Shown here: piece by piece, positions 1 to 64,000 of the stretch | How the letters are laid out: each line of letters begins with the position of its first letter | How positions within the stretch are numbered: the first letter of the stretch is position 1 | Origin: Candidatus Anderseniibacteriota bacterium | GTDB taxonomy: Bacteria; Patescibacteriota; Andersenbacteria; UBA10190 | Reading direction: 5' to 3' | Length of the DNA: 64,000 nt | Assembly (NCBI GenBank): GCA_021414205.1 | Contig: JAIOOW010000002.1 | Location: 340,171 to 404,170 of the forward strand | The notes under the pieces: model-generated | What the model was told of the DNA's origin: nothing | Database searches by the model: none | The model's input: only the letters and a program-made list of their open reading frames with translations | Program-made: the position numbers and the translations under genes

Positions 1-302
1 AAACAACAGCTTCACAATCCCCCAAGCAACAAGCCCATATACCAGCATTGCCAGAATTGTCGTCCATTCAAAGATGCTTCCAGCAATCTTCGTTATATGG
101 AACACGCTTAAAAACGGTGCCGTAAATACATATGTCACCCCATAAATAAAGCTGGTAAACCCTGCTCCTGGGTTTGCGCCCGTAAGCTTAAGCAAAAACC
201 TAAACATCAACAATATTTCAAGCAATCCTAAAATGTACCACACGATTTGCGTGCCTCTATAAAGAGGTTTTGTACTATTAGAAGTATATGATGAGTCCAT
301 AT
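1..302 (-). CDS. Partial (3'-truncated by window edge) small membrane protein, possibly YggT-like
   Basis: Own translation of the reverse strand from ATG at 300-302: MDSSYTSNSTKPLYRGTQIVWYILGLLEILLMFRFLLKLTGANPGAGFTSFIYGVTYVFTAPFLSVF... Two hydrophobic helices. No stop before the window start. Confidence 0.3.
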
Positions 303-371
303 GATTTGGTTGTAAAAAGCTAAATTAGCCTATCTACGTAAACCCTACTCTTGTTGCTGGCAATCTCCTAA

Positions 372-764
372 TTACTCACTTGTCTTTCCATCAAAATGCT
401 CCGTATCCAATTCAGCCTCAGCCTTAGTTGCATGAACAACGCCATCTTTATGATGAGGCGGCATATACAACGTATATAACTTCATCGACCCCTTATCAGA
501 ATTTATAATATTATGCTTTACTCCAGCAGGAACAATAATAACGCTGCCGTCTGTAAGATCGTGAGATATGTCGTTGAGCACTGCAACGCCTGAGCCTTTC
601 TCTACGCGTAAAAATTGATCTACATCATGAACCTCTTCCCCTATATCTTCTCCGGGCAATAACGACATCAATACCAGCTGGCTATTCGTATCCGTATACA
701 GCACTTTTCTAAAATTATCGTTTTCAAGCGAAACTTTCTCTATATTTGTAACATATCCGTTCAT
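372..764 (-). CDS. Cupin-domain protein
   Basis: 130 aa with conserved His/Glu beta-barrel pattern (GEEVHDVDQFLRVEKGSG...VIIVPAGVKHNIIN) typical of small cupins. Confidence 0.5.
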   Translation of the reverse strand: MNGYVTNIEKVSLENDNFRKVLYTDTNSQLVLMSLLPGEDIGEEVHDVDQFLRVEKGSGVAVLNDISHDLTDGSVIIVPAGVKHNIINSDKGSMKLYTLYMPPHHKDGVVHATKAEAELDTEHFDGKTSE

Positions 765-803
765 ATGAATACTGTACCAATAATAAAAGGTGAGCGACAG
801 TCT

Positions 804-1334
804 TTATTTTTCCTTTATCTTTGTACTAATGTAGAGATGCGTAATAAGAACTCCAACAACAATCCCTGAGACAAGAAAAGCAAGCTCGCGCCTCATGAGC
901 ACTTGGTGATCGATTCGTTCGCGTGCTTGCACTAAGAATCCCGTTTCTTGTTGCATGCCGCTAGCATCAGTAAAGTGCAGATCTATATCAAAATAATTTT
1001 CTCGAGAAAACGCATATGAAAAATCCAGCACTCCGTTTACATCCGTCGTTGCCTGGGCGCTATATATAATTGTATCTTTCGACTCATCCCCTAAAAACGT
1101 ATCCGTCACAGTAACTTCTACAGGAAGATTACTTAATGGCGCATCGGTCTTACTATTCGTAAATACAAACGGTAAATGAACTTGCTCGCCGACAAACGGG
1201 GATAATGGCGTTTGATTCAAAAATATTATCGTGTCTCCGACAACCTTTTCTACTCCACCATGGGCAAATGCGCTAATAGGTCCGGCAAAAATACCGGCGC
1301 ATACCAGAGCAATAAAAAGATTGCGCCTATTCAC
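804..1334 (-). CDS. Secreted hypothetical protein (N-terminal signal peptide)
   Basis: MNRRNLFIALVCAGIFAGPISAFA signal-like N-terminus; beta-rich body. Confidence 0.4.
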   Translation of the reverse strand: MNRRNLFIALVCAGIFAGPISAFAHGGVEKVVGDTIIFLNQTPLSPFVGEQVHLPFVFTNSKTDAPLSNLPVEVTVTDTFLGDESKDTIIYSAQATTDVNGVLDFSYAFSRENYFDIDLHFTDASGMQQETGFLVQARERIDHQVLMRRELAFLVSGIVVGVLITHLYISTKIKEK

Positions 1335-1337
1335 GAT

Positions 1338-1562
1338 TTATTTTACGAAATGGCTTATTGCAACACCGATGAAGTATGGCCATACAATAATAGCCAGCAC
1401 GCCTTTCCAAAAGGATAGGTGTAAGAAGCCGATTGTAAACAACCAGCCAATAAACCATAACCCGCCCGATGTTGCATGATGATGAGCTTTCATACTCTCG
1501 AGTGTATCCCATTTCCAAATACCTGCCAATATAATCAATAAATATTGGTATACTAGGAACAT
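1338..1562 (-). CDS. Small membrane protein
   Basis: Hydrophobic 2-TM ORF. Start moved to the internal Met (MFLVYQYLL...) to avoid a 47-nt divergent overlap with the plus-strand neighbour. Confidence 0.3.
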   Translation of the reverse strand: MFLVYQYLLIILAGIWKWDTLESMKAHHHATSGGLWFIGWLFTIGFLHLSFWKGVLAIIVWPYFIGVAISHFVK

Positions 1563-1782
1563 GCACAAACTTCCCGCAGATTTCAAACAGGCAATCGCAT
1601 CCGACAAAGCAGTTCAGGCGTTGTGGAACGACATCACTCCGCTTGCCCGCAATGAATGGATTTGCTGGGTAACCTCCGGTAAGAAAGCAGAAACGCGAGG
1701 TATTCGCATTAAAAAAGGTCTTTCAAAAATGAGGGGCGGTATGCGCCGACCCTGCTGCTGGGTCGGATGCCCGCATCGATAA
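1561..1782 (+). CDS. YdeI/OmpD-associated family protein (DUF1801-like)
   Basis: ALWNDITPLARNEWICWVTSGKKAETRGIRIKKG matches the characteristic motif of the YdeI/OmpD-associated family. Confidence 0.5.
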   Translation: MHKLPADFKQAIASDKAVQALWNDITPLARNEWICWVTSGKKAETRGIRIKKGLSKMRGGMRRPCCWVGCPHR

Positions 1783-1784
1783 TC

Positions 1785-2081
1785 TTAAAAGAGCAAAATC
1801 GTAACGAGTGCTCCAAGGAGCAGCGTAGATGCGATCACGTTTAATACCGACGATATCGTTATTGAAACCAATCCTCGATGGAGTGCGTATACAAGCCACA
1901 CGATACTATTTATCCAGATAATCACGGACGTAATCATGGAAACTCCCGCAACCTGTCCTGTTGTAATGACTTGCAGTGCCTGCGGGAACATCGAGATGCC
2001 CGATAATATCCCATTCGCAAATGCTAGTCGATCGATAAGGTGTGTATGTAACATCGGATTTCTCTTCCCCTCTTTTCTCAT
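1785..2081 (-). CDS. SemiSWEET / PQ-loop family small sugar transporter
   Basis: About 90 aa with 3 predicted TM helices and a PQ motif in TM1 (ISMFPQALQVITTG). An alternative start at Met10 (coordinate 2054) is possible. Confidence 0.45.
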   Translation of the reverse strand: MRKEGKRNPMLHTHLIDRLAFANGILSGISMFPQALQVITTGQVAGVSMITSVIIWINSIVWLVYALHRGLVSITISSVLNVIASTLLLGALVTILLF

Positions 2082-2359
2082 GCCATTATTCTATCATCAA
2101 AAAATCCCGAGTGCACTAAAATTTCCCATAACAAAATCAGATACGAATGAACGATGCTTTTCTGCCTACAACAATTTGCTATATCAATTCCACTTATACA
2201 AGTGTCATGCAAATTTGACACTATAAAACAAAAAAAGCTTGGTCAAAGAAGAAAATAATTGAATGCTTGTACATAAGGAGGTGTGCATCCTTCAAAATAA
2301 AAATTGAAATAAACGTGAATACCTCTATGCCTCTTATTTAATACATAACACATTACAAT

Positions 2360-2617
2360 ATGAGCAAACGTACAAATTCACATTTCAAAAAAACAACATC
2401 CCAAATAATGCTCCTCCTAAATCATAACGAGTTATCCTTCCGCGAACTCGTATGGAACCTTCGCCAAGATGAGAAAGAAATTTCGCGAGATGTAAAAAAA
2501 CTTGTTGCAGATGGCGTCATCGCACGGAAGTTTCACCATAACGACGTCATGTACACAAGAGTTCACGAAACTCCGATCGTGCACATTCTCCATACGTTAG
2601 AACAACGACTCAGGTAA
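2360..2617 (+). CDS. Small winged-helix DNA-binding protein
   Basis: 85 aa with the helix-turn-helix-like segment LSFRELVWNLRQDEKEISRDVKKLVADGVIARK. Confidence 0.35.
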   Translation: MSKRTNSHFKKTTSQIMLLLNHNELSFRELVWNLRQDEKEISRDVKKLVADGVIARKFHHNDVMYTRVHETPIVHILHTLEQRLR

Positions 2618-2647
2618 TTCATTTAATTCATAACTACATTCCACTCT

Positions 2648-2794
2648 ATGACTATAGGAATCTCAACAATAAGCCCGCTCGCATCACTTATATTCGGAAT
2701 ATTGATTTTACTATTCCCTCAGTTCTTAAATTATTTCGTCGCAATCTATCTGATCATCATTGGATTAGTAGGACTGGGAATATTCGGTGTATAA
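2648..2794 (+). CDS. Small membrane protein (DUF3096-like, 48 aa)
   Basis: Own translation, below the ORF-track length cutoff: MTIGISTISPLASLIFGILILLFPQFLNYFVAIYLIIIGLVGLGIFGV*. Confidence 0.3.
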   Translation: MTIGISTISPLASLIFGILILLFPQFLNYFVAIYLIIIGLVGLGIFGV

Positions 2795-2807
2795 CCCTTG
2801 CTCACCC

Positions 2808-3062
2808 CTATTTGCTAAACAGGTTTGATATTTTTAACTTCGCAACTCCAAACAGGTAAACTATTTCAAGAACTCCGAGCGTGTTTACAACCATAAATAT
2901 CACAAACCACCACTGCTGGCCTTTTCGCGCAGAATGCCACAGAGCAAGGCCTTTCCAAAAAATACTCCAAAATACTGCTACTACAGCAAGGCTGCCAAAC
3001 AGTGCGGGCAACCCTGACCCTAACCCAAGAGAAGAAACGTCAATCATACGTGTAACATACAT
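2808..3062 (-). CDS. Small membrane protein
   Basis: 84 aa with 2 TM helices and the WKGLALWHSARKGQQWWFV motif, which I recall from small membrane proteins of CPR genomes. Confidence 0.4.
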   Translation of the reverse strand: MYVTRMIDVSSLGLGSGLPALFGSLAVVAVFWSIFWKGLALWHSARKGQQWWFVIFMVVNTLGVLEIVYLFGVAKLKISNLFSK

Positions 3063-3110
3063 CCCAATGACGATTTCGACTATGGGTATAGTGCGTGATA
3101 AGATACCACT

Positions 3111-3713
3111 ATGAGAAAGATAGTTGTCTTTATGATGATCAGCCTGGACGGAGTCATGCAGGCTCCGGGCGCGCCAGACGAGGATATCTCAGGAAACTTT
3201 CAGTATGGCGGCTGGACGGCACCATATTCCGATGAATCATTCGGCGACATACTCAAGCAAGAATTAAGCGTGTCGTTTGATTTGTTGCTCGGGAAAAAAA
3301 CGTATGAGATATTCGCTGCATATTGGCCTAAGCAAACAGGCTTCATAGCTGACCCATTCAATGCAGCAAAAAAATACGTTGTATCAGATGAACCAATGGA
3401 ACTCACCTGGGAAAAATCAATCCTTATTCATGATGATGTGATTGCAAATATACAAGCATTAAAACAAGAGGATGGTCCTACATTTCACGTGTGGGGAAGC
3501 AGCGTACTCAACCAAACCCTTTTACAGAACGACCTAGTTGACGAACTACGACTACGTATATACCCCGTTACAATCGGAAGCGGAAAGCGTTTCTTTGGAG
3601 AAGGAACAATCCCTGCCGCGTTTGAATTGATCAACTCCCAAGCGTTACCGAGTGGCGTCATCCTCGCCAACTATAAACGAGCTGGCGAACTTACAACGGG
3701 TTCAGTTATTTAA
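3111..3713 (+). CDS. Dihydrofolate reductase family protein (RibD C-terminal domain)
   Basis: The N-terminus MRKIVVFMMISLDGVMQAPG and overall length are typical of the RibD_C/DHFR-like family. Confidence 0.7.
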   Translation: MRKIVVFMMISLDGVMQAPGAPDEDISGNFQYGGWTAPYSDESFGDILKQELSVSFDLLLGKKTYEIFAAYWPKQTGFIADPFNAAKKYVVSDEPMELTWEKSILIHDDVIANIQALKQEDGPTFHVWGSSVLNQTLLQNDLVDELRLRIYPVTIGSGKRFFGEGTIPAAFELINSQALPSGVILANYKRAGELTTGSVI

Positions 3714-3719
3714 ATGCAA

Positions 3720-4172
3720 TTACGCGAAGAAGCTTGCAAGTAGCGCAATAAGGAGAATACTTACCAAATTCGAAAGACTATCTGAAAAGAATTTCTTCCA
3801 TGCGATTTTCGGATCGCAATTGCTCCACAAAATCCCCTGGCCAATAATTGGCACCATAAATGCCAGCCAATTAAATACTACGAAGCTAATCGCCATGGAT
3901 ACTGGCACGCGATTTTGAATGCTCAAGGAAACCACAAATACTACCGCAAACGAAGTTAAAAGCGATAATCCAATTTGCCCTGCATACATCTTCGGCATCA
4001 TAGGCTTTGCCTCGATCATTTTCTTTTTCTTTTCCTCTTCGGAAAGCTTGTCGAATCCAAGATACTGCATGTGGATTTTCCCCATTGGAGTTGCATTGGA
4101 ATACCACAACGTGCCAACTACGGCATACACTACTGCACCAACAAGCGAAAGAATAAGTAAAGTAATAATCAT
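3720..4172 (-). CDS. DUF1761-like membrane protein
   Basis: 150 aa with 4 TM helices and a lysine-rich loop (EEEKKKKMIEAKP). Confidence 0.4.
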   Translation of the reverse strand: MIITLLILSLVGAVVYAVVGTLWYSNATPMGKIHMQYLGFDKLSEEEKKKKMIEAKPMMPKMYAGQIGLSLLTSFAVVFVVSLSIQNRVPVSMAISFVVFNWLAFMVPIIGQGILWSNCDPKIAWKKFFSDSLSNLVSILLIALLASFFA

Positions 4173-4296
4173 AAATAACAGTTATATATAATATTTTTAC
4201 TATACACCGAATGCCCTTTGCGGCTATATAAAAACCCCACAAGCAGTGCGCGCCTATGGGGCAGAATAAATACCAATGCGTTTACGAAGCAAGGCC

Positions 4297-4671
4297 CTAT
4301 CCAAACAGGACGTGGGTGTAGTGCGGCGGAAAATCATGCGGCAAGTGAAGAGATTGTCGCAGCGGCTGATACAGACTATCCCATACCATCCTGCCACACA
4401 CACTATCGAACGTTTCATAGCCAGCGCACTCAGTCATAGGTTTTGTCTTGAAATAGAAACGGTCGTAAATGCGATCCATAATTTCTTTATTTGCGGCGAC
4501 AAACCGTTCCGCAGTCAGCCAGTCAAGCATTGCTCGATCGTGATGAGAAGACGAAACACATTCATAGAGAACTTGCGCAAGCTTTCTGATGCAAAATTCA
4601 CGCACTTCTTCATAGGATCGCATGCCACACTCCTTCGCTTTGAGAAAAGGGCTCCAGTAAATACCTCTCAT
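4297..4671 (-). CDS. Hypothetical protein
   Basis: The ORF has normal codon composition; the start may be the internal Met at 4622. No family recognised. Confidence 0.3.
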   Translation of the reverse strand: MRGIYWSPFLKAKECGMRSYEEVREFCIRKLAQVLYECVSSSHHDRAMLDWLTAERFVAANKEIMDRIYDRFYFKTKPMTECAGYETFDSVCGRMVWDSLYQPLRQSLHLPHDFPPHYTHVLFG

Positions 4672-4741
4672 ATTGTTCTATCCAAGAATGAAAATGTCAA
4701 CCAGTAGCTAAAGCTACGCACCACTTGACGCAAAAGGATAT

Positions 4742-5821
4742 ATGGGATATATTGCAACCCTGTACATTTCACCCCTCTATACGTTCGGAGAACAAAAGAT
4801 GGAACACCACGCAGAACATCCGGTTTTTGGCAAGTGCCAAGTTACCGGGGTCAAAGAGTACGTACAGCGTGCTTTGCCAGAATTTTGCCAGCGACTCGGT
4901 TTGAATTCCACAACCTCCAAGACACTTGAAAGCCTTGGATGCGCAAGCCTGCAAGCAGCTGCCGCAATGATCGAAACTTCCTGCATGTTAGGAGAAGTTG
5001 CGCCACTCAAAGAGTCTCGAGAATTCTGGCTAAAGCTTGGCCAAGTCCTCGTCGGACACGGCAGCATGCTTGTCGGAGAAGATTACCTGCAAGCAGCAAT
5101 GAACCACTTGCAAAGCGGTGGCAACGTCTTGCTTATCCAGAATCACCGTTCTGGAGCAGACACGCTACTAATGGAAGCGTTAGTGAATCAGTATTTTGGA
5201 TACGACGCTACGGCTGACTGGGCCTACATGTCCGGACACGCCGTCAACCTCTTCCTCTTGCCGCTCATGTTTACAGCAGCAGTTCGAAGATTCCAGATTT
5301 TTTCTGCAAAGTACCAATCGACCGGCCTGCCTGGCATGGCAGATGCAACAACCATGGGCATTCAAAACGTCAAAGCCCTTACAAGTCTTTCCCGATACTG
5401 CCGCCAAGGAGGCAAGCTAGTTGGGCTATATCCAGAAGGCGGTCGCGGAGAGACGTGCATGAAGCGAGGCGAAAGCAAAACGTCTTGCATTTTCAAGCTG
5501 ATGGCTCACAACAGCACGTCACTCCTCATCTTGCCAACATACGTTGATGGGTCGGCAAGCATTCTTCCCGTAGTGCGTGGAAGCAATGAATATAATGAGG
5601 TATTCATGCACGCTCGGGTTGGAACTGGTACGCTCTCGATCGGTAAACCCATACCTTGGGAAGCACTGGAACAGGCTGCGAAGGAGATGTCCGACAGGCT
5701 CAATCAGCCATGCGAGCAATCTATTTGCGATGCAGGGTTGGCGCTTGTAGCTCAACTTGCTCCCAATGCCGAACAACGGGGACCATACGAAACAATTCGT
5801 TTCTCACGGCCTCCAGCATAA
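4742..5821 (+). CDS. Lysophospholipid/glycerol-phosphate acyltransferase (PlsC-like) family protein
   Basis: HX4D motif (IQNHRSGADTL) and motif III (YPEGGRGE) of the LPLAT superfamily. Confidence 0.5.
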   Translation: MGYIATLYISPLYTFGEQKMEHHAEHPVFGKCQVTGVKEYVQRALPEFCQRLGLNSTTSKTLESLGCASLQAAAAMIETSCMLGEVAPLKESREFWLKLGQVLVGHGSMLVGEDYLQAAMNHLQSGGNVLLIQNHRSGADTLLMEALVNQYFGYDATADWAYMSGHAVNLFLLPLMFTAAVRRFQIFSAKYQSTGLPGMADATTMGIQNVKALTSLSRYCRQGGKLVGLYPEGGRGETCMKRGESKTSCIFKLMAHNSTSLLILPTYVDGSASILPVVRGSNEYNEVFMHARVGTGTLSIGKPIPWEALEQAAKEMSDRLNQPCEQSICDAGLALVAQLAPNAEQRGPYETIRFSRPPA

Positions 5822-5839
5822 CTACCTCAGGAGAAAAGC

Positions 5840-6457
5840 ATGAGAGTTATCGGTCTTACTGCTCCAGTGCAAACTGGAAAGATTCAGCTTACTCATGTGT
5901 TCAAAAACCATGGATATCGTTTTGTGGATCTGAACGATTTCATCTACGACGACCGGCGCGCTGGAAGCGCCAAGTACGATTACTACCAACGTCGCTGGCC
6001 AGGCTGCCTCGATGAGGAAGGAGTCGAAACGGGCAGGTTCTACCAAACGCTGGATCGCGCGACGTTTCAAGATCTTCTCAATGCCGACATGGCAATGGTA
6101 ACGCTCCACACGTTGGAAGAAATCGAGAAAGCGCGAAGAGAGGGAGTAGACGTAGTGCTCAGCTGGGAATATCTTGCGAGAATCTCCCAGCACTTGAGCA
6201 TTGATCAACTCCTCATCTTTCAATCAGATAACACTATCTGGCTTGATCGGCTCAAAAAGCGCGCAACTGAGCTCGGATGGAGCACCATTCCTACGGACGA
6301 TCAGCTTTGGGCCATCATCGACATGCTCGATGTGCGTCCCGAGACGATCAATCAAGAATGTATCCGCACCTTTTCTCCAAAACAGATATCGCGCATAGAC
6401 GTGAGCCCTGATGACTGGGGCGCATGCAATCTTGCAACCCTGCTCAGATCGCTCTAA
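5840..6457 (+). CDS. Dephospho-CoA-kinase-like protein with degenerate P-loop
   Basis: VIGLTAPVQTGKIQL parallels the CoaE N-terminus (IGLTGGIGSGKST), but the Walker A is degenerate. Confidence 0.3.
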   Translation: MRVIGLTAPVQTGKIQLTHVFKNHGYRFVDLNDFIYDDRRAGSAKYDYYQRRWPGCLDEEGVETGRFYQTLDRATFQDLLNADMAMVTLHTLEEIEKARREGVDVVLSWEYLARISQHLSIDQLLIFQSDNTIWLDRLKKRATELGWSTIPTDDQLWAIIDMLDVRPETINQECIRTFSPKQISRIDVSPDDWGACNLATLLRSL

Positions 6458-6586
6458 GCAACGTATCGCCGCCCTCCTGGTTTTTCCGGGAGGCGTTTTT
6501 ATTTATTCAAACAAGCGCGAGAGATACGTACTACTCGCAAAAAACTCCCGCTTCAAGCAATTGGCTTGTAACGCGACTATATCCCA

Positions 6587-6988
6587 TTACTTCCAAAGTA
6601 CTTTAGTGCGAAGCCAACCACCAAGAACCACGGCAGGGATAGCAGTAACAGCAATCATTATCGGATACCAATGTGCCGACAGGTTCCACCCACCAATCAC
6701 TCCGGCGATACCTCCAAGCTGCCCGATACCTGCAAGTACCCACACATGCTTCATCTTACTATTTGGCGCGATCAAAGCGGTGATATACCCGCCTAAAACC
6801 GTATAAATAATTCGATACACAAGCGCGAATACGAGCATTCCCGTAGTTAATGCTAGAGGGAAAATGCCAGTATATTCCACAAGCGTATCGGTACCAGTAG
6901 AAAGCACCACGACAACGATAAACCCCACTACGACGGCTCCAATACTTTTTAAGATATTCATACAAATAGCATACCCCACGCAATGCAT
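6587..6988 (-). CDS. Membrane protein (4 TM)
   Basis: Hydrophobic ORF; probable start at MNILKS (coordinate 6961). Confidence 0.4.
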   Translation of the reverse strand: MHCVGYAICMNILKSIGAVVVGFIVVVVLSTGTDTLVEYTGIFPLALTTGMLVFALVYRIIYTVLGGYITALIAPNSKMKHVWVLAGIGQLGGIAGVIGGWNLSAHWYPIMIAVTAIPAVVLGGWLRTKVLWK

Positions 6989-7009
6989 AGAGTTAAATAC
7001 TGAGTTCTT

Positions 7010-7465
7010 TTAATCCAAATTCCCCGACACTTCAAGAGCACTCAGAACAGATTCGCTCCATTTTTTTACATTATCCACGTATGCACCCAAACCACCCCTT
7101 ACGACGTCTGACGCAAGAATAGTCCAATCCGGCTTTACGGGATACGCACCTCGATCTTCTGCCGTACCCGTAATTTTCCAATCGCGAACATCCGATGCAA
7201 GGCTCTCTTTATGTAATTCATCATGCTCTCGAAAAGAGCTCGGATTACGAACAAACTCTTGAAGGGAAACTTTCGCGTTTTCTAATCCTTTTCGCGAATA
7301 CAAACTTGGGTGTTGCAGATTATAAGCAAGCACGGTGAGATGATGAATTTTGCCAACGCCATTAAAATCTTCAAAATCCCATGTAATCATCTCGTGTAAG
7401 TAGTCACGGCACTCCTTGCCATCGTCAAGAGGCGCCCCGCATTCAACACATTGCACTATATCCAT
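7010..7465 (-). CDS. Hypothetical protein with N-terminal CxxC zinc-ribbon-like motif
   Basis: MDIVQCVECGAPLDDGKEC at the N-terminus; the rest is soluble. Confidence 0.4.
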   Translation of the reverse strand: MDIVQCVECGAPLDDGKECRDYLHEMITWDFEDFNGVGKIHHLTVLAYNLQHPSLYSRKGLENAKVSLQEFVRNPSSFREHDELHKESLASDVRDWKITGTAEDRGAYPVKPDWTILASDVVRGGLGAYVDNVKKWSESVLSALEVSGNLD

Positions 7466-7489
7466 ACAGAATATGGTAGCACAGGGGAT

Positions 7490-7918
7490 TTACCGCAACT
7501 TCTTCTCCCAAGCCCCTAATTGCTCGCTCAATTCACCCAATTTCTTCTGCTCTGGTGAAGTAAAGTATTCCTCTGAAAGCTCCTCGAGCCGCTTCATGCT
7601 TTCATCGAGATACGTCTGACCCCCTTTTGCAAGCGCAACAAGACTCACTCGAGCATCTCCTTTGTTTGGCAAACGCTTCACCAAACCAATTTTCTCCATT
7701 GGAAGAAGCAGCCGCGTAATACCTGATGCTGTGAGACCCACCTTTCCAGCAAGATCTATTCGACGCATTTTCTGCTCCGTTGCTTCGCTCAAATGACGCA
7801 GAATTATAAACTCTTGGAAACTAATTCCCCCTAAACTAGAATCAAGTCGCCTGCGCAACACTGCCTCTACTCGCACGAGTTCCATAAAAAATTCTACTGC
7901 TCCGCTTATTGTCTTCAT
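7490..7918 (-). CDS. MarR family transcriptional regulator
   Basis: Winged-helix core LRHLSEATEQKMRRIDLAGKVGLTASGITRLLLPMEKIGLVKRLPNKGDARVSLVALAKGG. Confidence 0.7.
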   Translation of the reverse strand: MKTISGAVEFFMELVRVEAVLRRRLDSSLGGISFQEFIILRHLSEATEQKMRRIDLAGKVGLTASGITRLLLPMEKIGLVKRLPNKGDARVSLVALAKGGQTYLDESMKRLEELSEEYFTSPEQKKLGELSEQLGAWEKKLR

Positions 7919-7934
7919 AAGTACTTATAATATA

Positions 7935-7954
7935 TTAGTTGATTAATCAAGTAT
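7935..7954. promoter_or_regulatory. Near-palindromic candidate MarR operator in the divergent promoter region
   Basis: ttagttgattaatcaagtat is a near-perfect inverted repeat. It lies between marR (-) and the DHFR-like gene (+). Confidence 0.25.
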
Positions 7955-8016
7955 ATTGCAAATAATAAGTAGTGTCAAGAAGAACAACCAGCCCCTGTGA
8001 TACAATGTAAGTCATT

Positions 8017-8574
8017 ATGCGAACGCTCTACTTATTTATGATGATATCCCTAGATGGATACTTCGAAGGAAAAAACCATGACCTCTCTTGGCACAATGCG
8101 AATAATGAGGAATTTCAAAATTTTGTAGCCAAACAAAATGCCACTATCGACACCATTCTTATGGGAAAAACTACGTACGAAATGATGCGAGATTTTTGGC
8201 CTAGCGAAGATGCACAAACTACCGATCCCCTTACTGCAGAGTTTATGAGTACAACAAAAAAATATGTATTCTCTCATGAGCCGTACGAACCGAAATGGGA
8301 AAATGCAGAAACAATACATGAAGATATCAATGTTCGCGTACAAGCCCTAAAAGAAGAGCCCGGCAAAGATATCGCTATTTTTGGAAGCAATATACTCGCA
8401 GTCTCTTTAATGGAAGCGGGGCTCGTAGACGAATTTCGTATCATGATAAATCCAATCGCAATAGGCGCGGGTACTCCACTATTTCACGGAATCACCAAAC
8501 CACTACAGCTTAGCCTTACCGCAACAACTCAGTTTCAATCCGGAAATGTATTGACAATATACAAGAATACGTAA
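8017..8574 (+). CDS. Dihydrofolate reductase family protein (RibD C-terminal domain), second paralog
   Basis: MRTLYLFMMISLDGYFEGKNHDLSWH; paralogous to the gene at 3111-3713. Confidence 0.7.
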   Translation: MRTLYLFMMISLDGYFEGKNHDLSWHNANNEEFQNFVAKQNATIDTILMGKTTYEMMRDFWPSEDAQTTDPLTAEFMSTTKKYVFSHEPYEPKWENAETIHEDINVRVQALKEEPGKDIAIFGSNILAVSLMEAGLVDEFRIMINPIAIGAGTPLFHGITKPLQLSLTATTQFQSGNVLTIYKNT

Positions 8575-8591
8575 AGCCTCTTGATATCGCT

Positions 8592-8897
8592 TTAGATAAC
8601 CTTAGAAATCAGTAGCACTAATACAACTGCAGTAAAAATTGCGAAAATACCAATCGTACGAACAAAAAGATTTACTGCCTCTTTTTTCTTTCCTTCCATG
8701 AACAGTAGAAGCGGCTGATACAAAAAAAGGTATGACATTACAGCAGCAGAAAGAGTAAGTAGCGACAGGAATGCAACGGGTGCGCCAATCGTATCCGGCG
8801 TATCTTTAAGTTTTTGTGATAAGAAATTAATAACACCAACAACAAGAACGATGTACCCCGCGGCGCTTAGCGCATTAATAAGAGGTTTTTTGAACAT
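8592..8897 (-). CDS. Small membrane protein (3 TM)
   Basis: Hydrophobic 101-aa ORF. Confidence 0.4.
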   Translation of the reverse strand: MFKKPLINALSAAGYIVLVVGVINFLSQKLKDTPDTIGAPVAFLSLLTLSAAVMSYLFLYQPLLLFMEGKKKEAVNLFVRTIGIFAIFTAVVLVLLISKVI

Positions 8898-8904
8898 AGA
8901 GTAA

Positions 8905-9333
8905 TTATATGCCTAAAGAACATTCGATGATCCACTCAATACCATACTTATCTCTGAACATACCGGCATACGTACCCCACGGACTCTCCCCCATAGCCCC
9001 TTCTACATTTCCTCCGGCAGAAAGACCATTAAATAATCTATCCGCCTCTTCTTTGCTGTCAGTGCTTATTAAAATTTTACTCCTGTTCTCGTTTTCATTT
9101 ACTTTCCCCATCACCTCCGGGACATCGTTTGCAATCAATACGCTTCCCTCACTAATGGGCAATGCAATATACATAATTTTATTCTCTTCTTTTTCTGGCA
9201 CCGGAAATTCAGCGCTCGCCAGATCTTTGAACCGGATAATTTTTGTAAACTCACCGCCAAAGACTGATTTATAAAATGTAAACGCTTCTTCGGCATTGCC
9301 GTTAAAATTAATCCAAGGGTTTATTGTTGTCAT
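8905..9333 (-). CDS. VOC family protein (PhnB-like glyoxalase/bleomycin-resistance fold)
   Basis: NPWINFNGNAEEAFTFYKSVFGGE at the N-terminus is characteristic of PhnB-like VOC proteins. Confidence 0.65.
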   Translation of the reverse strand: MTTINPWINFNGNAEEAFTFYKSVFGGEFTKIIRFKDLASAEFPVPEKEENKIMYIALPISEGSVLIANDVPEVMGKVNENENRSKILISTDSKEEADRLFNGLSAGGNVEGAMGESPWGTYAGMFRDKYGIEWIIECSLGI

Positions 9334-9399
9334 ACGCCCATACTATCAAATGAACTTCATTTAATAAAGCGTTCCGGATCACTAATTTGATACAATTAA

Positions 9400-9609
9400 T
9401 TAAATCTCAGGAGCAGCTTCCCATTTAGGCTTCATCTCTGCACCCCATTTTTGCGAATCCGCTGCATGCATCTTCTCCATGTCTTTTGCAACATCAGGGT
9501 GGTTTTCCATTACATGAGTCGTCATTTTGCCAACCATTTCATCCCACGACTGAGCTGTTAACTCCTTGTCACAAGTTCCTCCCAACTCTTTACAAATCAT
9601 TTTTTTCAT
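9400..9609 (-). CDS. DUF1059 family small protein
   Basis: MKKMICKELGGTCDKELTAQSWDEMVGKMTTHVMENHPDVA matches the DUF1059 pattern (MxxxxCxDxGxxCD). Start taken at the internal Met. Confidence 0.5.
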   Translation of the reverse strand: MKKMICKELGGTCDKELTAQSWDEMVGKMTTHVMENHPDVAKDMEKMHAADSQKWGAEMKPKWEAAPEI

Positions 9610-9738
9610 ACCAAGTAGTATTAGTGATAATACTTGCACTGTACAAACACAGGAACAAAGACGAAAGGCTTTTCAATAAACCTCAGAAACGTTTCACACC
9701 GCGAAGTGGAGGGGGCAAGAACCTGTTTTTGCTTATGC

Positions 9739-10944
9739 ATGAATATATATTATAGTTCCCTTGTGATTTCTCTCACCAAATCCACTTTTTATAATGACGT
9801 AGATACGGCTCAGAAGTTATCTTCGTTCGTACTCTCGGCTAAGCAGCTAAGTTTTGGAGAGCAGTGTAATAAGTTCGAAGAACAGTTTGCACAATATCAG
9901 GGTCGAAAGCATTGTGTTTTAATGAACAGTGGTAGTTCTGCAAATCTTGCCCTCATTCAAGCGTTACGCAATATAGGAAAAATCAAGTTGAACGATACGA
10001 TTGGATTTTCTGCTGTGACCTGGTCCACAAATGTCATGCCCATAATTCAGCTTGGACTTGCAGCTGTACCGATCGATATTGAGCTTGATACATTGAATAT
10101 TTCACCCCAGACGATTCGCAAGGTATTGGAAACTACCTCTCTGAAGGCTATTTTTTTAACGCATTTGCTGGGATTTTGTGACGACCTCCAAGGTATTCGA
10201 GAACTGTGTGCCCAAGAAAAAATATTACTTATTGAGGATACTTGTGAGGCTTTGGGGTCAGTCTATCATGGGAACAAGTTGGGGAATTTTGGAATTGCTA
10301 GCACATTCTCTTTTTATGTGGGTCATCATTTGTCAACAATTGAAGGAGGGGCCGTATGTACTGATGATGATGAATTAGCGACTATGCTTCGTATAGTTCG
10401 AGCCCATGGCTGGGATCGTAATCTGCCTTCTGCTGAACAGAGTGCTATCCGTCAGCAACACAGTCTTAACTCTATCTTTGAATCAAGGTATACATTTTAT
10501 GATTTGGGATTCAATCTTCGTCCAACGGAAATAACGGGGTATCTCGGTACGATTCAGTTGCCCTATATTCACGAAATTATTCAAAAGCGTAATCAGAATT
10601 TTATTCGCTTGGCACCAGCAATCTATGAACAAACAGATAAGTATTATCCGTTGCACTATGACCACATTGACTTGGTATCAAATTTTGCAATTCCAATAGT
10701 TTGCAGAACTCGTAAACAGCGCGACTTATTGGTGTCTGCATGCAACGAGCGAATTGAAATTAGGCCTATTGTTGGTGGAAATATTGCTTCTCAACCGTTT
10801 TTCTGCAAATATGTGCCGGAATTTTCTCAATCATTCAAAAACTCGAATGCTTCTATCATACATGATCAAGGTTTATATTTCGGCAATAACCCGCTTTTGA
10901 CTGAAATAGAGCTTCAGGAATTACATCAAGTTTTTGCAGGATAA
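9739..10944 (+). CDS. DegT/DnrJ/EryC1/StrS-fold sugar 3-dehydratase (E1/DdhC-RfbH or ColD type), PLP-Lys replaced by His
   Basis: Fold-type I aminotransferase motifs are present, but the Schiff-base Lys position reads SFYVGHHLSTIEGG (compare RfbH SFYPAHHITMGEGG). Start chosen at MNIYYSS. Confidence 0.65.
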   Translation: MNIYYSSLVISLTKSTFYNDVDTAQKLSSFVLSAKQLSFGEQCNKFEEQFAQYQGRKHCVLMNSGSSANLALIQALRNIGKIKLNDTIGFSAVTWSTNVMPIIQLGLAAVPIDIELDTLNISPQTIRKVLETTSLKAIFLTHLLGFCDDLQGIRELCAQEKILLIEDTCEALGSVYHGNKLGNFGIASTFSFYVGHHLSTIEGGAVCTDDDELATMLRIVRAHGWDRNLPSAEQSAIRQQHSLNSIFESRYTFYDLGFNLRPTEITGYLGTIQLPYIHEIIQKRNQNFIRLAPAIYEQTDKYYPLHYDHIDLVSNFAIPIVCRTRKQRDLLVSACNERIEIRPIVGGNIASQPFFCKYVPEFSQSFKNSNASIIHDQGLYFGNNPLLTEIELQELHQVFAG

Positions 10945-10961
10945 AAAAATCTTTTTAAAAA

Positions 10962-12089
10962 TTATGCATGATATTCTAAAAACTGAAACGCAGCTCTATA
11001 GATGTCTTTGAACAAGTTTGCTTTGCGTAATCGCTCTACTCCTTCCATATACTCTGTATAATTTTTTTGCACATCTTTCAGCCCCTTTACGAATCCCAGC
11101 TGTGTATATGGGACTACAACTCCTGCCTTATTTGCGGTTATTTCTGTGTGCATAAGCGAGACTCTTGTCATGATGACCGGAATCCCAAGCTGTATATATA
11201 ACTTAATTTTACCGGGATCTGTAAATTCTGTGTAATCCAACGGCTTGCTTTCATATAGCGCAACGGAAACTTCCCATTTTTTTGTTATACTGTGGAGTTC
11301 TTTATCTGGTACAAAACCAAAAAACGATACTCTATTCGATAAACGGTGCAATGCTGTATATTCTTCAAGCGATGAACGAAGAGATCCATTACCAATGATA
11401 TCTAAATAGATATTTTCATTCTCTTGTAGAATCTTAAGTAACAGAAAAAGTCCTTTGCCCTCCGTAAGAGTTCCTATGTATCCGATCCTGTTTTTTTGCG
11501 GATACCGACGTGGTCGCACATCTCGTATGCCGAATGGAACTATTTTTCTTATCAAGGACTGTTTTTTTGTGCTTGTTGGATGTAGCTGCTTGAGAGTAGG
11601 AGATAAGTAGAGAACGATGCCGAGTCGTCGATTATAAAAATTTACTAATGCATGATATATAAACATAAAACCAGTTTCATTGGGGAAATAGTCGAATATC
11701 CAGAATATATATTGATTATTTAAAAAGAAAGCTATCCAAGAATAGAATAATAGGAATAATGGATAAGAGACGATAATTGAAGTATCTCGTATGTTATAAG
11801 TGGATAGAAAAACGAGATAATAGTAATAGTAGTAGAAATGAATAATTATTTTATTGTTGCCTTTATATCCCCACACCTCTTTCTCATCTACAAGAATGCC
11901 ATTTGTATAATGCTTAAAGATTGTCGGTCTATTTTCGTATCCAGGCGGCATCAGATATAGATAAAAGTGACTAGAGTGTTGAGAGAAGTACTCCACAACA
12001 TTTCCAGTGTCCTGGCATTGATAATGCGCTATATATGCAATTCGTTTATATAGAGACATTCTGTGTATATTCTTTACGCTTGAGGTCAT
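10962..12089 (-). CDS. Glycosyltransferase family 4 (GT-B), with atypical hydrophobic N-terminal half
   Basis: C-terminal glycos_transf_1-like segment (IGYIGTLTEGKG...DIIGNGSLRSSLEEY...GFVPDKEL); N-terminal region is Tyr/Phe-rich. Confidence 0.5.
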   Translation of the reverse strand: MTSSVKNIHRMSLYKRIAYIAHYQCQDTGNVVEYFSQHSSHFYLYLMPPGYENRPTIFKHYTNGILVDEKEVWGYKGNNKIIIHFYYYYYYLVFLSTYNIRDTSIIVSYPLFLLFYSWIAFFLNNQYIFWIFDYFPNETGFMFIYHALVNFYNRRLGIVLYLSPTLKQLHPTSTKKQSLIRKIVPFGIRDVRPRRYPQKNRIGYIGTLTEGKGLFLLLKILQENENIYLDIIGNGSLRSSLEEYTALHRLSNRVSFFGFVPDKELHSITKKWEVSVALYESKPLDYTEFTDPGKIKLYIQLGIPVIMTRVSLMHTEITANKAGVVVPYTQLGFVKGLKDVQKNYTEYMEGVERLRKANLFKDIYRAAFQFLEYHA

Positions 12090-12301
12090 AGTGTGAGCGT
12101 GTGCTCGAACATAGGTTACGAGATAAGGGTAATGGAAAAGGTATTAATAAGACAATGATTTCGATATCAAATCGAGTCCGATGTCCGACAGGTATCCTCT
12201 ATCTACAAGAACCGATAGCAGTAGAGGAAGCAAGAACCTGGTTTACATAAAAAGAACCCCCTTATTTAATCTCGCTAGGGGTCGTTGCGAGCTGCTTGAA
12301 A

Positions 12302-12703
12302 CTACTGACTTTCCCTTACTTCGTAGCAGAGAAACTTAACTGATAAGAACTCCTCACCCGAACAGGCAGAAGAGGCAAATCGATGATGTTGGGTTGCGTT
12401 CGGAAGAACATTCTTATTTTCATCCAAAAGCCCGACGAGTTCGATGCGTATTGCACAAACAGCACATAAGGCTGCAGCCAATAGCTTAAAAATAGATCCC
12501 TCTTGAAACATTGCAGTGTCCTGATCTTCGAATATTACCAACACCTCGGCAGTAGGATGGTCATCGTTCCTGATCAAGACCCGGCTTCCTTTCGGAATAT
12601 AAATCCGATCTCCTGGCTGCAGCCTTTTGAAAAAAGCGACAACCTCCTGAAATTTTTCTTCTTCTCTCCTTAACACTTCCGCTGGACCGAACTCTTCCAT
12701 CAT
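12302..12703 (-). CDS. Hypothetical protein
   Basis: 133-aa ORF; no family recognised. Confidence 0.3.
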   Translation of the reverse strand: MMEEFGPAEVLRREEEKFQEVVAFFKRLQPGDRIYIPKGSRVLIRNDDHPTAEVLVIFEDQDTAMFQEGSIFKLLAAALCAVCAIRIELVGLLDENKNVLPNATQHHRFASSACSGEEFLSVKFLCYEVRESQ

Positions 12704-12981
12704 CTTCTCCTAAAACAAGTTGGCAAACAACAAAACAACCGCCCATGGGCGGTATTACACATGTAGGTATCTACCCCGCAAGGGGCTGGAGGTTGCACCG
12801 TGCCCATTAAGTGGGCTGGTTGCAGGAGTATTTATAGCGGGCCAGTTCCCTCATACTCTCTCTTGATACATATTCGGTTGTTATTAAGCAGAATACTCTA
12901 TCGATTGGAATGGTCAACTATGTATTGAACAACGTTTATAACCTTGGATTGGGTGAATATTGAGAAAAAACTAGAGTCTCT

Positions 12982-13224
12982 CTATGAACCCTTCTTCCCT
13001 CCCGGCCAGCAAATCGGGCACGGGCCAGCTCCCTTATAAACGTGGTTACGACTACATACTTTTTTACCCTGCTCTTTAAGCGCAGCAAGAATCGTTGGGG
13101 GCAAATCCTTTCGACAACCGCAATGCTTTAAGTGCGCTTCATGCCATTTCACTCGCTGTTCAAGCGTAGACGGCATAGCAAGCTTGTGCTTTTCATGCCA
13201 GGCTTTGTTGATTTTGTTTTTCAT
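12982..13224 (-). CDS. Small basic Cys/His-rich hypothetical protein (questionable)
   Basis: 80-aa ORF; its 3' end overlaps the GC-rich repeat region, so it may be spurious. Confidence 0.2.
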   Translation of the reverse strand: MKNKINKAWHEKHKLAMPSTLEQRVKWHEAHLKHCGCRKDLPPTILAALKEQGKKVCSRNHVYKGAGPCPICWPGGKKGS

Positions 13225-13582
13225 TTTTATTGAGCTTATAAATACCTACAGCAATCGGTAATGCGAACGTTAGAACATAATAAAGATAAACATCAAACTT
13301 GTAATATCCATCAGCAGGCTTAAGAGCTTTTACGAGAAATACATAATCAAAAACTATCGCAATTAAAGTCCAAAAAATTGCTACTAACAAATAATACCGA
13401 AAAGAATTAGACTGAACTTTTTTCAGCAACACCCAGAGCGTAATAATAATTCCAATAGGCATAATAACCCAACCAATCATGGAGGCTGGCACGAATACAA
13501 ACAGAAGAAACCCAAGAACGTATCCAATAAGCCAAAGGAGAAATCCCCAGCCTAAAGAATCTTTTAAAAATTGTTTATTCAT
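13193..13582 (-). CDS. Membrane protein (4 TM)
   Basis: Hydrophobic 129-aa ORF. Confidence 0.4.
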   Translation of the reverse strand: MNKQFLKDSLGWGFLLWLIGYVLGFLLFVFVPASMIGWVIMPIGIIITLWVLLKKVQSNSFRYYLLVAIFWTLIAIVFDYVFLVKALKPADGYYKFDVYLYYVLTFALPIAVGIYKLNKNEKQNQQSLA

Positions 13583-13678
13583 ATATTCATCCTACACCCA
13601 TTCAATAAACGCAGAAACGTTTGGTTCCGAGTGACAGAGGAAACAAGAACTCATCAGCTGCGAATTAATAGTTAGCCT

Positions 13679-14704
13679 TTATTTTATAAAAATTTTACCT
13701 TTCGTCCGTGTTACCTGATTAAAAAAGTATGTAATGACCGTATAGTCTGCCGATTTATTTAATCGAATCGGATCCGTTGCATAAATAAAATCCCCCTTAG
13801 CATTATCCTTATGCTTACCATCGTCATACATTAAATATTTTTTACCGTTAACCACTGCAACCATCTTAATAGCATCTGATCTCTGAATTTGAGCCTTGAT
13901 TCGAAATGCTTGATTAGGAGAAATATGCTGCAGCTTTCCTATAATCTCTGCAGGAGAAAAAGCCAGCGCATCATCATTATCAGATTGCGACGAGCCTCCG
14001 TTACCAGCACTAGGAGAACTAGGAGCTATCCAATGAGCAACATTTTGAGCAAACTGCCTATTATCATCCCTTCCAATATATGTATCCTCCCATGCATTAC
14101 TATCGAGCATCACAAGAACATTCTGATTGGTTCCCCAGAGAGTAGCGACGGCATCAAAAAACAGACTAGTACCTCCCGTTGCCGTCCAACCTGCGATTGG
14201 TTGAATAGTTGCTATCGATTGTGTGAGCTGATGGCTATAGGTTGTGCTAATTGACCCACTAGAAGATACTCCCATGTTGCCACCAACAATACTCAAAATG
14301 GAGTTATCCCATGTGGTCCAATTATCATTTTCACCCACCAACACCACTCGCTTGCCCGTGTTAATAAATGAAGTAATTTTACTAATTTCATTAGCGGATA
14401 ACGAGCTACCAGGCTGACTACTAAAATTACCCAGATCAACCCAAATCGCATCGTAATCAGTAAGCGTTGCTGATTCAAAATTACTAACAGTCGTAATATT
14501 AGCACTACCACCAAAAGCGGAATTCAATATATCGGTCATAATAGGCCAACTCGACCTGCCATATCCTAATCCCTCCCCCACATACGCACCCTGACGCACT
14601 AATAACGTAGAAGCATGTGCAGACGAAGGTAACACTAGAACAAGAAAACTAAATGCCACTAGCAACAGGAACAATTGATGCCCACTATATTTCATACACT
14701 GCAT
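13679..14704 (-). CDS. Secreted protein with GldG/DUF4350-like (class I glutamine-amidotransferase-like fold) domain
   Basis: Signal peptide, then YDAIWVDLGNFSS...GKRVVLVGENDNW pattern. Confidence 0.4.
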   Translation of the reverse strand: MQCMKYSGHQLFLLLVAFSFLVLVLPSSAHASTLLVRQGAYVGEGLGYGRSSWPIMTDILNSAFGGSANITTVSNFESATLTDYDAIWVDLGNFSSQPGSSLSANEISKITSFINTGKRVVLVGENDNWTTWDNSILSIVGGNMGVSSSGSISTTYSHQLTQSIATIQPIAGWTATGGTSLFFDAVATLWGTNQNVLVMLDSNAWEDTYIGRDDNRQFAQNVAHWIAPSSPSAGNGGSSQSDNDDALAFSPAEIIGKLQHISPNQAFRIKAQIQRSDAIKMVAVVNGKKYLMYDDGKHKDNAKGDFIYATDPIRLNKSADYTVITYFFNQVTRTKGKIFIK

Positions 14705-14870
14705 TATATCACAAAAGTTAATTCGGAAATTCTTCTACCAGGGATCAGTAGTTCACAATAATTCGATCAAGCACCAGAAACGCTTTATTCACTACGAAAT
14801 ATATAAAGAAAAAACCGCCCCCATACATGGTTGCGGCTATACGAAACTTCAACTCTGCTCCACAAGGATT

Positions 14871-15494
14871 TCACGCTAGATCAAGGTTGCCCCTTGCTCG
14901 CGTCACATCAAGTGCGACTTCACGATCCGCCCAGCGAGCGATTACGCCAGTAGTAATCACTCCCCCAAAAACGGCGAGAATGACGAGCAGAATTACGAGC
15001 AAGCCCATCTGCGCCCCTTTGTTGTCATCATCGTCATCATCGCTTGTTGAAGAAAAAGCACTCATCACTTCCTTCAGAAATCCCGGAGCGTGACTCGCGG
15101 CTTCCCACGTGTTTGAAACTTGGGCATAGGTATTCCATGCAGCAACAGCAACGTCGCTCAAATTTCGGCGCCGGTATGCGACGACGATACTATGGGCCCA
15201 GATAGCCAACCCACTTCCGAGAACTGGACCAATAATCACCAAGTACCCAAGCTTGAACATTACCTCGCCCCAATGAGGCGTAAGCCATTCACACGAAACG
15301 GCGATCATCGTAAGAATGGTGAGATAGACCCAGGTGAATCCGCAGGCGGACATTACAAGCCCGCACCACACCATGAACCGAGAAAATCCGCCGATGATCT
15401 TCGTCTCCGTCAGATACGCCCCGGAGCTGTAGGCATTCCAGAAACTGATTCCGAAATTGAGACCCAAAAACAGAAACAGCATGAGATAATTCAT
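14871..15494 (-). CDS. Membrane protein with internal poly-Asp tract
   Basis: Several TM helices and a DDDDDD run (SSTSDDDDDDNKG). Confidence 0.4.
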   Translation of the reverse strand: MNYLMLFLFLGLNFGISFWNAYSSGAYLTETKIIGGFSRFMVWCGLVMSACGFTWVYLTILTMIAVSCEWLTPHWGEVMFKLGYLVIIGPVLGSGLAIWAHSIVVAYRRRNLSDVAVAAWNTYAQVSNTWEAASHAPGFLKEVMSAFSSTSDDDDDDNKGAQMGLLVILLVILAVFGGVITTGVIARWADREVALDVTRARGNLDLA

Positions 15495-15592
15495 TCTTTC
15501 TTCTCCCCTAGATTGGAAGGTGCTCTACTAACTTCGCCAATCGAAGCACCTGCATTATTTTATATAAATATAAAAATGTCAAGTTATCCGCA

Positions 15593-16117
15593 TCAACGGA
15601 AATAAGAACCTATGTATTTATTCCCAGTAGCTACAAGAATCCGCTCAACGATCTGTTCTAAGCTAAGGTTTTCTGCAATACTTTCTTCTTGCACAAAATT
15701 AAGAAGGTCATTTTCTTTGTACCATCTCCTCAATTCTTTCTCGCCAAATTCATCTTTATTTGGTTTATATTGATGACGACGAATCGTTTCTTCTAGCGAG
15801 ATATTGAAGTAAAAGAAATAGTTATTGTTAGGATGTTCTGCAATAATCTCTTTGAGCATTTCACCATATCGATCGCTATCAAAAATACCTTCCATGATTA
15901 CGTTATAGGAATTATCTAACAGAAAAAGCGTAGTCTTCTTTATGAGTTCAATATTGAGGCCATTGGGAATATCTTTTTCCTTCAAAACTATCCGCCTTAG
16001 ATAATCTTGTTCAACAATTGCTGTTTTTTGTTTTTGAGCATCGCGAACAGCGCGAGCCGCAGAGCTTTTTCCAGAGCCAGAAGGCCCTCTCAAGACAATG
16101 AGCTTCGTTTCTTCCAT
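15593..16117 (-). CDS. P-loop kinase (AAA_33/zeta-toxin-like fold)
   Basis: Walker A LRGPSGSGKSS immediately after the chosen start MEETKLIV. Confidence 0.5.
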   Translation of the reverse strand: MEETKLIVLRGPSGSGKSSAARAVRDAQKQKTAIVEQDYLRRIVLKEKDIPNGLNIELIKKTTLFLLDNSYNVIMEGIFDSDRYGEMLKEIIAEHPNNNYFFYFNISLEETIRRHQYKPNKDEFGEKELRRWYKENDLLNFVQEESIAENLSLEQIVERILVATGNKYIGSYFR

Positions 16118-16200
16118 ATAAATACGATAACATCCATACAAGCAAACACCAGGAACGCTAGAAACGTTTTGCTTACACCTTGCGCTTATGAATTACAAAA

Positions 16201-16968
16201 TCACTTCAACCTAAATTGATCTATAAGGTTATTGGCGTCATCAAATAATTGTGCATTTTTTAAACTAAAACGCTTTTTCCACTCTCTATTATTTTTAGTA
16301 AAAGAAAAAGTCAACCCGAGCTCACCAGGATGAGAGGTAACTTGGACATTTGCGATATCAGATTTTTCTATATCAGACACAACCCTTTCTATGCATCTAA
16401 TTATTGCTTCTCGCCAAAAAGCGTAAGAGAAAATTTCCGCTCCTTCGTCGTTATACAATATTTCCTCTTCCCTAATATTACCAGGGCCCAATTGAGGAAG
16501 ATACGTAGTAAGAGTTTCTCCTCTTAGATCTGATCTAAGAAATATTTGCGCCGTTTTTTCTACATTGCGTTTTCCTAATTTTAAATAAAATACGATATCA
16601 TATAGCTGACCATCACTTGCCCAAGCCTTGGCATAGTTTTTTGCATATTGATAAATATTTTTTAACTCTTTTTGGGTCGGAACACTGTTAATGAGTTTTT
16701 TTTCTCTATTGATGATTTGATTTTCCTGCTTCGTTTCCACGCTCGCTTGAGCACTTATCCTTAATAGCTCCGTTTTAATTTCCGGTACAATTTTTTTAAA
16801 CTGAAAGATAAGCGCTATTAAGGGAAAGCATCCTAGAATAATTCGTATCAATATTGGTAACCCAGAAAACCAGGCCCATAGAGAATATAAAATTCCGAGC
16901 CAAAATCCAATAGTTGGCCCATTTTGATAGACAAATGAAAACATAAACTTTGATCTTTTCATCGCCAT
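16201..16968 (-). CDS. Membrane-anchored hypothetical protein
   Basis: N-terminal TM helices, then a soluble 180-aa domain. Confidence 0.4.
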   Translation of the reverse strand: MAMKRSKFMFSFVYQNGPTIGFWLGILYSLWAWFSGLPILIRIILGCFPLIALIFQFKKIVPEIKTELLRISAQASVETKQENQIINREKKLINSVPTQKELKNIYQYAKNYAKAWASDGQLYDIVFYLKLGKRNVEKTAQIFLRSDLRGETLTTYLPQLGPGNIREEEILYNDEGAEIFSYAFWREAIIRCIERVVSDIEKSDIANVQVTSHPGELGLTFSFTKNNREWKKRFSLKNAQLFDDANNLIDQFRLK

Positions 16969-17107
16969 TGCTCCGAGAACAGGAAGAGTACCGAACCAGA
17001 ATAATGGCTATGAAGAAGCCAATTTGGACAAAAGAAAAAGCGAAGTAATCATTTACCCCACAGTCTTACTCACTATATTTTTTCACTAATAGATATGGAG
17101 AAATAAA

Positions 17108-17410
17108 CTATTCTTCCCACTTCCATCCTCGCAGTTCGTAGTATTTTTTACGTGGCGTTGCCTTAAATGGGTCAATACCATTTTTTCGGCAAATCGTTAT
17201 ATGGACTGTTGTGCCAAGCACTCCAATAAATAACGGGAAAACAAGGGCAAAGTGACCTACAAGGTAAAAGAGACCAATAGTTACAGAGTCAAGCGTGAGC
17301 CACTTCAACACTTTTCTTACTACGGACGTTTCAATCTCAAAACGCGCAAAAAACTGACTTGCTAAGAGCTGTAGTACAAGTAAAAACCCCAATTCTAGTT
17401 CAATGCCCAT
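17108..17410 (-). CDS. Small membrane protein
   Basis: Start trimmed to the internal Met to avoid overlap with the ATPase gene. Confidence 0.3.
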   Translation of the reverse strand: MGIELELGFLLVLQLLASQFFARFEIETSVVRKVLKWLTLDSVTIGLFYLVGHFALVFPLFIGVLGTTVHITICRKNGIDPFKATPRKKYYELRGWKWEE

Positions 17411-17430
17411 AGAGCCAAGTATATTACTGC

Positions 17431-19293
17431 CTACCCAAACAACCGCAGGCCATTCAAAATAACTACAAGCGCCAGACCCGAATCTGAAGCAATCGCCCAC
17501 TCCAAGTGAGTGTAACCAAATAGAGCTAACACAACGAAGATAGCTTTCACAGTCAGGGCTAGAGTTACATTCTGCTTAACAGTCGTAAGCGTTCTTCTGC
17601 CTAACCGAATAGCATACGGCACTTCGGAAAGATTATCATGCATCAAAGCTACGTCAGCCGTTTCAATAGCCGTATCTGAACCGCTCGCACCCATAGCAAT
17701 GCCCACATCCGCCGCTACTAATGAGGGTGCATCATTAACTCCATCGCCTACCATAGCCACTGCGCCAAATTCTTGTTTAAGCGCCTTAATTTTATCCACC
17801 TTTTGTTCTGGTAACAAAGCAGCAAAGAATCTTTTAATGCCTACTTGCTCCGCCACGCCAGCGGCTACATGAGCATTATCGCCTGTCAGCATGACGGGTT
17901 GAAGACCTAACTCTTGCAGAGTAGCCACGGTTGGCTGGGCCTCTTCTCGTAATTGGTCGGCAATACCTATAGCACCCATAACTTTGTTACCCTGACTCAC
18001 CAAGACCACAGTCTTGCCTTCTTTCTCTAAATGTTCAGCTTTTGCTAATACCTCATCAGTTGTCACCCCATTGGCGTGAATAAACTTTAAGTTACCAACA
18101 CAATGTTCCAAGTTATCACAAACCAGACAGACAGCCTTATTACCCTTGCCAGCCACGTTCTGGTAGTCCTTCATCACATGAGGCTTAATGCCTAGCTTTT
18201 GAGCGTGTGCAACAATACTTTTTGAAAGTGGATGAGAGGATAACTGTTCAATACCACAAGCATCGGCCAAAACATCTTCTTTACTAAAGCCATTGAAGGT
18301 AATGATGTCAGCAATGTAAGGTTCACCTTTGGTAAGCGTGCGGGTTTTATCAAACGCCACCGCTTTGACCTTACCCAACAATTCCAAGTATTTGCCACCC
18401 TTAATGAGCACACCGCGTTTAGAAGCACCCCCCAATGCCGAGGCAATGGAAACTGGTGTGGAGATGACTAAGGCGCAGGGACACGCAATAACAAGTAGTG
18501 TGAGGGCACGGTACAACCAAGGAACAAAGGGAGTGTGAAAGACTAGTGGTGGAATCAGACTAAGGGCAATGGCAAGTAGGACAACCAAGGGTGTGTAATA
18601 GCGCGCGAAGCTATCAATGAAAGCTTGGGCTGGGGCACGGGATTTTTGGGCTTGTTCCACCAGGTTAATAATCTTAGTGAAGGTAGATTCTGACGATGAC
18701 TTAGTTACCTTAATTTCCAGATAACCATTTTGGTTAAGCGTACCCGCAAACACAGTACCACCTTCCCGTTTGTCTTTCGGCAGAGGCTCACCTGTAATAG
18801 TGGCTTCATCCACTAAAGAAGAGCCACTAACAACAATGCCATCGAGAGGAATAAGGTCTCCAGCTTTAGCAATAACAATACTACCCACCTTTACTTGTTC
18901 AACGGGCAGTGTTTTACCCTCTTTGAGCGTGGCTGTTTGTGGAGATTTCTTTACCAATGTTTCTAAGGCACGTCGGGCGCGGTCCACGCCATAGACTTCA
19001 AACAGTTCAGCCAAGGAGAAAAAGAATACGACCGCAGCCGCTTCCGCCAGTTGGTCAATGAATAGAGCGCCGAGCGCGGCAATAGCCACCAAAAAATTGA
19101 TGTTGAGAAAATGCTTCTTGAAAAGGCCACGAACGGCATCTTGAAACACAAAATATCCGCCACCAAAGATAGCAAGGAGATAGAATGTCATGCTGATATA
19201 TGGCGGCTGATGTAGCCAACGGGCAGTAAAAGCTACAGCTATACTAATAGCAGAAAGAAGAGTGAGAAGTTTTTTTAGATTTTTTGAAGTCAT
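17431..19293 (-). CDS. Heavy-metal-translocating P1B-type ATPase lacking N-terminal metal-binding domain; variant DKTRT phosphorylation motif
   Basis: CPC motif in TM6 ([11 protein letters not shown]), GDGVNDAP hinge, and phosphorylation loop FDKTRTLT (canonical DKTGT). No HMA domain at the N-terminus. Confidence 0.8.
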   Translation of the reverse strand: MTSKNLKKLLTLLSAISIAVAFTARWLHQPPYISMTFYLLAIFGGGYFVFQDAVRGLFKKHFLNINFLVAIAALGALFIDQLAEAAAVVFFFSLAELFEVYGVDRARRALETLVKKSPQTATLKEGKTLPVEQVKVGSIVIAKAGDLIPLDGIVVSGSSLVDEATITGEPLPKDKREGGTVFAGTLNQNGYLEIKVTKSSSESTFTKIINLVEQAQKSRAPAQAFIDSFARYYTPLVVLLAIALSLIPPLVFHTPFVPWLYRALTLLVIACPCALVISTPVSIASALGGASKRGVLIKGGKYLELLGKVKAVAFDKTRTLTKGEPYIADIITFNGFSKEDVLADACGIEQLSSHPLSKSIVAHAQKLGIKPHVMKDYQNVAGKGNKAVCLVCDNLEHCVGNLKFIHANGVTTDEVLAKAEHLEKEGKTVVLVSQGNKVMGAIGIADQLREEAQPTVATLQELGLQPVMLTGDNAHVAAGVAEQVGIKRFFAALLPEQKVDKIKALKQEFGAVAMVGDGVNDAPSLVAADVGIAMGASGSDTAIETADVALMHDNLSEVPYAIRLGRRTLTTVKQNVTLALTVKAIFVVLALFGYTHLEWAIASDSGLALVVILNGLRLFG

Positions 19294-19447
19294 GGAGATA
19301 TATTAACTCTAAAGTATCATAACCAGGAAAAGATAAGGTAACTTACCCCACCCTAGTACTCACCGTTTACTTTGATAAAATCCTCCTATAACCAACGAGG
19401 AGGGTTTCGTGTCCAGGCATAGGGACCAGTTATTACGAGCTGATGAA

Positions 19448-19837
19448 TCAGCTTTTAAATTCAACCTCAAACGGATACATCCCCATCCCGCACGTTCCTT
19501 GTAGGGTGGCAATTTTCTGACTGCCAATATCAATATCCGTTGACCCTGTTTGCGGGAGTGTTTTAGTTATATTCATACTAGGAACCCTCACAGAAGCAGA
19601 ACAGTCAAAGGTCCCATTTGTGTCAAAGCGAAGAATCGTAGGAATGCCGGCTTGCGCCACGCTCTTTCTTGGCTGATACCCTGCTTTGGCATTTATTTCT
19701 ACAATCTGCTTGCCATCAACAATCGTTACATTACTCATGTTGCCTGCTGGAATAGACTCACTTTTATTCTTTGTAAGTATCACTGTGCCTGCGATGAGAA
19801 TGCCTGCCACGATAATTGATGCGATAATTGCTTTCAT
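19448..19837 (-). CDS. Membrane-anchored small protein with Cys/Met-rich C-terminus (possible metal-binding)
   Basis: N-terminal TM helix, beta-rich body ending ...LQGTCGMGMYPFEVEFKS; it is the last gene of the cop operon. Confidence 0.4.
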   Translation of the reverse strand: MKAIIASIIVAGILIAGTVILTKNKSESIPAGNMSNVTIVDGKQIVEINAKAGYQPRKSVAQAGIPTILRFDTNGTFDCSASVRVPSMNITKTLPQTGSTDIDIGSQKIATLQGTCGMGMYPFEVEFKS

Positions 19838-19850
19838 AAATGTAAGTATA

Positions 19851-20876
19851 CTAAAAATTAAATAGTGGCGGTATTACGCCAAGCACGACCAAGCTATTGA
19901 GAAGATTAAATAGCGCAAACATAATCACGATAAGTCCGGCTGTTTTGAAGAAGATTCCAGATTTAGAGCTATTCGTAATGCTGAACGAGCTAAAGCTTAT
20001 AGCAGCCAGAACGGGAAGCGTGCCCAACGCAAATGCAAACATCGTGAAGCCACCTTGAAGGAAACTTCCGGTCGTAAGAGTATAGAGTTGCATTGATTGA
20101 GTGAATCCGCAGGGAAGAAAAAACGTTGCAATACCGACCAGCACCGGCGTGAAGCTATGATTGAACTTCGATACACCATGAGCATGCTTTGCAATAAACT
20201 TCGGCATAGATGGCTGAAGTTTCTTTGCCCACGGGAATACGTCGAGAAGATTTATACCAAGAGTGAGCATCACAATTCCAATCACGGCACTTAAAATAAA
20301 GGTGGCTGAAGTGTTGAGCGTAAAGGCAGAACCGATTGCACCAATGACTCCTCCGAGAATAAAGAATGAAACAAGGCGACCACCATGGAATAAAAGCTGT
20401 GGTTTTATTTTATCGCCCTCTTTTGCAAACGTTGCTGACATGGAAAGAACAAGTCCTCCGACTACTGCCATACACGTTGAAAGAGAGGCAATAATACCGA
20501 TGACGAATGCCGTACCGTACGTAACATCCCCGCCACTTACTAAATTCACAATTCCCATTTTCTGAAGCGCAATAAAAAGAAGTGCAAAGGCTAAAGCGAT
20601 AGGGACCGCAATCGTAAAGTCGTCCCATTTCACTACTTTCTGCTGCCTCTCAATAGAGACCGTGTACCCATGTGGCTTCAAGGGGACCGTAAGCTCTTCG
20701 GCGATTTGTTCAGGAGTCTTATCCCCGAAATCTCCCTTCACTTCAACGGAATGGTTTTTCAAACTCGATTTGGCATACGTAATATTTGGCAAATCTTTCA
20801 ATTCGCTTTCAGTTAAGAGAATGCAAGCATTGCAGTGCATGCCGTGTACGTGAAATGTATGTGTTTGAGCTGTCAT
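19851..20876 (-). CDS. HMA domain fused to DsbD_2/TauE-like multi-TM domain
   Basis: N-terminal HGMHCNACI (heavy-metal-associated) motif. Membrane domain carries conserved Cys residues ([19 protein letters not shown]). Confidence 0.6.
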
Positions 20877-23188
20877 AGTTTTTTCGCTTTAAGCCGTAAT
20901 GAATTGCCCACAACAGAAACACTTGAGAACGCCATCGCAAGCCCTGCAAATACAGGACTTAAGAGCCATCCAAAAACTGGATAAAATAACCCTCCGGCAA
21001 GTGGGATGCCAATGATGTTGTAAATAAATGCCCAAAAGAGGTTCTGCTTGATACCTCTCATAGTGAGCTTTGACAGTCGCACAGCTTTAACGAGTTTTGA
21101 AATGTCGCCGTGCAAGAGAGTGATGCCGGCTGTCTCAATCGCCACGTCTGTGCCGGTCCCCATCGCAATTCCCACATCAGCCTGAGCGAGAGCAGGAGCG
21201 TCATTGATACCGTCCCCAGCCATTGCCACAATGCGTCCGTCCCTCTGCAATTCCTGTATTTTCTTGAGCTTGTCTTCCGGAAGCACTTCAGCAACAACGT
21301 CATCAATCCCTACTTCTTTCGCAATAGCGTGAGCAGTATTCTTGTGATCGCCGGTTAGCATGACAACCTGTATGCCAAGTGCATGAAGACTTTTAACTGC
21401 TTCCACTGCCTCTGGTTTTATAGCATCCGCCACCATTACAACCCCAAGCACTTCATTCTTTGTCGCAAGAATAATAGGCGTTCTGCCTCGCATCGTTTCT
21501 GCTTCAATTTCACTTACATCAAAAGATAGTTTGAGGTCGGAAATGAGCTTTGTATTTCCTGCAAAGTATTCCGTATTTTCAATAGTTGCTTTCAGCCCCT
21601 TGCCCTTAATACTTTCAAAACCAGAAGCCACCATGAGAGAGATATTTTTTGTTTTTGCATATTCCAAAACTGCGTGAGCAATCGGATGTTCTGACTTGCT
21701 TTCAAGCGTCGCCAGAATAGAAACTATCTTTTCTTCCGTTAATGAAGAAGTATTTTTTACGCTTACCAATTCCGGCTTGCCTCTAGTTAGAGTGCCAGTC
21801 TTATCCACCACTACCGTAGTAACCTTATGAAGTTTTTCGAGAGTGGCAGCGTCCTTGATAAGGATTCCTTCTTTTGCTCCCTTGCCAACACCAACGATAA
21901 TTGCAGTAGGCGTTGCCAAGCCAAGGGCGCAGGGGCAGGCAATAACTAAGATGCCCACAAATGAGGTAAGACCATAGGAAAGGGCTTGAGAGAACCCAAG
22001 AAGGGGTGTGCCTATGAGAAGCCATATGCCGAGCGTAGCGAACGCAATCACTAACACGATGGGCACGAACACAGCCGAAATCTTATCAGCCAACGCCTGA
22101 ATTGGAGCACGGCTGCCTTGTGCGTCTTCAACCATTTTAATGATATGAGCAAGCAATGTCTCCGAGCCTACTTTTGTTGCTTTGAACGTAAACGAGCCAG
22201 TGGTATTGATAGTACCGGCAACCACAGTATCACCCACGGTTTTTTCTAGAGGCATAGATTCTCCGGTAACCATAGACTCATCAACAAATGACGAACCTTC
22301 GGAGATGGTCCCATCTACAGGAATACTGCTCCCTGGCTTGACTACGATGCTATCGCCATGAACTACTTGATTGATAGATATTTCTTGCTCCTTGCCGTCC
22401 CGAATAACAATAGCGGTTTTCGCCTGAAGATTCAGGAGTTTCTCTATGGCGTCCCCCGTCTTAATCTTCGCTTTGGCTTCCAAGTATTTGCCGAGCGTAA
22501 TGAATGCTATTACTACGATAGTTACGTCGTAATACGTATGCTCAACGTTAATAAACTGGCGAAGCGGTTCTTCAAAAGCTGTAATAATAAAACTATAGAG
22601 AAAGGCTACTGACGTACCGATGCCGATAAGAGTGTCCATGTTCGCCTTGCCGTAGCGGAGGAAACGATAGAAACCCAAGAGGTATGGCTTACCGATAACA
22701 AACAGTATGTACGTGGCAAAAATAGGCAATAGGTGATGCACGAACTCATTCATAATCGTAGACATTTTCGGCATTGCCCCAAATTGTGCAAGAATATCCC
22801 AGCTCATCACAATGATACTAAAAACAGCCAACGGGATAGCTATCATCACTTTTGCTCTCATATCAGCAACTTCAGCAAGCTTTTCTTGTTTTGATTGTCC
22901 AATACCAGTATGAGCGGCGTGGTCCTCGGCTGACATGCCCATTTCTTCGGCTGTCTTTCCTCCATGATTTGAGTGGTCAGGCATAACAAGCGAATATCCT
23001 AAAGGCTCAATCTTCTTGGAAAGTGCTTGGGGATTTGTTTTTGATGGGTCAAAAGAAACTTTTACTTTCTCTGTTCCGTAATTAGCTGATGCAGACTCTA
23101 CTCCTTCAACTTTCTTAAATGTTTTTTCGATGATAGACGAACATGAAGCGCAGTGCATTCCTTTTACGTTGTATGTTTGAGTGTGCAT
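20873..23188 (-). CDS. copA: Copper-translocating P1B-type ATPase
   Basis: N-terminal [12 protein letters not shown]; CPC ([15 protein letters not shown]); DKTGTLT; [10 protein letters not shown]. Overlaps the downstream gene by 4 nt. Confidence 0.85.
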
Positions 23189-23203
23189 ATATTTATATAG
23201 TTT

Positions 23204-23479
23204 CTATTTTCTTTTAAGTTTATAAACTTTGATAATCTCTTCTTTCGCTTTATCTTCTTGCCCAGAATGCATCTGATGACGCACGCAATGGTCCAAATGA
23301 TTCTCAAGAAGTAAATCTTCAACGTTTGATAATCCTTGCTTCACCGCTGATGTTTGCGTAATGACGTCTATGCAGTATGTATCGTTCATAATCATCTCTT
23401 GAAGACCACGCACTTGCCCTTCAAGAATCTTTAATCGGCGTACTACTCGTCCCTTATTTTTGTTATCCATGTATTCCAT
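23204..23479 (-). CDS. csoR: CsoR family metal-sensing transcriptional repressor
   Basis: RLKILEGQVRGLQEMIMNDTYCIDVITQTSAVKQGL...HLDHC is the CsoR/RcnR family core. Start trimmed to Met14 because the operator palindrome lies inside the longer ORF. Confidence 0.7.
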   Translation of the reverse strand: MEYMDNKNKGRVVRRLKILEGQVRGLQEMIMNDTYCIDVITQTSAVKQGLSNVEDLLLENHLDHCVRHQMHSGQEDKAKEEIIKVYKLKRK

Positions 23480-23487
23480 ATAAACAC

Positions 23488-23507
23488 TATACCCCCGAGG
23501 GGGTATA
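23488..23507. promoter_or_regulatory. Candidate CsoR operator (GC-rich pseudo-palindrome)
   Basis: tatacccccgagggggtata: perfect 9-bp arms tataccccc/gggggtata around a 2-nt centre. This resembles known CsoR operators (TACCC...GGGTA) and sits immediately upstream of csoR. Confidence 0.5.
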
Positions 23508-23540
23508 TATTCAACCATTGCGACAAATTATCCTTAACAA

Positions 23541-24467
23541 CTATAAGTCCCTTCCAACTTCCCCATTTATATAGTCGGGAATGTCTTTATTTTTAACTGT
23601 GATCGCCCCCTTTAAGACTTCAATATTGTTCTGTAACGGCAATTCATTATGTTTATCGGCGATGGACTTAGCTTTTTTTAGAAAAGCTGTTGCTGCACGA
23701 AACCTATAAGCCGTTTTAAGATGATTGGCTAAATTATAGTAAGTGTAACCCGCGGTTACATCATTCAACTTCTCAAAAATCATGGCTGCCTTCAAAGAAG
23801 CTTTTGTAGACTCATCAAGGAGCTTTTCGAGCATTCTCCCCTTAGCGCCAGGGAAAATTAGTAAGTTCTCAAAAAATGGATATCGCATTAATCTAAAATT
23901 TGCCCATAGAGCAGTACGAAAGCCACCGACCATACACTCCATCTTATACTGCATATAACGTGAACTTTCTACACTGGCTTTTGACATAAAAACATTACCG
24001 AGAGCTTCTTGATTTCCGCTCTCTTCCGCAAACGCCAAAGCCCGTGTTAACAAATCGCTAACTTCCTTTTCGCATTTCTCAATTTCACTAGTTAAAGTAA
24101 TGTACTTTTGTTTGTCTGCCTCGGTTGAAAATTCAATCCATCCCGAAGCAAGTTTAAGATTCTTTTGGTGATACCGTAGCAAGCTAATCTTATTCATTAA
24201 CAAATCAGCCTTTCTGCTCATAAAATTCGCTTGCCAATCTTTATCACCAAATCTTTGCGAGGTCTTTATTGCCTCCTCGCTAAACAAAAGTAATTTTTTA
24301 TTATCTTCAATCGGGTCCAATACACTCAGCGCAAGACCAATGGTTTGCAATCTTAATAATTTATCCTTAACCCTGCTTTCCAAATTTAATAATTGAGCGG
24401 CAGCTTCCTTGCGTTTACCCGCTTGAAGTAACATTAAAGCTTGCTGTAAATCATCTTTTTCTGACAT
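23541..24467 (-). CDS. Hypothetical all-helical protein, overlapping partner of the DUF4238 gene
   Basis: 308 aa; overlaps the upstream DUF4238 gene by 17 nt on the same strand. No family recognised. Confidence 0.45.
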   Translation of the reverse strand: MSEKDDLQQALMLLQAGKRKEAAAQLLNLESRVKDKLLRLQTIGLALSVLDPIEDNKKLLLFSEEAIKTSQRFGDKDWQANFMSRKADLLMNKISLLRYHQKNLKLASGWIEFSTEADKQKYITLTSEIEKCEKEVSDLLTRALAFAEESGNQEALGNVFMSKASVESSRYMQYKMECMVGGFRTALWANFRLMRYPFFENLLIFPGAKGRMLEKLLDESTKASLKAAMIFEKLNDVTAGYTYYNLANHLKTAYRFRAATAFLKKAKSIADKHNELPLQNNIEVLKGAITVKNKDIPDYINGEVGRDL

Positions 24468-25386
24468 AGCGAAACTTATATCTAAATCTTAATTCATCTA
24501 TCCACGTTCTAACCCTGCGCCTCACAACCTTAAAAAGAAAGATCGGATTAAGGGGGTAACGAAAGAACCAGATCATCTTTGTTTTTTTGCTGTGCGAAAC
24601 AAAGTATCTGTAGCAATGGCCAACAATCATTCTATTGGACTCATTAACTCTTTCATTTCCTAATCCAATATACCCACGCAAATTACTCCAACTCAAGCAA
24701 AGCATAATATCTGGCGATAGCGGCAAAGTCACTTGAACACTTTTCTGCCCCAATCCTGGACCATAAAATTTCTGCCACTGTAGATCGGGATTAAAAAGAT
24801 TACAGGGGTCATCCGAAGTAATAAACTTTGCAGACCCATTAGCACAAAGAAAGGCCACACCCATCTTCATCAATAATTCCGTAATATCTGGCAAAAGCCC
24901 AAAAACATTCAGTTTATGAGCATCTTGCTTAAATCTTTTTAGTCTTACCGACTCTTTGGGTGGCAAATTATGAGCTTTTTCAATAAACTCTGCTCGTTCT
25001 ATCAGTTCACTATAAAATTGCTCTAAATTATCCTTATGTCTCAAGGTTCTTTGAAGCATCACACTAACAAAAGCACACAAAATAATATGCTCCTCCTCAT
25101 TGAGAGGTAGTCTATTTTTTATTTTCGTCCGAAATACCGCAGCATACTTTCCCTCAAGACTAGCCAACGTTTCCTCTATTACGTAGTTTTTCTGTCCGTG
25201 AACTTTAAGAGTATACAAATCGTTGCTCGCCAAAGTGTTTTTTATTTTCTCTCTTCTTTGATTTTTTCCCTTTTTACTAAATATCCAAATAGATGGTTCT
25301 TTATTAGGGGGAATCGTTGGGTCCGCAAATTCCCTTAGGTAACACTGGGGCACATAGTGTTGTTTTGTTGGTTTATTCTTTGCCAT
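24451..25386 (-). CDS. DUF4238 family protein (family includes the reported single-gene anti-phage protein Rst_DUF4238)
   Basis: N-terminal HYVPQCYLREF matches the DUF4238 hallmark (HYxPQFYLRxF); 311 aa is within the typical family length. Confidence 0.55.
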   Translation of the reverse strand: MAKNKPTKQHYVPQCYLREFADPTIPPNKEPSIWIFSKKGKNQRREKIKNTLASNDLYTLKVHGQKNYVIEETLASLEGKYAAVFRTKIKNRLPLNEEEHIILCAFVSVMLQRTLRHKDNLEQFYSELIERAEFIEKAHNLPPKESVRLKRFKQDAHKLNVFGLLPDITELLMKMGVAFLCANGSAKFITSDDPCNLFNPDLQWQKFYGPGLGQKSVQVTLPLSPDIMLCLSWSNLRGYIGLGNERVNESNRMIVGHCYRYFVSHSKKTKMIWFFRYPLNPIFLFKVVRRRVRTWIDELRFRYKFRYVRKR

Positions 25387-25427
25387 ACTTATACGGTACA
25401 GCTAAGACGGCTTGTCACATAACCATT

Positions 25428-26105
25428 TTACTTCGGCATCTTCCCACCGTTCGCTAAACAAGCCTTAACGGTAGAATATGGTGTGAATTTCTTCGTTTGA
25501 TCATAGTATTTAGTACCCTTAGCGTGACACAGGTTATTGACGCTCTTTTTCACCGCGGGAGCAGAGGTTGAGATAGCTGGTGCCTTGGCTGCCTGTACTG
25601 TATTGCCGTTACAAGAGGTTGGACTCCATAACCCTCGTTTCTTTGTTTGTGCGTCTTTTTGAGCTTTCTTAAAATCAGCCTGGTACTTATACGGAATGCT
25701 GTTGTAGGTATATTCATGAGCATATCCATCTAAGATCATCAGCTTTTCAAAGCTCGTTCCGTTTTCAAGATATACATACCGTAGTAATCTTCCGTATTTG
25801 TCTCGCTCTCCAGAAACAGGGTCAGATTCAAGACGAACTTTTTTACCTGTAAGAATCGTCTTTGCTTTGTTGGATGCTTCTTTCCCAAAACATTGGACTG
25901 GTTTTCTTGGATCAACAGTTTCCGGGGTATCCATTCCCACTATGCGGATACGTTCTGTCTTAGTACCAATCTGTACGTCTATAGTGTCGCCATCAATAAC
26001 TTTGGTTACAGGATAGAGAGAAGTTGGTTTTGTAGCAGCAAAGGCAGGTTGCTGCAAAGCAACGACTAGGAGAATTGATAGAGCAATTGGTTTGAGAAAT
26101 TTCAT
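25428..26105 (-). CDS. Secreted thermonuclease (SNase-like) with C-terminal Cys-containing extension
   Basis: Signal peptide, then VIDGDTIDV...RIRIVGMDTPET...GRLLRYVY (staphylococcal nuclease homolog motifs). Confidence 0.7.
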   Translation of the reverse strand: MKFLKPIALSILLVVALQQPAFAATKPTSLYPVTKVIDGDTIDVQIGTKTERIRIVGMDTPETVDPRKPVQCFGKEASNKAKTILTGKKVRLESDPVSGERDKYGRLLRYVYLENGTSFEKLMILDGYAHEYTYNSIPYKYQADFKKAQKDAQTKKRGLWSPTSCNGNTVQAAKAPAISTSAPAVKKSVNNLCHAKGTKYYDQTKKFTPYSTVKACLANGGKMPK

Positions 26106-26114
26106 ATATCGGTA

Positions 26115-27164
26115 TTATTTTCCAACTTTCTCAAACTCCGCAGTTGATCTTTCAAGCAACTTTGCTCCCTCACTTATTAATTGTGTTGCTCGCGTAAACT
26201 TAGATACACTTCTTTCATCAAAACCTTGACGCATTAGCGGCATCGCATCGGCGTATTTCTTGAGAGCCTGGAGCCACACGCTATGAAATTGCTTGTATTG
26301 CGCTGGCACTTCCATATCTCGAGCAACTTCATAGCTCTTTTCGATTATTACACTGAGTCCAGCCACTTGAGTTATTTCAGATTGAGTCCACGTAGAAAAA
26401 TCTGGCTTACTCACAAATATTGGACCGATAGTACTAAAGGATGTTTGCAACACGCCATTTAGCTTTATTATTTGCGACTTATATTCTTGGACTGGCTTAT
26501 TTGCTTCTTCCTCGGCCTTTCGCTTTTCTTCCTCTTGAGCGTTCTGCTGAGCTATACGTGCCTGTTCCTTCTTTTCTTCCTCCGTAAAAGTACGATTGAA
26601 AGTTAGGCTTATCGTTGTATTCTTTTTTCCATTTTCTGCAAGAATGCTAATCGTGTTGCTTTCATGAGGCAGTGGTATGGATTGCTCAAAGGTACCATCA
26701 CTAGCAACCGTGACATTAGTTCCTCGCACTTTAATTGTTGCACCCTTAGGCACTACTCTACCTTTAAGTATTACATCCTTAGCTTGGAATGATTGATTAT
26801 CCGCTGGTTCTAGAATTTGAATACTTGGCGCCCGATTTGCATATGCCAACGAGCCATTGATAGCAGCAAAGACAACAATAATTCCTGCTGTAGCATACAG
26901 TTTATACTTCTTTGAAATAGTAATTCTCTTCCAGAACCAAAGCGCTGCAAGCAATAAAACAGGAATGGCAAGATACCAATAGATTAGAACAAAGATTAAG
27001 GAAACAACGCCAAGAATTAAACCAATAAGATTACGCTTTTGTTTACCAGACATCTTTTTAGGAGCGGGCTTTGCTGGAACCTGAGAAAAGTGTAAACGTG
27101 CCTCTGCGCGTATCTGCTCTTCTTCGACTATTTTCTTTCTCTCTTCTTCGGTGAGTGATGACAT
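26115..27164 (-). CDS. Membrane protein (3 TM) with extracytoplasmic beta-rich and coiled-coil domains
   Basis: TM helices at residues 45-110, then an EEEKKEQARIAQQNAQEEEKRKAEEEA coiled coil. Sits 9 nt upstream of the nuclease gene. Confidence 0.45.
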   Translation of the reverse strand: MSSLTEEERKKIVEEEQIRAEARLHFSQVPAKPAPKKMSGKQKRNLIGLILGVVSLIFVLIYWYLAIPVLLLAALWFWKRITISKKYKLYATAGIIVVFAAINGSLAYANRAPSIQILEPADNQSFQAKDVILKGRVVPKGATIKVRGTNVTVASDGTFEQSIPLPHESNTISILAENGKKNTTISLTFNRTFTEEEKKEQARIAQQNAQEEEKRKAEEEANKPVQEYKSQIIKLNGVLQTSFSTIGPIFVSKPDFSTWTQSEITQVAGLSVIIEKSYEVARDMEVPAQYKQFHSVWLQALKKYADAMPLMRQGFDERSVSKFTRATQLISEGAKLLERSTAEFEKVGK

Positions 27165-27259
27165 ACTGTGTATGCGTTAGCAATTAAAGGTTGCTAGCGG
27201 ATAACACAAAGCCCACCGCTAGCTGGTGGGGTAAACCACCCATACCCGTTTCCGGATAT

Positions 27260-27309
27260 GACGTCATCAACGTTAGCTGAACGATGGGTTCAGTGTTGAT
27301 GACGTTTTG
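27260..27309 (+). other. Strong stem-loop followed by TTTT in a divergent intergenic region
   Basis: acgtcatcaacgttagctgaac / gttcagtgttgatgacgt arms (11 + 6 bp) then tttt. A second hairpin cccacc-gctagct-ggtggg lies at 27212-27230. Confidence 0.3.
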
Positions 27310-27500
27310 ATGCCATGCCGCCGCTAGAAGCGTGGTTTAGGCAATTAAGTTGTACCCCTATTTGAACTTAAAAAGCATAAAAATGCAACGAGACGCAGGT
27401 AAATTCCACCCCGCCACTCACTATATATTGAGACAAATTACTTTGCCTGATAGGCTGATAAAACAGGCTTTACCACCTGAAATGAATATTAAATTACAAT

Positions 27501-29813
27501 ATGCCAGGTCCAGAACATCCTATAGAACCTATTACTCTAAGCCTCGCCCGTGCAAGAGATTTGGGCATTGCTAAGAAAAAGGAAAGTTACGAACTTATAC
27601 CCGAGAAAATTGAGGAGCGGGGAAAGCAGATAAAAATAACAGCTCACATCGATGGCAGAGAGACTACTCTTACCTTTGCCAAAGACAAACTAACTGAACG
27701 GCAGTGTAGCCTCATCGCTCTTTGCTATGTTCGCATTGGACGAGGCTACGATGAGTCGGCAAATAAAAACGCTAAAGAATATCTCACCAAGGCGATTAAA
27801 GAAGAAATAGGAGCTAGACCAAAAAGAGAACCGCAGGATTGGCTCCCTTATTTCCTTATTGCTGCTTGCGACCTTGAAATTGAAGGCTTAGGGAATGTGG
27901 CAATTAAAATGTACCACTTTCTGAAACAACCCGAACAACTAAGCCACGATTTTTATGTCCATCTTTACGAAAAAGAAAGTAACCCTCTACGAAAACTCAA
28001 CGTGGCAAAAATTGCCAGTGAATACTACCCCCACAGCACCTATTTTATTGCGTTAGTTGCAGAACACTTGGCTTCCGAAGGCAAGCAAATCGAGTGCCTT
28101 CGTTACCTGATTGAGAAGAAAACCTTGATTCCTTCACAGGAATGGCAACAGGCAAATAGTCTGCGTTTTATGATATTCAATTGCTTTCTGGGACAGGGAA
28201 AGTTTGAGGAAGCAATACAAGAAGCGAGTACGCCCCTATACGGTTACAGCAATGATGAGGATTACGCTCCTATTCTCCGAGCAATTGCCCTCGGCAGACA
28301 GGGCGATTGGCAAGACGCCACTAATATTTTGGAAACAGTTGTGCATACAAGCAAGGGTTCAGGTCCCGTTATTCCCGTCGCTTTGTACTACCTACTTAAA
28401 TGCTATATCAACGCTCAAAACATCCTTGGGATAAAAGGAATAGCCGAGACACTAAGCTTGGATGAGATGGAACTAATGCCCTTTGAAGCACCCTTCTACT
28501 TTATAGATTCCCAGGAGATAATTGATACCCTTACATATGCCACTAGTAGTAAGAAGCTAGCCATTGATGAAATGACCAGAGCGAAATTAAAAGGAATACT
28601 TGCTTACAAACTCTATCGTCAACTACCTAATCCATATACCTACGACTACCCTCGCAAACTTACTTCAGTGGAGCAAAAAAGCCTGGAAAGAGCCTTGCAG
28701 CTAACAAAAGACGCATTGGAATATTTTCCTGCCAAATATTTTTTCAATGCACTTTGCTCAAACCTCTTTTGCCACAAGAGAGAATTTGACACGGGGATGC
28801 AGTATAAACTGAGGGCAATAGCGGCGACACAGGAGGATTGGGAAAAGGAGGGACTCTATATGGATGTGGGATTTGAGGATTGCAGTTCATCGTATCTTCA
28901 CACGTATGCTCACAATGTTAAGACTGCGTTTGCCATGATTGGCAGGTCCCCCAAAAACTACCTAGAAAATGGAGACTTTGAATTTGATATTAAACAGCTA
29001 TGGAAGAGAAAACTATATAGCCAAATTGCAGGGTTATACGAATATGTGAAGGAATACACTGATGAGTGGAATGAGGCAAAACAACTAGAAGAAAGCTCAA
29101 TGCTCTTTGAAATTGCCTACTCACTTAGTGAGTGCGAAGCCTTGGATGAAGCACGTGAAGTATATAGACTTTATATCAAGACCGAGGGCGAAACATCAGC
29201 AGTATTAAATAACCTGGCTATTATTTATGAGCAGACGGGGAATTTGGCAAAGGCAAAAGAAATAATTAAAAAAGCACATAAGTTGGACCCCGATGACGAT
29301 ACGGCTTCAAGGAATTATCAAAGGCTTTTCAAAACTCAGAAAAAAGTATCAAGCCGAAAAGATATTCTCGCTCCTGAAAAAACGGAGATGCCCATAGATA
29401 AAGCCGCAATTTCTCAACCGCTTGATGTGAGAATTATTTCTATGCCCATAGTCCAATTTCAGGACGCTGATAGCCCGCAAGCCAACCACCTAAAACGGTC
29501 TATCGCCTTTCGCAATAATGGAGACTTACTTCACAAAGGAGAATGGCTAGCCAGATTTACACCAGGAACCTCCGAATACTACTTTGCCCTTATACTCTGG
29601 GACCATTTCAATGAACCCGTCAGTCATGAAGATATTTTTGACTATTGCAAGAAAAAGATTCGTAAGGCGTACAGCGAAACGGCACAGTCTTTTTGTAATA
29701 AGAGAAAGAGCAATATTATCAAGGCATTACCAAAAGCAGTAGCAGGGAAAATATTGGTTAGTACAAAGACTGTCGAGGGATTAAACGCATATCAAATGGT
29801 CAGTCCCGACTAA
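27501..29813 (+). CDS. Large (770 aa) alpha-helical/TPR-like hypothetical protein
   Basis: Long ORF with repetitive helical segments; no catalytic motif recognised. Confidence 0.45.
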   Translation: MPGPEHPIEPITLSLARARDLGIAKKKESYELIPEKIEERGKQIKITAHIDGRETTLTFAKDKLTERQCSLIALCYVRIGRGYDESANKNAKEYLTKAIKEEIGARPKREPQDWLPYFLIAACDLEIEGLGNVAIKMYHFLKQPEQLSHDFYVHLYEKESNPLRKLNVAKIASEYYPHSTYFIALVAEHLASEGKQIECLRYLIEKKTLIPSQEWQQANSLRFMIFNCFLGQGKFEEAIQEASTPLYGYSNDEDYAPILRAIALGRQGDWQDATNILETVVHTSKGSGPVIPVALYYLLKCYINAQNILGIKGIAETLSLDEMELMPFEAPFYFIDSQEIIDTLTYATSSKKLAIDEMTRAKLKGILAYKLYRQLPNPYTYDYPRKLTSVEQKSLERALQLTKDALEYFPAKYFFNALCSNLFCHKREFDTGMQYKLRAIAATQEDWEKEGLYMDVGFEDCSSSYLHTYAHNVKTAFAMIGRSPKNYLENGDFEFDIKQLWKRKLYSQIAGLYEYVKEYTDEWNEAKQLEESSMLFEIAYSLSECEALDEAREVYRLYIKTEGETSAVLNNLAIIYEQTGNLAKAKEIIKKAHKLDPDDDTASRNYQRLFKTQKKVSSRKDILAPEKTEMPIDKAAISQPLDVRIISMPIVQFQDADSPQANHLKRSIAFRNNGDLLHKGEWLARFTPGTSEYYFALILWDHFNEPVSHEDIFDYCKKKIRKAYSETAQSFCNKRKSNIIKALPKAVAGKILVSTKTVEGLNAYQMVSPD

Positions 29814-29836
29814 ATCAGAATTTCGTCAGAATTTTT

Positions 29837-29890
29837 GGAGATACTTAATATCTCCCCTGGTGCAAGCTGGCTACTACAAGCCAGTTTTTT
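29837..29890 (+). terminator. Rho-independent terminator (two hairpins + T6)
   Basis: ggagatacttaatatctcc hairpin, then ctggc-tactacaa-gccag followed by tttttt. Lies just after the 770-aa ORF stop. Confidence 0.4.
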
Positions 29891-30157
29891 ATGCAATCAA
29901 ATTACATTACAAACGAAACAAACAGTCGCTTTTCCACTTATGACTTGGGATTAGCTGCGGCATTGATAACGCACGGTTTTGAGCTTGCGGAAATGGACCG
30001 AGCTAATCCTAAGAGGGTCTTATTTACATTCCAGCGTAGCCATAGTGAGTTAGAAAAAACAATCAATGAATACTTGACCGACCAACTCCGCTTACCAGCC
30101 CGCAGGTTTTTTGATGACGTTCGCGCATTAAAAAATCGTCTCCATGACGCGAGGTAA
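29891..30157 (+). CDS. DUF5659 domain protein (phage/mobile-element associated)
   Basis: FSTYDLGLAAALITHGFELAEMDRANPKRVLFTFQRS matches the DUF5659 pattern. Confidence 0.45.
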   Translation: MQSNYITNETNSRFSTYDLGLAAALITHGFELAEMDRANPKRVLFTFQRSHSELEKTINEYLTDQLRLPARRFFDDVRALKNRLHDAR

Positions 30158-30160
30158 CTT

Positions 30161-30343
30161 ATGGAGTTCACAGACCAACAACTTAGTCAATTTCAGCAGC
30201 TCTATTTCAAACATTTCCATGAAAAAATTACTAAAGAAAAAGCTGCTGCAAAAGGAGAACGTCTTATCCAGCTAGTCAAAACCGTCTACGAGTCCAAAGC
30301 AGCTAGACACAAACAGCAGGAACGCCAACAAATACCTACTTAA
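30161..30343 (+). CDS. Small hypothetical protein
   Basis: 60-aa ORF directly following the DUF5659 gene. Confidence 0.25.
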   Translation: MEFTDQQLSQFQQLYFKHFHEKITKEKAAAKGERLIQLVKTVYESKAARHKQQERQQIPT

Positions 30344-30359
30344 AAAAAATTAAAAAACT

Positions 30360-30626
30360 ATGAATAATCCATTCAAATACATCAATCAAAAAGGCATCGA
30401 GAGCTATAGAAGCCCGATCGTCTACTTTATTACAGAAGAAATGGTCCAAGATTTTGCCGAGGCAAACTATGACCGTAGGCTGACAGAAGAAGAAGTTGCC
30501 GAACTTTTTTACGGCTTCTGTGAAAATGACCAAAAACTATATTCGTTTATGGATGCGGCCGTTGAGTATGCCATTGAAGTGACCAAGGGGAACAAGGGAG
30601 AAAATCATGAAAAGATAACTCAATAA
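30360..30626 (+). CDS. Small acidic hypothetical protein
   Basis: 88-aa ORF immediately upstream of the primase gene. Confidence 0.3.
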   Translation: MNNPFKYINQKGIESYRSPIVYFITEEMVQDFAEANYDRRLTEEEVAELFYGFCENDQKLYSFMDAAVEYAIEVTKGNKGENHEKITQ

Positions 30627-30633
30627 AAATCCT

Positions 30634-32790
30634 ATGAAAAAACAAGAAATTACTATTAAAGAATACTTAGCCCAGAAAGGGGTTGAGTTTCAGGAACGTG
30701 GCGGCGAGCTTATCACTGCCTGCTTATTCAACGGCTGCGACGATGACAGTAGAACCAATGAACGGCATCTATACTTTAATGCTGAGGATGGGGTCTACCA
30801 ATGCAAAAAGTGTGACGAACGAGGCAATATCATAAGCCTGCGAAAGTACTTTGGAGATGAGCAGGAAAAGCCATCCACTACAAAACCAAAGTCACAACAT
30901 GGTCCCCGATTTACTGACATCCTTGTAAGCCAATCTCACGAAGCAATGCCAGATAACATACGCCAATACCTTAACAAGCGAGGTATCCCTGATACGGTTA
31001 TAGCAGATAGTAAACTGGGCTATGGCAATTTTTACGGCAAAAACTGGATTACGATTCCCATTAAAGACGAGACAGGTGAATACGCATATTTCAAATTACG
31101 ACAGGACCCTAATGAAGGAAATGAAAAGATAACATACCCTAAAGGTGAGGCTCAAATTTATGAGTGGGATACTCTTAAGCGTACTGACGCTCCTTTGATT
31201 ATTTGTGAGGGTGAATTGGACCGCCTACTGCTAGTTGGCAAAGGTGTGAACGCTATCACTTCTACTCACGGAGCAGGCACGTTTAAGCAAGAGTGGGTAC
31301 CCCAGCTTACGGCTTTTCAGAAAATCTATGTCTGTTTTGACCAAGACGAACCAGGGCAAAAAGGAGCCGAGCGAGTCGCTAAGATGTTAGACAATGCTGG
31401 AATTACTGAAGTTTATTTTGTGACCTTACCAGACGAAGTTGGTGAGGGAGGAGATGTAACAGACTATTTCACTAAGTTCGGCGGCACTGTTGATGACCTG
31501 CTCGGCAAATACGCTAAGCGGTATCCCGAACGAATTGACTCTACCCAATTTCAACCAATGACCACCGCTGACTTAAATGCAGTATTGGGATTGACCATCA
31601 AAAAAGACGAGGTAAATAAGGCAGTGACATTTCAGTGTATGCTATCCGCCTTTACCGAAAACAACCAGTTCAACATCAGCTTTAATGCTCCCAGCTCCAC
31701 AGGCAAAAGCTACATCCCCTTGGAAGTATCCACGCTCTTTCCCGCAGACGATTTAATGAAACTAGGCAATGCCAGTCCGACTGCTTTCTTTCACGAACGA
31801 GGTGATTATGACAAAGAAAAGAATACGATTACGGTGGACCTATCCCGAAAAATCATTGTCTTTCTTGATATGCCCAACAATGCCTTATTGGAACGCCTAC
31901 GGTCCCTTTTGTCACACGACGAAAAGATGATTGAGAGCAAAATCACTGACAAGAATCAGAAGGGCGGCAACCGTACTAAGACAGTGATTATTAAGGGTTT
32001 CCCTGCGGTAGTATTCTGTTCGGCAGGCTTAAAAATTGATGAGCAAGAAGGAACCCGCTTTATACTCCTTTCCCCAGAGATAAGCCAAGACAAATTGCGT
32101 GAGGGTATAAACCAGCGACTGCGAAAGGAATCTAACGAACAAGAGTTTCGGGAGTGGCTAGGGAGCGATCCAACTCGCCAATTGCTAAAGTTGCGCATAC
32201 AAGCTATCAAACAAGAAAAAATCGCCGAGATTATTGTGCCAGACGATGAGAAAGAAACTATCCGTCAGTATTTCTTAGAGGGTAAGGACGTTTTGAAACC
32301 ACGTCACCAAAGAGACATTGGCAGGTTGATTGGACTAACCAAAACCTTTGCCCTTCTTAATTGTTGGTTTCGTCAGAGAAAGGGAAGAACCATATACGCC
32401 ACAATGGATGATGTGCAAGAGGCTACACGCCTATGGGATAAGATTGCAGAGAGCCAAGAGCATAATCTTCCTCCTTATGTCTATGACCTATACAAAGACG
32501 TGATATTGCCCGCCTGGAAGGAAAAGAATGAGGATAAAGTAATGCCAGATGAATGGGTAGGTGTGAGCCAGCAGGAGATTATGCGTAAGCACTATACGGC
32601 TTATGGTACGCATCTTGCCGAATGGCAACTGCGGCAACAAATCCTGCCGATGATAGAAACAGCGGGACTGATTATCCGAGAGAAAGATGACAAGGACAGG
32701 CGGCATATTCTTGTCTGCCCCACCCTCAAACTCAATATCAATGAAAGCGAGGAATATAGTGAGCCACCCCGTGGGGTAACAGATAAATAG
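30634..32790 (+). CDS. Mobile-element replication protein: zinc-ribbon + TOPRIM primase fused to C-terminal P-loop NTPase domain
   Basis: N-terminal CxxC...CxxC (ITACLFNGCDDD...YQCKKCDERG), TOPRIM core (LIICEGELDRL...VCFDQDEPGQKGAE), then Walker A-like NAPSSTGKSY and hhhhD (KIIVFLDM). Confidence 0.65.
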   Translation: MKKQEITIKEYLAQKGVEFQERGGELITACLFNGCDDDSRTNERHLYFNAEDGVYQCKKCDERGNIISLRKYFGDEQEKPSTTKPKSQHGPRFTDILVSQSHEAMPDNIRQYLNKRGIPDTVIADSKLGYGNFYGKNWITIPIKDETGEYAYFKLRQDPNEGNEKITYPKGEAQIYEWDTLKRTDAPLIICEGELDRLLLVGKGVNAITSTHGAGTFKQEWVPQLTAFQKIYVCFDQDEPGQKGAERVAKMLDNAGITEVYFVTLPDEVGEGGDVTDYFTKFGGTVDDLLGKYAKRYPERIDSTQFQPMTTADLNAVLGLTIKKDEVNKAVTFQCMLSAFTENNQFNISFNAPSSTGKSYIPLEVSTLFPADDLMKLGNASPTAFFHERGDYDKEKNTITVDLSRKIIVFLDMPNNALLERLRSLLSHDEKMIESKITDKNQKGGNRTKTVIIKGFPAVVFCSAGLKIDEQEGTRFILLSPEISQDKLREGINQRLRKESNEQEFREWLGSDPTRQLLKLRIQAIKQEKIAEIIVPDDEKETIRQYFLEGKDVLKPRHQRDIGRLIGLTKTFALLNCWFRQRKGRTIYATMDDVQEATRLWDKIAESQEHNLPPYVYDLYKDVILPAWKEKNEDKVMPDEWVGVSQQEIMRKHYTAYGTHLAEWQLRQQILPMIETAGLIIREKDDKDRRHILVCPTLKLNINESEEYSEPPRGVTDK

Positions 32791-32842
32791 GGAAAATTAG
32801 CGCAAATTAGTACATAATCCTTAATAATTTCGGCAAAATTCT

Positions 32843-33529
32843 ATGAGCAACACATCACCAAAACAAATAACGGCTAACCAACAAAACGCCCAGAAAAGTA
32901 CTGGACCAAAAACTCCTGAAGGGAAAGCTGTTTCCAAGAACAACGCCCTTAAGCACGGACTACTGACACGAGACATGGTATTACCAACAGAAGATGCGGA
33001 AGTGCTAACGGAGCTAACTACGGAGGTATGGAAGGAATTACAGCCTGTTGGTCAACTAGAGCAATTTTTAGTTGAGCGCATTGTCGCAAATATGTGGCGT
33101 ATTAAAAGGTTGCACCGTATTGAGACAGGGTTATTTACCACTGAAAGCGTGGACCAGCTTGCGGGACGTATTCGTGGTCAGGCACGAGAATTTGAACATA
33201 AAGAGTCTCTGTTTCCGAATTTGGAAATGGAGACAACAACCATTACTGACGAGAAAAAACACGCCGAGATAATCGCTAAAGCCGAAGCACTGGAAAAGAC
33301 GTGGGATTCAGACATTACCAGTATAAGTAGTGCCTTTCGGAGCGATGCCGTAGACAATGACGTACTGGCAAAAATAATCCGTTACGAAGTTTCTCTGGAG
33401 CGTAGCTTCACTAAGGCTTTACATGAACTGCAACGCTTACAAGCCAAGCGAAATGACGATACGACACCCCCTCCTGTCGCCGTTGATATTGATATTTCAG
33501 GTGATAAACCAAATGGGTTCGTTTCGTAA
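32843..33529 (+). CDS. Hypothetical protein
   Basis: 228 aa, helical; no family recognised. Confidence 0.35.
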   Translation: MSNTSPKQITANQQNAQKSTGPKTPEGKAVSKNNALKHGLLTRDMVLPTEDAEVLTELTTEVWKELQPVGQLEQFLVERIVANMWRIKRLHRIETGLFTTESVDQLAGRIRGQAREFEHKESLFPNLEMETTTITDEKKHAEIIAKAEALEKTWDSDITSISSAFRSDAVDNDVLAKIIRYEVSLERSFTKALHELQRLQAKRNDDTTPPPVAVDIDISGDKPNGFVS

Positions 33530-33670
33530 AATATATCGTAGAAAACCGATATTTTCCGATATATCAGGTATAAACGGTCAATATAGGCAAAAGAGGTCAG
33601 TTTATGAAGCATTTTCCGTGCAAATCAACGCACAATCTTTAATAATTTCGGCGGAATAATTACCAACACT

Positions 33671-34267
33671 ATGGCACGAGCAAAAGCGGAAACATCTAAC
33701 TCACTCAAAATATCTTGGCTTAAAAAACAAGGATATTTTCCAAAAGGAGAATCTTGGCGTAGCGGTAATGTTACGTGGACTCTTGGTATGAGCGAGAATA
33801 AAAGTAGCATCGGCATTGATATTACGGCGGGCATGACCGAGGAAGAAAACTATATCCGACTGCACTACACTTATACGGACTACTGGACCAAAGAGAAGTC
33901 AGATATGAACTATAAGATTCAACTGGAAACCACACCCTGTCATTTTGGTGGCGTGCGTTATTGGTTTATCTGTCCTCTATCCAAGAATGGCCAATATTGC
34001 GGACGACGAGTGGGAGTTATTTACAACATCGGCAAATGGTTTGGCTGCCGTCATTGCGGAGATATTGCCTATCAAGCCCAGTTTGAGGGTGGCAACTTCC
34101 GTATGGGTTCAGTTACCGAACCAGATGTTGAAAAAGCATTCAGTGAAGCAAAAACTCACTACTATAACGGCAAGCCGACAAGAAAATATAAACGCTACCT
34201 AAGACTACGGCAAAAGATGAATAATTCATGGATTCGAGCGGCTTCAAGGTTTGGCAATATCTTCTAA
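33671..34267 (+). CDS. Hypothetical protein with C-terminal Cys-rich zinc-ribbon-like motif
   Basis: CHFGGVRYWFICP...CGRRV...CRHCGD. Confidence 0.35.
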   Translation: MARAKAETSNSLKISWLKKQGYFPKGESWRSGNVTWTLGMSENKSSIGIDITAGMTEEENYIRLHYTYTDYWTKEKSDMNYKIQLETTPCHFGGVRYWFICPLSKNGQYCGRRVGVIYNIGKWFGCRHCGDIAYQAQFEGGNFRMGSVTEPDVEKAFSEAKTHYYNGKPTRKYKRYLRLRQKMNNSWIRAASRFGNIF

Positions 34268-34285
34268 TAATGGCATTATGAACAC

Positions 34286-34392
34286 GTTGACCCAGTTGAA
34301 GATTAAACCCGTGAGATTTTTTTATAGGCTTGTGGGCTGCAAAGGGCGGTCTGCCAGAAGCCTATCCTCACGGAAAAAGCAACTGGGTCAAC
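34286..34392. repeat. 107-bp imperfect palindrome (nested inverted repeats) upstream of the recombinase gene
   Basis: Outer arms gttgacccagttg / caactgggtcaac (13 bp, perfect). Inner pairs ccgtgag/ctcacgg and ataggctt/aagcctat. Confidence 0.4.
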
Positions 34393-34422
34393 CAGACCGT
34401 CCTTTTATGTTGATAAATTACT

Positions 34423-36150
34423 ATGATTGACCCAAAAATTGTTCAAAAAAGCTATATCTGCACTTACGCTCGTAAGTCCGAAGAGGACAAGTATAAGCAG
34501 GTCCAGTCTATTCCCGACCAGCTCAAAATCAATCAACAGATTGCAGATTTTCACGAAATAAAAATTCCTGCCAAGCATGTGTACATGGAAGAAATGTCCG
34601 CGGGTGAACCTGGCAGACCAGTATTCAACCAGCTCATAGAAACAATACAAAAGAACACTCATACAATTCTCGTCTGCTGGCACTTTAATCGTCTAACACG
34701 TAACCCAATAGACGAAGGAGTACTCAAATGGTTATTACAGAAAGGCAAGCTAACCATCATTACCCCCAATCAAGTCTTTGATCAAAATACCAACGTCATT
34801 ATCACATCAGTTGAAGGAGCGCAGGGCAATCAATTTCTTATTGAATTAAGCCGCAACGTAATACGTGGCTTAAATTCTAAGCGAGCAAAAGGTGTTCCCA
34901 GTGGCGTAGCACCTGCTGGATACCGTAACGGTGGGACCGAGAAAGGCAATAAATGGTTTGAGCCAGATGATGGAGACCCGAATCGCTTTCTGCTAGTTCA
35001 AGATGCACTCAAGCTAGTCATAAACGGAATAGAACCAATGGACGCTTTCCGCAGATTAAATGACGATTGGAAATTCCTGACAATTAAAAGAAAGAGACAC
35101 GGTGGGACTCCTATCTCAAAATCTGTATGGTACGAGATGCTAAGAAACCCTATCTACTGCGGACAATTTATTGCACTTGATGAGTGGCATGAAGTTAAGG
35201 ACCCTCATTTCAAGCCAATGATTACGGAAGAAGAATATTGGGAGCTGCAATCAAAACTAGGAGTTAAGGGACGGACAAGACCAAAGCTACAAGATGAAGA
35301 GCAAGCTGCCTTTTTACAAGCTCTAACCTGTGGCGAGTGTGGCAATAAAATGAGTCGGGATCGTAAACGACAGATACGCTGTCTCTGTAAGCATAAATAC
35401 AGTGCCTTGCATCGTGATACTTGCCCCATGTGTGGTCTTCATGAATCAAAGGTCCCGTCTGATCGCAAACATACCTATGACTTCTATTTCTGTCCTACGG
35501 GCAAGAAAAAGCAGTGTTCTCAACCAACTATCCCTACAGAGGCAGTAGAAAGCCAAATTGCCACTGTCCTTGATAGCGTTAGCATCCCCCAAGAATTTAT
35601 TGACTGGGCTATGGCTTACCTGGAAACGAAAAACGATGAGGTAATTGTTAGCCGAGAGGCTAGACTGCAATCTTTGCAGAAGGCTTATAAAGAAAGTGAG
35701 GAAGAATTGAATCGCATGAACCGTTTATACATAAAGGGCGGTTTTGAGCACGAAGGTGGCGATGAGGAGTATCAAAAAATGAAACGGGAGCAACTCTCTA
35801 AAAAGAAAGCACTGCAAAAACAGTTGAGCGAATTTGATACCTCTGGTGATAATTGGAGAGAGCGAACGGAGGGAGGGTACGATTTCTGTAAAGAGGCACT
35901 GACTGAATTTACACTCGGAAGCTACCGAACCAAGCGTGGCGTCCTACTTCATATCTACCAAAAAGCCACTGTGCAGGCAGATAAGGTCCGAATAGACATA
36001 GAGCTACCATTCCAATTCATGAAAAATAAGATGCATAACCTTAAGACCAAGTTTGGACTTACCGAACCAGGCAAAATTGAAGAATTGTTGAGAGATACGG
36101 GCAAACAAGAGGATATTGATGCCGTAAAAAAGTTTTGGCTCCCCGGGTAG
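34423..36150 (+). CDS. Large serine recombinase (resolvase/invertase N-domain + recombinase domain + zinc ribbon)
   Basis: Catalytic-Ser motif YARKSEEDK, then FNRLTRN (DRLxR equivalent); CGECGNKMSR zinc ribbon; coiled-coil C-terminus. Stop codon overlaps the tRNA-Asn 3' end. Confidence 0.75.
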   Translation: MIDPKIVQKSYICTYARKSEEDKYKQVQSIPDQLKINQQIADFHEIKIPAKHVYMEEMSAGEPGRPVFNQLIETIQKNTHTILVCWHFNRLTRNPIDEGVLKWLLQKGKLTIITPNQVFDQNTNVIITSVEGAQGNQFLIELSRNVIRGLNSKRAKGVPSGVAPAGYRNGGTEKGNKWFEPDDGDPNRFLLVQDALKLVINGIEPMDAFRRLNDDWKFLTIKRKRHGGTPISKSVWYEMLRNPIYCGQFIALDEWHEVKDPHFKPMITEEEYWELQSKLGVKGRTRPKLQDEEQAAFLQALTCGECGNKMSRDRKRQIRCLCKHKYSALHRDTCPMCGLHESKVPSDRKHTYDFYFCPTGKKKQCSQPTIPTEAVESQIATVLDSVSIPQEFIDWAMAYLETKNDEVIVSREARLQSLQKAYKESEEELNRMNRLYIKGGFEHEGGDEEYQKMKREQLSKKKALQKQLSEFDTSGDNWRERTEGGYDFCKEALTEFTLGSYRTKRGVLLHIYQKATVQADKVRIDIELPFQFMKNKMHNLKTKFGLTEPGKIEELLRDTGKQEDIDAVKKFWLPG

Positions 36151-36210
36151 GATTCGAACCTACGACCATCGCCTTAACAGGGCGTTGCTCTGCCGCTGAG
36201 CTACCAGGGA
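36136..36210 (-). tRNA. tRNA-Asn (anticodon GTT), CCA encoded
   Basis: Folded by hand. Acceptor TCCCTGG/CCGGGGA (one G-U), D-arm GCTC/GAGC, anticodon loop CTGTTAA with U33 and A37, T-arm GTAGG-TTCGAAT-CCTAC, discriminator G, then CCA. Confidence 0.8.
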
Positions 36211-36293
36211 ATATCGCGGATTTCTCCACGTATTCATATAGTACGGAAAATGCTCTCTTTTGCAACCTTTAGCCCCATGATAAGGTATAGAAC

Positions 36294-37892
36294 ATGGAAC
36301 CCACCAAACGACCCCGCCCGCTTGTCATGATGCTACTCGACGGATACGGCATCAGCTTTATCAAGGAAGGAAATGCCATTATGGCTGCCAAAAAGCCGAA
36401 TATCGACCGATTAATGAAAGAATATCCCATGGCGGTTATTGGTGCTGGAGGAGAGGAAGTAGGCTTGCCGTGGGGAGAAGTTGGAAATTCTGAAACAGGG
36501 CATCAGAATATCGGATCCGGCAGGGTTATGTATCAATTCTTACCCCGCATTGACCAAGCAATTACAGATAAAACATTTTTTACAAATCCGGAATTAGTAG
36601 CCGCAATTGAGCACGTGAAGAATAATCCGAATGCTGCGCTGCATACCATGGGAATGCTTTCTAATGGTGGCGTACACAGCCACATCAATCATCAATTTGC
36701 ACTACTGCAAGCAGCCGCAGATGCGGGCATTGGGGATCGAACATATATCCATATTTTCTTAGACGGACGAGATTCTTCCCCGGATGATGCTGACGGATTT
36801 ATCGGGCAGCTAGAAGAAGTGATCAAAAAAACAGGAGCAGGCAGAATTGAAACAATTATCGGGCGATACTACGCAATGGATCGTGCCGGAAACTGGGATA
36901 GGACGCAGGTAGCATACGATTTGCTCGTGCATGCAAAAGGTCAGCACTTCCCTACGTGGAAAGAAGCAATGGGATTTGCATTTAGCAGCAAGGACCAGCG
37001 CAACCTGGAAAACGCTCCGGCACTGGTGGTAGACGGTGACTCTCCCGTACGAACCATTCAAGATGGCGACTCAATTATTTTCTACAACTATCGATCAGAC
37101 CGAGCGCGCCAAATTACCAAAGCGCTTGCCGACCCGACATTTAAAAAATTCCCTGTCGAACCTTGGAAAGACGTATATATTGCAACAATGGCTTCATACG
37201 AGGAAGCAGTGAAAACGCATGTCATGTTTAAAGACGAGGAAATAAAATTGCCGCTCGGAGAAATTTTTTCAAACAACGGACTCAAGCAGCTTAGAATTGC
37301 AGAGAGCGAAAAGTTTGCCCACGTCACCTATTTCTTCAACGGAGGACGAGAAAAACCGTACCCCGGAGAAAACGATATTCAAATTCCATCGATTGCCACA
37401 AAAGACGTGAGCTTGCAGCCAGAAATGCGCGCACGAGAAATTACGACTCAGGTTATTCAAGAAATACAGAATGATCAATACGACATTATTGTGATGAACT
37501 ACGCGAACCCAGACATGGTCGGCCATACGGGGAACTTTGATCCGACCGTAAAAGCAATAGAAATTATCGACGAAGAAGTGGGCAAAGTCGTAGATGCAAC
37601 ACTCGCACATGGTGGGGCAGTGCTTCTCACGTGCGATCACGGGAATGCGGAAATCGTCATCAACCACTTAACGCACGAGCGCTCAACGGACCACACCAAT
37701 AATCCGGTGCCGATTATTTACATTGCGCCAGATAACAAGCTTAAGTCCCCAAAAGACGACGCAATCGTGCAGCAAATACTAGCAACGCCGATTGGATTTT
37801 TGGCAGACGTTGCGCCTACTGCTTTGGAAATTTTAGGGCTAGAAAAGCCAGACGAAATGACGGCCCAGAGCTTGCTTTCCAGCCTTTCCTAA
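36294..37892 (+). CDS. gpmI: 2,3-bisphosphoglycerate-independent phosphoglycerate mutase
   Basis: [10 protein letters not shown]...[14 protein letters not shown] and full-length iPGM architecture (532 aa). Confidence 0.85.
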
Positions 37893-39199
37893 TAATCTCT
37901 CAGTTTTTTAACCTTGTGATGGTCTCGGATTTTTTCGAGCGCCTTGGCTTCAATCTGACGAATACGTTCTCGCGTTACATCGAATTCTTTTCCAACCTCT
38001 TCCAATGTATGAGTCACTCCGTCCATCAGCCCGAATCGCATTTCAAGAATCTTTTGTTCTCGCGGAGTTAAGTCGCCAAGAATTTCCGCTACGTGGCCTT
38101 CCAACAAATCTCGCCCAGCTGCTTGCTGAGGCGTAATTGTTACTTCGTCTTCGATAAAGTCTTTGAGCGTTGAATCTTCCTCATCATCTCCAACAGAGGC
38201 ATCGATAGAAACTGTTTCCTGAGAAATCTTCATAATATGGCGAACCTTCTCAACCGGTAAGTCCATTTCAGCTGCAATTTCTTCCGGTAATGGGTCGCGA
38301 CCTAAGTCTTGTAAAAGCCTTCGCTGAATCTGAGTGAACTTATTAATAGTTTCAACCATATGTACTGGAATACGGATTGTTCGAGACTGGTCTGCAAGTG
38401 CGCGCGTAATTGCCTGGCGAATCCACCATGTTCCGTACGTAGAGAATTTATATCCTTTTCTGTAATCAAACTTTTCAACGGCTCGGAACAACCCCAAGTT
38501 TCCTTCTTGAATTAAATCAAGGAGTGAAAGATTTTTTCTTCCCGTATATTTTTTCGCAATAGAAACAACTAATCGCAAGTTTGCTTCTGCAAGTCGCTTG
38601 CGCGCTTCTTGATCGCCCTGCTCGATTCGTTTTGCAAGCTCAACCTCTTCATCGGCAGAAAGCAATGCCGCCTTACCGATTTCTCTTAGATACATCTGCA
38701 CGGAATCATCCGAGATATTACTGATATCGATAATGGAGTCAGTAGATACAGGCGCCTTTTCTTTCTTTACTTCTTTGCTTGCAAGAGCAGCAGGCAGTTC
38801 GTATCCGATTAAATTATCCTGGGGCTCTTCAATACGGATTCCTCGATTTTCCAATTCATCAAATAATTGCTCTAGAGCCTCAATGTGCTCCTCTACTTCT
38901 GGAATAGAATACAAGATTTCCTCTTCCGTAACGAAACCCGTCTGCACACCTTTTTGCAATAACGCCTTGACCTTATCTGAAGCAATGACAGCTTCGATAT
39001 CTTCTGTTGAAACTTTGCGCACTAGGCGCTTTACTGTTTTCTTTGTTACTTTCTTTTTCGGAGCAGCTTTTTTATGAACAGCAGTTTTCTTTTTAGCATG
39101 AGTATGAGCAGCAGAAGACTTCCGTTGAGATGCGGATTTTTTTGCTTTGCCGCGAACTTGTCGCGGAGCTGCTTTTTTTGTCGCTTTCGCCTTCGCCAT
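37889..39199 (-). CDS. rpoD: RNA polymerase sigma-70 factor with Lys-rich N-terminal extension
   Basis: Regions 1.2 to 4 ([63 protein letters not shown]; C-terminal region 4). Start at MAKAKAT. Confidence 0.85.
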
Positions 39200-39234
39200 G
39201 AAAAAATGATTACTCGTACAATAATAACACAAAA

Positions 39235-40974
39235 TTACTCCATCGCCGCAAGTTCAGACGCTACGCCCTGAAATTGCTGGAGTGCATCTTCTGATACATC
39301 TTCTTGAAGTGACAATAAACGTTCTCTCAAAAATCTTTTTTGCAAAGACCGCATCAAGAAACGCGCTTCTTCATTCAGTGAAATATTTGATGTTGAAATA
39401 AGTTCTTGCGCCCGAGATTCTACTCCAATCAAGAACGAATGATACTCTTCCCCCATCATTGCAATAAGTTCACTGCTTGCGCGTTCATGAAAAGCTTGGT
39501 CTGCGTCATGAGATCGCTGTAACTCCTTATATACTGTTTTACAGATTGGGTCAAGAAAGTACTCCTCTTTGATTCCGGCCATCAATTCTCCTCGTACGCC
39601 AGGAGCGCACAACAAGATACCGATAACCCCTTGCTCCAACCGAGTATCGTGGTTACTAACCTGGATATCAGGCTGTATTTGCCCTACCGGAGCAGCCATA
39701 ACTGGAGCTACAACTTCCTGCTGAGATACTAAATCGGCAATTTTAAGCTCTGGGACTTTCAATAATTGCGCCACTTGCTCAATCATGGCGCCTTGCTCTA
39801 TAGGGTTTTGCACCAAGCGCAATAATGGCACCAGGGCTGATAACGCTTGCTCGCGCTGCTCTGAACTACCGGCACCCAAGCGTTCCACCAACACTTCCAT
39901 AAGGGGTCGTGTTTGGGTAAACAGTTTCGCCACTTCTTCCGGATTATCTTTTGCAACATCCGCAGGATCAACTCCGTCTGGGAACGTAATCGTCGACACG
40001 TGCATACCGCCGGCCAATGCTGCCTGTGTCGCAGAAATAGTCGCCTTCCATCCGGCAGCGTCGCCATCGAACGCAGCAATCATCGTATTTGTAAAACGTT
40101 TCATGAGCGCAACATGGTCTTCTGTCATTGCGGTTCCGGATGTTGCCACCACGTTTTCAATGCCGGATTGCACCATCATAACTACGTCCATATATCCCTC
40201 CACCACAATGCATGGCATTTTGCGCAACACTTTTTTAGCGCGCGACAAGTTGTACATCACTCTGCGTTTTTCATACAATGCCGTTTCCGGAGAATTTACA
40301 TACTTCCCTTCATTTCCTGTTTCATGCCACGGTACAATTCTTCCTCCGAATGCGACGGTGCGGCCCTGCATGTCATCGATCGGGAACATGATGCGTCCGC
40401 GGAATCGGTCAAATGGTTTATTTCCATCCCGCTGCCCAACGAGCCCGGCTTCTATCATTTCTTGTATGGTATATCCTTTTTTTATCAGCCATGCCTGCGC
40501 AACACCCCACGCATGAGGAGCGTAGCCGATAGAAAATAATTTCATCGTATCTTCTGTGACCCCTCTATCTATCAAATACTGCTTTGCCTTGCTCCCCGCT
40601 TTTTGATTCATTAAAATTTCGTGATAGAACATGCGCGAAGCATCAAGCACATCAAATAATCGCTGACGATGATTTTCAACATTAGGCTTGTAGTCCGGAA
40701 GCTGTACGCCCGCCCGATCTGCCAATAATTTCAACGCCCCCACAAAGTCTACTCCTTCTATCTTTTCTACAAACGTGAACACATCTCCGCCTTCTCCACA
40801 TCCAAAACAATGCCAGCTTCCGCGGGCGGGAGTCACGATAAACGACGGACTTTTCTCTGTATGAAATGGGCACAAACCCTTAAAACTGTTCCCAGCGCGC
40901 TTCAACTTCACATGCTCGCCAATAATATCGGCTATATTAAGCCGTTCTTTAATTTGTTCGGTTTCCGCGCTCAT
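39235..40974 (-). CDS. dnaG: DNA primase
   Basis: Zinc-binding [11 protein letters not shown]...[16 protein letters not shown] (VVEGYMDVV), DnaG C-terminal region. Lies upstream of rpoD in the same orientation. Confidence 0.85.
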
Positions 40975-41005
40975 GCATTAAGAATCACGTAGATTGCCTT
41001 CTTAT

Positions 41006-41593
41006 TCAAGTACGCTCTTTGCCATACGATTCCACAAACGGCTTCGGGTCTTGCCACCATGAAAGCTTCGTTCTGCCTTCAAACGGGCGGAGCCATCCGG
41101 GCAATACCATGCCCGACCATGGGCCAATGTAGAGGCCAAAATGCAGATGTGCTAATTTCCAGAATCCATTTTCAGGAGATGCGCCCGGAGCAACTTCGCC
41201 GATCTTGTCGCCCATGCGAACCTCAGCCCCATCTTGCACAGCGAGGTTATACAAATGGCCGTAGACAGAATAAAATAACGCTCCAGTATCTTTATGAGTA
41301 TGCTCAATAATGACAATGCCTCCCCAATTTTTTTTCTGCTCTGACCCAAGTCGCATTTCAGCCCACACAACCCTGCCGTCGCCAGCACACGCAACTTCCG
41401 TACCAGGTTGAGTCAAAATATCATCGCCCAAATGCCGAGCAATGAGTATCATGCGGCTGCGAATTCGCTGCCCAAACTTGTATCCCGTAACGCTATACGG
41501 AGCAATAGGAAGCTTAAGCTGTGCTGTTTTTACGCCCATAGAAAAGATAAGATAACCAATACCACAATCAACAATACGGCAGCTATAGCCCAC
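41006..41593 (-). CDS. M23 family metallopeptidase
   Basis: HxxxD and HLH motifs (GTEVACAGDG...HLHFGLY); start may be the internal Met at 41536. Confidence 0.6.
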   Translation of the reverse strand: MGYSCRIVDCGIGYLIFSMGVKTAQLKLPIAPYSVTGYKFGQRIRSRMILIARHLGDDILTQPGTEVACAGDGRVVWAEMRLGSEQKKNWGGIVIIEHTHKDTGALFYSVYGHLYNLAVQDGAEVRMGDKIGEVAPGASPENGFWKLAHLHFGLYIGPWSGMVLPGWLRPFEGRTKLSWWQDPKPFVESYGKERT

Positions 41594-41623
41594 CCTACAA
41601 TAGAACGTACTGCGGCATTAAAA

Positions 41624-43147
41624 TCATTCGGCATAATTCTGGTGCATGGTTATTGATGCGCGAATAAGCTTATCATATTCCCTTGCGGAATATTCCCACG
41701 AAAAGTCTCTCCTCATTGCAGTTTTTTGGAGTTTTCGCCAGATGGTTTTATTTTGAAAATTTTCATACGCTCGAACAACCGCGATAAGTAGTGATGATGC
41801 GTCGAATTTCTCAAACACAAAACCGGTACTTTTTGCATTGCCGGGGTAGTAATCAATAACAGTGTCTGCCAACCCTCCTGTCTTTCTCACGATCGGAATC
41901 GTTCCGTAATGCATCGCTTCCATCTGAGTCAATCCCGATGGCTCGAAAAGCGACGGAATCAATACGGCGTCTGCGCCGGAAAATATCTTACGAGGAAGCT
42001 CATGATCGAAATGGAGCTGAGCGCCAACTCTTTCAGGAGACTCATCATGCAGTTCTTGGAAAAATTTCATATACTTCTCCTCACCTTCGCCAACAACCAC
42101 TAGTTGCATATTCAATTCTTGCAACAGTGACCTTAGTACGCCGTCCATCATAAGATCAAACCCCTTTTGCGTTGTTAGTCTGCTCACAATTGCAACCAAG
42201 AAAACATCTTTATTTTCTTCTATATTAAAGTATTGCTGAATAGCTACTTTATTATCCATTCTTTTCTCAAGAGCATCCACAGAAAATGTCTGAGTAATCA
42301 TTGGATCACGCAACGGATTCCACATCCCATAATCGATTCCGTTCAAAATACCGTATACCACCGATTTTTTCTCTCGCAGTATCGCATCCATCCCCTCGCC
42401 ATACTCTCCTTCCATTATTTCTCGCGAGTAGGTAGGAGAAACCGTATTAATAATATCGGAATACATAATTCCGCGACGCAATCCATTAATATGCATGAGA
42501 CGGGGATCATTAAGAGCAGGTACTGGGGAATGGCCGTCGTCGTACTCGGATTCTTGTATGTATTTATGATTAAACGTGCCCTGATACCCCAAATTGTGAA
42601 TAGAGAAGATTGTGGAGATCTTACTAAGTTTCGGATGCTCCTGATACATAGTTTTTAAGTAATTTGGCAAAAATCCTATTTGCCAATCAGTACATATAAT
42701 CACATCGGGCACCCAGTCGGATACTTTTAAAAACTCAAGAACTCCTCTACATAAAAGCGCCCAGCGGATCGGATCGTCTGCATATCCATATACGTTTGCT
42801 CGCTGTTCGTAATATTCCATATTCTCCAGAAAATACACCGTGGTAGGCTTTCCCTTTTCCGTATTCTTCGTATATTTTTTTACATTGCATACGATTTCAG
42901 TCCCCTCTTCATCATCAGTCGGAACTAATAACCCCTCATATTCCATGTGAATATTCTCCATATTTCCAATATCCAAATATCGCGGAATCATCACGCGAGC
43001 GTCATGCCCTAAAGCATTCAACGCTTTTGACAGCGAATGCATAACCGACCCCAGCCCTCCTACTTTTGCAAACGGATCAACTTCTGTTGAAACGAACAGA
43101 ATCTTACGTTTCTTATCCTTCGCAAACATTCGGATCATAGTACTCAT
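41624..43147 (-). CDS. glgA: Glycogen/starch synthase (GT5)
   Basis: N-terminal ILFVSTEVDPFAKVGGLGSVMHSLSKAL is the GlgA signature. Confidence 0.75.
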   Translation of the reverse strand: MSTMIRMFAKDKKRKILFVSTEVDPFAKVGGLGSVMHSLSKALNALGHDARVMIPRYLDIGNMENIHMEYEGLLVPTDDEEGTEIVCNVKKYTKNTEKGKPTTVYFLENMEYYEQRANVYGYADDPIRWALLCRGVLEFLKVSDWVPDVIICTDWQIGFLPNYLKTMYQEHPKLSKISTIFSIHNLGYQGTFNHKYIQESEYDDGHSPVPALNDPRLMHINGLRRGIMYSDIINTVSPTYSREIMEGEYGEGMDAILREKKSVVYGILNGIDYGMWNPLRDPMITQTFSVDALEKRMDNKVAIQQYFNIEENKDVFLVAIVSRLTTQKGFDLMMDGVLRSLLQELNMQLVVVGEGEEKYMKFFQELHDESPERVGAQLHFDHELPRKIFSGADAVLIPSLFEPSGLTQMEAMHYGTIPIVRKTGGLADTVIDYYPGNAKSTGFVFEKFDASSLLIAVVRAYENFQNKTIWRKLQKTAMRRDFSWEYSAREYDKLIRASITMHQNYAE

Positions 43148-44784
43148 TATACGCTCGGAAAATAGAGTTTGCTCATATATTCGCCAAGCATTCGAGTAGT
43201 CGTATAGCGTTCAAGAACAATGTTTCTTGTTTTCTTCATTTTCTCAATCCATGATCGGGGATACCCTTTCTCATCACGCGTATAAAATGCTGGAATAATC
43301 TCATGTTCAAGCATTGCATACAAAGAATCCGCAGTAACATCCGCATCGAGCGTCCAAAAACAATCCTCACTTGCCACTTCACCGAACCACCCGTCTGCCA
43401 CTGAACACTGCAACACTCCGTTAATAGACGCCTTCATACCGCTTGTTCCCGATGCCTCCATGCCAAACTCCGGCGTATTCAACCAAATATCCGCGCCCGA
43501 AACCAGATATTTAGACAATGCAAGAGAATAGCCAGGCACATACACTACTCTGCCGCCATCAATATTCTGCACCAACAGCATAAGCTGCTCCAATAAATCT
43601 CTTGCTGTTTGATCAAATCCATATGCGTTGCCAGAAAAAACAAGCGTAACTGGCCGATCAGCATTCTCAATAATAGCGCGTAGGCGATCTATATCTTGAA
43701 ATATGAGGAGCGGGCGCTTATATTCGGCGATTCTTCTCGCCCATACAATCACAAGTGAATCAGTATTTATGGATTGCCCCGTTCTTTCTTTTATTGCATA
43801 TGCTAATTCCTTCTTTCCCGCATTATGAATGCTCCAAAGATCTTCGTCACTTCCTACTGTGGATAACGCGGGCATCATCCATCTGCTTTTACTGACCCCG
43901 TTCGTAATAGGGATTAATGCCTGACATTCCGGGCACTGCCGCTGCTCGAACTCCGCATGCAAACGGCTTACCGCGCTCGTTCGGATACACGCTCGAAGAA
44001 GAAATTCCGTTGTAGAAAATGTATTCGGATCCATACTCTGCATTCCAAGACCAAAGAATTCACTATGGTCTACGGCGTGGTCTGTAAATAGCTTTCCGAA
44101 ATAGTGCTGGCTTTGCTCTTTGGAAAAAAACAGTCCTGCGCCCGGCAATATAGTGTGCTTCGTACCCACAAGCTTTGGCCGAACCTTAGTAAGCGCATCG
44201 GTAAAGGACTCTTCCCCAACACGCTCCTGGAGCGCCAGCGCAATGGCAGTAAAGCTCATATGCCCCTCATTAAGATGGTAGACATCCGGAGACAGACCAA
44301 GGGCATGAAACAGCTCAACACTCCCCATTCCAAGAATAATTTCTTGTGTCATGCGTTCATCAAATTCTTCCGGGTACAACAACGACGTGATATTTTTATC
44401 ACTATCAGCATTGTTTTCCGGAATATTCGTATCTAACAAATACAGACTTGCAAACCCCCATGATTTTTTCCAGGCCTGAGCGGATACTTCTCTCTCGCCA
44501 ACTAACACACGTATCACCACTCGTTTACCGCTGCCATCTTCCGCTAGGGCAAATCCAAAATCCCGAGGATCCACTTCGGTATTAGCATCTCCGCGAGGAG
44601 GATAGCTTGCAAACCCCTTTCTATCGAATAATCCAACCGCTGCAAATGGTATATCTTGTTCGCTAGCCTCGATTAAAATATCTCCTGCCAAAACTCCCAA
44701 TCCTCCTGCATAAATTGGCAATCGATCATCTATCGCATACTCAGCACAGATATATGCTACAAGCTTGCTACTTTCAGAAGACAT
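43147..44784 (-). CDS. glgP: Alpha-glucan (glycogen/maltodextrin) phosphorylase, GT35
   Basis: LVAYICAEYAIDDRLPIYAGGLGVLAGD at the N-terminus; overlaps glgA by 1 nt. Confidence 0.75.
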   Translation of the reverse strand: MSSESSKLVAYICAEYAIDDRLPIYAGGLGVLAGDILIEASEQDIPFAAVGLFDRKGFASYPPRGDANTEVDPRDFGFALAEDGSGKRVVIRVLVGEREVSAQAWKKSWGFASLYLLDTNIPENNADSDKNITSLLYPEEFDERMTQEIILGMGSVELFHALGLSPDVYHLNEGHMSFTAIALALQERVGEESFTDALTKVRPKLVGTKHTILPGAGLFFSKEQSQHYFGKLFTDHAVDHSEFFGLGMQSMDPNTFSTTEFLLRACIRTSAVSRLHAEFEQRQCPECQALIPITNGVSKSRWMMPALSTVGSDEDLWSIHNAGKKELAYAIKERTGQSINTDSLVIVWARRIAEYKRPLLIFQDIDRLRAIIENADRPVTLVFSGNAYGFDQTARDLLEQLMLLVQNIDGGRVVYVPGYSLALSKYLVSGADIWLNTPEFGMEASGTSGMKASINGVLQCSVADGWFGEVASEDCFWTLDADVTADSLYAMLEHEIIPAFYTRDEKGYPRSWIEKMKKTRNIVLERYTTTRMLGEYMSKLYFPSV

Positions 44785-44802
44785 GCGTTTGTATATATTG
44801 GA

Positions 44803-45411
44803 TTAACATCCGCACTTCCAAGCATTCCCAACTTTTCTGCATACATTTGGGCAGAATGTGGGACGGGGAGTTGGGTCGCTAATAGGAGTTATTGTCGGAC
44901 TAGGCGTTGGATCGCCTGTATGAGGAAGCGTAATAGAAACGTTGCAACTCGAAGGAGTGTAGTATCGCAGACTTCCCAACTTCATCCATCCAGAACCGGA
45001 GCGTACCCATCCACCCAAAAAGTCCGCTCGAACAGTACTACTACCTCCGTCGCTCCGCACAATATACCGACTTTCGGCAACACCAGCATTGTTCGTAATG
45101 GCAATCGTAGGATTTACAAATCCAACAGAACTATTTGTAGACCATACAATGCGCAAGCTATTTAGCTGCTCAGCAGATAGCGTCATTCCTGGAGCAGACA
45201 CCGTGGCCCGAACCTTTCCATCAGCAAACGAACAATCAAGTTTTGTTGTAATTTTTGCTTGAGTAATAGGCCTATTATCATGATACGCAGTCAGCGATAA
45301 CGACCCACTGTAAAACGTAACTAAAAATATTGCGACAGCAGCCAACGCGAGCGCAGTGCCCACCATCCATACTTGCTTCGTATTTTTTTGTTTATTTTTT
45401 GAACGCTTCAT
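44803..45411 (-). CDS. N-terminally anchored cell-surface protein with Cys-rich C-terminus, paralog of the gene at 48128-48622
   Basis: TM anchor, shared TKLxCSxAxDGxV segment, PT-rich tail ending CPNVCRKVGNAWKCGC. Confidence 0.45.
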   Translation of the reverse strand: MKRSKNKQKNTKQVWMVGTALALAAVAIFLVTFYSGSLSLTAYHDNRPITQAKITTKLDCSFADGKVRATVSAPGMTLSAEQLNSLRIVWSTNSSVGFVNPTIAITNNAGVAESRYIVRSDGGSSTVRADFLGGWVRSGSGWMKLGSLRYYTPSSCNVSITLPHTGDPTPSPTITPISDPTPRPTFCPNVCRKVGNAWKCGC

Positions 45412-45510
45412 GTCGGGTACTATAAAAAATTATTACAATCATTATACCACAAACAAAACACAAACCCCGCCTAAGGAGGCGGGGTGAGGTTCTTGTATTG
45501 AATTCCCTAA

Positions 45511-46584
45511 TTAGCCGAGGATTGCTTTTCGTACTACGAACGCAAGTCCAGATCCGCTAAATAGTGTAGAGAAGAGAAGTGTAGCAACTCCCTCGGCACC
45601 AGTCTTAGCAGTTACAGGAACTGCCTGCGGCGCTTGCTGGATTACTACAACCGGAGTCGGAACAACAACTACTGCAGAGGCAACCTTTCCTTTTGATACT
45701 GTCTTTGTAACAGTCTGCGTGTTGTTTTGTGTAACATTCACATCACCAGTATTGCTCTCGCTCTTGTTTTCGCTTGAGTTATTAGAACTGTTGTTCACGT
45801 TCAAGGAGATATTGTTATTGTTGATGTTGCAGTTCACGTTTGTGTTCTCAGCTACTACGAACACTTTCCCGTCTGTACACGTAACGGTAACCATTGTTGG
45901 AGTTGGAGTAGGTGTAGGTGTCGGAGTTGGCGTAGGAGTTGGAGTCGGTGTAGGTGTCGGAGTTGGTGTAGGAGTAGGAGTAGGAGTTGGAGTAGGTGTT
46001 GGAGTTGGTGTAGGAGTAGGAGTTGGAGTAGGTGTAGCGCATCCAGATCGATTCACCCATGTGAAGTCGTAAATTTTATGGTTACCTACTGCTCCATAGT
46101 TTTCTCCAACAGTCCATAATGTAGTTGAGGTGCAAGCATTAAGAGACGGAAGAATAAATGTTCCAGAAATATTTAACGTGTAATGAGATCGGTCATCACA
46201 TCGGAAACAGATCTTTCCCTGGCTCCATGTTTTCTGATCAAGCAAATGCCATTCTCCAGTATTTCCTACTGAAGATACTTTTCCTCCTGCAATATGCTCA
46301 TATACCTTAAGTGACGCAGAAGCTGGTTCGTTTCCACAGTTAATCCAGCTGTATCGAGCATCATACTGAACAGTGTTCGTAGAAACAGTTGAATCGTGCT
46401 GAGGAGACGCTACGAATAAATCTGGCGTGTACTGAGGATTAGTATCCGTTACGATCTGCTGGATACCGTTCGCATCAGCGTCTTTAGAAAAATTAATAAC
46501 AAACGCAAAACCGCTAAGAACAATAAGTGTTCCTAGGAGTACTGGCGCTGTCCAACGAGATAATTGTGCTTTGTTCATATACAA
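45511..46584 (-). CDS. Cell-surface protein: globular domain + (TP)n linker + Asn-rich region + C-terminal VTAKTG-TM-RK anchor/sorting signal
   Basis: Paralog of the gene at 48646-49668. C-terminus ...[35 protein letters not shown]. Confidence 0.55.
45895..46040. repeat. Hexanucleotide tandem repeat (about 24 units) encoding (Thr-Pro)n
   Basis: ggagttgg/agtaggtgt-type units repeat throughout this stretch. Confidence 0.6.
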
Positions 46585-46744
46585 GAATTCCTCTACTTAA
46601 TAATTAAACTAACCTGCTATCGTATCTGATTTAGTATTTCTTGTCAAGTATTAAATCGTACTATATGTCAATAACTTATTATTTACCTCTATTAAGCTAT
46701 TATTTTGCAATGACATTCACTGCAAAGTATGATACAGTACGGGC

Positions 46745-48067
46745 ATGAAAAACATCCTTATAAGCGCTCTAGCAATCCTACTAGCCGCATGCACGGCCCA
46801 ATTCGCGCATGCCCAAACTGACGCTCAATCGATTATCGCATCGGCAGGAAATCAAGGTTCGCTATTATCGAGAATTTATGCCTCCGATGCAACAATAACC
46901 TCCTCACCGAATGATCATCACGTAACTGGCACAGTTCTCATCCGGAATAGCGAGAGCGCGACTGTCGGAAATATCCAATATGAAGTCATGTTGCTATCCC
47001 CTCTTCCACAAGCGCCGATAAATCAGCTTGTTACAGACTCGCCTGACGTATATGACAGGGTCCGATCCACGGAGGTACTTACATTAAAAGCAGGTGAGAA
47101 ACGAACAATTCCATTTTCTTACGAAGCGCCGAATGTACCGCAAGGTTCATACAGAATTAGAATCCAAATTGTTACCACAAACGACAGAAAACTTGGCTGG
47201 GACGATGCAACAGTCACGCTTGGAGGCGCCGATAGCTTTCTTATAGTCACCCCCACACACGTACTGGTAAAAAGTTCTGACCCTATTACGAAAGAATCGG
47301 GATCAACATGGGATCCTCTGTATGGAGTAAACGTAGACCCTCGTGCGCAAATCCAATTTGAGACAATCCTCAAAAATACGGGGACGCAGCAATTGTCGGG
47401 AACAATTATAACTAGCACAAAGAGGCTTCTTTACTCAGACCAACCACAAGACGTGGTAAATGAGCAATCAATCGCTATTCCAGGCAATACATCAAAGACT
47501 GTTACAATCCCCATCACAACCGAATCAAAGCCTGGCGCATACATCATATTATTAACAGTGGAAGATAAAGCGCATCATAAAATATCCGGTGTAGGAGAAT
47601 ACCGATACGTTGTACGAGGGCAAACAGCTTCTATCGTATCCGTTCAAGTTGCATCACTTCCATCGATAGAAAAAGATCTTGCTCAGCTTAGTTTCGTTCT
47701 TGGCGGATCCGCCGATCGCGCAACTCCCGTAGAAGGAACGCTTGCAATCGAAATCAATGACTCTAAAGGACAAGTAGGTTCTGCGGAGCAAGCATTTTCA
47801 ACAACCGGCGCAACGCCAATTACTGGAACAGCTCAGGTTACGATGCAAAAAGTATTATGCGGCACACCAACTGTACATATCTCCCTGAAAGCCAAGGACG
47901 GATCATTGCTCGATTCGTACGTAACAAGTGCTCCTGCGTTTGCAAACCCCTCCTGTAAACCATCTATTGCAACATACTTCACAAAGCCTGTTATAAACAC
48001 ACTTCTTGGAGTAATAGCCTTGGTCATTGTCGGCGTACTAATCAGAATACGCGTCACCCAGAAATAA
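46745..48067 (+). CDS. Secreted/anchored surface protein, paralog of the N-terminal half of the 857-aa protein
   Basis: Signal peptide; shared block with the 857-aa protein (...PQGSYRIRIQIVTTNDRKLGWDDATVTLGG versus SEGQYRIRLQIITNNGNEYGWDDAAITLG); C-terminal TM helix + basic tail. Confidence 0.5.
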   Translation: MKNILISALAILLAACTAQFAHAQTDAQSIIASAGNQGSLLSRIYASDATITSSPNDHHVTGTVLIRNSESATVGNIQYEVMLLSPLPQAPINQLVTDSPDVYDRVRSTEVLTLKAGEKRTIPFSYEAPNVPQGSYRIRIQIVTTNDRKLGWDDATVTLGGADSFLIVTPTHVLVKSSDPITKESGSTWDPLYGVNVDPRAQIQFETILKNTGTQQLSGTIITSTKRLLYSDQPQDVVNEQSIAIPGNTSKTVTIPITTESKPGAYIILLTVEDKAHHKISGVGEYRYVVRGQTASIVSVQVASLPSIEKDLAQLSFVLGGSADRATPVEGTLAIEINDSKGQVGSAEQAFSTTGATPITGTAQVTMQKVLCGTPTVHISLKAKDGSLLDSYVTSAPAFANPSCKPSIATYFTKPVINTLLGVIALVIVGVLIRIRVTQK

Positions 48068-48127
48068 TCGCCCATAACAAATCCCGGCTATTGCGCCGGG
48101 ATTATGCTGTTACAAAATGTATATTTA

Positions 48128-48622
48128 TTATTTTCCGCTTACTTGAGCTTCGCACGTTGCTGGATCGTACGTAACCGTAGCAAACGAACTCGAACCATCT
48201 GCAGATTTAGACTCTACGCTAAAGACATCTCCATTAAATGATGCAGTTGCGTTCGACGTGGTTGAAGCCGTAACTTTTGTTTGCGTCATGCCGTTAGCAT
48301 CTGTCACAGAAGATACCGGGAAGACAGTACCAGCAGAACTTGGCACGGCCCAATTAATAGTCTCACCCTTTAACACGCTTCCGTTTGGTAGTGACAGGGA
48401 GTTTCCATTTGTATTAGCTACAGAAAGCACTGCCGAGACCGTACCGTCGGCAGCCACGGAGCATGCGAGCTTAGTTGCTACTTTGCCATCCGAACCCGTA
48501 TACGATTTCGTGCCAAGCAACCCTCCGTACGAGGACGCTAAGTAGATAAGCACTATTGCCACAACTACTCCCCCTGCTATCATCAAATTTCTATTATTAT
48601 TTTGTGCGTTCTTTTTTGCCAT
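48128..48622 (-). CDS. N-terminally anchored cell-surface protein (paralog of the gene at 44803-45411)
   Basis: TM anchor + shared TKLACSVAADGTV segment; Ser/Thr-rich body. Confidence 0.45.
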   Translation of the reverse strand: MAKKNAQNNNRNLMIAGGVVVAIVLIYLASSYGGLLGTKSYTGSDGKVATKLACSVAADGTVSAVLSVANTNGNSLSLPNGSVLKGETINWAVPSSAGTVFPVSSVTDANGMTQTKVTASTTSNATASFNGDVFSVESKSADGSSSFATVTYDPATCEAQVSGK

Positions 48623-48645
48623 ATGAATATATTAATAGTAATAAT

Positions 48646-49668
48646 TTAGCTCTTCATTTGTTTTCGAATCGTATACGCTAACCCAAGACCGCCCACGGCA
48701 ACCAACCCAACAACTGCTGCAACACCTTCCGGACCAGTCTTAGCCGTAACATGAACAGGAGCGATAGTTGGTACTGGCGTTGGAGCAATCGTAGGTACTA
48801 CGGCAACTTTCTTTGTAACAGTCTTTTTAACTGTCTGAGTGTTCGTCTGTGTAACATTTACATCCCCAGTAGAACTTGAGCTGGAGTTAGAGCTGGAGTT
48901 ATTCGAGCTGTTATTAACACTTACGTTAATAACATTGTTTATATTATTACAATTAATATTATTGTTTGTTGTCGTGATTGTAATTTCTTTATCACCATCG
49001 ATACACGTTATTTCTGTAGGCGTCGGCGTTGGAGTAGGTGTCGGAGTCACAGTTGGAGTAGCACTCACTGTCGGGGTTGCCGTTGGAGTGCCTGTGGGAG
49101 TAGGCGTCGGCGTTGGAGTAGGTGTCGGCGTAGCGCATCCTGCCATATTCAACCACGTAAAGTCGTAGATAATTGCCTGGCGCCAAGACCCTTGAGTACT
49201 TGCGAGCGTCCAAAGAGTCGTAGATCCGCAAGCTTTAAGAGAATTGAGTGTAAATGTTCCCGTCAAGTTAAGCTCCAGAGGTTTTCGTTCGTCACATTGA
49301 TGACAACGCTTACCCTCTGATATAGCTTGCTGCCCCAGCTGTTTCCATGTACCAGAATTTGAAGTAACCTTACCGCCACCGTCTCGTTCGGAAACTCTTA
49401 ACAGCGCATTAGTAGGCTCGTTTCCGCAACTAATCCACGTAAATCGTGCCGCATATTTTACTACATTCGTAGTCAGCGTTGCATCATGTTGCGGAGAAGA
49501 CACAAACAACGTCGGACGCGCCTGTTGATTAGGATCCGTCGTGCTGTCATTAATTAATATAATTTGCTGTACTCCGTTTGCTTGTGCCGCATGCGTACCG
49601 TTCAACACGAAGGCAAACAATCCGACCAAAAGCAATAACGCGGACAGATATGTGAATGATTTATTCAT
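48646..49668 (-). CDS. Cell-surface protein with TP-rich linker, poly-Asn/Ser region and C-terminal VTAKTG-TM-RK signal
   Basis: Paralog of the gene at 45511-46584. C-terminus ...HVTAKTGPEGVAAVVGLVAVGGLGLAYTIRKQMKS. Confidence 0.55.
   Translation of the reverse strand: MNKSFTYLSALLLLVGLFAFVLNGTHAAQANGVQQIILINDSTTDPNQQARPTLFVSSPQHDATLTTNVVKYAARFTWISCGNEPTNALLRVSERDGGGKVTSNSGTWKQLGQQAISEGKRCHQCDERKPLELNLTGTFTLNSLKACGSTTLWTLASTQGSWRQAIIYDFTWLNMAGCATPTPTPTPTPTPTGTPTATPTVSATPTVTPTPTPTPTPTEITCIDGDKEITITTTNNNINCNNINNVINVSVNNSSNNSSSNSSSSSTGDVNVTQTNTQTVKKTVTKKVAVVPTIAPTPVPTIAPVHVTAKTGPEGVAAVVGLVAVGGLGLAYTIRKQMKS
49018..49135. repeat. Degenerate hexanucleotide repeat encoding PT-rich linker
   Basis: ggcgtcggcgttggagtaggtgtcgg-type repeats, less regular than those at 45895-46040. 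Confidence 0.5.
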
Positions 49669-49853
49669 AATTCATAATGAAAATAAACTATCTAATAATC
49701 TACAGATTATTATACCACAACTTCTTCATTTTCGATCATCAAACAAGAGCCAAACCAATAAAAGAATGACAGCAATCACTACAATTCCAGATACAATAGT
49801 CGGGATGCTTGCGGGATCCTCCAAATGCTCAGCAACTATTTCCCACACCATCC

Positions 49854-52427
49854 CTATCTTGTTTCCTGAAAGTTACCTGAGCCGAACGTTGGAGTCGCGC
49901 TTGGTGAAGCAGACGTCGTTGGATTTGGCGTTGGCGTAGGAGATCCCTTTGCAACAACAGTCACAGAAACTGTTCCGTTATTTGACTGCGCACCGGCTGC
50001 ATCCGTAATCCTGAGTAACTTATATGTATACGTACCAGGAGCATCATTGAAGGTGAGTGTCCCCAAGCTAATCTGACACGCAGCTGGGCCAGACGGATCA
50101 GCGATTGTTGTTTCGAACGTTGGAGCGCCTTGATTGAGATCTGAATTCCATTCGCACTTTCCGCCTTGAGATATTCCCTTGCTAGGTGTTGTCCATCCAT
50201 CGGGGTCCGAGCTTCCGTTTGCAGAAAGCTTAATAGAGACTGGAGTACCCTGCTCTACCGTAATACTGGACCCGAACGCGCCGTTTCCTGCACTAATACT
50301 TGCAACGCTCACCGGAGGATTATTTCCGCTTACAGGAGTTGTTGTTGGCGTTGGAGAAACGGTCGGAGTCGGAGTTGTTGTAGAAGTTGGGGTCGGCGTA
50401 GGTGTTGGATTTGTTGTAGAAGTTGGGGTCGGCGTAGGTGTTGGATTTGGAGTAGGCGTTGCAGGAATCTTAAAGTTAACCCAAGTGTACATTGCTTGGA
50501 TTAGTTGGAAATGTTCCCTCTCCCCGACCGAATCATACCCAACACGGAATATCCATAGTAGCGTAGCCGAGTCGTACGCATTCGAAACAGAAACATTGCC
50601 CGTAAAACTTACAGCAAGGGTACAATTCTGAGATCCGCTGCAACGCGTAAATGGATAGGCGTTGTAAACCAAGCGATCAAATGCACCGTTTGTCTTGTTA
50701 GCAGCATAATTTTGATAGGTGTCCCAATTCAATCCGCTTGGAGAATTTAACACAAGGTATGATCTAGTGCCGGACTGGTTTCCAACAGTTTCTGCTCTAA
50801 TAGCAATAGATCCGCCCAATGCAGCTTTTCCGCCGCTGCGAAGATTATATACATACACCTCAGGCGACGTTACCTTATTGTTACAAGTTCCATAATAGAG
50901 AACAAAGCTAACGGGAATTTTTCCAGGATCCGCAGGTTCTGTCACTACATTATTATTATGGAGCGGCTTATTTATTGTTGCGTAAATCGTGTACTTATCC
51001 CCAGGCTGAGTAACTCCAGCAATAACAATCCCATTCGCTGCGCGAGTATCTTTGGTGAAGCTACCCGCTACCAAAAGCGATGCCCCAGTCCCTATAATGA
51101 GAAGTAGCAATGGAATAATCGTCTTCTTTGCCTGTAATTTTTTATATCTCATCCAACCAAGGAGTCCAAGCAATGCGCAGATTACTGCGCCACCCACAAT
51201 ATAGATTGTTGCGCCAATATGCTTTGCGACGGGCTGAACAGAAGGCGTAGCGTATGGGGTAACAACTGCTTGTTCCGCAACATATGGAACATGAACTTCG
51301 TATTGATCAAGTTGCCCATTTGTATCACTATTTATTAACTCGATACGAAGCCCGGGATTCTTCAATGGTGTATTAAATGAAAATGTTGCATTACCGGCCT
51401 GTAATCCATTCTTACCCAAATCAGGAATAGTGGTGGTTTCTTCTTGCAGTACAGTATCGCCATCCAACAAAGAAACTTTAACGCCGGTATTCACCGAGGT
51501 TACCCCGTCTGCAGGGCCGGCAAGCTGGAACTGAATATTTGCGCCAGTACCCGTAAGGCTCAAGAAACTTCCCGTAACGACTCGTGCCGTGACACCAGTC
51601 ACAACCCAGCGATATTGATTCATGGAAGAAATAATATTCCCGGCAGCATCCTGAAGCACTAAGGTAGCTTGATACGCTCCTGATTCCGCAGAAACGGTAA
51701 TTGGAAACGTTCCCGCAAATGTTTTATTTGAAGCAATTGTCACAGGAGGCAACTTTTCCGTTGAGACAACCTTTCCTGTTAGATCAAATGCATACGTGGT
51801 CAACACAGGAATCGCCGTCATTGCCTTGCTAGTTGAGACCTTTGCACCATACGACGCCGTCACCGTTGAGCTCGGATCAACATTCACGCCATCAAGCGGA
51901 CCGCTTGTAACACCCTTAACCGTAATAGGTCCCGGAGCAAGGAACGCAAACTGCGCATCCTTTGAACCTAAGGTGATCGCAGCGTCATCCCACCCGTATT
52001 CATTCCCATTATTTGTAATAATCTGCAATCGAATACGATATTGTCCTTCAGATAATTTTGGAGGGGTATACGTAAACGGAATTGTCATCTTCTGATTTGG
52101 CGAAAACTCATACTCTCCAGGAAATACCACTCTATCTAAAACTCGAGCAGTATCAGGAACGATAGTATTAGGAGTTGTTACTTCGGGAGCAGGATCAAGC
52201 AATAGTGCCTGCAATCGAATTCCGCCGAACGCAGCATCGTTATCGTTCTGCACATCAACACTCCCCTGGACCGCTCCCGTAGTAGAATCTTGGGCAATTA
52301 ATTTCACCCCAACATTAAACGATGGATTAACCCACGCCTTTGAATTCAAATCAGCGTTTTGAGCCAACGCGAACCCAGGCGACAATAATACTAAAAACGA
52401 CGTAATACCTGCGAGAATTTTTTTCAT
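49854..52427 (-). CDS. Large (857 aa) secreted surface protein with beta-rich domains and PT/TP-repeat C-terminal region
   Basis: Signal peptide, repeated beta-domain blocks, internal TM-like segment, [12 protein letters not shown] repeats. Confidence 0.55.
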   Translation of the reverse strand: MKKILAGITSFLVLLSPGFALAQNADLNSKAWVNPSFNVGVKLIAQDSTTGAVQGSVDVQNDNDAAFGGIRLQALLLDPAPEVTTPNTIVPDTARVLDRVVFPGEYEFSPNQKMTIPFTYTPPKLSEGQYRIRLQIITNNGNEYGWDDAAITLGSKDAQFAFLAPGPITVKGVTSGPLDGVNVDPSSTVTASYGAKVSTSKAMTAIPVLTTYAFDLTGKVVSTEKLPPVTIASNKTFAGTFPITVSAESGAYQATLVLQDAAGNIISSMNQYRWVVTGVTARVVTGSFLSLTGTGANIQFQLAGPADGVTSVNTGVKVSLLDGDTVLQEETTTIPDLGKNGLQAGNATFSFNTPLKNPGLRIELINSDTNGQLDQYEVHVPYVAEQAVVTPYATPSVQPVAKHIGATIYIVGGAVICALLGLLGWMRYKKLQAKKTIIPLLLLIIGTGASLLVAGSFTKDTRAANGIVIAGVTQPGDKYTIYATINKPLHNNNVVTEPADPGKIPVSFVLYYGTCNNKVTSPEVYVYNLRSGGKAALGGSIAIRAETVGNQSGTRSYLVLNSPSGLNWDTYQNYAANKTNGAFDRLVYNAYPFTRCSGSQNCTLAVSFTGNVSVSNAYDSATLLWIFRVGYDSVGEREHFQLIQAMYTWVNFKIPATPTPNPTPTPTPTSTTNPTPTPTPTSTTTPTPTVSPTPTTTPVSGNNPPVSVASISAGNGAFGSSITVEQGTPVSIKLSANGSSDPDGWTTPSKGISQGGKCEWNSDLNQGAPTFETTIADPSGPAACQISLGTLTFNDAPGTYTYKLLRITDAAGAQSNNGTVSVTVVAKGSPTPTPNPTTSASPSATPTFGSGNFQETR
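50376..50447. repeat. Perfect 36-bp tandem duplication inside the 857-aa gene
   Basis: gttgtagaagttggggtcggcgtaggtgttggattt occurs twice back-to-back; on the coding strand it encodes [12 protein letters not shown] x2. Confidence 0.7.
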
Positions 52428-52470
52428 GCATTCAGTATAACACCAAACGCTTCCGTGTTATGCACACGAC

Positions 52471-53940
52471 CTACGGCTCCATTTCCAATACTTCGTCGAT
52501 TCGTATTTGCGCAAAGAATTCCGGAACGTGGCTTACGAATATCATCGTGCCTTTATATTCATCCAAGGCTTGCGCGATAATCGGAATATGACGGAAATTA
52601 ATATGGTTCGTCGGTTCATCCAAAATGAGCAGCCCAGGCTTCTGCAGAGCAATCTGCGCAAATGCAACCAACCCCTTTTGCCCTTCAGATAAGTTCCCAA
52701 CCTTAATATTCATCATATCGTGCGTGATCAAAAACCCCGCAGCAACAGATCGCATAGCCTGGTCAGTCTGCACTTTCATAACCGAAAACAATGCTTCACG
52801 AACTGTGTGCTCAAAATTAAGCGTTGAAAAATCCTGCCGGTAATAGCAGATATCAATACCTTCTGTGATCTGCACACCCTCTGCTTCGTTATTCGCAATC
52901 GCTTCTAAGAATGTACTTTTCCCAATACCGTTTGGCCCAGCCAAGAGCATGTGCTGATTTTTCTTTAGCACAATCCCGGACTCTTTTGTAACCACCTCAT
53001 GGTCAATCATCATGCTATAGGAAGAAATACGAACAATATCTCCACCCATATCTTCTTGCGCTTCAATCGTAAACGGCCGAATTGTTTTATCGTCTTTTCG
53101 GATATCTACTTTACTTTCTTCCATTTCGGCAGCCTCCTCGCGCAATTTTTTCGCCAAGAAACGCATCTTGCCTCCCTTATGGGAAAAGAAGTTTGATTTA
53201 TCTTTATTGTCTTGAATCTTTTTCGCCAGTCGCGCATTTTCGCTTTCCTGCTTTGCCACCCGCGCAGAAATTTGCTCAACTACGTCCAAGTAATTTCCAA
53301 CGAACTGATCTATCTTGCGATTAAACACGTCCAAGTAAATAACGGCATCCGTAAATGCATTCAAAAATTCCGCATCATGAGAAATGACAATGCATGTCTT
53401 TTGGTAATTTTTGAGAAACTCCGTTAAGTGCGCAATTCCGGCAACATCTAAATTATTCGTTGGTTCATCTAGAAGTAATAAGTCCGGATCCTGAATCAAT
53501 GCGGACGCAAGAAGCAATCTCGCCTGTTGCCCACCAGATAAATCTTTTACATGTTTTTCTTTTGATACGCTAAAATTCACCACTTTCAATACTTCATCGA
53601 TTCGACGATCAATATCGTATATAACTTTATCAAATCGCTTTTCAAAAAACTCCCTCACCGTCAGCTCTAACTCATCCCGAGGAATCACTTGGCGAGCCGT
53701 TGCAATAGTGAGCCCAGGCGCACGATTTACTCTTCCAGATTCCGGTTTTAATTCGTCCATAATAAGACCGAATATGGTACTTTTTCCTGCACCGTTCTGG
53801 CCCATCAGCGTTACTTTCATCCCTTCGCGCACGGAAAAATTCACCTCATCTAATATAGGCTTATGGCTTCCAAACTCGAATGAAACATCCGAAAAATTAA
53901 TAATATGTTCTGCACGTGGCATAAGGCGAAAGCCTAGCAC
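52471..53940 (-). CDS. ABC-F family ATPase (two tandem ABC domains, no TMD)
   Basis: Two Walker A sites (GQNGAGKST; GPNGIGKST) and two LSGGQ-type signatures (LSGGQQARL; LSEGQKGL). Confidence 0.7.
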   Translation of the reverse strand: MLGFRLMPRAEHIINFSDVSFEFGSHKPILDEVNFSVREGMKVTLMGQNGAGKSTIFGLIMDELKPESGRVNRAPGLTIATARQVIPRDELELTVREFFEKRFDKVIYDIDRRIDEVLKVVNFSVSKEKHVKDLSGGQQARLLLASALIQDPDLLLLDEPTNNLDVAGIAHLTEFLKNYQKTCIVISHDAEFLNAFTDAVIYLDVFNRKIDQFVGNYLDVVEQISARVAKQESENARLAKKIQDNKDKSNFFSHKGGKMRFLAKKLREEAAEMEESKVDIRKDDKTIRPFTIEAQEDMGGDIVRISSYSMMIDHEVVTKESGIVLKKNQHMLLAGPNGIGKSTFLEAIANNEAEGVQITEGIDICYYRQDFSTLNFEHTVREALFSVMKVQTDQAMRSVAAGFLITHDMMNIKVGNLSEGQKGLVAFAQIALQKPGLLILDEPTNHINFRHIPIIAQALDEYKGTMIFVSHVPEFFAQIRIDEVLEMEP

Positions 53941-53968
53941 AAATACGCTCTTTTCGCCAGTCCGTAGG

Positions 53969-54268
53969 CTACTTTTTCTTATCGAGCCTATCTAATCCGA
54001 TTGCTTTCACCCCATAATACACCACAAGCGCCACAACGATAAAATCGATCACTACGCTTATCATATCGCCATACAAAATTTTGGCAGATCCGATAGAAAA
54101 AGAGGCAGTTGCAAGCCCTTTAGCAGCTCCAAGGGGAATTCCTAATAGCGGGTTAATAATGTCGGTAACGAGAGCAGTAACCACTTTTGAAACGGCGCCA
54201 CCCAAAATAAAACCGACAGCTAACCCAACAACGCCTTGTTCTCTAATAAAATCTATAAAGCCTTTCAT
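53969..54268 (-). CDS. mscL: Large-conductance mechanosensitive channel
   Basis: MKGFIDFIREQGVVGLAVGFILGGAVSKVVTALVTDIINP is the MscL signature. Start trimmed to this Met (99 aa). Confidence 0.75.
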   Translation of the reverse strand: MKGFIDFIREQGVVGLAVGFILGGAVSKVVTALVTDIINPLLGIPLGAAKGLATASFSIGSAKILYGDMISVVIDFIVVALVVYYGVKAIGLDRLDKKK

Positions 54269-54354
54269 ATTATAACTATAATACCCTACTGGACTAAAAT
54301 AACCATTTCGCCAAAAATAGCATCGGCTTTTATTAAAGCCGATGCTAGAATCCA

Positions 54355-54579
54355 TTACCCTAAGAGTCCTGCCAGACGCAGAAGGTAGAGGAATACCCCG
54401 ATTGAGACCAGAAATATAGCCCATCCCAGGCTTAACCCGACCGGAGATCCCCACTCATCCCATTTCCGTCTTGGGAACTTTCGCTCCAGCCAATATTTCT
54501 CATCCGCAGAAAAACTGAGCTTTTCGTCGTTGTTTTTATCCATAAGAAGAAGATTTAATAGATAATTAAACCATGTCAC
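54355..54579 (-). CDS. Small membrane protein (questionable)
   Basis: 74-aa ORF with one TM helix. Confidence 0.2.
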   Translation of the reverse strand: MTWFNYLLNLLLMDKNNDEKLSFSADEKYWLERKFPRRKWDEWGSPVGLSLGWAIFLVSIGVFLYLLRLAGLLG

Positions 54580-54733
54580 CCAATCGACCTTTATTTTTGG
54601 ATAACTTCAGACCCTTGTTTTTGTTGATCGGGACTCCTTTGTGCGTCTCAAGGGGAAGACAGGAGTGCAAATTCCAATATTTGCAGTATATCAATGTTTT
54701 TCTTCGACTGCGAGTTTTCACTCCCTAAAAAAG

Positions 54734-54818
54734 CGGAGAGGGTGAGATTCGAACTCACGGTACCTTTCGGTACGACAGTTTTCAAGACTGTTGCCTTAAA
54801 CCACTCGGCCACCTCTCC
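54734..54818 (-). tRNA. tRNA-Ser (anticodon TGA), class II with long variable arm, no encoded CCA
   Basis: Reverse complement GGAGAGGTGGCCGAGTGGTTTAAGGCAACAGTCTTGAAAACTGTCGTACCGAAAGGTACCGTGAGTTCGAATCTCACCCTCTCCG. Anticodon loop CTTGAAA; T-arm GTGAG-TTCGAAT-CTCAC. Confidence 0.8.
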
Positions 54819-54941
54819 ATACGCTCCAAGCATCATAGTACAGCATGCGAACATTGACAACAGCGCTTATTTCATGCATGAATACATCCAATCGATCACT
54901 GATCGTACACAAGCACACTTTACAACCCATACTGAAGAAAG

Positions 54942-55712
54942 GTGGTTATGCGAGAATACCGAACGATCGTTAACTGGAAGGATAGAAATGACCCCGTAGT
55001 GGCGCAAATCATTAGCCTTAAGCAAGCAGGGGCTTCGCTTCGGGATATACAAACTGCGATCGGAGGTACGTGCAGTCACGAAACAATTCGTAAATACTTA
55101 TCCCTCCTCGTGAAAAGATTTGGTAAAAAGGTTTTTGCACCACAACAAAAGGAGTGGACGTCAAAGCAAATAGCATCCCGATTGAAATGCTCCAGAGGCG
55201 TTATCAATAGCCTGTGCGCATCAGGAGCAATCACGGGATGTAGAAAAAAATCATTTGCAAACGGAAGCTGGCTCATCAACGAAACGGGTGTTGCGGAACT
55301 CAAAAAACACCCATCAATTTCAAAGCGACTTACCTGCGCAGCTTGCAAGAAGAAGTTCAAACCAAAACCCCACGGCCGAGCGAAAACATGCTCCGAAACC
55401 TGCTCCAAAAAGCATGCCGCACAGCTTCGAAAACTCCTTATTGCAACTGAGCCGGTAGTGGAAAAGCTACAGGGCAAAGCTTTGCGAATTTGGCAGGCAG
55501 TGCAAAAATGCTCCCAAAGAACACGCTGGGTCACCATCGAGCAAGCAGCTGCGACCACAACACTGACCGCTATGCAGGTTCGCTGGTACGTAATGCGCGG
55601 TATCATCGCAAGCAAACACAATACCAAGAAACGATTCCGCACCAAGCGCAAAAACGTACGACTATGCGCATTGAACCAAGTGAAGATAATGGCAAAAATC
55701 CTTTCTTCTTAA
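54942..55712 (+). CDS. Basic hypothetical protein, possible DNA-binding (HTH-like N-terminus, Cys-rich middle)
   Basis: 256 aa, Lys/Arg-rich; ASLRDIQTAIGGTCSHETIRKYL HTH-like segment. Confidence 0.35.
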   Translation: MVMREYRTIVNWKDRNDPVVAQIISLKQAGASLRDIQTAIGGTCSHETIRKYLSLLVKRFGKKVFAPQQKEWTSKQIASRLKCSRGVINSLCASGAITGCRKKSFANGSWLINETGVAELKKHPSISKRLTCAACKKKFKPKPHGRAKTCSETCSKKHAAQLRKLLIATEPVVEKLQGKALRIWQAVQKCSQRTRWVTIEQAAATTTLTAMQVRWYVMRGIIASKHNTKKRFRTKRKNVRLCALNQVKIMAKILSS

Positions 55713-55718
55713 TCCCAA

Positions 55719-55757
55719 TCCCGCCGAGGAGCCTCTTGCTCCCGGCGGATTTTTATT
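55719..55757. terminator. Bidirectional Rho-independent terminator between convergent genes
   Basis: cccgccgaggagc-ctctt-gctcccggcgg followed by atttttattt. Confidence 0.45.
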
Positions 55758-56226
55758 TACTCAATAACGCAATAAGCCCTCGCTCGCCTCCGCGCATTAG
55801 TCGATTGTGAAAGAATCGCATAACTGGGCGAACAGGAGGAAAATTGCCCGCAAGCCGCAATAGCAGTGGAGTAAGCGAAACTTCCCACAAGAACGTTACT
55901 TCCGTATTTCTTCCACGATCCACGAACGTCCATGTGCCCACCCCCTTCAAATCGCCTTCCGATCGAGCAACAATTTTTTTACCAGGATCGCATGCCGTAA
56001 CAGTTGTTGTGTATCGCAATTGATACAACGGCGATGCGACAGTAAATCGAAATGCATTCCCTACATCGACCGGCAATTCGTGCCCATGCAACATTTCCAC
56101 CTGCTTCATGCCCGGCCACCACTGCGGGTAATGAGCAACCATACCCACGTGATCCCAAACAGTTTTCACATCATGAGGAATATTCCAAACTGTCTTGAAC
56201 GAGAACAAATAGGCATTCATCCACAT
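55753..56226 (-). CDS. SRPBCC (Bet v1/polyketide-cyclase-like) family protein
   Basis: 157 aa; WxxxxD-type pattern and length fit the SRPBCC ligand-binding fold. Confidence 0.45.
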   Translation of the reverse strand: MWMNAYLFSFKTVWNIPHDVKTVWDHVGMVAHYPQWWPGMKQVEMLHGHELPVDVGNAFRFTVASPLYQLRYTTTVTACDPGKKIVARSEGDLKGVGTWTFVDRGRNTEVTFLWEVSLTPLLLRLAGNFPPVRPVMRFFHNRLMRGGERGLIALLSK

Positions 56227-56246
56227 AATCGTATATCATCCAAGAT

Positions 56247-57056
56247 ATGGCACAACAAGCAATATGTATTATTCGCGGATTTAATAAGTCTGAGCAGGAT
56301 TTTCTGGATTGGGAACAACGATTTGCGCCATTACGGGTCGCATTCGAAAAATATGGCATTTTAGTACAAGGTATATATTCAACTCCCGACAGCAACCCGA
56401 ACATTCCTCAAAACCTATCTACTCCAATTACCGTCGTGCAAGCTGAGAGCAACACTGCAGCACACCCAAGTTGGTCAAAAGCATTAAATATTCCCATCCA
56501 GCAATTACTACACATAATCCCAGAAACAGAATATGAACATGTTGCAGTTATCCCCATGTCATTTGAAACCCAATTAGATGAACACTATGCAGAACTGCTG
56601 GCAAAGACCATCTCTGAACACAAACGCTTTGTCGCATGCAGAATAACTCCCGACTGGCTAAACATCGACAATCCATATTCTGTAAAATCCGAGAGCGACA
56701 TCCTGCAGCGTTGGGAGTATGTAAAAACAAATATACAAAACGAAAGCCTATCGAATATCTTGCGAGATGAAAAAAGATTGCAAACACTGTGCATGTTCGG
56801 CAGGAATACACTGGCGCAATATTATCTATCTGATTTTAAAACACATGGCTTGTTCGACGAAACGACAGACGCAATAGGCGGAATGGAAGATTGGGAATAC
56901 CTGCTTCGCACCGCGCCGCAATTTGACTGTGCTATCTATTACACAGATATCCGCATTCAAGAGAATGAAAAGGACATAGAAGCAATCCGAAAACAGCGAG
57001 AAAAACTATCTCGAGAAATCAGCGCACTCAAACAAATTATCGAAAAAAAACTGTAG
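56247..57056 (+). CDS. Hypothetical protein
   Basis: 269 aa with a C-terminal coiled coil; no family recognised. Confidence 0.35.
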   Translation: MAQQAICIIRGFNKSEQDFLDWEQRFAPLRVAFEKYGILVQGIYSTPDSNPNIPQNLSTPITVVQAESNTAAHPSWSKALNIPIQQLLHIIPETEYEHVAVIPMSFETQLDEHYAELLAKTISEHKRFVACRITPDWLNIDNPYSVKSESDILQRWEYVKTNIQNESLSNILRDEKRLQTLCMFGRNTLAQYYLSDFKTHGLFDETTDAIGGMEDWEYLLRTAPQFDCAIYYTDIRIQENEKDIEAIRKQREKLSREISALKQIIEKKL

Positions 57057-58490
57057 TTATATCTCCCGTACGCGAATCGTGCTTTCAAAATCTTTCCCAG
57101 ATTCTTTTTTCAGGCCAGACATGATGACCAACTTCGCCCCGGCAGTAAATCCTTCTTTTTCTTGTAGATACTGCACAGCGTCCACAACCATTTGATCCGG
57201 CTTATTATAGCCGTCAATTAAAATTGGTGTAATTCCCCACGATAGAATCAGCTGATTAAACACTCTCGGACTTTGCGTTGCAGCAAACACAGGAACTTCC
57301 GGGCGCAAACGCGCAATGTGACGAGCAGAATATCCGGAACCGGTTGTTACGAGAATTGCGTCTGCCTTGATGCTGCGCGCAAGCGCAACGGCGGAAGATG
57401 CTACAGCAGATGCGATGGAATCATCAATAAGCATCGAACTATTTGCAGGAATGTCATCTAGCGACGATTCCTCTGTCTGCTCAATGATATCCGACATCAT
57501 ACGCACTGCCTGAATCGGATACTTCCCCATTGCAGATTCCCCAGATAGCATCGCCGCATCTGTATGATCGATAACAGCATTTGCAACATCAGACACTTCG
57601 GCGCGAGTCGGGCGCGGATTAAACTCCATCGATGCCATCATTTCCGTAGCAGTGATCACCGGTTTTCCCGCAGCGATGCATTTTACGATTAATTCTTTTT
57701 GATGAATGGGCAGTTTTGCAACAGGAGTCTCAAGCCCCAGATCTCCGCGCGCGATCATCACACCATCCGCCTCTTCCAAAATTTCATCAAAATTAATAAG
57801 CGCTTCGTGCTTTTCAATCTTTACAATAATGTGCGGGGGCTCCATGTTCTCCGGCAACCATTTTCCTATCTTCTCTTTTAGCTGGCGAACATCTTCCGCA
57901 GAACGGACAAATGAAAGCGCAACGAAATCGATATTCTGCTTGAGCCCGAATGCCAAATCCAAATCATCTTTTTCCGTCATCGATTCCAGCGAAAGCGTAA
58001 CGGTGGGGACGTTAATTCCTTTATGGGAAATCAATTTCCCACCCAATAATACTTTCGCCGTAATCATATTACCTTGTACGTCTACCACTTCTAATTCGCG
58101 AGTTCCGTCGGCCAACAAGATACGGTCAGACTTTCCTAAATCATGAGCAAACCGATCATACGGAACCGGAATAACGCCTTTTTCCGCTTCAAGAACGCCA
58201 GCTTGCAGGCGAACCAACTTGCCTTCAATTAACTCCATCCCATCGTTTGGAAGAACTCCGACTCGCAATTTCGGCCCCTGCAAATCCTGCAAAATCGCAA
58301 CGGGCATACCAACTTCTTGGGAAGCAGTACGAACAGTATCAACCAAATGTAAATTCGCATCGTGATCGCCATGCGAAAAATTAATGCGCGCAACGTTCAT
58401 ACCGGATACTATCATTTCTTTTAACACGGGGACCATGCTCGATGCAGGCCCTATTGTGCATACAATGTTCGTTCGCTTATGCATATACAA
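57057..58490 (-). CDS. pyk: Pyruvate kinase
   Basis: KRTNIVCTIGPAS...MNVARINFSHGDH...MIARGDLG motifs. Start may be Met3 (coordinate 58484). Confidence 0.85.
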   Translation of the reverse strand: MYMHKRTNIVCTIGPASSMVPVLKEMIVSGMNVARINFSHGDHDANLHLVDTVRTASQEVGMPVAILQDLQGPKLRVGVLPNDGMELIEGKLVRLQAGVLEAEKGVIPVPYDRFAHDLGKSDRILLADGTRELEVVDVQGNMITAKVLLGGKLISHKGINVPTVTLSLESMTEKDDLDLAFGLKQNIDFVALSFVRSAEDVRQLKEKIGKWLPENMEPPHIIVKIEKHEALINFDEILEEADGVMIARGDLGLETPVAKLPIHQKELIVKCIAAGKPVITATEMMASMEFNPRPTRAEVSDVANAVIDHTDAAMLSGESAMGKYPIQAVRMMSDIIEQTEESSLDDIPANSSMLIDDSIASAVASSAVALARSIKADAILVTTGSGYSARHIARLRPEVPVFAATQSPRVFNQLILSWGITPILIDGYNKPDQMVVDAVQYLQEKEGFTAGAKLVIMSGLKKESGKDFESTIRVREI

Positions 58491-58493
58491 CCA

Positions 58494-58781
58494 TTATACA
58501 GGAAATATGCGCCACTTGTTGCCTTGTACCGCTTGGAAAAATGCGACTATAGTCGTTACAAAAAATGCGAGAAACAACAAAGCGCCGACTCTGGGGAAAT
58601 ACTGAGCAATAATAATTGAACAAATAATTCCACCTAAAATTACCAGGCCTTGCTTCACATGAAATTGTACAAACGGCTTTTTGTAATCGCCAGAAATAAT
58701 AGGGATCAGTACTAAAATGCCGACATATGAAAGCGCTGCAATAAGATGTTCGGAAGATAGAAAATTATCGCGCTTCGTCAT
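58494..58781 (-). CDS. Small membrane protein (3 TM)
   Basis: Hydrophobic 95-aa ORF. Confidence 0.35.
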   Translation of the reverse strand: MTKRDNFLSSEHLIAALSYVGILVLIPIISGDYKKPFVQFHVKQGLVILGGIICSIIIAQYFPRVGALLFLAFFVTTIVAFFQAVQGNKWRIFPV

Positions 58782-58800
58782 GCATTCATACTAGCATAAT

Positions 58801-58822
58801 AAAAATATCCCGCCGAAGCGGG
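58801..58822 (-). terminator. Rho-independent terminator downstream of groEL
   Basis: cccgc-cgaa-gcggg hairpin flanked by A/T runs on both strands. Confidence 0.45.
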
Positions 58823-58846
58823 AATATTTTATTCTGGAATTAATTG

Positions 58847-60523
<1,677 letters not shown>

Positions 60524-60817
60524 TTAATTGCGAATTACTCCAAGAATCTTATTCTCGCTCATCATAAGATAGTTTTCTCCATCTATTTCAACATCTTCGG
60601 CTCCGTATTCTGCGAACACTACCTTGTCTCCGACTTTTACAGACATCGGCGCGATACTTCCATCATCCATTCGCTTTCCCGCGCCAACTGCCACAACCTC
60701 TCCTTGGACAGATTTTTTATGGTTAGAAGTGTCAGCGACGATTAATCCCGATTTTCGTACTTCCTCTTTTGCATAAGGCATAACAACGACATTATCGTGA
60801 AGTGGCTCAATATTCAT
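60524..60817 (-). CDS. groES: Co-chaperonin GroES (Hsp10)
   Basis: MNIEPLHDNVVV...GEVVAVGAGKRMDDG; 97 aa, immediately upstream of groEL. Confidence 0.85.
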   Translation of the reverse strand: MNIEPLHDNVVVMPYAKEEVRKSGLIVADTSNHKKSVQGEVVAVGAGKRMDDGSIAPMSVKVGDKVVFAEYGAEDVEIDGENYLMMSENKILGVIRN

Positions 60818-60878
60818 ACAATAAGAATGGTTATATTAGTTTAAAACGGGATACGAACAAATATGTTCATACCCAATA

Positions 60879-60905
60879 TTAGCAGTCTATCTTCGCGACT
60901 GCTAA
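60879..60905. promoter_or_regulatory. CIRCE-like HrcA operator upstream of groES
   Basis: ttagcagtc-N9-gactgctaa is a perfect 9-bp inverted repeat with a 9-nt spacer (consensus TTAGCACTC-N9-GAGTGCTAA), 62-88 nt upstream of the groES start. Confidence 0.55.
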
Positions 60906-61855
60906 GCGTCAAGAGAAAATGCTCGCACGATTGCAGGCACTTTTGTATCCGGATGAAAGGCTAGCTCACTACCCGTAAGCACAATTCTGCCATGTTCTGG
61001 AGCGCCGCCCTGATTCTTCCAATGGCGAAATATAACCCACTGCTGGAGACGTTCTGCAATATGCTCAATTCCATCTCCAATCGGTTCAAGCAACAACAAT
61101 TCTACTTGGCGTTTTATAAACTGAATGCTGTTTGGCAAAAAAATAGTGTACTGATGCTGCAATCTTGGCGCGACCGGAACATGCACATACGAATCCATCC
61201 ATCCGGAATTGCGCTGAGTAAACGTACGCTCCACTTCATCATTATAAATAGGAACCAGCATGGCATACTGCATTGCCATGCACACGTTCTGAATATCTTT
61301 TGAAACGGTCAACCTGTCTTTTGCTAAATAATGATTCAGGCAAAGCATATCTGGGGCTTGCTGAGAGTTATATGTTCGACGTCGGCCAAGTAATTGCGAA
61401 ACAATCAACAGCGCAAGACGCGTCGTCCAAATCCTGCCACTATCTACAATAACCAGTATATCTAAGTCGCTGGAATATTTTGTATTATCAATTGCAAGAC
61501 TCCCCGATCCGCCAAGCCCGCGAACGAACGGGACCAATGCCAAAAACGGAGCGCATCTTTTTACAATCTTCCACTTATCCTGAGCGATGGCGTGACGGCG
61601 AAGTCGCTGGCGAATAAGCGGAAGCCGTCCTCGTTTTACAAAGTATCCGAATTGAGTTTCTAGTTTTTCGAGAAGGTACGGCGAATCTCGAAGCGAATCC
61701 TGCACTTCATGCAGCGACGGAGTGCGCTTATAATGAGTCTTTCCTCGAATTAAATACATCCATATCTGCGTCGCCGTTACGGGCATATCGTAGATATCGA
61801 AAAAATGAACGGTATCGTAGATGGATTGTTCAAACTCACTAGGCATCCAAATCAA
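60902..61855 (-). CDS. Nucleotidyltransferase-domain protein (Pol-beta-like NTase fold)
   Basis: GGSGSLAIDNTKYSSDLDILVIVD fits the GS...D.D NTase motif. Confidence 0.45.
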   Translation of the reverse strand: MIWMPSEFEQSIYDTVHFFDIYDMPVTATQIWMYLIRGKTHYKRTPSLHEVQDSLRDSPYLLEKLETQFGYFVKRGRLPLIRQRLRRHAIAQDKWKIVKRCAPFLALVPFVRGLGGSGSLAIDNTKYSSDLDILVIVDSGRIWTTRLALLIVSQLLGRRRTYNSQQAPDMLCLNHYLAKDRLTVSKDIQNVCMAMQYAMLVPIYNDEVERTFTQRNSGWMDSYVHVPVAPRLQHQYTIFLPNSIQFIKRQVELLLLEPIGDGIEHIAERLQQWVIFRHWKNQGGAPEHGRIVLTGSELAFHPDTKVPAIVRAFSLDA

Positions 61856-63548
61856 ATGAGTTATCAGGAGTAGCCGGCTTTATCCCCTCATACACGCGCA
61901 TAATTTCCGCTCCGAATTTATTAACTTGCGTGGTAATTAATTTAATCGATCCTTTATATTTTTGCGCATACTGATCCGCATCCCACATCGTAGACTGCGT
62001 AAAAATAATTTGCTGACCCGCAGGCACGAGCGGCCCTAAGCCTTTGGTGGAATCTGCAACGGAATATAACTGCTTACTATCTAATGAATGATCAGTATAA
62101 TCACTCGCACCCACACTATCTAAGAAATGCGTCGTCTGCGCAAAGTATGGATCGATATCGAGAATCGGCCGAGGATTATTCGGATGACGCTGCGCGTACT
62201 CTTTGATATACGCAGAAATAACTGTTAAATCTCCGCGATATTCGATATATGCCTCCGGACTGTTTCGAGAAATAACAAAATACAGCGAGATATCGTACAT
62301 GCCGAAGACTATGATGATGCCGATAATTGCACCGTAGGCAATGCCAATTATTTTTCTCTTTTTAGCCCATGCAAGTACATATCGAATACAAAGCGCCCCT
62401 GCAAACCCTGCCATAATATAAATAGGCGCTGCCATTCCCACAGAACGCAACGCATGCGGAATACCTTCCGCAGTTGTTACCACAGGCGCCATCATGCCGA
62501 GTAGTACAAGCAATAAATACGGAAATATCATTCCAAGGTGAATTATTTTTCCACTCGTCATTTTTACAAATACATCCCACGTACCCTTCAACACAAACAG
62601 CAATCCTAATACAAACAACAATCCGACTAAAGGATTTAACAGTGGGTAACCGGAAACATTTTGCCGCCAGTTGATATCCCCATGCGTAAAGAACGACAAA
62701 ATTGTTCCTGTTACAGAATATTGGAGCGTACCAAGGAGCGTACCGCCTCCGAATTGCTGTTCAAGTTGCTTGTTAAATATAGATACTTGCCCCGCCCTCC
62801 CAATAAATTCTTTTGGATGATGATAAAAATATGACGCAAGCGGCAAGATAACAAGAATGGCACAGGCAAGAGCAATACCTGCTTGCGATCTATATTTCTT
62901 AATATGAGGCAATCCAATTTTTGGATGCAGTGCGGCAAGCAAGAGCAATACGACTATTCCCAACACAACGCCGATCATCGATCGATATGCAATATAGGTA
63001 TAAAACCCTCCAGAAAACGCAGCTCCAGAAAGCACTGCGTACCAATACGATAATCCGATTTGTTTTTTCTTTACTACTTGCACCACCCTGCCCACAAACC
63101 ACGTGAACAGCGCAACAAATAACGGCACCATAATTGCGCGAAAGCCCGTACGAGATAATGCGACGTGCCATGAGCTAGTTGCCAAAAATGTTGCCGCTAG
63201 TAAACCTGCCAATCTTCCAAAATACACGCTCGTTGCAAAATAGATTGCAATCACCGTCGCAACACCGACTGCAATAGATCCTAAATACATCTGCCACACG
63301 CCAATGCCGAATGCCTTAATTGAGATAGCATCTAAGTAGAAAAACAGAGCCTCTCTGCCATTCCCGCGCGGATAAAACGGCCGCGTATCGCCCTTCAAAA
63401 TAAGAAGCGCATCTTCCCCGTTTGCTGCTACATCCGGAAATAACCCCGCAGGATAGTTTTTAATATCGTATAATCGAACAGCGCCGGCCAATGCACCAAT
63501 TGCAACAATAGCCAGACTCACACCAAGAAGGATAAGCTTTCGCTTCAT
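61839..63548 (-). CDS. Polytopic membrane glycosyltransferase, GT39/ArnT-PMT-like (GT-C fold)
   Basis: More than 10 TM helices; N-terminal RPFYPRGNGREALFFYLDAISIKAFG loop typical of the ArnT/PMT family. Confidence 0.55.
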   Translation of the reverse strand: MKRKLILLGVSLAIVAIGALAGAVRLYDIKNYPAGLFPDVAANGEDALLILKGDTRPFYPRGNGREALFFYLDAISIKAFGIGVWQMYLGSIAVGVATVIAIYFATSVYFGRLAGLLAATFLATSSWHVALSRTGFRAIMVPLFVALFTWFVGRVVQVVKKKQIGLSYWYAVLSGAAFSGGFYTYIAYRSMIGVVLGIVVLLLLAALHPKIGLPHIKKYRSQAGIALACAILVILPLASYFYHHPKEFIGRAGQVSIFNKQLEQQFGGGTLLGTLQYSVTGTILSFFTHGDINWRQNVSGYPLLNPLVGLLFVLGLLFVLKGTWDVFVKMTSGKIIHLGMIFPYLLLVLLGMMAPVVTTAEGIPHALRSVGMAAPIYIMAGFAGALCIRYVLAWAKKRKIIGIAYGAIIGIIIVFGMYDISLYFVISRNSPEAYIEYRGDLTVISAYIKEYAQRHPNNPRPILDIDPYFAQTTHFLDSVGASDYTDHSLDSKQLYSVADSTKGLGPLVPAGQQIIFTQSTMWDADQYAQKYKGSIKLITTQVNKFGAEIMRVYEGIKPATPDNSFDLDA

Positions 63549-63573
63549 GTGCTAAGCATAGCACAACTTGAGC

Positions 63574-64000
63574 CTACAGCGCCTTTTTCAAATACTGCCC
63601 GGTAATACTTGCCTTTACTTCCGCAATTTCGCGTGGAGTTCCTTCTGCAACCAAGTGCCCGCCCTTATCTCCACCATCCGGACCCATGTCAATTAAATGA
63701 TCCGCAGATTTAATAATGTCGATGTTGTGCTCGATCACTAAGACGCTATTGCCTTTATCTACTAGTTTCTGAAGAACGGCGAGCAATCTATTTACGTCAT
63801 CAAAATGCAATCCTGTTGTCGGTTCATCGAGAATATATAACGTTTTACCCGTTGCCCTGCGAGATAATTCCGTTGCAAGTTTAATTCTCTGCGCTTCTCC
63901 TCCGGATAACGTCGTCGCGCTCTGGCCCAAGTGAATATATCCCAACCCTACGTCGCACAATGTCTGCAATTTATCTTTAATAGACGGAATTGCATGGAAG
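63574..64000 (-). CDS. uvrA: Excinuclease ABC subunit A, C-terminal part (gene continues beyond window end)
   Basis: [43 protein letters not shown]...[20 protein letters not shown] is the UvrA C-terminal ABC module. Confidence 0.8.

Follow-up and report, generated by a model that had tools for sequence, protein, structure and literature searches.

ColD (WbdK), the GDP-4-keto-6-deoxy-D-mannose 3-dehydratase of E. coli O55:H7 and Yersinia, is represented by several deposited structures (PDB 2GMS, 2GMU, 3B8X, 2R0T and 3GR9). The E1 enzyme (RfbH/DdhC/AscC), a CDP-6-deoxy-L-threo-D-glycero-4-hexulose 3-dehydrase (PDB 3BCX and 3BB8), shares with the enzyme described here the fold and a His-His pair at the lysine site, and by analogy would also share the first half-reaction, with PMP ketimine formation and loss of the 3-OH. 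E1 differs from our enzyme in that its C-X57-C-X-C-X7-C cysteines ligate a [2Fe-2S] cluster and an E3 reductase is required. SpnQ, the TDP-4-keto-2,6-dideoxyglucose 3-dehydratase of the spinosyn forosamine pathway, also combines the DegT fold with a His in place of the Lys (PMC8987622, where the ColD, E1 and SpnQ mechanisms are reviewed); it acts on a dTDP sugar with a [2Fe-2S] cluster and general ferredoxin/flavodoxin reductases, whereas our protein has no cluster motif. The C3-dehydratases of the C. jejuni HS:5 and HS:11 capsules, which we liken to it by their description, are cluster-free, depend on PLP/PMP and glutamate, and carry out the 3-deoxygenation of a GDP-4-keto-6-deoxy sugar (PMC10440746). 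Their substrate is a heptose, and the next steps of the GDP-3,6-dideoxy-heptose pathway are catalysed by a distinct cupin epimerase and a C4-reductase.

The window (the whole 64-kb stretch of Candidatus Andersenbacteria DNA that we have analysed) carries a colD-type gene and a glycosyltransferase (GT) gene (Table 1). The first-pass annotation had described the GT gene as divergently oriented, but the two genes are convergent and lie tail to tail, their stop codons (10944 and 10962) being separated by 17 bp. The spacer between them showed no terminator-like hairpin, and scanning 9.3-12.4 kb for promoters and terminators was uninformative. The pair sits in a low-GC stretch (0.375, the window minimum), with small unknown ORFs and metal-resistance and efflux genes around it and a serine recombinase gene at a distance of about 24 kb; the low GC and these genes suggest a variable accessory region. 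Upstream of the GT gene, a 133-aa ORF (12302-12703) was considered as a cupin sugar epimerase/ketoisomerase. It gave a sub-threshold Cupin_1 match and a weak bicupin match, had two relatives among 1.8 billion representatives, and yielded no evidence of involvement.

Table 1. Coordinates of the colD/GT pair and its parts in the window
Feature	Position	Strand	Remarks
Putative colD-type gene, predicted PMP-dependent NDP-4-keto-6-deoxyhexose 3-dehydratase	9739..10944	+	401 aa from ATG 9739
Active-site motif SFYVGHHLSTIEGG	10309..10350	+	Translation; holds His196 (codon 10324-10326)
A/T-rich 17-bp spacer between converging stops	10945..10961	.	Site of the colC-like reductase gene in relatives
GT-B (GT4-like, Glycos_transf_1) glycosyltransferase	10962..12089	-	375 aa ORF; probable start 12059 (365 aa)

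The ORF on the forward strand encodes a DegT-fold protein (Pfam DegT_DnrJ_EryC1, PF01041, E 2.1e-64), for which a GTG at 9763 (393 aa) agrees better with the N-termini of homologues than the ATG at 9739. It corresponds to NCBI protein MCE9643058.1, named there only "DegT/DnrJ/EryC1/StrS aminotransferase family protein." Its best solved relative was ColD (2gms, E 1.6e-57, 34% identity). Likewise, the top 10 PDB matches of its AlphaFold model (pLDDT 76.9) were all ColD, with a TM of 0.72-0.75 to the ColD chains.

The first His of the active-site motif, His196, aligned with ColD His188, whose position is fixed by the sequences deposited for the H188N and H188K mutants. This confirmed the first-pass proposal of a His at the Schiff-base lysine position. 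Among 110 DegT-fold proteins of related loci, the same column held His in 88 and Lys in 22. The 14-residue motif (SFYVGHHLSTIEGG) contains no Lys, neither one or two residues away from His196 nor elsewhere, and does not match the S-F-x-x-x-K Schiff-base motif of aminotransferases; its FSFYVGHH core was invariant in an 18-sequence family alignment. From these alignments, we predict His196 to be the catalytic acid/base. The motif differs from that of ColD in reading VGHH instead of YSHH, with Gly replacing Ser187.

Other active-site positions were in agreement with those of ColD. Window Asp167 aligned with ColD Asp159, which we take to bind the cofactor nitrogen, and Arg227 and Arg342 with Arg219 and Arg331, presumably the GDP phosphate-binding residues, all three being family-invariant. 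The SGS(S/T)AN loop (window S64-N69) aligned with that of ColD and was invariant across the family as well. In total, the protein retains all of the 150+ invariant columns of the 18-sequence alignment. Tajima relative-rate tests against P0002, a relative that has kept colC, counted unique changes of 32 vs 31, 27 vs 32 and 32 vs 33, and hence gave no acceleration in the window lineage. The family of the window protein has five conserved Cys, at positions 43, 157, 169, 207 and 322 of our protein, whereas E. coli ColD has only one of them. An alternative metal site formed by the five was judged unlikely, since losses affect single Cys and introduce hydrophobic residues; the Cys beyond that of E. 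coli ColD could still hint at a redox or metal feature.

The first-pass annotation had proposed an E1/ColD-type sugar 3-dehydratase, and checking the Fe-S cysteines narrowed this to the ColD type. Three of the four E1 [2Fe-2S] ligands are missing, Cys251, Cys253 and Cys261 aligning with Arg, a gap and Ala, respectively. Only the first is kept (E1 Cys193, window Cys169), and this one is present in ColD too. The protein scored 217.1 bits against the RfbH model NF011936, whose cut-off is 423. Nine true E1 paralogues in the related loci, which served as controls, retain the RDWGRDC[WY]C...DNTC block and adjoin genes for glucose-1-phosphate cytidylyltransferase and CDP-glucose 4,6-dehydratase. They form a group separate from the 78 V[AG]HH proteins, window protein included, none of which has the cysteine block. 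An E1-type enzyme with an Fe-S cluster was thus rejected, since the C-X-C-X7-C block is absent here and kept in the controls, and on sequence grounds the window dehydratase is ColD-type.

This assignment determines which partner genes matter. As noted in the first pass, ddhA/B/D-like genes are not nearby: tblastn of the 64-kb window gave no match for ddhA/ddhB-type neighbours (cytidylyltransferase, CDP-glucose 4,6-dehydratase) or an E3 reductase. For a ColD-type enzyme, however, the relevant partners are gmd and colC-like genes. These adjoin the dehydratase gene in members of its family, as with ColD, but are not found in the window locus.

The family is large, with 7419 matches. Among the 78 ColD-type loci, an Fcl/ColC-like SDR gene was adjacent in 35 and present somewhere in 47 of them; 21 contained Gmd, which at 559 bits exceeded the NCBIfam cut-off, and a GT11 fucosyltransferase-like gene was adjacent in 12. 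The usual combination of the dehydratase with a GDP-fucose-synthase-like (ColC-like) reductase, often together with GDP-mannose 4,6-dehydratase, is a colitose-type pathway. Loci free of SDR genes within the locus DNA covered numbered 16 of the 78, so that orphan loci are not rare. In two close relatives (L082 and L083, with ColD proteins 76% and 71% identical to ours), the gene order is colD, Fcl-like SDR, GT. The same order occurs in L086 and L087, where the GT is an orthologue of the window GT. The SDR, of 325-327 aa, lies directly 3' of colD in L082, L083 and L086. A search of the literature on Patescibacteria and colitose found nothing relevant.

The neighbouring gene encodes a GT4-like enzyme, in line with the first pass (Pfam PF00534, Glycos_transf_1, E 9e-14; PF13692, E 2.4e-10). 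It corresponds to NCBI MCE9643059.1, called there at 329 aa, and is full length and conserved relative to its orthologues. Its N-terminal half had been singled out as unusual and aromatic-rich. The aromatic content stood (F+Y+W 22.5% vs 11.1 +/- 3.4% in ORFs of related loci), but the half is not unusual: four orthologues, 45-47% identical over 95-97% of the protein, include the aromatic stretch, and the AlphaFold model (pLDDT 87.1) alternates strands and helices in both halves, with GtfA, TarM, MshA and SdgB as the best PDB matches. The aromatic richness is therefore conserved in the family, and the fold that carries it is an ordinary GT-B one. A reading as membrane segment or degenerate sequence was rejected, as the stretch is conserved in orthologues and forms a predicted helix within a Rossmann-like domain. 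One of the orthologues (P0245) lies downstream of colD and a colC-like gene. The link between the GT and the dehydratase product is indirect, a dideoxyhexose donor being suggested only by co-location.

Within the window and 10 kb past each of its ends (~84 kb), there are no SDR, Gmd or sugar nucleotidyltransferase genes. The right-hand 10-kb extension holds a PGI/PMI-type isomerase gene, and neither extension contains sugar-nucleotide genes. A decayed colC-like gene was rejected, since permissive tblastn with 30 Fcl-like proteins, over 9-14.8 kb and over the entire window, yielded no match with an E value below 0.27. When the colC-like protein of a relative was used as the query, the best 120 matches, reaching down to 63% identity, included none on the 470,730-bp or the 80,317-bp contig of this genome. 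An orthologue in this genome would rank near the top of those 120. Hence, the assembled genome seems to lack the orthologous colC-like reductase, and an enzyme taking its place would be a non-orthologous one.

Based on these results, we lean slightly towards a working ColD-family 3-dehydratase paired with a GT for its dideoxy sugar, in a rearranged cassette whose partners are encoded elsewhere, that is, a distributed pathway. By analogy with E. coli ColD, PMP would condense with an NDP-4-keto-6-deoxyhexose at its C4 keto group to give a ketimine, homology pointing to GDP-4-keto-6-deoxy-D-mannose as the likeliest substrate. His196 would then take the C4' proton, with expulsion of the 3-OH, and hydrolysis would release the NDP-4-keto-3,6-dideoxyhexose and ammonia, glutamate restoring PMP. 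As in ColD, neither an Fe-S cluster nor an E3-type reductase would be needed. The GT family travels with the dehydratase, and the finished 3,6-dideoxyhexose would probably be transferred to a cell-surface glycan. To our knowledge, Patescibacteria (candidate phyla radiation, CPR) have no lipopolysaccharide; thus, the target glycan would not be an O-antigen. Given the operon of colD, colC-like gene and GT in the closest relatives, the window pair may represent a rearranged, truncated remnant of that cassette, from which the colC-like epimerase/reductase gene was lost and in which the GT gene was flipped. The pathway would then have to find its 4,6-dehydratase and 4-keto reductase elsewhere in the genome, hence its distributed character. 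The first-pass suggestion of a truncated or distributed pathway fits this picture, whereas nothing supported the other use of the dehydratase chemistry that it had also raised. Several results count against the distributed pathway: no partner gene turned up in the ~84 kb, an orthologous reductase seems to be missing from the assembled genome, the enzyme shares only 34% identity with characterised ColD, and identity between the window GT and its counterpart in the cassette of the closest relative is as low as 32%.

Rather less probable, but the strongest of the alternatives, is that the pair is a recently orphaned relic, in which deletion of the colC-like reductase gene broke the pathway. The two remaining genes would then no longer serve to produce a dideoxy sugar, and would owe their intact state solely to how recently the loss occurred. 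The colC-like gene, which directly follows colD in the closest relatives, is indeed gone without a remnant, the contigs of this genome gave no orthologue of it among the best 120 matches, and the low-GC stretch (0.375) with its surrounding genes suggests a variable accessory region. However, both genes are full length with a complete set of family-invariant residues in the enzyme, unique substitutions are not enriched over those of the colC-keeping sister, and the 16 SDR-free loci among the 78 suggest that the dehydratase tolerates being parted from its reductase. Moreover, the small streamlined genomes of this group would be expected to lose dead genes rapidly. It is on the kept family-invariant residues and the lack of rate acceleration that we favour a working enzyme with partners elsewhere.

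More doubtful still is that the Patescibacteria branch with the VGHH motif performs the same chemistry on a non-GDP sugar (CDP- or dTDP-4-keto-6-deoxyhexose) or on a heptose, with variable non-ColC reductases and a different deoxy sugar as the product. In this branch (n = 26), an Fcl-like SDR gene is adjacent in only 5 loci, Gmd is present in 6, and 4 carry cytidylyltransferase or CDP-glucose dehydratase genes. In L002, L003 and L007, the dehydratase gene occurs together with that of a glucose-1-phosphate cytidylyltransferase; two of these loci (L002 and L007) additionally have a CDP-glucose-4,6-dehydratase-like SDR (212 bits, below the cut-off). In L089 (71% identical), the GT directly follows colD, and a converging gene encodes a dTDP-glucose-dehydratase-like SDR that differs from the Fcl-like type. 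A change of substrate has a precedent in the C. jejuni ColD-type enzymes acting on GDP-6-deoxy-4-keto-heptose (PMC10440746). Against it, the three closest informative relatives pair the enzyme with an Fcl-like SDR, which is a colitose-type arrangement, the equivalents of Arg219 and Arg331 (our presumed GDP phosphate binders) are conserved, and separate E1-type paralogues account for the CDP-pathway genes seen in certain loci. We regard it as improbable that the VGHH branch, often without gmd or colC-like genes and beside its own GT-B family, constitutes a free-standing 3-deoxygenation module with variable non-orthologous reductases, possibly using a non-GDP sugar and making an undescribed dideoxy sugar for the envelope of these ultrasmall bacteria.

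Finally, an ordinary sugar aminotransferase whose catalytic lysine is just shifted, which would agree with the NCBI name and with a fold common to PseC, ArnB and perosamine synthase, is scarcely credible, being refuted by the alignments to ColD and to the 110 related DegT-fold proteins: the motif is free of lysine, the Lys of the 22 genuine aminotransferase paralogues sits exactly at the His196 column, and the deposited ColD mutants H188K and S187N/H188K, the latter reportedly made to convert ColD to an aminotransferase, mark the site equivalent to His196.

Enzymes of this kind are familiar, and the one unusual point is that this enzyme has been parted from its customary reductase partner. Knowledge of the chemistry is unchanged, and the finding would gain greater weight only if the separated enzyme used a different substrate or partner. 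Judging from the proteins compared here, the generic public annotation "aminotransferase" would be corrected to a putative 3-dehydratase, and ColD-type 3,6-dideoxyhexose biosynthesis appears to have a wide distribution across uncultured lineages, Patescibacteria included. There, rare dideoxy sugars would decorate targets other than lipopolysaccharide, and the window would provide an example of a compact colD, colC, GT cassette breaking up in a small genome.

The first-pass annotation had proposed that the PLP-binding lysine of the DegT-fold enzyme is replaced by histidine. The translation of window positions 10309-10350 is SFYVGHHLSTIEGG, and a HMMER alignment placed VGHHLST of the window protein opposite YSHHIAT of E. 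coli ColD. The deposited ColD mutant sequences YSNH (H188N), YSKH (H188K) and YNKH (S187N/H188K) show that the catalytic position is that of the first His. Our alignment comprised 110 DegT-fold proteins, drawn from the window and from 80 related loci. The catalytic column contained His in 88 of them, the window protein included, which confirmed the replacement, and Lys in the other 22, paralogues that are ordinary aminotransferases (motif FSFYPGKNL, for example). The alignment revealed no conserved Lys one or two residues away, and the aminotransferase reading was excluded.

ColD is cluster-free, hydrolyzing the enamine intermediate and regenerating PMP from glutamate, whereas E1 and SpnQ rely on a reductase together with a [2Fe-2S] cluster (PMC8987622). 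In the alignment to E1 (3bcx), the segment RDCYCAPGCDNTC, which contributes Cys251, Cys253 and Cys261 to the [2Fe-2S] motif, lies opposite DRN-LPSAEQSA of the window protein, which has no cysteine there; the sole cluster Cys retained is the equivalent of Cys193, which ColD also has. As a positive control, nine "P.HH" proteins of the related loci retain the block RDWGRDC[WY]C...DNTC; several adjoin glucose-1-phosphate cytidylyltransferase and CDP-glucose 4,6-dehydratase genes, and the nine are true E1 enzymes. The block is absent from all 78 "V[AG]HH" proteins, among them the window protein, whose best sequence match is ColD (E 1.6e-57, vs. 1.8e-42 for E1), which scores 217 bits with the curated RfbH model (cut-off 423), and whose top ten Foldseek matches are all ColD (AlphaFold model, pLDDT 76.9, pTM 0.80). 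Hence, of the initial "E1/ColD-type" label, only the ColD half stood, the protein sharing with E. coli ColD the catalytic His and the lack of the Fe-S cysteine block, but only 34% identity.

Five cysteines (Cys43, Cys157, Cys169, Cys207 and Cys322, window numbering) are jointly conserved in 60 of the 78 ColD-type members. Only the Cys169 equivalent is shared with E. coli ColD, and in Lys-type aminotransferases Ala, Val or Thr is found there. Since losses are single and to hydrophobic residues, these cysteines are more likely to be buried than to form a metal site.

The two window proteins (NCBI MCE9643058.1 and MCE9643059.1) are encoded on one 470,730-bp contig of a Candidatus Andersenbacteria (Patescibacteria) metagenome-assembled genome, and an 80-kb Logan contig (run SRR15633504) carries the same DNA as the window region. 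The stop codons of colD and of the glycosyltransferase (GT) gene are 17 bp apart, so the genes are convergent and not divergent as first described. The annotated colD ATG (9739) adds eight residues present in no homologue, whereas a GTG at 9763 would restore the conserved N-terminus, MI(K/S)LTKSTF; on this comparison the start in the public annotation may lie 24 nt upstream of the true one. For the GT, a start at 12059 is favored by the Logan gene call and by the 362-366 aa of its orthologues, and the NCBI model (329 aa) is probably ~36 residues too short.

Coordinates of the colD-GT pair and of surrounding features (window positions unless a locus is named)
Feature	Coordinates	Strand	Remarks
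DegT-fold gene (colD)	9739-10944	+	401 aa; Pfam DegT_DnrJ_EryC1, E 2.1e-64
GT gene	10962-12089	-	matches Glycos_transf_1
133-aa ORF	12302-12703	-	just upstream of GT, same strand
P-type metal ATPase gene	17431-19293		with HMA/DsbD_2 and cupredoxin-like gene
P-type metal ATPase gene	20873-23188		with HMA/DsbD_2 and cupredoxin-like gene
Gene run including TPR protein	27501-36150	+	strongly positive AT skew
Toprim/primase-like protein	30634-32790		within the run
Large serine recombinase	34423-36150		within the run
Glycogen/starch-synthase-type GT (Glyco_transf_5 + GT1) and phosphorylase-like gene	41624-44784	-	
Bifunctional PGI/PMI-type isomerase gene	620-1606 of L085		~9 kb past the right end of the window

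The content around the pair (window 1-27000 and L084, the 10 kb upstream) looks accessory: besides numerous small ORFs in which no known domain is recognized, it includes MarR, two RibD_C genes, a glyoxalase and an RND efflux pair. GC reaches its window minimum (0.375) at 10-12 kb. The independent Logan contig stops at about window position 36167, just past the serine recombinase, and the gene run ending there could be a mobile element that has integrated, or else a variable junction. The 133-aa ORF, with a sub-threshold cupin-like match, was considered as a possible cupin sugar epimerase, but no evidence of its involvement emerged. It has essentially no relatives: a search of 1.8 billion representative proteins yielded only two, one a 132-aa orthologue with 77% identity, the other a protein of 6211 aa with 37 repeated stretches matching ORF residues 31-74.

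The GT had been noted for an unusually aromatic-rich N-terminal half. Its F+Y+W content is indeed 22.5% (family members, 13.5-19.6%; background, 11.1%), but this is a family trait and not an anomaly: the YYYYYYLVFLS stretch has counterparts in orthologues (FYYLYYLYFLIK, FYFIYYFYILFK and similar) and forms a helix within a regular strand-helix Rossmann-like domain (AlphaFold, pLDDT 87.1). In structure it most resembles GtfA, TarM, MshA and SdgB, which are retaining GT-B enzymes.

The ColD family comprised 7419 proteins (E <= 1e-20, among the candidates scored), and members of 60-65% identity are spread over Levybacteria, Roizmanbacteria, Gottesmanbacteria and other Patescibacteria. We have called and clustered the ORFs of 80 genome loci and counted neighbors over 78 ColD-type proteins. 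A GDP-L-fucose-synthase-like SDR (ColC type, up to 422 bits with the Fcl model) was directly adjacent in 35 cases and anywhere in the locus in 47; GDP-mannose 4,6-dehydratase (559 bits, above cut-off) was in the locus in 21 and a GT11 fucosyltransferase-like gene adjacent in 12. The arrangement is that of colitose-type clusters: gmd, colD, colC, transferase. Loci without SDR in the available sequence accounted for 16/78 proteins, several on long contigs. Four large polysaccharide clusters (L002, L003, L007 and L014; Levyibacteriota, Gottesmanbacteria and other Patescibacteria) carry a GT of the window GT's family directly upstream of colD; L002, L003 and L007 have a second paralogue few kb downstream, adjoining glucose-1-phosphate cytidylyltransferase, and L002 and L007 also a CDP-glucose-4,6-dehydratase-like SDR scoring below the curated cut-off.

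Among related loci, L082 (ColD 76% identical to the window's) contains colD, an Fcl-like SDR (325 aa) and a GT (382 aa) as overlapping genes on one strand, an order shared by L083 (71%). In L086 and L087, colD and the Fcl-like SDR are followed by an orthologue of the window GT (P0245, 45% identical); in L089 (71%) a GT directly follows colD and a different SDR converges on it. Compared with these relatives, the window GT is inverted relative to colD, the ColD C-terminus is a few residues shorter, and the SDR gene is missing from the window, where permissive tblastn detected no remnant of it. L082 and the window share a glyoxalase-family gene, but on opposite sides of the cassette, indicating an orthologous but rearranged neighborhood.

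The reported lack of ddhA/B/D-like genes nearby was borne out: tblastn with members of the neighbor families, among them all SDR types (Gmd, Fcl, CDP-/dTDP-type dehydratases, GalE) and cytidylyltransferases, found no sugar-pathway partner in the 64-kb window, the only matches beside the two genes being a glycogen-synthase-type GT4 (41.6-43.1 kb) and a weak one of the ABC-transporter ATPase family (near 53.3-53.9 kb). No sugar-nucleotide enzyme was found within 10 kb beyond either window end, where efflux, repair and chaperone genes lie with the PGI/PMI-type isomerase; no other gene in the vicinity could supply a mannose-based pathway. We have also searched the database with the L082 colC-like protein. 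Many of the best 120 hits (down to 63% identity) share contigs with ColD homologues, and none lies on a contig of 470,730 or 80,317 bp. As an orthologue from this genome should exceed 70% identity, the assembly of this possibly incomplete genome seems, judging by these best 120 hits, to lack the orthologous reductase.

We lean toward a functional ColD-type dehydratase with an associated transferase, a pair that would be left over from a colD, colC-like, GT cassette and would need both a reductase and a 4,6-dehydratase from other parts of the genome. That the pathway was recently broken seems rather unlikely. The window ColD has kept the family residue at each of the >150 columns that are invariant among 18 aligned family sequences, and Tajima relative-rate tests against P0002, a ColD whose locus has kept colC, gave no hint that constraint had relaxed: for three outgroups the counts of unique changes came to 32 vs. 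31, 27 vs. 32 and 32 vs. 33, and more distant outgroups left the window copy with fewer. The GT is likewise intact, its whole length being conserved with four orthologues. Use of the same chemistry on a different nucleotide sugar, or with a different partner set, in this Patescibacteria branch is more doubtful still.

Knowledge of this kind of 3-dehydratase, of its His-for-Lys signature and of its mechanism goes back some two decades. The window ColD is a new, distant member from an uncultured lineage, in a disrupted gene context, and the points of interest are modest: the ColD family is abundant in Patescibacteria, and its genes in the window are orphaned from their usual partner.

Follow-up and report, generated by a model that had tools for sequence, protein, structure and literature searches.

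The closest described relative of the locus studied here is Rst_DUF4238, a single-protein system of the P2-like prophage hotspot whose tested member comes from E. coli and whose one DUF4238 protein confers strong resistance to T7 (PMC9122126; Rousset et al. 2022). DUF4238 is a validated anti-phage gene, still listed as unclassifiable in reviews. Of the papers that mention the domain, those examined describe neither a partner nor a mechanism and the others are, by title, unrelated surveys or genome reports; the literature retrieved under PF14022 contains only unrelated Plasmodium gene identifiers. The DUF4238 gene of the P2-like phage pro483 also stands alone, between a replication gene and a portal gene, in line with the first-pass annotation of our locus, which had noted that the family includes a gene reported as a standalone anti-phage system.

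Here we describe a DUF4238 gene that is followed by a conserved second gene. It lies in a stretch of 64,000 nucleotides (the window) from the chromosome of a member of Candidatus Andersenbacteria. We propose, with moderate confidence, that the two genes form a mobile conflict or defence module composed of a DUF4238 effector and a TPR sensor or regulator, an undescribed two-component relative of Rst_DUF4238.

An overlapping gene pair

The pair, its main substructures and two upstream genes are positioned as follows.

24451..25386, minus strand: DUF4238 gene, proposed effector (311 aa, ATG start)
25327..25359, minus strand: HYVPQCYLREF motif, N-terminal, residues 10-20 of the DUF4238 protein (read from sequence)
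24805..24819, minus strand: TSDDP motif, residues 190-194, the most conserved core motif of DUF4238 (codons checked against sequence)
24454..24570, minus strand: C-terminal extension of the DUF4238 protein, residues 273-311, basic, with a hydrophobic helix, beyond the Pfam domain
24451..24467, minus strand: overlap of the DUF4238 stop and the partner start, 17 nt (read from sequence)
23541..24467, minus strand: partner gene encoding a TPR-fold protein, proposed sensor or regulator (308 aa, ATG start)
24111..24140, minus strand: conserved WIEFSTEADK loop, partner residues 110-119, between two long helices
23835..23930, minus strand: insertion of about 30 residues in the DUF4238-paired form, partner residues about 180-211 (from hhalign)
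23559..23585, minus strand: conserved DIPDYxNGE tail motif, C-terminal, partner residues 295-303
25428-26105, minus strand (as the pair): secreted-type SNase nuclease gene, upstream
26115-27164, minus strand (as the pair): membrane protein gene, upstream

Re-reading the sequence reproduced the two frames and their 17-nt overlap as first annotated. The shared nucleotides read ATGTCAGAAAAAGATGA on the minus strand, and the partner ATG (24465-24467) falls within the final DUF4238 codons. An ORF scan of the opposite strand between 23541 and 25386 found no frame of at least 60 aa. Both proteins exist as exact records from a Candidatus Andersenbacteria MAG and have many full-length homologs of equal length, so both frames are real genes. 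Consensus scans for a promoter or terminator belonging to the pair returned no more sites than shuffled sequence.

The DUF4238 protein

The 311-aa protein matches PF14022 over nearly the whole model (residues 8-267 on profile positions 1-280 of 281), well above the gathering threshold (131.7 bits against a cut-off of 27; E=4.5e-38), which bears out its initial assignment to DUF4238. The family hallmark cited in support of that assignment was indeed located near the N-terminus. Its residues H10, Q14, Y16 and L17 do not vary even in comparison with the pro483 protein, which is 25% identical, and the same is true of D56, E71, E78, R113, T114, N199, K215 and N251. T190, S191, D192 and P194 of the core motif are invariant both in the alignment with this phage homolog and in the alignment of the DUF4238 subfamily. 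The PADLOC model DUF4238-Pers recovers the protein with 52 bits (E=1.7e-14), its best stretch covering residues 165-266 on profile positions 187-290 of 309. Since this match is partial and identity to the phage homolog is only 24-25%, transfer of function from Rst_DUF4238 is weak.

The C-terminal extension is present throughout the partner-associated subfamily (35-sequence alignment), with W273, Y277, P278, F283 and K286 conserved and a helix predicted at residues 281-304. The stand-alone pro483 protein lacks it, and the extension may constitute a docking site for the partner. Searches for relatives of the DUF4238 protein found none of known chemistry by structure or sequence, and no solved structural relative. 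Consequently, the term effector denotes an assigned role rather than a proven activity; in that role the protein probably works as an enzyme.

The partner is a TPR superhelix

The 308-aa protein matches nothing in Pfam (at E<=0.1), PADLOC, NCBIfam or PHROGs. Its AlphaFold2 model is a right-handed TPR superhelix of helix-turn-helix repeats that begins directly with TPR-like helices. The Pfam TPR repeat models do not match the protein of the window, and weak precomputed matches to PF13374 (TPR_10) occur in some of its homologs. The model agrees with the original description of the frame as all-helical. The accompanying statement that it has no recognisable family holds for sequence families and must be revised for the fold.

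The WIEFSTEADK loop, which we used as a search pattern for the family, is non-helical in the model, and its residues W110, F113, E116 and K119 are invariant in the family alignment. In the tail, N293, P297 and Y299 are nearly invariant. The insertion is modelled as three short helices of lower pLDDT in which W188 and E200 are nearly invariant; it was delimited by hhalign of the partner alignment against an alignment of fused relatives, which lack it and leave partner residues ~182-211 unaligned. The insertion may contact DUF4238.

These fused relatives form a distant branch in which the same TPR module is part of single-gene fusions of about 400-470 aa. The relationship is well supported (hhalign probability 99.9%, E=3.7e-31, partner residues 6-311 on fused residues 197-471), and the branch retains the IPDYxxGE tail motif. 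One fused protein, P0283, carries an N-terminal HNH domain (PF01844, E=2.9e-7), and some members begin with a transmembrane helix. Most carry an N-terminal domain of ~150 aa whose sole Pfam match, to Mrr_cat, is non-significant (E=0.087). Because a PDB profile search gave no meaningful match either, we do not call this domain a nuclease; judged by sequence, P0283 is the only nuclease fusion supported among the fused forms. That the domain is a hidden DUF4238 was rejected (hhalign probability 0.6% against the DUF4238 alignment), and a 295-aa gene upstream of one fused gene (locus L086) is not DUF4238 either. No DUF4238 neighbour was present at the fused-family loci examined. Three fused loci were inspected: one lies beside a type I HsdR gene, one beside a tyrosine integrase and one (L089) among housekeeping genes, the last a point against a defence role.

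Fusion in cis to HNH or another N-terminal domain is what a sensor that can be combined with different effectors would be expected to show. Since the TPR module is fused elsewhere to at least one recognisable nuclease domain, DUF4238 takes the effector position in the pair. Tentatively, the 308-aa protein may represent a family of dedicated immune-sensor TPR proteins not described before, of which it would be the first member and which a WIEFSTE-type loop and an IPDYxxGE tail would distinguish, with DUF4238 as effector in trans and HNH or other N-terminal domains in cis.

The pairing is conserved and the neighbourhood is not

At all 68 related loci where the sequence extends far enough downstream, a partner homolog directly follows DUF4238; the set is made up of 65 metagenome or genome loci with at least 900 nt downstream and three further long contigs. 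In the former, tblastn detected the partner at 63 of 65 loci and an HMM at the other two (E=8e-31 and 6e-38). Conversely, DUF4238 lies directly upstream at all four genome loci found through the partner. The junctions overlap by 1-26 nt in 58 of the 68 measured; an overlap of 17 nt is commonest and recurs identically in 25 related loci. Furthermore, the two proteins co-diverge, their pairwise identities being correlated (Mantel r=0.89) to a degree reached by none of 2000 permutations. In every comparison the partner has diverged further than DUF4238 (mean identity 32% versus 52%).

The partner is thus present in the neighbourhoods of homologs; its absence there, or a missing PF14022 match, is what the first-pass annotation had named as refuting its proposal. 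Given that the described DUF4238 system is a single protein and that the P2-like phage homolog stands alone, the conserved overlap and co-evolution of the pair also uphold the suggestion of a two-component variant. More distant DUF4238 loci do not carry the partner (0 of 18: phage pro483, 3 plasmids and 14 IMG/VR contigs). It was absent from the 72,556 plasmids searched, and a search of IMG/VR yielded neither the partner nor the cassette on any recognised viral contig. Only 4 of 185,579 species-representative genomes carry the partner, and named sources of homologs are mostly Patescibacteria.

As proposed from its first reading, the pair of the window sits between a copper module and a mobile element. 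On one flank, the next gene downstream of the partner encodes a CsoR-type repressor with its own operator-like palindrome, accompanied by a copper P-type ATPase. The other flank holds a Toprim primase-like gene and, ~10 kb from the pair, a large serine recombinase/integrase whose 3' end overlaps tRNA-Asn. GC content in the window has a low of 0.38, compared with a level of about 0.44. A search from 9 to 37 kb of the window for a direct repeat of the tRNA-Asn end found none.

Across 84 related loci, the flanking genes share no synteny; locus GC content spans 0.27 to 0.58. We took a census of 150 non-redundant flanking proteins, given here as raw counts. It contained methylases (N6_N4 methylase 7, D12 methylase 4, N6_Mtase 2), restriction components (type I S subunit 2, MvaI/BcnI 2), HEPN_AbiU2 (3) and serine recombinases (5), together with Mu, IS21, Mutator and rve transposases. 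Note that seven of the methylase matches are LexA-methylase fusions, which may be unrelated to defence. Type I hsdM-hsdS genes lie directly upstream of the pair at one locus (L091). The neighbours at another, the non-CPR locus L092, are of diderm type. A third conserved gene was sought by all-against-all clustering of the flanking proteins, and no family occurred in most loci; the largest cluster had 10 members (methylases and LexA-methylase fusions), was confined to one sub-clade and lay mostly in divergent orientation.

Strict pairing, overlapping frames, co-divergence and variable surroundings, with restriction-modification, Abi and recombinase genes among them, together indicate that the two genes constitute a single operon-like cassette transferred whole between genomes. 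This genomic context, taken with domain swapping in the partner family, suggests the role in defence.

Alternative explanations

Two other accounts of the cassette deserve consideration, each of which we regard as unlikely. The pair could be an addiction module of the toxin-antitoxin kind, in which a DUF4238 toxin and a TPR antidote stabilise the mobile element that carries them and no phage is sensed. Tight coupling, gene overlap and co-divergence would all be expected of such a module, as would movement as a single two-gene piece and proximity to serine recombinases, transposases and plasmid-like genes. However, the supposed antidote matches the toxin in size and lacks a DNA-binding domain, the toxin would be encoded first, and the partner is missing from every plasmid searched. 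Single-chain fusions of the TPR module to HNH or other domains are also easier to reconcile with a sensing or regulatory domain than with a labile antitoxin that can separate from its toxin. The account overlaps with the module we favour, since toxin-antitoxin and abortive-infection systems grade into one another.

The second account, to which we give equally little credence, is an ordinary cellular function in CPR bacteria, which have small genomes, and in others, with DUF4238 an enzyme of metabolism or nucleic-acid processing, the TPR protein a chaperone or adaptor for it, and the accessory location incidental. DUF4238 is without known chemistry, TPR proteins are often chaperones or assembly factors, the named sources are mostly Patescibacteria, and housekeeping genes adjoin the pair at some loci (e.g., mraZ/rsmH and a PBP downstream in L090). 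Against these stand the lack of shared flank synteny, the wide range of GC content and the very patchy distribution of the partner. Methylases, restriction enzymes, AbiU2, recombinases and transposases recur beside it, its rate of evolution is much faster than that of DUF4238, and the closest characterised relative in the DUF4238 family acts against phage.

That the pair belongs to a larger four-gene system with the upstream SNase and membrane protein is highly improbable: the four genes share a strand with gaps of 9 nt and 41 nt, the 41-nt gap shows no clear promoter and the SNase matches PADLOC candidate model C3a212 (SNc+LTD; E=5e-44), but upstream genes vary between loci, SNase is not among the 25 most frequent flank families of the 84 related loci, and its N-terminus reads like a signal peptide, which suggests an extracellular nuclease.

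A model for the proposed defence module and its significance

If the cassette is the defence module that we favour, its operation may be envisioned as follows. Ribosomes that terminate on DUF4238 would re-initiate at the overlapping partner ATG, as the conserved overlap suggests, so that both proteins would be made together. The TPR protein would then bind DUF4238, plausibly through the C-terminal helix of the latter and its own 30-residue insertion, both seen only in the paired forms examined, and would keep it inactive. A protein or peptide derived from a phage or other invader would occupy the TPR groove, and the released DUF4238 effector would halt the infection, perhaps by sacrificing the cell.

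An obligate TPR partner suggests where DUF4238 is likely to be bound and in which groove a trigger is likely to bind, and it separates sensing from effector functions in a natural way. The small modular family to which it belongs has apparently been missed by current defence-system model sets, the partner having no PADLOC match. If the more tentative reading of the partner as an immune-sensor family is true, the pair would represent the first regulated two-component form of a mechanistically opaque defence family. It would also be one of few defence systems carried, among named sources, mostly by Patescibacteria (CPR). The immune repertoire of these bacteria is reportedly sparse, and the cassette would consequently add to it. 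If the role is not defence, the genes still define a tightly co-evolving enzyme-adaptor pair.

Comparison with known systems

The window protein and Rst_DUF4238 belong to the same Pfam family, and both reside in accessory, mobile DNA. They differ in that the window gene has an obligate TPR partner and so departs from the one-gene definition of Rst_DUF4238, in the extension of 39 residues that sets it apart from the pro483 protein, and in genomic setting, which is not a P2/P4 hotspot but a chromosome segment near a serine integrase and tRNA-Asn. Hosts also differ: the pair occurs in uncultivated bacteria, mostly Patescibacteria, and Rst_DUF4238 in enterobacterial prophages.

The partner is only 9-14% identical to TPR scaffolds and receptors (LGN/Pins, APPBP2 and RRNPP peptide receptors of the Rap/NprR/PlcR type, the Rap of phage phi105 included), from which its own conserved WIEFSTE loop and tail motif distinguish it. 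With the RRNPP receptors it has only the TPR fold in common; by reading, it lacks their N-terminal HTH or phosphatase domain and an adjacent pro-peptide gene. Unlike type II antitoxins, which are small and labile, usually bind DNA and are usually encoded ahead of the toxin, it is a protein of 308 aa that is TPR-like throughout, is encoded second and has no HTH, RHH or AbrB match. Fused TPR proteins carry an effector-like domain in cis, whereas here DUF4238 is separate.

A defence architecture that joins a TPR sensor to an effector is known from the Avs/AVAST STAND NTPases. The pair departs from these in that neither protein has an NTPase match (NACHT or NB-ARC; Pfam and PADLOC), both are small, and sensing and effector functions reside on two separate chains. 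The proposed logic is nevertheless that of Avs-type systems, in which a toxic effector is under the control of a repeat-domain sensor and one effector can be exchanged for another.

The DUF4238 gene and its partner

The two genes are arranged head to tail on the minus strand of the window:

24451..25386, minus, DUF4238 gene, ATG start, 311 aa
23541..24467, minus, partner gene, ATG start, 308 aa

The partner ATG is located 17 nt ahead of the end of the DUF4238 gene, and the common stretch, ATGTCAGAAAAAGATGA, is read in two frames, as the DUF4238 C-terminus (...RYVRKR*) and as the start of the partner (MSEKD...). No ORF of at least 60 aa was found on the opposite strand under the pair. The first-pass annotation had described both ORFs and their 17-nt overlap correctly, and its assignment of the 311-aa protein to DUF4238 was confirmed by HMM search, in which Pfam PF14022 was matched nearly end to end (131.7 bits, cut-off 27; E=4.5e-38). 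The PADLOC model DUF4238-Pers gave a partial match (residues 165-266, E=1.7e-14). The partner had been said to belong to no recognizable family, which holds for Pfam, PADLOC (v2 has no model for it), NCBIfam and PHROGs, none of which matched, but not for structure, since a TPR fold was recognized in its AlphaFold2 model. Three traits are specific to its family: the WIEFSTExxK loop, which is invariant, the DIPDYxNGE tail and, at 180-211, an insertion of some 30 residues. Identical copies of both proteins are recorded on a 470,730-bp MAG contig of Candidatus Andersenbacteria (Patescibacteria), and GC content over the pair drops to 0.38, against about 0.44 nearby.

Conservation of the pairing

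When the partner alignment was run against 185,579 species-representative genomes, four partner loci emerged (Parcubacteria, Saccharibacteria and two further MAGs), all four with DUF4238 directly upstream, while a metagenome scan with the alignment of the DUF4238 subfamily recovered 80 loci with 47-68% identity. In the combined set, 65 loci had at least 900 nt of downstream sequence; the partner was seen by tblastn in 63 of them, and in L079 and L082 an overlapping downstream ORF matched the partner HMM (E=8e-31 and E=6e-38). The same arrangement was present on three additional long contigs, and the conserved downstream partner that had been anticipated was thus found in this neighbourhood survey at 68 of 68 close DUF4238 loci with enough downstream sequence. 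The genes overlap at 58 of the 68 junctions measured, by exactly 17 nt in 25 cases and by 8 nt in 15, single values being approximate because start codons were picked by alignment. Furthermore, in 49 complete pairs the pairwise identities of one protein correlated strongly with those of the other (Mantel r=0.89; 0 of 2000 permutations reached this value), with the partner less conserved in every comparison (mean identity 32% vs 52% for DUF4238). Strict pairing, overlap and correlated divergence consequently indicate that the two genes were inherited and diverged as one unit. We conclude with very high confidence that they form a conserved two-gene unit, and chance adjacency is excluded.

At one locus (L055), a partner-like ORF truncated at the contig start (52-765, plus; HMM E=1.4e-38) is followed by a 112-aa ORF (797-1135, plus) and a DUF4238 gene (1148-2101, plus), which may represent two cassettes in tandem.

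Distant DUF4238 genes (22-30% identity) are carried by the P2-like Escherichia phage pro483, by 14 IMG/VR viral contigs and, in cultivated bacteria and archaea, by 35 plasmids. A partner-like protein was absent from all 18 distant loci inspected; tblastn of the partner gave no match among 72,556 plasmids, and none was found in IMG/VR. When 1.84 billion representative proteins were searched exhaustively by profile, only 235 partner-family clusters came up, most of about 300-320 aa. Judged from sequence, the partner is the mark of a sub-clade of DUF4238.

Genomic surroundings

The pair lies, as the first-pass annotation had it, between a copper module and a mobile element. Downstream are genes for a CsoR-type repressor, two P-type ATPases (the first of them CopA-type), a DsbD/HMA protein and a cupredoxin; two genes upstream on the same strand encode an SNase of the secreted type and a membrane protein. 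Beyond these two come genes for a TPR protein of 770 aa and a Toprim primase-like protein, two family-less genes and a large serine integrase, and past the tRNA-Asn the housekeeping genes pgm, rpoD and dnaG. Individual features are:

12764-12872, minus, SAM riboswitch RF00162 (51.8 bits)
15593-16141, minus, P-loop kinase-like protein, 182 aa, same accessory block, left of the copper genes
23488-23507, perfect 20-nt palindrome TATACCCCCTCGGGGGTATA within the CsoR-type repressor ORF, at its 5' end
25428-26105, minus, SNase/thermonuclease homolog (PADLOC candidate C3a212 (SNc+LTD), E=5e-44)
27225-27343, minus, LOOT RNA, Rfam RF03000 (75.7 bits vs gathering 46.4, E=1.9e-12)
27501-29813, plus, 770-aa protein, one clear TPR region (residues 546-600), otherwise no family match
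32802-32839 and 33620-33657, plus, 38-nt direct repeat, copies 79% identical
34423-36150, plus, large serine recombinase/integrase (phrog_95, E=3.4e-49)
36136-36210, minus, tRNA-Asn(GTT), overlapping the last 15 nt of the integrase

The overlap of the integrase end with tRNA-Asn suggests a mobile element integrated at this tRNA; no att-like direct repeat was found for it. The palindrome presumably resembles a CsoR-type operator. If it is one, the repressor ORF, called from its first ATG (23518), probably starts at a downstream ATG, and the copper operon probably has its own control region right behind the partner stop codon. The SNase homolog reads as having a signal-peptide-like N-terminus and a Cys-containing C-terminal tail.

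The LOOT RNA, followed by a terminator-like hairpin (27230-27212), is located just upstream of the same-strand run of membrane protein, SNase, DUF4238 and partner genes, from which the 770-aa protein gene diverges. Both 38-nt copies fall within the stretch from the primase-like gene to the integrase, each just upstream of a family-less ORF (32843-33529 and 33671-34267), and may be a duplicated promoter or operator. The SAM riboswitch precedes a 133-aa ORF (12302-12703) with a weak cupin match (E=2.9e-4, under the Pfam cut-off), and the 182-aa kinase-like protein has sub-threshold Zeta_toxin and AAA_33 matches and a PHROG polynucleotide kinase match.

Across loci, flanking genes show no shared synteny and GC content ranges from 0.27 to 0.58. 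The context is variable and includes restriction-modification, Abi and recombinase genes.

Most frequent families of flanking proteins, among 150 non-redundant proteins at most two genes from the cassette (descriptive counts)
N6_N4 DNA methylase, 7
LexA-type (Peptidase_S24 + LexA_DNA_bind), 7
Serine recombinase (Resolvase), 5
D12 DNA methylase, 4
HEPN_AbiU2, 3
N6_Mtase, 2
Type I specificity subunit, 2
MvaI/BcnI endonuclease, 2
Mu transposase C-terminal domain, 2
rve integrase core, 2
IS21 (IstB), 1
Mutator transposase, 1

AbiU2 lies 4 nt upstream of DUF4238 at two loci (L002 and L004), hsdM-hsdS directly upstream of the pair at another (L091), and a large serine recombinase directly downstream at several. 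Within one sub-clade, single ORFs divergent from the pair join a complete LexA (DNA-binding domain and S24 peptidase) to an N6_N4 DNA methyltransferase (L044 84-1505, minus; L053 3003-4880, minus; L076 3069-4937, minus; also L050, L067, L071 and L073), to our knowledge not a familiar arrangement.

The fused branch and proposed function

The partner family has swapped domains. A distant branch of 380-470 aa, homologous to the whole partner including the IPDYxxGE tail (hhalign 99.9%, E=3.7e-31), carries extra N-terminal domains and is devoid of the 182-211 insertion. One member (P0283) has a Pfam-significant HNH nuclease domain (PF01844, E=2.9e-7), and two others show a similar CCxC...HH pattern with no Pfam match. 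Most have at the N-terminus an uncharacterized domain, some 150 aa in length, in which D-G-N-D-G and W-T-F motifs are invariant and for which Mrr_cat gave a non-significant match; some have a transmembrane helix. A word-index search gave 182 matches to the family of about 460 aa, with named sources in Gammaproteobacteria, Burkholderiales, Thermodesulfobacteriota, Scalindua, Actinobacteria and a Pacearchaeota MAG. Three such genes combine the TPR module with an N-terminal domain:

L086, 5001-6389
L088, 5001-6362
L089, 5001-6194

The fused proteins are single genes, and DUF4238 was not found nearby at the loci inspected. One of them has type I HsdR, YgjP-like and DUF6946 proteins as neighbours, together with a 295-aa gene that carries no annotation and whose RNNLSH motif looks HEPN-like; a second lies beside a tyrosine integrase, and a third has housekeeping neighbours. 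The joining of one conserved repeat module to effector-type domains of several kinds, whether in cis or in trans, usually signals a sensor or regulator with exchangeable effectors, and by this domain-swapping logic DUF4238 would hold the effector position.

We infer, with moderate confidence, that the cassette is mobile and serves in conflict or defence. DUF4238 would be an enzyme acting as effector, and the TPR protein, co-translated with it through the overlap, its sensor or regulator. In a tentative docking model, in which we place little confidence, the partner would bind the subfamily-specific C-terminal helix of DUF4238, possibly via its own subfamily-specific insertion, and restrain the enzyme until an invader-derived ligand fills the TPR groove. 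A toxin-antitoxin-like addiction module overlaps this explanation in concept but is disfavoured by the size, fold and gene position of the partner and by its cis-fused relatives. The extremely patchy distribution, with just 4 of 185,579 representative genomes, and the absence of shared synteny likewise speak against a housekeeping enzyme-adaptor pair. Inclusion of SNase in a larger unit of four genes is not supported, as its linkage to the pair was not found in other loci.

Relation to known systems

The only characterized relative is Rst_DUF4238 of the P2 hotspot, a single gene that confers strong T7 resistance with function unknown (PMC9122126); as late as 2024 it was still listed as unclassifiable in a survey. 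The DUF4238 literature examined describes no partner and gives no mechanism; other titles naming DUF4238 were unrelated surveys or genome reports. Like Rst_DUF4238, the protein of the window is a true PF14022 member. However, Rst_DUF4238 stands alone and resides in P2/P4 hotspots, whereas the gene described here has a partner and lies elsewhere, and the Rst_DUF4238 HMM fits it only partly. With two defining features missed and the HMM partly matched, the pair is, as had been suggested, a two-component variant and not a member of Rst_DUF4238. The pair does not amount to a categorically new type of system, and it provides a clean, testable lead on the opaque DUF4238 defence family and on a small modular family of TPR sensors.

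Follow-up and report, generated by a model that had tools for sequence, protein, structure and literature searches.

The 3′ end of a host tRNA-Asn gene is abutted by an integrated element of about 8.8 kb in the 64,000-nt stretch of DNA analysed here (the window). The element spans about 27.35/27.5-36.14 kb, and its sole recombinase belongs to the serine family. The integrated element is real and its mobility putative. At a probability of roughly 75%, the best explanation as a whole is a small integrative element that was inserted at the tRNA-Asn 3′ end by its own large serine recombinase (LSR), using attachment sites of the kind set out below, and that has possibly lost its attL. An integrated element with a serine recombinase using this tRNA end had been proposed from the sequence alone, and the comparison with relatives, designated below by L numbers, supports the proposal. 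The features of the region are as follows.

25428-27164, minus strand: neighbouring cassette of a GlucoB-like gene (26115-27164) and an SNase gene (25428-26105), assigned by Pfam
27225-27343, minus strand: full-length LOOT RNA (Rfam RF03000; 75.7 bits versus a gathering score of 46.4)
27344-27500, no strand: zone between the LOOT RNA and the TPR start that holds the left end of the conserved element
27501-29813, plus strand: TPR protein of 770 aa, an element gene found at the same place in L085
29891-30157, plus strand: DUF5659 protein (Pfam, E 6e-10), which opens a compact conserved module
30161-30343, plus strand: small ORF of 60 aa, kept beside DUF5659 in nine related loci
30360-30626, plus strand: orphan ORF of 88 aa (ORF call)
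30634-32790, plus strand: primase (zinc finger and Toprim) fused to a P-loop domain, 718 aa (Pfam Toprim_2; PHROG)
32843-33529, plus strand: conserved element protein of 228 aa, with homologues in L085, L003, L024, L039, L064 and L006
33671-34267, plus strand: Cys-rich (zinc-ribbon-like) protein of 198 aa, directly 5′ of the LSR gene, recognised by its homologues
34423-36150, plus strand: LSR of 575 aa (Pfam, PHROG integrase, SprA/YokA structures and conserved residues)
36108-36160, no strand: putative attR (P arm, crossover and B′ arm), from LSR half-site geometry and relatives
36136-36150, no strand: 15-nt overlap of the LSR ORF with the tRNA 3′ end (W-L-P-G-stop), read from the sequence
36136-36210, minus strand: host tRNA-Asn(GTT) with encoded CCA (ARAGORN; Rfam tRNA, 66.3 bits)

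The 575-aa LSR runs into the 3′ end of tRNA-Asn(GTT), as the sequence-only reading had stated; ARAGORN, Rfam, the ORF and the sequence agree on this point. Pfam Resolvase (PF00239) covers residues 14-157 of the protein (E 5e-13). The scores of PF07508 (Recombinase; 20.4 bits) and PF13408 (Zn_ribbon_recom; 25.0 bits) are just below the curated cut-offs of 21.1 and 25.3 bits, respectively, and both domains are on record for LSR homologues. The LSR also matched the PHROG 'integrase' family over residues 11-535 (E 3e-49) and the solved structures of SPbeta SprA/YokA (E 8e-11), SprA being aligned over residues 12-320. The catalytic motif YARKS with its nucleophile S19 is intact. Among 19 homologues, Y15, R17, K18 and S19 are nearly invariant, and R65, R90, R93 and the cysteines C303, C306, C357 and C365 are invariant. 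The NCBIfam models for CcrB and CcrA gave 18 and 28 bits against cut-offs of 900 and 700. No second (small partner) recombinase gene is present within 27.5-36.15 kb, and no tyrosine integrase or Phage_integrase domain was found among the scanned ORFs between 14.9 and 36 kb.

The LSR ORF ends at 36136-36150 with TGG CTC CCC GGG TAG, and its translation finishes in ...KKFWLPG*. These 15 bases are the reverse complement of the CCA end (36136-36138), the discriminator (36139), the 3′ strand of the acceptor stem (36140-36146) and the first bases of the T-stem. The stop codon (36148-36150) thus overlaps the tRNA, as had been claimed, but it is located in the T-stem rather than in the acceptor region, because the 15 bases run past the acceptor strand. 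An intact tRNA gene at one end with an integrase gene adjoining it, as found here, is one part of the Islander-type signature.

The element starts upstream of position 29820, where the sequence-only reading had placed its boundary: the TPR gene is part of the conserved module, and the span given above follows from its membership. The order of genes from TPR to LSR is identical in L085, in which the TPR homologue shows 40% identity over 608 aa and holds the same position; a weaker TPR homologue is located upstream of DUF5659 in L017. The TPR protein is probably a cargo or accessory function. The primase/P-loop fusion, DUF5659 and orphan ORFs that had been noticed 5′ of the LSR gene were borne out by the ORFs, Pfam and PHROG. 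Homologues of DUF5659 occur in 19 related loci, and no homologue of the 88-aa ORF was found among the related elements. The 718-aa protein has the Walker A motif SSTGKS, matches PHROG families of DNA primase and primase/helicase, and has homologues of 53-57% identity in 13 loci; as judged from these similarities, it is the putative replication module of the element. The 198-aa protein has no Pfam, PHROG or NCBIfam match. Its identity is 78% in L085 and 63-64% in L024, L028 and L064, whose LSRs are just 29-33% identical to that of the window. The eight ORFs of the element are all intact, and it contains no virion or conjugation genes.

We surveyed 80 homologous loci from other genomes (GTDB). 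The LSR frame ends in or beside an antisense tRNA 3′ end at 56 of them (70%) and runs off the contig end at six more. The overlap of LSR and tRNA is therefore far beyond chance. At least 11 tRNA species are represented among the loci, the tRNA type tracks the LSR subclade, and protein tails of the kind WLPGSDSNRQP arise by translation of antisense tRNA. The module of DUF5659, the 60-aa ORF, the primase, the 228-aa and 198-aa proteins and the LSR recurs at four other tRNAs, namely tRNA-Asp (L024), tRNA-Arg (L028), tRNA-Gln (L064) and tRNA-His (L039). By gene content and order, the module is shown to be a recurrent, mobile unit that many Patescibacteria carry at several distinct tRNA genes. No relatives of the element were found in IMG/VR.

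The tRNA-Asn beside rpoD-dnaG is shown to belong to the host and to be a hot spot of insertion, and the synteny of rpoD and tRNA-Asn is kept in genomes without the recombinase. The comparison of related genomes that the sequence-only reading had called for revealed different elements or none at this tRNA, in addition to the shared gene order in L085. Other cargo occupies the same rpoD-linked tRNA-Asn in L003, L083, L172 and L173, and prophage-like elements occupy it in L087 and L168. The available flank contains no recombinase in L093, L106, L113 and L128; the latter three have a plain terminator at this place, and L093 has a short hairpin followed by housekeeping genes. Among the genomes compared, no empty tRNA-Asn site from the same species was obtained, and no circular form of the element was seen.

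The structure of the attachment sites was examined in relatives. Repeats of the tRNA end are located 8-11.5 kb upstream in seven loci (L009, L022, L062, L066, L070, L079 and L082). The attL of L172, L012, L082 and L039 copies 8-10 nt of the tRNA end, and a T-loop-like motif in the P′ arm of these four is displaced outward by +4 to +5 bp. This P′ mimicry gave four hits, all intergenic, versus none on the control strand, and the displacement would fit the spacing of LSR attP/attB geometry. A terminator-like hairpin is located on the host side in L012 and L082, as at the attL of L062. The attL/attR identity blocks of the relatives intersect at +2 to +5, counted from the 3′ end of the tRNA, which would place the crossover within about 36138-36141 (GCTC), near tRNA nucleotides 71-74; support for this position and for the 5-bp rule comes from four or five relatives of 30-45% identity and from seeds of 8-10 nt, some of which are expected by chance. 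The P arm of attR would be located in the region encoding the C-terminus of the LSR (IDAVKKFW), and the B′ half-site would be the 3′ part of tRNA-Asn, comprising the acceptor and T arm including GGATTCGAAC. In relatives without a tRNA at the ORF end, the ORF extends 4 to about 40 codons past the conserved W (TGG). Such a tail is WLPN* in L085 and longer in L170 and in the first recombinase of L172, the latter two having attP-like ORF ends. The reading frame of the LSR relative to the tRNA varies among clades, which argues against selection on the tail.

From these comparisons, we propose that the LSR inserted its own element against the tRNA-Asn 3′ end. The attP would overlap the 3′ end of the recombinase gene, as the relatives suggest, and the B′ half of attB would consist of the acceptor and T arm of the tRNA gene, with the T-loop sequence (GATTCGAAC on the plus strand) as the outer recognition motif. 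In the P′ arm of the element, a copy of the final 8-10 nt of the tRNA would be accompanied by a T-loop-like motif located about 5 bp farther from the centre, a shift that would equal the spacing difference expected between attP and attB half-sites of LSRs. With a 2-bp crossover around tRNA nucleotides 71-74 (about 36138-36141), almost the whole tRNA would remain native and a long repeat would not be needed for integration. Host DNA would supply the stop codon of the integrated recombinase gene and the three or four codons before it, and the C-terminal tail of the LSR would differ between the integrated and excised forms.

The left side of the window's copy has no recognisable counterpart to these sites. 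No recognisable attL, tRNA fragment or P′ motif was found in 27344-27500. The partial direct repeat of the tRNA 3′ end predicted by the sequence-only reading is absent from the window, as searched over 36 kb upstream: the 25-nt tRNA end had no match in the window with up to three mismatches allowed, blastn and local alignment over the 36 kb upstream returned nothing, and the sole 9-mer match is within the conserved TPR ORF. Within the same 36 kb there is no P′ motif or significant inverted copy of the P arm, and no attL-like site was found anywhere in 1-36 kb. As the tRNA fragment, the P′ motif and the inverted P arm are all absent, the integration boundaries of this copy are not demonstrated. 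The missing repeat does not refute integration because the cores shared by serine-recombinase sites are short; attL stays undefined.

The LOOT RNA opens the neighbouring cassette and is located outside the recombinase module. In L168 and L169, a LOOT RNA is likewise found upstream of GlucoB-like and SNase genes, which are 58-59% identical to those of the window and have a 434-aa serine recombinase on one side and a terminase on the other. The LOOT/GlucoB-like/SNase cassette is common to the prophage-like tRNA-Asn element of relatives, and its presence in another tRNA-Asn-integrated element points to a zone of mobile-element accretion. In the window, the cassette separates the DUF4238 block from the element. 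The earlier suggestion that this block is on or beside a mobile island holds as to beside, but a position on the element is not demonstrable. Since no left site is recognisable and the left neighbour is the cassette of another type of tRNA-Asn element, the window's copy may have lost attL by rearrangement in a tandem array and is possibly unable to excise.

An unlikely alternative for the site itself is the classical tDNA mechanism, in which the crossover takes place deep in the tRNA (T loop or anticodon loop) and the element supplies a substantial 3′ part, so that the 15-nt overlap would be element DNA. Tyrosine-integrase islands work in this manner, and the same has been proposed for the DsiB islands of Dehalococcoides at tmRNA. 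Longer repeats in some relatives fit a deeper crossover: identity blocks reach +17 in L022 and +24 in L066, and L009 carries upstream the 3′ half of a tRNA-His, up to +40. A T-stem mismatch in the occupied tRNA of L047 and wobbles in those of L021, L031 and the window (U5.G68) fit as well, as a hybrid tRNA would give them. The corresponding sequence in L085 is tRNA-like up to +9 and divergent after, and a T-loop crossover has been inferred for a serine recombinase at tmRNA (McMurdie 2011, PMC3146451). However, a long repeat is absent at most loci, and the attL of L062 lacks tRNA similarity after +5. The copies in L172, L012, L082 and L039, with their displaced T-loop-like motif, resemble a binding half-site and not a displaced tRNA end. 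Under the established geometry of LSR sites, a deep crossover centre would bring the T-loop motif too near for a site of the zinc-ribbon domain.

For the present state of the copy, we put somewhat less than even odds on a fixed remnant, that is, an element that integrated, lost its left site (e.g. by deletion between tandem elements) and is now immobile, leaving the overlap as a fossil. The lack of attL or P′ in 36 kb agrees with such a loss. In L168, the cassette is located about 3.4 kb from the tRNA-Asn 3′ end (tRNA at 4224-4296, LOOT from 7680), and the 434-aa recombinase and two other genes that intervene there are missing in the window. Against a remnant, none of the eight ORFs is disrupted and the recombinase keeps its catalytic motif; a break within the tRNA in the Logan assembly of the same sample could reflect population heterogeneity; and the P′ of the window's subclade may differ from that of L172, whose recombinase is 44% identical. 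A larger composite island that includes the LOOT RNA, the GlucoB-like and SNase genes, the DUF4238 block and perhaps copper-resistance genes, with attL farther left or outside the window, is doubtful. Divergent GlucoB-like genes beside serine-recombinase modules in three independent contexts (window, L167 and L168), a GC content down to 0.38-0.40 across 23-27 kb and the frequency of CsoR/CopA genes as island cargo would suit it, but family members with mapped ends measure 8-11.5 kb, L085 shares TPR to LSR only, with flanks that differ in gene content and GC, and the search of 1-36 kb gave no attL-like site. Finally, CPR genomes are compact with frequent overlapping genes, and attL was not found in the window, as would suit a chance abutment or a tRNA-Asn carried by the element. 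This explanation is hardly credible, being effectively refuted by the family survey, in which 70% of homologous loci and at least 11 tRNA species show the arrangement, and by the tRNA-Asn that stays beside rpoD-dnaG in genomes without any recombinase.

Several known systems come close to the proposed integration by the element's own LSR at the tRNA end. The large serine integrases of phages and ICEs (phiC31, Bxb1, A118/LI and SPbeta SprA) have the domain order of Resolvase, Recombinase and zinc ribbon that the LSR of the window probably shares, and their short shared cores and outer motif about 5 bp farther in P′ than in B′ resemble the sites of the window's relatives. In contrast, the characterised enzymes target protein-coding genes or intergenic sites, whereas the target here is the 3′ end of a tRNA gene and attP would overlap the end of the recombinase gene itself. 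Int-S inserts inside ORFs with cores of 5-8 bp (PMC8092301). Tyrosine-integrase islands in tRNA/tmRNA genes (Islander-type) likewise abut an intact tRNA 3′ end with the integrase gene adjoining, form hot spots with different elements and accretion, and switch target tRNA along the integrase phylogeny. The window's recombinase is, however, from the unrelated serine family, no displaced tRNA fragment is found in the window, and the relatives share merely a core of 8-15 nt.

The Dehalococcoides ssrA islands have the serine recombinase DsiB at the 3′ end of tmRNA; the ssrA repeat lies within dsiB in a related fosmid element, and islands build up in tandem at the tmRNA site (McMurdie et al., 2011, PMC3146451). 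That system comprises a CcrB-like DsiB and a small DsiA; its direct repeat measures 20 bp, and its crossover was inferred to lie in the T loop (PMC3146451). The likeness is an LSR at the 3′ end of a tRNA-like gene, whereas the LSR of the window is far below the CcrB cut-off, has no small partner and belongs to a family at true tRNA genes. The single serine integrases of streptococcal ICEs that target rumA have the shared core inside the 3′ end of the integrase gene, and integration swaps the C-terminal coding ends (Ambroset et al., 2016, PMC4701971). The logic is the same as that of the ORF running into the tRNA, but the rumA target is a protein-coding gene that is altered, and those elements are conjugative whereas the window's element has a primase module only. 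Tycheposons and cryptic elements of Prochlorococcus are small, tRNA-associated and integrative, with a primase or helicase and cargo, and a large serine recombinase is present in a minority of them, 27 of 937 (Hackl et al., bioRxiv 10.1101/2020.12.28.424599). They resemble the window's element in size, tRNA association, replication genes and cargo, but they are overwhelmingly based on tyrosine recombinases and differ in host phylum and gene content. In Hackl et al. (bioRxiv 10.1101/2020.12.28.424599), we found neither att sites of LSRs nor an overlap between ORF and tRNA described.

The survey reveals a widespread LSR family that targets tRNA gene ends, a habit usually credited to tyrosine integrases. 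With a chance that we consider nearly even, a large and mostly patescibacterial clade of LSRs has evolved to use the universal tRNA T-loop and acceptor end as the B′ half, with a crossover at about nucleotides 71-74, P′ mimicry at the canonical 5-bp spacing of attP and attP in the stop region of the recombinase, so that the tRNA stays native, the recombinase tail is swapped and retargeting is easy. If this is true, small changes would suffice for a new tRNA target, which would explain the number of tRNA specificities. The clade would then do with serine recombinases what tyrosine integrases do at tRNA genes, and it would offer compact integrases for which every genome has natural sites.

A large serine recombinase (LSR) had been reported by the sequence-only reading to terminate inside the 3′ region of tRNA-Asn, and this overlap is real: ARAGORN, Rfam, the ORF and the sequence itself agree. 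The DNA is from a MAG of Candidatus Andersenbacteria (Patescibacteria).

34423-36150, + strand: recombinase ORF, 575 aa, C-terminal end ...DAVKKFWLPG(stop)
36136-36210, - strand: tRNA-Asn(gtt), called by ARAGORN; 66.3 bits with the Rfam tRNA model

The two genes share 15 nt (36136-36150), which read TGG CTC CCC GGG TAG on the + strand. This is the antisense of the encoded CCA, the discriminator, the 7-nt acceptor 3′ strand and the first T-stem bases, and the recombinase stop codon lies inside the T-stem. The words of the occupied site are GGTTCGAATCCTACCCGGGGAG then CCAAAACTTTTTTACGG, and the junction word on the recombinase side, running into the tRNA, is GATGCCGTAAAAAAGTTTTGGC. The protein contains a Resolvase domain (Pfam, E 5e-13), while its Recombinase and Zn_ribbon_recom matches both fall a fraction of a bit below the Pfam cut-offs. 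A PHROG 'integrase' family covers residues 11-535, the solved structure of SPbeta SprA/YokA is matched at E 8e-11, and the catalytic YxRxS motif and arginines are kept.

The acceptor stem of this tRNA-Asn has a U5.G68 wobble (5′ TCCCTGG at 36204-36210, 3′ CCGGGGA at 36140-36146). Wobbles are also seen in related loci L087 (U4.G69) and L031 (U6.G67), L047 shows a mismatch in the T-stem, and full pairing was seen at every recombinase-free site examined. Such irregularities may be a trace of hybrid tRNAs, or mere natural variation. The Logan assembly of the window's own sample (SRR15633504; contigs L001 and L002) is broken inside the tRNA, one contig ending at 36167 and the next starting at 36155 with a 13-nt overlap, a break that may stem from differences between strains at the att site or from k-mers common to other tRNA-Asn genes.

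The C-terminal ends of homologues with 31-79% identity, e.g. WLPGSDSNRQPTGYM, WLRGWDSNPRPMD and WRRRKDSNLR, are translated antisense tRNA, in which TGG complements CCA and GAT TCG AAC represents the T loop. We surveyed 80 loci of this family in one-genome-per-species GTDB contigs, extending each ORF to its stop codon. Antisense tRNA was found at the end of the recombinase ORF in 56 loci, where the stop codon is mostly located 9-176 nt within the tRNA; it precedes the tRNA by 10 nt in three Phe loci and by 63 nt in L043. The remaining ORFs either run off the contig end (6/80) or have no tRNA (18/80, mostly from non-CPR phyla). The tRNAs at the ORF ends include Asn, Asp, His, Trp, Phe, Gln, Gly, Glu, Arg, Ser, Tyr and Thr, and the tRNA type tracks the recombinase subclade. 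As the reading frame of the recombinase relative to the tRNA differs between clades, the overlap looks, from these sequences, like a by-product of an ORF that crosses the attachment site and continues until the next stop, not a selected coding feature.

We used the neighbouring RpoD as a query to scan for tRNA-Asn synteny. The order dnaG, rpoD, (0-3 genes), tRNA-Asn is common in the lineage of the window. Related recombinase elements with other cargo are located at tRNA-Asn in L003 (recombinase 79% identical), L083/L084, L171/L172 and L173, and prophage-like elements encoding a 431-434-aa serine recombinase, a terminase and a ParB-methyltransferase in L087 and L168. The tRNA-Asn sites of L093, L106, L113 and L128 are free of recombinase; the tRNA is followed by an ordinary terminator in L106, L113 and L128, and by a short hairpin and then housekeeping genes in L093. 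Since the dnaG-rpoD-tRNA-Asn order is kept at recombinase-free sites and the occupants of the rpoD-linked tRNA-Asn vary, both carriage of the tRNA by the element and a chance adjacency of recombinase and tRNA were rejected. The comparison with related genomes proposed earlier thus yielded recombinase-free sites, but none from the same species. It is on these related loci that the earlier proposal of an integrated element with a serine recombinase at the tRNA 3′ end proves right in substance.

Other features of tRNA-Asn were observed in these loci. Two related LSRs lie ~9 kb apart at one tRNA-Asn of L172 (1-885 and 10001-11746); the outer one ends attP-like, and the inner one, ending at the tRNA, has an attL of its own at 1591. 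They form a tandem at a tRNA-Asn hot spot. Beside the prophage-like elements, the tRNA lacks an encoded CCA (...GGGGAGC followed by AT...; L087 14294-14366, L168 4224-4296), and recombinase-free sites such as L093, L094, L106 and L113 encode it; a second serine-recombinase lineage (431-434 aa) may also exchange DNA at the very end of tRNA-Asn. The anticodon loop of related patescibacterial tRNA-Asn(GTT) genes contains a group I intron of 229-283 nt (Rfam Intron_gpI, 71-74 bits; ARAGORN -i), and serine-recombinase elements are still present at the 3′ ends of these genes. Introns of 226-559 nt are also found in tRNA-Thr(tgt) of L097, L107 and L116.

L003, 3946-4227: tRNA-Asn with group I intron
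L172, 11748-12032: tRNA-Asn with group I intron
L171, 9004-9361: tRNA-Asn with group I intron
L145: tRNA-Asn with group I intron

Copies of the tRNA end were found 8.9-11.5 kb upstream in seven loci. A stricter search, which required an identity of 8 nt or more with the tRNA 3′ end and then a T-loop-like motif displaced outward, gave four matches at 8.1-10.7 kb (L172, L012, L082 and L039), all intergenic, and none on the control strand. On the outer side of the attL of L012 and L082, and likewise of L062, is what looks like the original terminator hairpin of the tRNA. In L172, attR reads GTG GCTCGCGGGG TCGGA TTCGAACC and attL reads AAA GCTCGCGGGG CAGGACGAC TTCCGAACC. In two cases, the recombinase of L170 and the first one of L172, no tRNA adjoins the gene and the ORF continues into TGGCTC...GGACGATTTTCGAAC; these ORF ends are the same arm in the unrecombined, attP-like state. 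Compared with the tRNA, the element arm has the T-loop-like motif ~5 bp more distant from the centre. The attP and attB half-sites of LSRs reportedly differ in such motif spacing in the work on LI/A118 integrase, and the ~5-bp offset seems to match this difference. Apart from these copies, a sense-oriented GTTCGAATCCCAGCGC is located ~60 nt outside the mapped attL of L012 (3468-3490), and might be from the 3′ end of a different tRNA gene, or one more remnant.

Counted from the tRNA 3′ end, with positive positions inside the tRNA, the identity blocks between attL and attR span -9..+5, -12..+6, -1..+9, -1..+7, 0..+8, +2..+11, -11..+13 and -11..+17 across the loci. They intersect at +2..+5, i.e. 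tRNA nucleotides 71-74. By extension from these relatives, the crossover in the window would be at about 36138-36141: the tRNA would stay essentially native, with only its terminal CA or CCA coming from the element, and host DNA would provide the final codons and stop of the recombinase gene in its integrated form. A crossover deeper in the tRNA is possible and would fit the longer repeats in L022, L066 and L009 and the stem mismatches or wobbles in some occupied tRNAs, including that of the window.

The gene content upstream of the recombinase was borne out, namely a Toprim primase with a Walker A motif (30634-32790), DUF5659 (29891-30157) and ORFs without family assignment. The start of the element had been placed too far right, at 29820. 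In L085, whose recombinase is 56% identical, the same order of TPR protein, DUF5659-like protein, small ORF, primase, two conserved ORFs and recombinase is found, and therefore the TPR gene (27501-29813) is part of the element. A compact module (DUF5659, 60 aa, primase, 228 aa, 198 aa, recombinase) also adjoins tRNA-Asp in L024, tRNA-Arg in L028, tRNA-Gln in L064 and tRNA-His in L039. Their primases are 53-57% identical to that of the window but their recombinases only 29-33%, and the 198-aa protein is 63-64% identical in L024, L028 and L064 and 39% in L039. Such a pattern would be expected if a replication core had been paired with integrases that differ in specificity. The element ORFs include no gene for capsid, terminase or conjugation, and their content is like that of a small integrative, self-replicating element or satellite. 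No relatives of the element turned up when IMG/VR was scanned for free viral forms.

The 198-aa Cys-rich protein (33671-34267, + strand), which adjoins the recombinase and had no family match in Pfam, PHROG or NCBIfam, is 63-78% identical across elements versus 29-56% for the recombinases. An exact 14-nt inverted match connects 30502-30515, in an orphan 88-aa ORF, with 36121-36134, in the recombinase region that would form the element half-site or P arm (AACTTTTTTACGGC / GCCGTAAAAAAGTT); chance alone would give ~0.007 matches of this kind, although the sequence is rich in A/T. L085, the closest syntenic relative, has GC-rich flanks (55-59%) and no tRNA after the recombinase (TGGCTCCCG then AATTAAAACCC; regions 2770-2800 and 11740-11850); possible explanations are a larger replicon with an unrecombined attP, a secondary site and a chimeric contig. 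Its 12/13 direct repeat GAWTCAGACACAA is located at the left GC-shift boundary and 21-33 nt before TGG, with ~0.4 such matches expected by chance.

The partial direct repeat of the tRNA 3′ end anticipated on the left is absent from 1-36 kb of the window, as searched by blastn (word size 7), gapped local alignment and 6-8-mers, and the tRNA-end 25-mer had no match with up to 3 mismatches in the whole window. The 9-mer TTGGCTCCC at 27839 was dismissed as chance, since it is within the TPR ORF at a position homologous in L085. Neither the window nor 15 relatives showed a significant inverted copy of the P arm, sought as a guide to the other element half-site (P′). Matches to the P′ consensus GGACGAYTTYCGAAC in the window did not exceed chance level, and no P′ site was found in the closer relative L173. 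Alignment of 27150-27510 with the region upstream of the L085 TPR gene showed no meaningful similarity.

Between the TPR gene and its left neighbour (27165-27500) there is instead a full-length LOOT RNA, which explains hairpins first considered as att sites.

27225-27343, - strand: LOOT RNA (RF03000), full length, 75.7 bits versus a gathering score of 46.4
26115-27164: GlucoB-like gene
25428-26105: SNase gene

A candidate attL at 27334-27375 (GGTTTAGGC/AATTAAG...TTTGAAC) was discarded because GGTTTAGGCA is the conserved LOOT RNA 5′ end and the likeness of the candidate to the L085 downstream sequence is not above background, and the hairpin at 27258-27303 and the TTGATG(A/C)CG motifs, considered as recombinase sites, are both LOOT RNA stems. 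LOOT RNA is upstream of and co-oriented with both genes, forming one cassette, and may be the leader or an sRNA of a mobile nuclease and surface-protein cassette. The same cassette is present in L168 (7680-10159) and L169, inside the prophage-like tRNA-Asn element between recombinase and terminase. In the window it lies immediately beside the TPR-to-recombinase module, without the genes that part it from the tRNA in L168. The left-flank protein, used to seek an empty site, showed instead that the flank is part of another mobile element. The arrangement is most simply explained by a tandem or accreted array at tRNA-Asn that was later rearranged, with loss of the junction bearing attL; a single larger composite island is less likely. 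Following such a rearrangement of the array, the copy in the window may be immobilised.

Under either reading of the left end, the DUF4238 block (24451-25386) is in a mobile-element accretion zone beside the recombinase element. The suggestion that it is on or beside a mobile island therefore stands for the latter, and its placement on the element is unproven. That 23-36 kb by tRNA-Asn is an accretion zone affects the reading of the DUF4238, nuclease and copper-resistance genes. A copper-handling cluster (17431-23518, - strand) of two P-type ATPases, a cupredoxin-like protein, an HMA-DsbD_2 membrane protein and a CsoR-type repressor directly borders on the low-GC block at 23-27 kb and may be island cargo. 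Further left, a SAM riboswitch (RF00162, 51.8 bits; 12764-12872, - strand) is found in the intergenic region 12704-12981, immediately upstream of a minus-strand 133-aa ORF (12302-12703) with a weak Cupin_1 match.

Integration into tRNA genes is usually regarded as the mark of tyrosine integrases. Programs that find islands, Islander among them, are explicitly confined to these enzymes (PMC4383910), and in a mycobacterial survey the sites of serine integrases were in ORFs, with cores of 5-8 bp, and those of tyrosine integrases at tRNAs (PMC8092301). One precedent is provided by the Dehalococcoides ssrA islands, which have a CcrB-like serine recombinase, unlike that of the window, and a related marine-fosmid element has its ssrA repeat embedded in dsiB (PMC3146451). 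The rumA-targeting serine integrases are a second, as their att core is within the integrase 3′ end so that C-termini are exchanged (PMC4701971). The LSR-bearing minority of Prochlorococcus tRNA-linked elements is a third. We found no description of the patescibacterial recombinase family or of a tRNA-mimicking P′ arm in the open-access literature.

The finding is real, and its interest is less in the single copy of the window than in the family-wide rule. The architecture suggested by these loci, with the tRNA T arm as a half-site, a 5-bp offset between attP and attB and a crossover at the discriminator, would give a simple testable rule for how an LSR recognises a conserved RNA gene without damage, and suggests short natural attB sites for genome engineering. 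If serine recombinases widely target tRNA 3′ ends, such elements would be systematically missed, which would matter most in Patescibacteria/CPR, where mobile elements are poorly charted.

Follow-up and report, generated by a model that had tools for sequence, protein, structure and literature searches.

The region at positions 44803-52427 of the window, by which we mean the whole 64-kb stretch of DNA analysed, contains six open reading frames, all found where an earlier sequence-only reading had placed them. Two encode proteins that end in a candidate sorting signal; they are accompanied by two small proteins, a 440-aa protein and an 857-aa protein in which parts of the others recur.

44803-45411, reverse strand: small, putatively N-anchored Big_1-like protein of 202 aa with a Cys-rich C-terminus, probable partner of the 357-aa protein
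45464-45485, reverse strand: terminator-like hairpin of 9 pairs, 7 of them G-C, then a T-rich tract, directly 3' of the 357-aa gene
45511-46584, reverse strand: tail-bearing surface protein of 357 aa, with the module order of its 340-aa paralogue
45514-45621, reverse strand: candidate sorting signal of the 357-aa protein, VPV-TAKTG (TAKTG at 45598-45612), a 22-residue hydrophobic segment and RKAILG
46745-48067, forward strand: 440-aa protein in which a signal peptide is followed by three Ig/FnIII-like sandwiches in tandem and, at the C-terminus, by a transmembrane helix
48128-48622, reverse strand: 164-aa protein with a basic and hydrophobic putative N-terminal anchor and one Big_1-like Ig domain, probable partner of the 340-aa protein
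48646-49668, reverse strand: tail-bearing surface protein of 340 aa
48649-48756, reverse strand: candidate sorting signal of the 340-aa protein, VHV-TAKTG (TAKTG at 48733-48747), a 22-residue hydrophobic segment and RKQMKS
49854-52427, reverse strand: 857-aa fusion protein

In the 340-aa protein a signal peptide (ending …HAAQA, with NGVQQ opening the mature protein) precedes an Ig-like head of about 150 residues, a TP linker, a putative hairpin module with two cysteines ('ITC…NINCNN') and a stalk of poly-N/S and Lys/Val/Pro-rich sequence, after which comes the candidate sorting signal. The putative Sec signal peptides of the 340-aa and 357-aa proteins, read from the sequence, have a basic n-region and about 20 hydrophobic residues, and end in AQA or ADA before NG; the AF2 model places a helix at 4-21, then a disordered junction. 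N-G-[IV]-Q is conserved at the start of the mature protein, directly after the putative signal peptide. The head domain of the 340-aa protein was modelled as an all-beta sandwich (pLDDT 83.6), for which Foldseek returned generic Ig-like and adhesin-repeat matches, and a search of 1.84 billion proteins gave 15 representatives of the family. At the DNA level the TP linkers are tandem repeats (45895-46037, 49097-49131 and 50335-50461); the TP, poly-N and poly-S runs described previously are all present.

The three paralogue pairs proposed by the sequence-only reading were real on sequence comparison. The 357-aa and 340-aa proteins are 54% identical over 167 aa (E 2e-57), the 202-aa and 164-aa proteins 27% identical (E 2e-11), and between the 440-aa protein and the N-half of the 857-aa protein identity is 32% across 346 aa (E 6e-41). 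In its C-half (aa ~456-651) the 857-aa protein carries a diverged version of the TP-linker proteins' head domain and, since its two halves resemble the two cassette components, we regard it as a fusion of both. From the N-terminus it has a triple-Ig ectodomain like that of the 440-aa protein, two transmembrane segments and the diverged head domain, then a TP linker followed by a PKD-like region; it ends in ...GSGNFQETR, without a transmembrane tail. In 9 of the 15 family representatives a 440-like protein and the head domain of a tail protein are joined in a single fusion. The proposal that the family is expanding locally and evolving fast finds partial support: TP-linker length varies among near-identical orthologues, and different genes occupy the place of the 857-aa gene in a 92%-identical relative.

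Both small proteins have a basic N-terminus, one hydrophobic segment and no AXA site, a sequence that fits putative N-anchoring; the 164-aa protein scored 29 bits against Pfam Big_1, under the cut-off of 34.9. The AF2 model of the 440-aa protein (pLDDT 84.4) has a helix at 408-439, and its best Foldseek matches were alpha-2-macroglobulin MG domains and RbmA of V. cholerae. Homologues of the 164-aa type adjoin tail proteins in four contigs of relatives (L002, L005, L006 and L009). From gene neighbourhood and fusion, we infer that the N-anchored 164-aa and 202-aa proteins and the C-anchored 440-aa protein are conserved partners of the tail-bearing proteins.

The two tails, (P/H)VTAKTG(A/P)EG followed by a hydrophobic segment and RK, are present at the coordinates originally reported, one reading ...IAPVHVTAKTGPEGVAAVVGLVAVGGLGLAYTIRKQMKS*. 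After the motif come 22 uncharged residues with a mean Kyte-Doolittle value of 1.5-1.6, then RKQMKS or RKAILG. With all 64 kb translated in six frames, TAKTG occurs three times within 50 codons of a stop, and only two of these occurrences, the two tails, end long open reading frames. Ten distinct tails were compared: the two from the window, those of proteins P0001, P0002, P0003, P0011 and P0016, and those of contigs L005, L006 and L009. Across these ten the conserved motif is longer than originally described, V-[PH]-V-[TS]-A-K-T-G being invariant or nearly so, with V, V, A, K, T and G invariant. The hydrophobic segment is 22 residues long in nine tails and 24 in the other (mean Kyte-Doolittle 1.1-1.85) and ends in a strongly conserved G-G-S-G-L-A-Y; [RK]K lies 27-32 residues after the motif Gly in all ten, and R-K is followed by 3-8 residues more. 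Position P3 is always Ala, while P4 is Thr in eight tails, Ser in two and Leu in none. Thr or Ser at P4, where nearly all sortase signals keep Leu, counts against a sortase substrate.

Three different protein architectures carry this tail. It follows an ANGI head and a Cys/poly-N stalk in the window and in L009, and, in L005 and L006, an unrelated head on the same stalk, the tail proteins of these two contigs showing no similarity to those of the window in the head but 51% identity in the C-terminal 122 aa; in P0002 and P0011 it follows a DUF11 domain without a stalk. Proteins anchored by sortases typically contain domains such as DUF11 and SpaA. Scanning ORF ends in ~230 kb of CPR DNA for x[PA]x[TS][GASN] followed by a hydrophobic and a basic stretch returned these tails together with the homologous APATSG tail of P0004, a protein of a Peribacteria relative, and no canonical LPXTG tail. 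Two further hits were judged spurious, one an overlapping frame in contig L008 and the other the non-hydrophobic C-terminus of a 565-aa protein in L002. Used as a profile query against 5.8 billion proteins, the tail brought up only one further example, in a type of search that has little sensitivity at such a short query length. The LPXTG_anchor model TIGR01167 matched neither the full-length window proteins nor the isolated tails at E<=10, and gave the P0004 tail 14.6 bits at the equivalent position (cut-off 15.9).

No sortase is encoded in the 64-kb window or in the 10 kb past either end (~84 kb in total), nor does one occur in the 20 kb of syntenic sequence from the 92%-identical relative (L002). 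A metagenome scan using the tail alone led to contig L005, in which a tail gene (1339-2337, forward strand) has a convergent 285-aa ORF 63 bp downstream that scores 69.7 bits against Pfam Sortase (PF04203; cut-off 26.6). A 72%-identical homologue of this sortase, P0019, led in turn to contig L009, where the sortase gene (3659-4351, forward strand) is followed after 70 bp by a convergent gene for a 439-aa ANGI-family protein ending in a PVTAKTG-type motif, a hydrophobic segment and RK. In both of these related contigs the tail-bearing gene and the sortase gene are directly adjacent; the two contigs share local gene order and may reflect one ancestral arrangement. At seven of the nine sortase loci examined no tail gene lies within reach of the sortase; those seven have a conserved housekeeping context, with a CAP-domain protein, mostly a 58-aa protein, and then the sortase.

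The sortase of L005 and L009 is a member of a large clade of CPR enzymes that have the active-site motif 'LMACWP'. In an alignment of 24 clade members the catalytic His (in AHS), Cys (in MACWP) and Arg never vary, and they align with the catalytic residues of class A and class C sortases of known structure; a Tyr in GAALYPNG, located 17 residues N-terminal to that His in the loop preceding it, is equally invariant. NCBI labels some clade members 'class E sortase', and NF033747 (class_E_sortase) is the best NCBIfam match of the L005 enzyme, but its score there, 50.4 bits, lies below the cut-off of 160; with TIGR01076 it reaches 37.8 (cut-off 39.35). Compared with PDB entries, a clade sortase is matched at least as well by class C, D and A chains as by the one listed chain that we take to be class E-like; SrtE1 was not among the PDB matches.

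The V[TS]AKTG tail appears to be a new form of LPXTG, the signal by which Gram-positive bacteria anchor proteins to their wall. Shared with LPXTG systems (TIGR01167, PF04203) are the signal peptide, a T-G motif about 30 residues from the C-terminus, the hydrophobic segment and the basic tail, as well as, in two relatives, a PF04203 sortase with a His/Cys/Arg triad beside the tail genes. The tails differ in reading V-[TS]-A-K-T-G instead of L-P-x-T-G and in a hydrophobic segment of near-fixed length with GGSGLAY, and the associated enzyme has LMACWP rather than TLxTC at its active site. Class E sortases, among them SrtE1 of Streptomyces, use LAXTG, with an Ala at P3 that a conserved Tyr in the beta3/beta4 loop (Tyr229 of SrtE1) is proposed to read (PMC5148588). 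Ala at P3 and a single 'housekeeping' sortase recur here, and the GAALYPNG Tyr recalls that of class E; P4 is nevertheless Thr/Ser instead of Leu, and the L005 sortase stays near 50 bits on the class E model. In C. difficile, SrtB has been shown to cleave its (S/P)PXTG signal between T and G (PMC4155245). That signal resembles the tails in its polar or small P4, Lys at P2 and similar upstream context (PVPPKTG compared with PVPVTAKTG), although it has Pro at P3, its enzyme is of class B and the organisms are unrelated. The variant motif is probably best read as joining Ala at P3, as in LAXTG, to a polar Thr/Ser at P4, as in SPKTG of C. difficile.

We favour, with moderate confidence, the explanation that the 340-aa and 357-aa proteins are Sec-exported surface proteins of an ultra-small CPR (Patescibacteria) bacterium, attached covalently to the wall by a housekeeping sortase through this variant motif. 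The hydrophobic segment and basic tail would keep the exported precursor in the membrane, where a membrane-anchored sortase of the LMACWP clade would cut AKTG between Thr and Gly and pass the protein to a peptidoglycan precursor, after which the long, extended stalk, TP repeats included, would span the wall and present the head. The small Big_1-like proteins (164 and 202 aa) and the triple-Ig protein (440 aa) would probably make up the portion of this surface structure nearest the membrane. The sequence-only reading had proposed a non-canonical sortase-type signal, and this gains support from the anatomy of the tail, its conservation in ten examples, its modularity across three architectures and its adjacency to sortase genes in two relatives. 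The support is partial, because TIGR01167 gives the tails no score, ~84 kb of sequence contain no sortase gene, and cleavage is what we infer.

These same two negative results would suit a permanent C-terminal membrane anchor, the tail-bearing proteins then being type I membrane proteins and PV[TS]AKTG an uncleaved juxtamembrane segment, for instance a contact site for a partner. The 440-aa partner and the fusion proteins are themselves anchored by plain C-terminal or internal transmembrane helices, and the conservation of GGSGLAY is as expected for a helix with a lasting role. The plain anchors of the 440-like proteins, however, have no such motif, whereas in the tails an invariant A-K-T-G directly precedes the hydrophobic segment and the RK stop-transfer, which is the geometry of a sorting signal, and in two contigs a sortase gene directly adjoins the tail gene; we consider a permanent anchor rather unlikely. 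The Gly-rich motif in the helix also recalls the PEP-CTERM and GlyGly-CTERM style of signal and, with the whole tail of ~38 aa conserved as a homology domain, could point to a non-sortase system in which an intramembrane protease of rhombosortase or exosortase type reads GGSGLAY. Yet none of the other NCBIfam sorting-domain models (GlyGly-CTERM, PEP-CTERM and others) scored the five tails tried at E<=10, and the only processing enzyme seen beside any tail gene is the sortase, with no rhomboid or exosortase gene in that position, so that we give such a system hardly any credence.

The tail proteins might alternatively be subunits, or the base, of a pilus-like fibre assembled by sortase or by donor-strand exchange instead of individual adhesins anchored in the wall, with the 440-like RbmA-fold protein as membrane tether in the manner of PamR. 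The Pam pilus of CPR bacteria is described as built by sortase-independent donor-strand exchange from an operon beside ATP-synthase genes, which encodes PapD-like chaperones, two-domain pilins and an RbmA-like, C-anchored terminator (bioRxiv 10.64898/2026.03.03.709456). The cluster described here, compared with Pam by description only, is likewise a CPR group of signal-peptide-bearing Ig-like proteins, and the tandem FnIII/Ig domains, RbmA-like Foldseek matches and C-terminal helix of the 440-aa protein fit the description of PamR; the conserved N-G-[IV]-Q right after the signal peptide, and cassette parts that neighbour one another and also occur fused, would suit a fibre too. Against this, RbmA is a generic Foldseek match for arrays of Ig domains, no ATP-synthase gene flanks the cluster or occurs in the 64-kb window, neither a pilin motif nor a second, pilus-specific sortase was seen, and Pam pilins as published have no C-terminal sorting tail. 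A fibre of this kind appears very improbable.

Extending the sortase-substrate reading, the V[TS]AKTG tail could be the general sorting signal of the CPR-specific LMACWP clade, and the cassette a previously undescribed host-contact appendage, perhaps related to Pam fibres or forming their base; this wider proposal is speculative and we think it unlikely. If it were true, substrates of the LMACWP clade would be missed by current LPXTG models, and the appendage would consist of a sortase-anchored stalk protein, an N-anchored Big_1 protein and a C-anchored RbmA-like triple-Ig protein, often fused.

Sortase signals do not usually have a strongly conserved motif such as GGSGLAY within their hydrophobic segment, and its presence could mean that the tail is just one family's inherited membrane anchor. 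The internal LPHTG of the 202-aa protein is a chance match, with no hydrophobic segment after it, and reads LPHTV in the 92%-identical relative.

The cluster at 44803-52427 consists of six genes, placed exactly as the sequence-only reading had them:

44803-45411, minus strand: small Big_1-like protein, 202 aa
45511-46584, minus strand: tail-bearing TP-linker protein with an Ig-like ANGI-type head, 357 aa
46745-48067, plus strand: 440-aa protein, its gene convergent with that of the 164-aa protein
48128-48622, minus strand: small Big_1-like protein, 164 aa
48646-49668, minus strand: tail-bearing TP-linker protein with an Ig-like ANGI-type head, 340 aa
49854-52427, minus strand: 857-aa protein

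The paralogy proposed for these genes is borne out in each case: between the 357-aa and 340-aa proteins (E 2e-57, 54% identity over 167 aa), between the 202-aa and 164-aa proteins (E 2e-11, 27% identity), and between the 440-aa protein and the N-terminal half of the 857-aa protein (E 6e-41, 32% identity over 346 aa). The TP linkers are encoded by DNA tandem repeats, and a strong terminator-like hairpin lies 3' of the 357-aa gene. Both TP-linker proteins do end in the described tail, (P/H)VTAKTG(A/P)EG followed by 22 uncharged residues, RK and four further residues, and no third protein among the long ORFs of the whole window ends in this way. An LPHTG within the 202-aa protein (44920-44934) was considered as a sorting signal and rejected as a chance match, because no hydrophobic segment follows it and the 92%-identical relative has LPHTV instead; the C-terminus beyond it is Pro/Thr-rich and Cys-rich.

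Among ten distinct tails, V-x-V-x-A-K-T-G is invariant, with P or H at position -3 and T (8/10) or S (2/10) at position -1. The hydrophobic stretch is of 22 residues in all but one and closes with [GS]-G-[SL]-G-[LMV]-[ATV]-[YFW]-x-[IVL], after which come [RK]-K and 3-8 residues. The tail occurs in three settings: behind an ANGI head, a two-Cys 'ITC…ITT.N.NINCNN' element and a poly-N/S stalk (the window and contig L009); behind an unrelated head with a stalk as in the window (contigs L005 and L006); and directly behind a DUF11 domain, without a stalk (the relatives P0002 and P0011). It is a conserved module and a portable one, as would be expected of a sorting signal, although the carriers found so far all come from one loosely connected set of cassettes. 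A tail profile retrieved one extra tail only (P0016) from 5.8 billion proteins, a result uninformative on abundance because a 45-residue query cannot reach significance there; viral contigs scanned with the tail yielded none. Just upstream of the tail gene in L005, a 92-codon ORF (1056-1334) stops after a signal peptide and only ~45 residues from the start of an ANGI-type head (…HIADANGITVQQ…), and is probably the remnant of a head swap in front of an unchanged stalk and tail.

The LPXTG-anchor model (TIGR01167) gives the window tails no score, and NCBIfam assigns neither the full proteins nor the isolated tails to a sorting-domain family. On TIGR01167 the homologous tail of P0004, a Peribacteria relative (…SAPATSGSG…), scores 14.6, slightly under the cut-off of 15.9. 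Read as a sorting motif, the tail would join two documented departures from LPXTG, namely the Ala at P3 of class E LAXTG (PMC5148588) and the small polar P4 of (S/P)PXTG in C. difficile, where PVPPKTG is cut between T and G (PMC4155245). Our literature search found no paper in which TAKTG, SAKTG or VTAKTG figures as a sorting motif, and nothing relevant on LPXTG or any sorting signal in CPR; one survey reports that over half of CPR genomes have a sortase family (PMC6744442).

Physical linkage between tail and sortase was encountered twice. Scanning of JGI metagenome contigs with the tail alone gave three loci, only one of which, L005, includes downstream sequence; there, an ORF 63 bp downstream of the tail gene and convergent with it matches Pfam Sortase at 69.7 bits (cut-off 26.6). 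The second, L009, was found from the opposite start, via the contig of P0019, a sortase 72% identical to that of L005; 70 bp past the sortase lies a convergent gene for a 439-aa ANGI-family protein with a PVTAKTG tail, 22 hydrophobic residues and RK, itself preceded by a small Big_1-like protein. The CAP gene upstream of the sortase is kept in L005 but not in L009, so that the adjacency persists in two different surroundings; the cassette order common to both nonetheless means that the two may not be independent events. At seven other sortase loci the tail gene is absent within the sequence examined. These share a conserved housekeeping context of ManC, YceG, a CAP-domain protein, in most loci a 58-aa protein, and the sortase, with the CAP / 58-aa / sortase portion placed as follows:

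L008, L010, L011 and L014, around 8300-10760: CAP, 58-aa and sortase genes
L012 and L013: the same context, without a called 58-aa gene

The CAP-domain protein was rejected as a candidate substrate, since its C-terminus consists of two ordinary transmembrane helices and lacks a TG motif. The 58-aa protein (MSELLVVASK…KRTTVKPQDV), encoded between the CAP-domain and sortase genes, is highly conserved and charged; it recalls SafA, a small sortase-linked regulator of Actinobacteria, but it has no hydrophobic segment.

At E<=1e-5, 238 relatives of the L005 sortase were found, several of which NCBI names 'class E sortase' and assigns to Ca. Andersenbacteria or a 'Patescibacteria group bacterium'. 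All 24 members aligned keep a His (AHS), a Cys (LMACWP) and an Arg that correspond in alignment to the catalytic residues of class A and C sortases of known structure. We treat the clade as divergent CPR sortases of uncertain class, since the best NCBIfam model, class_E_sortase (NF033747), scores 50 bits against a cut-off of 160, and the PDB yields only weak hits (E ~1e-7), with class C and D chains favoured. GAALYPNG contains an invariant Tyr, located 17 residues ahead of the catalytic His. In class E sortases, selection of Ala at P3 has been proposed to depend on a Tyr (PMC5148588), and the two residues may be equivalent.

We judge it rather probable that the tail of the 340-aa and 357-aa proteins is a sortase substrate signal, and predict its cleavage. 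In favour are the exact match of the tail to a three-part geometry, the fact that it is both conserved and portable, the two sortase adjacencies reached from opposite starting points, and the absence of canonical LPXTG tails from the ~230 kb of CPR DNA scanned. That the tail is a plain, uncleaved membrane anchor we consider unlikely. Several observations weaken the case for a sortase. Neither the window ORFs of at least 150 aa nor the 10 kb beyond each window end (L004 and L015, reached via exact-protein matches) contain one, which makes ~84 kb around the cluster in total; the majority of sortase loci lack a neighbouring tail gene; Leu is missing at P4; conservation of the hydrophobic segment is unusually strong; and carriers are few.

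A non-sortase processing system and a role in a fibre or pilus share what probability remains. On the latter, a 2026 preprint (bioRxiv 10.64898/2026.03.03.709456) describes the 'Pam' pili of Saccharibacteria as sortase-independent, with pilins that are Ig-like, chaperones that are C-anchored, and PamR, an RbmA-like and likewise C-anchored protein proposed to terminate and anchor the pilus. The 440-aa protein fits the description of PamR, with its Ig/FnIII-like domains, its C-terminal transmembrane helix and RbmA among its best structural matches. The pam operon adjoins ATP-synthase genes, and the window cluster has no such neighbours.

CPR/Patescibacteria live attached to other microbes, and their surface proteins, mostly unannotated, form the interface of that lifestyle. 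Should V[TS]AKTG with 22 hydrophobic residues and RK work as a sortase signal, wall-anchored CPR proteins could be listed by a simple rule at the sequence level that the standard LPXTG model does not see. A large sortase clade, so far uncharacterised, would gain a substrate motif, and the known sortase specificities would be joined by another, polar at P4 with Ala at P3, of potential use as an orthogonal tag in protein ligation. Were the tail only a membrane anchor, the finding would be an ordinary duplicated surface-protein family.

When the N-terminal ~185 aa were used as query, an exhaustive HMMER search across 1.84 billion representatives returned only 15 relatives. For the head domain, a word-indexed search of 5.8 billion proteins returned no match, and a 6-sequence head alignment used as a locus query found only two genome loci. 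The short relatives (P0001, P0002, P0003 and P0011) have the same tail as in the window, while the long ones (P0005-P0010, P0012 and P0014) are fusions, in the order 440-like ectodomain, transmembrane segment, short loop, second hydrophobic segment and head domain; the 857-aa protein is a fusion of this kind. A small Big_1-like protein adjoins the tail protein in L002 (the syntenic locus of the 92%-identical relative), L005, L006 and L009, and a 440-like protein does so in L002 and L007. From gene fusion and repeated adjacency we infer that the cassette parts are functionally tied. [quoted passage not shown]

Seven long fusions (P0005-P0008, P0010, P0012 and P0014) carry a second conserved C-terminal motif, [FL]-[ND]-P-[GE]-[GP]-[FV]-[QR]-[EV]-[TV]-[ED]-COOH (FNPGGVRVVE, FNPGPFQETD or LDPEGFQEVE, for example), without a transmembrane segment. 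In the 857-aa protein the corresponding end reads GSGNFQETR (49854-49880), and L002 has its counterpart at 9789-9815. We know of no signal that it matches, and it may be another CPR-specific C-terminal tag. The small Big_1-like proteins have a conserved S-Y-S-G-L-[LI]-G-[TA]-K directly after the N-terminal hydrophobic segment, with the following carriers:

Window, 48500-48622 and 45290-45411
L005, 647-1123
L009, 5770-6285
L006, 163-290

In L006 a tail-bearing protein has this N-terminus, which may therefore be a special, possibly processed, export signal instead of a simple anchor.

The family had been described as expanding locally and evolving fast. Comparison of relatives, which is not a measure of rate, supports local cassette turnover. 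The 340-aa protein, its 342-aa L002 orthologue and P0001 (head 89% identical) differ chiefly in how long the TP linker is (roughly 40, 42 and 8 residues); the L002 orthologue of the 357-aa gene is interrupted within its TP repeat, where the assembly has a gap. In place of the 857-aa fusion gene (49854-52427), L002 has two other genes at 6692-9815 (488 and 565 aa), which share with it only a PKD-like C-terminal part ending GSGNF(Q/H)ETR. This indicates cassette replacement between close strains.

The surrounding gene content is that of an ordinary chromosome of a small-genome bacterium (GroEL, pyruvate kinase, DnaG, RpoD, glycogen synthase and phosphorylase, P-type ATPases, MscL). The nearest species-representative genome is a MAG whose contig CAYVFG010000001.1, titled 'uncultured Candidatus Saccharibacteria bacterium' by its submitter, is syntenic with the window and encodes an orthologue of the 340-aa protein that is 92% identical to it; exact copies of window proteins occur only in a Logan assembly of SRR15633504. 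At 30634-36210, a Toprim/primase-like gene (718 aa), two ORFs without a family match and a large serine recombinase gene (575 aa) are grouped, the 3' end of the last overlapping a tRNA-Asn (36136-36210, minus strand); the group looks like a mobile element integrated at a tRNA gene. A recombinase 32% identical to this one lies near the sortase in L008.
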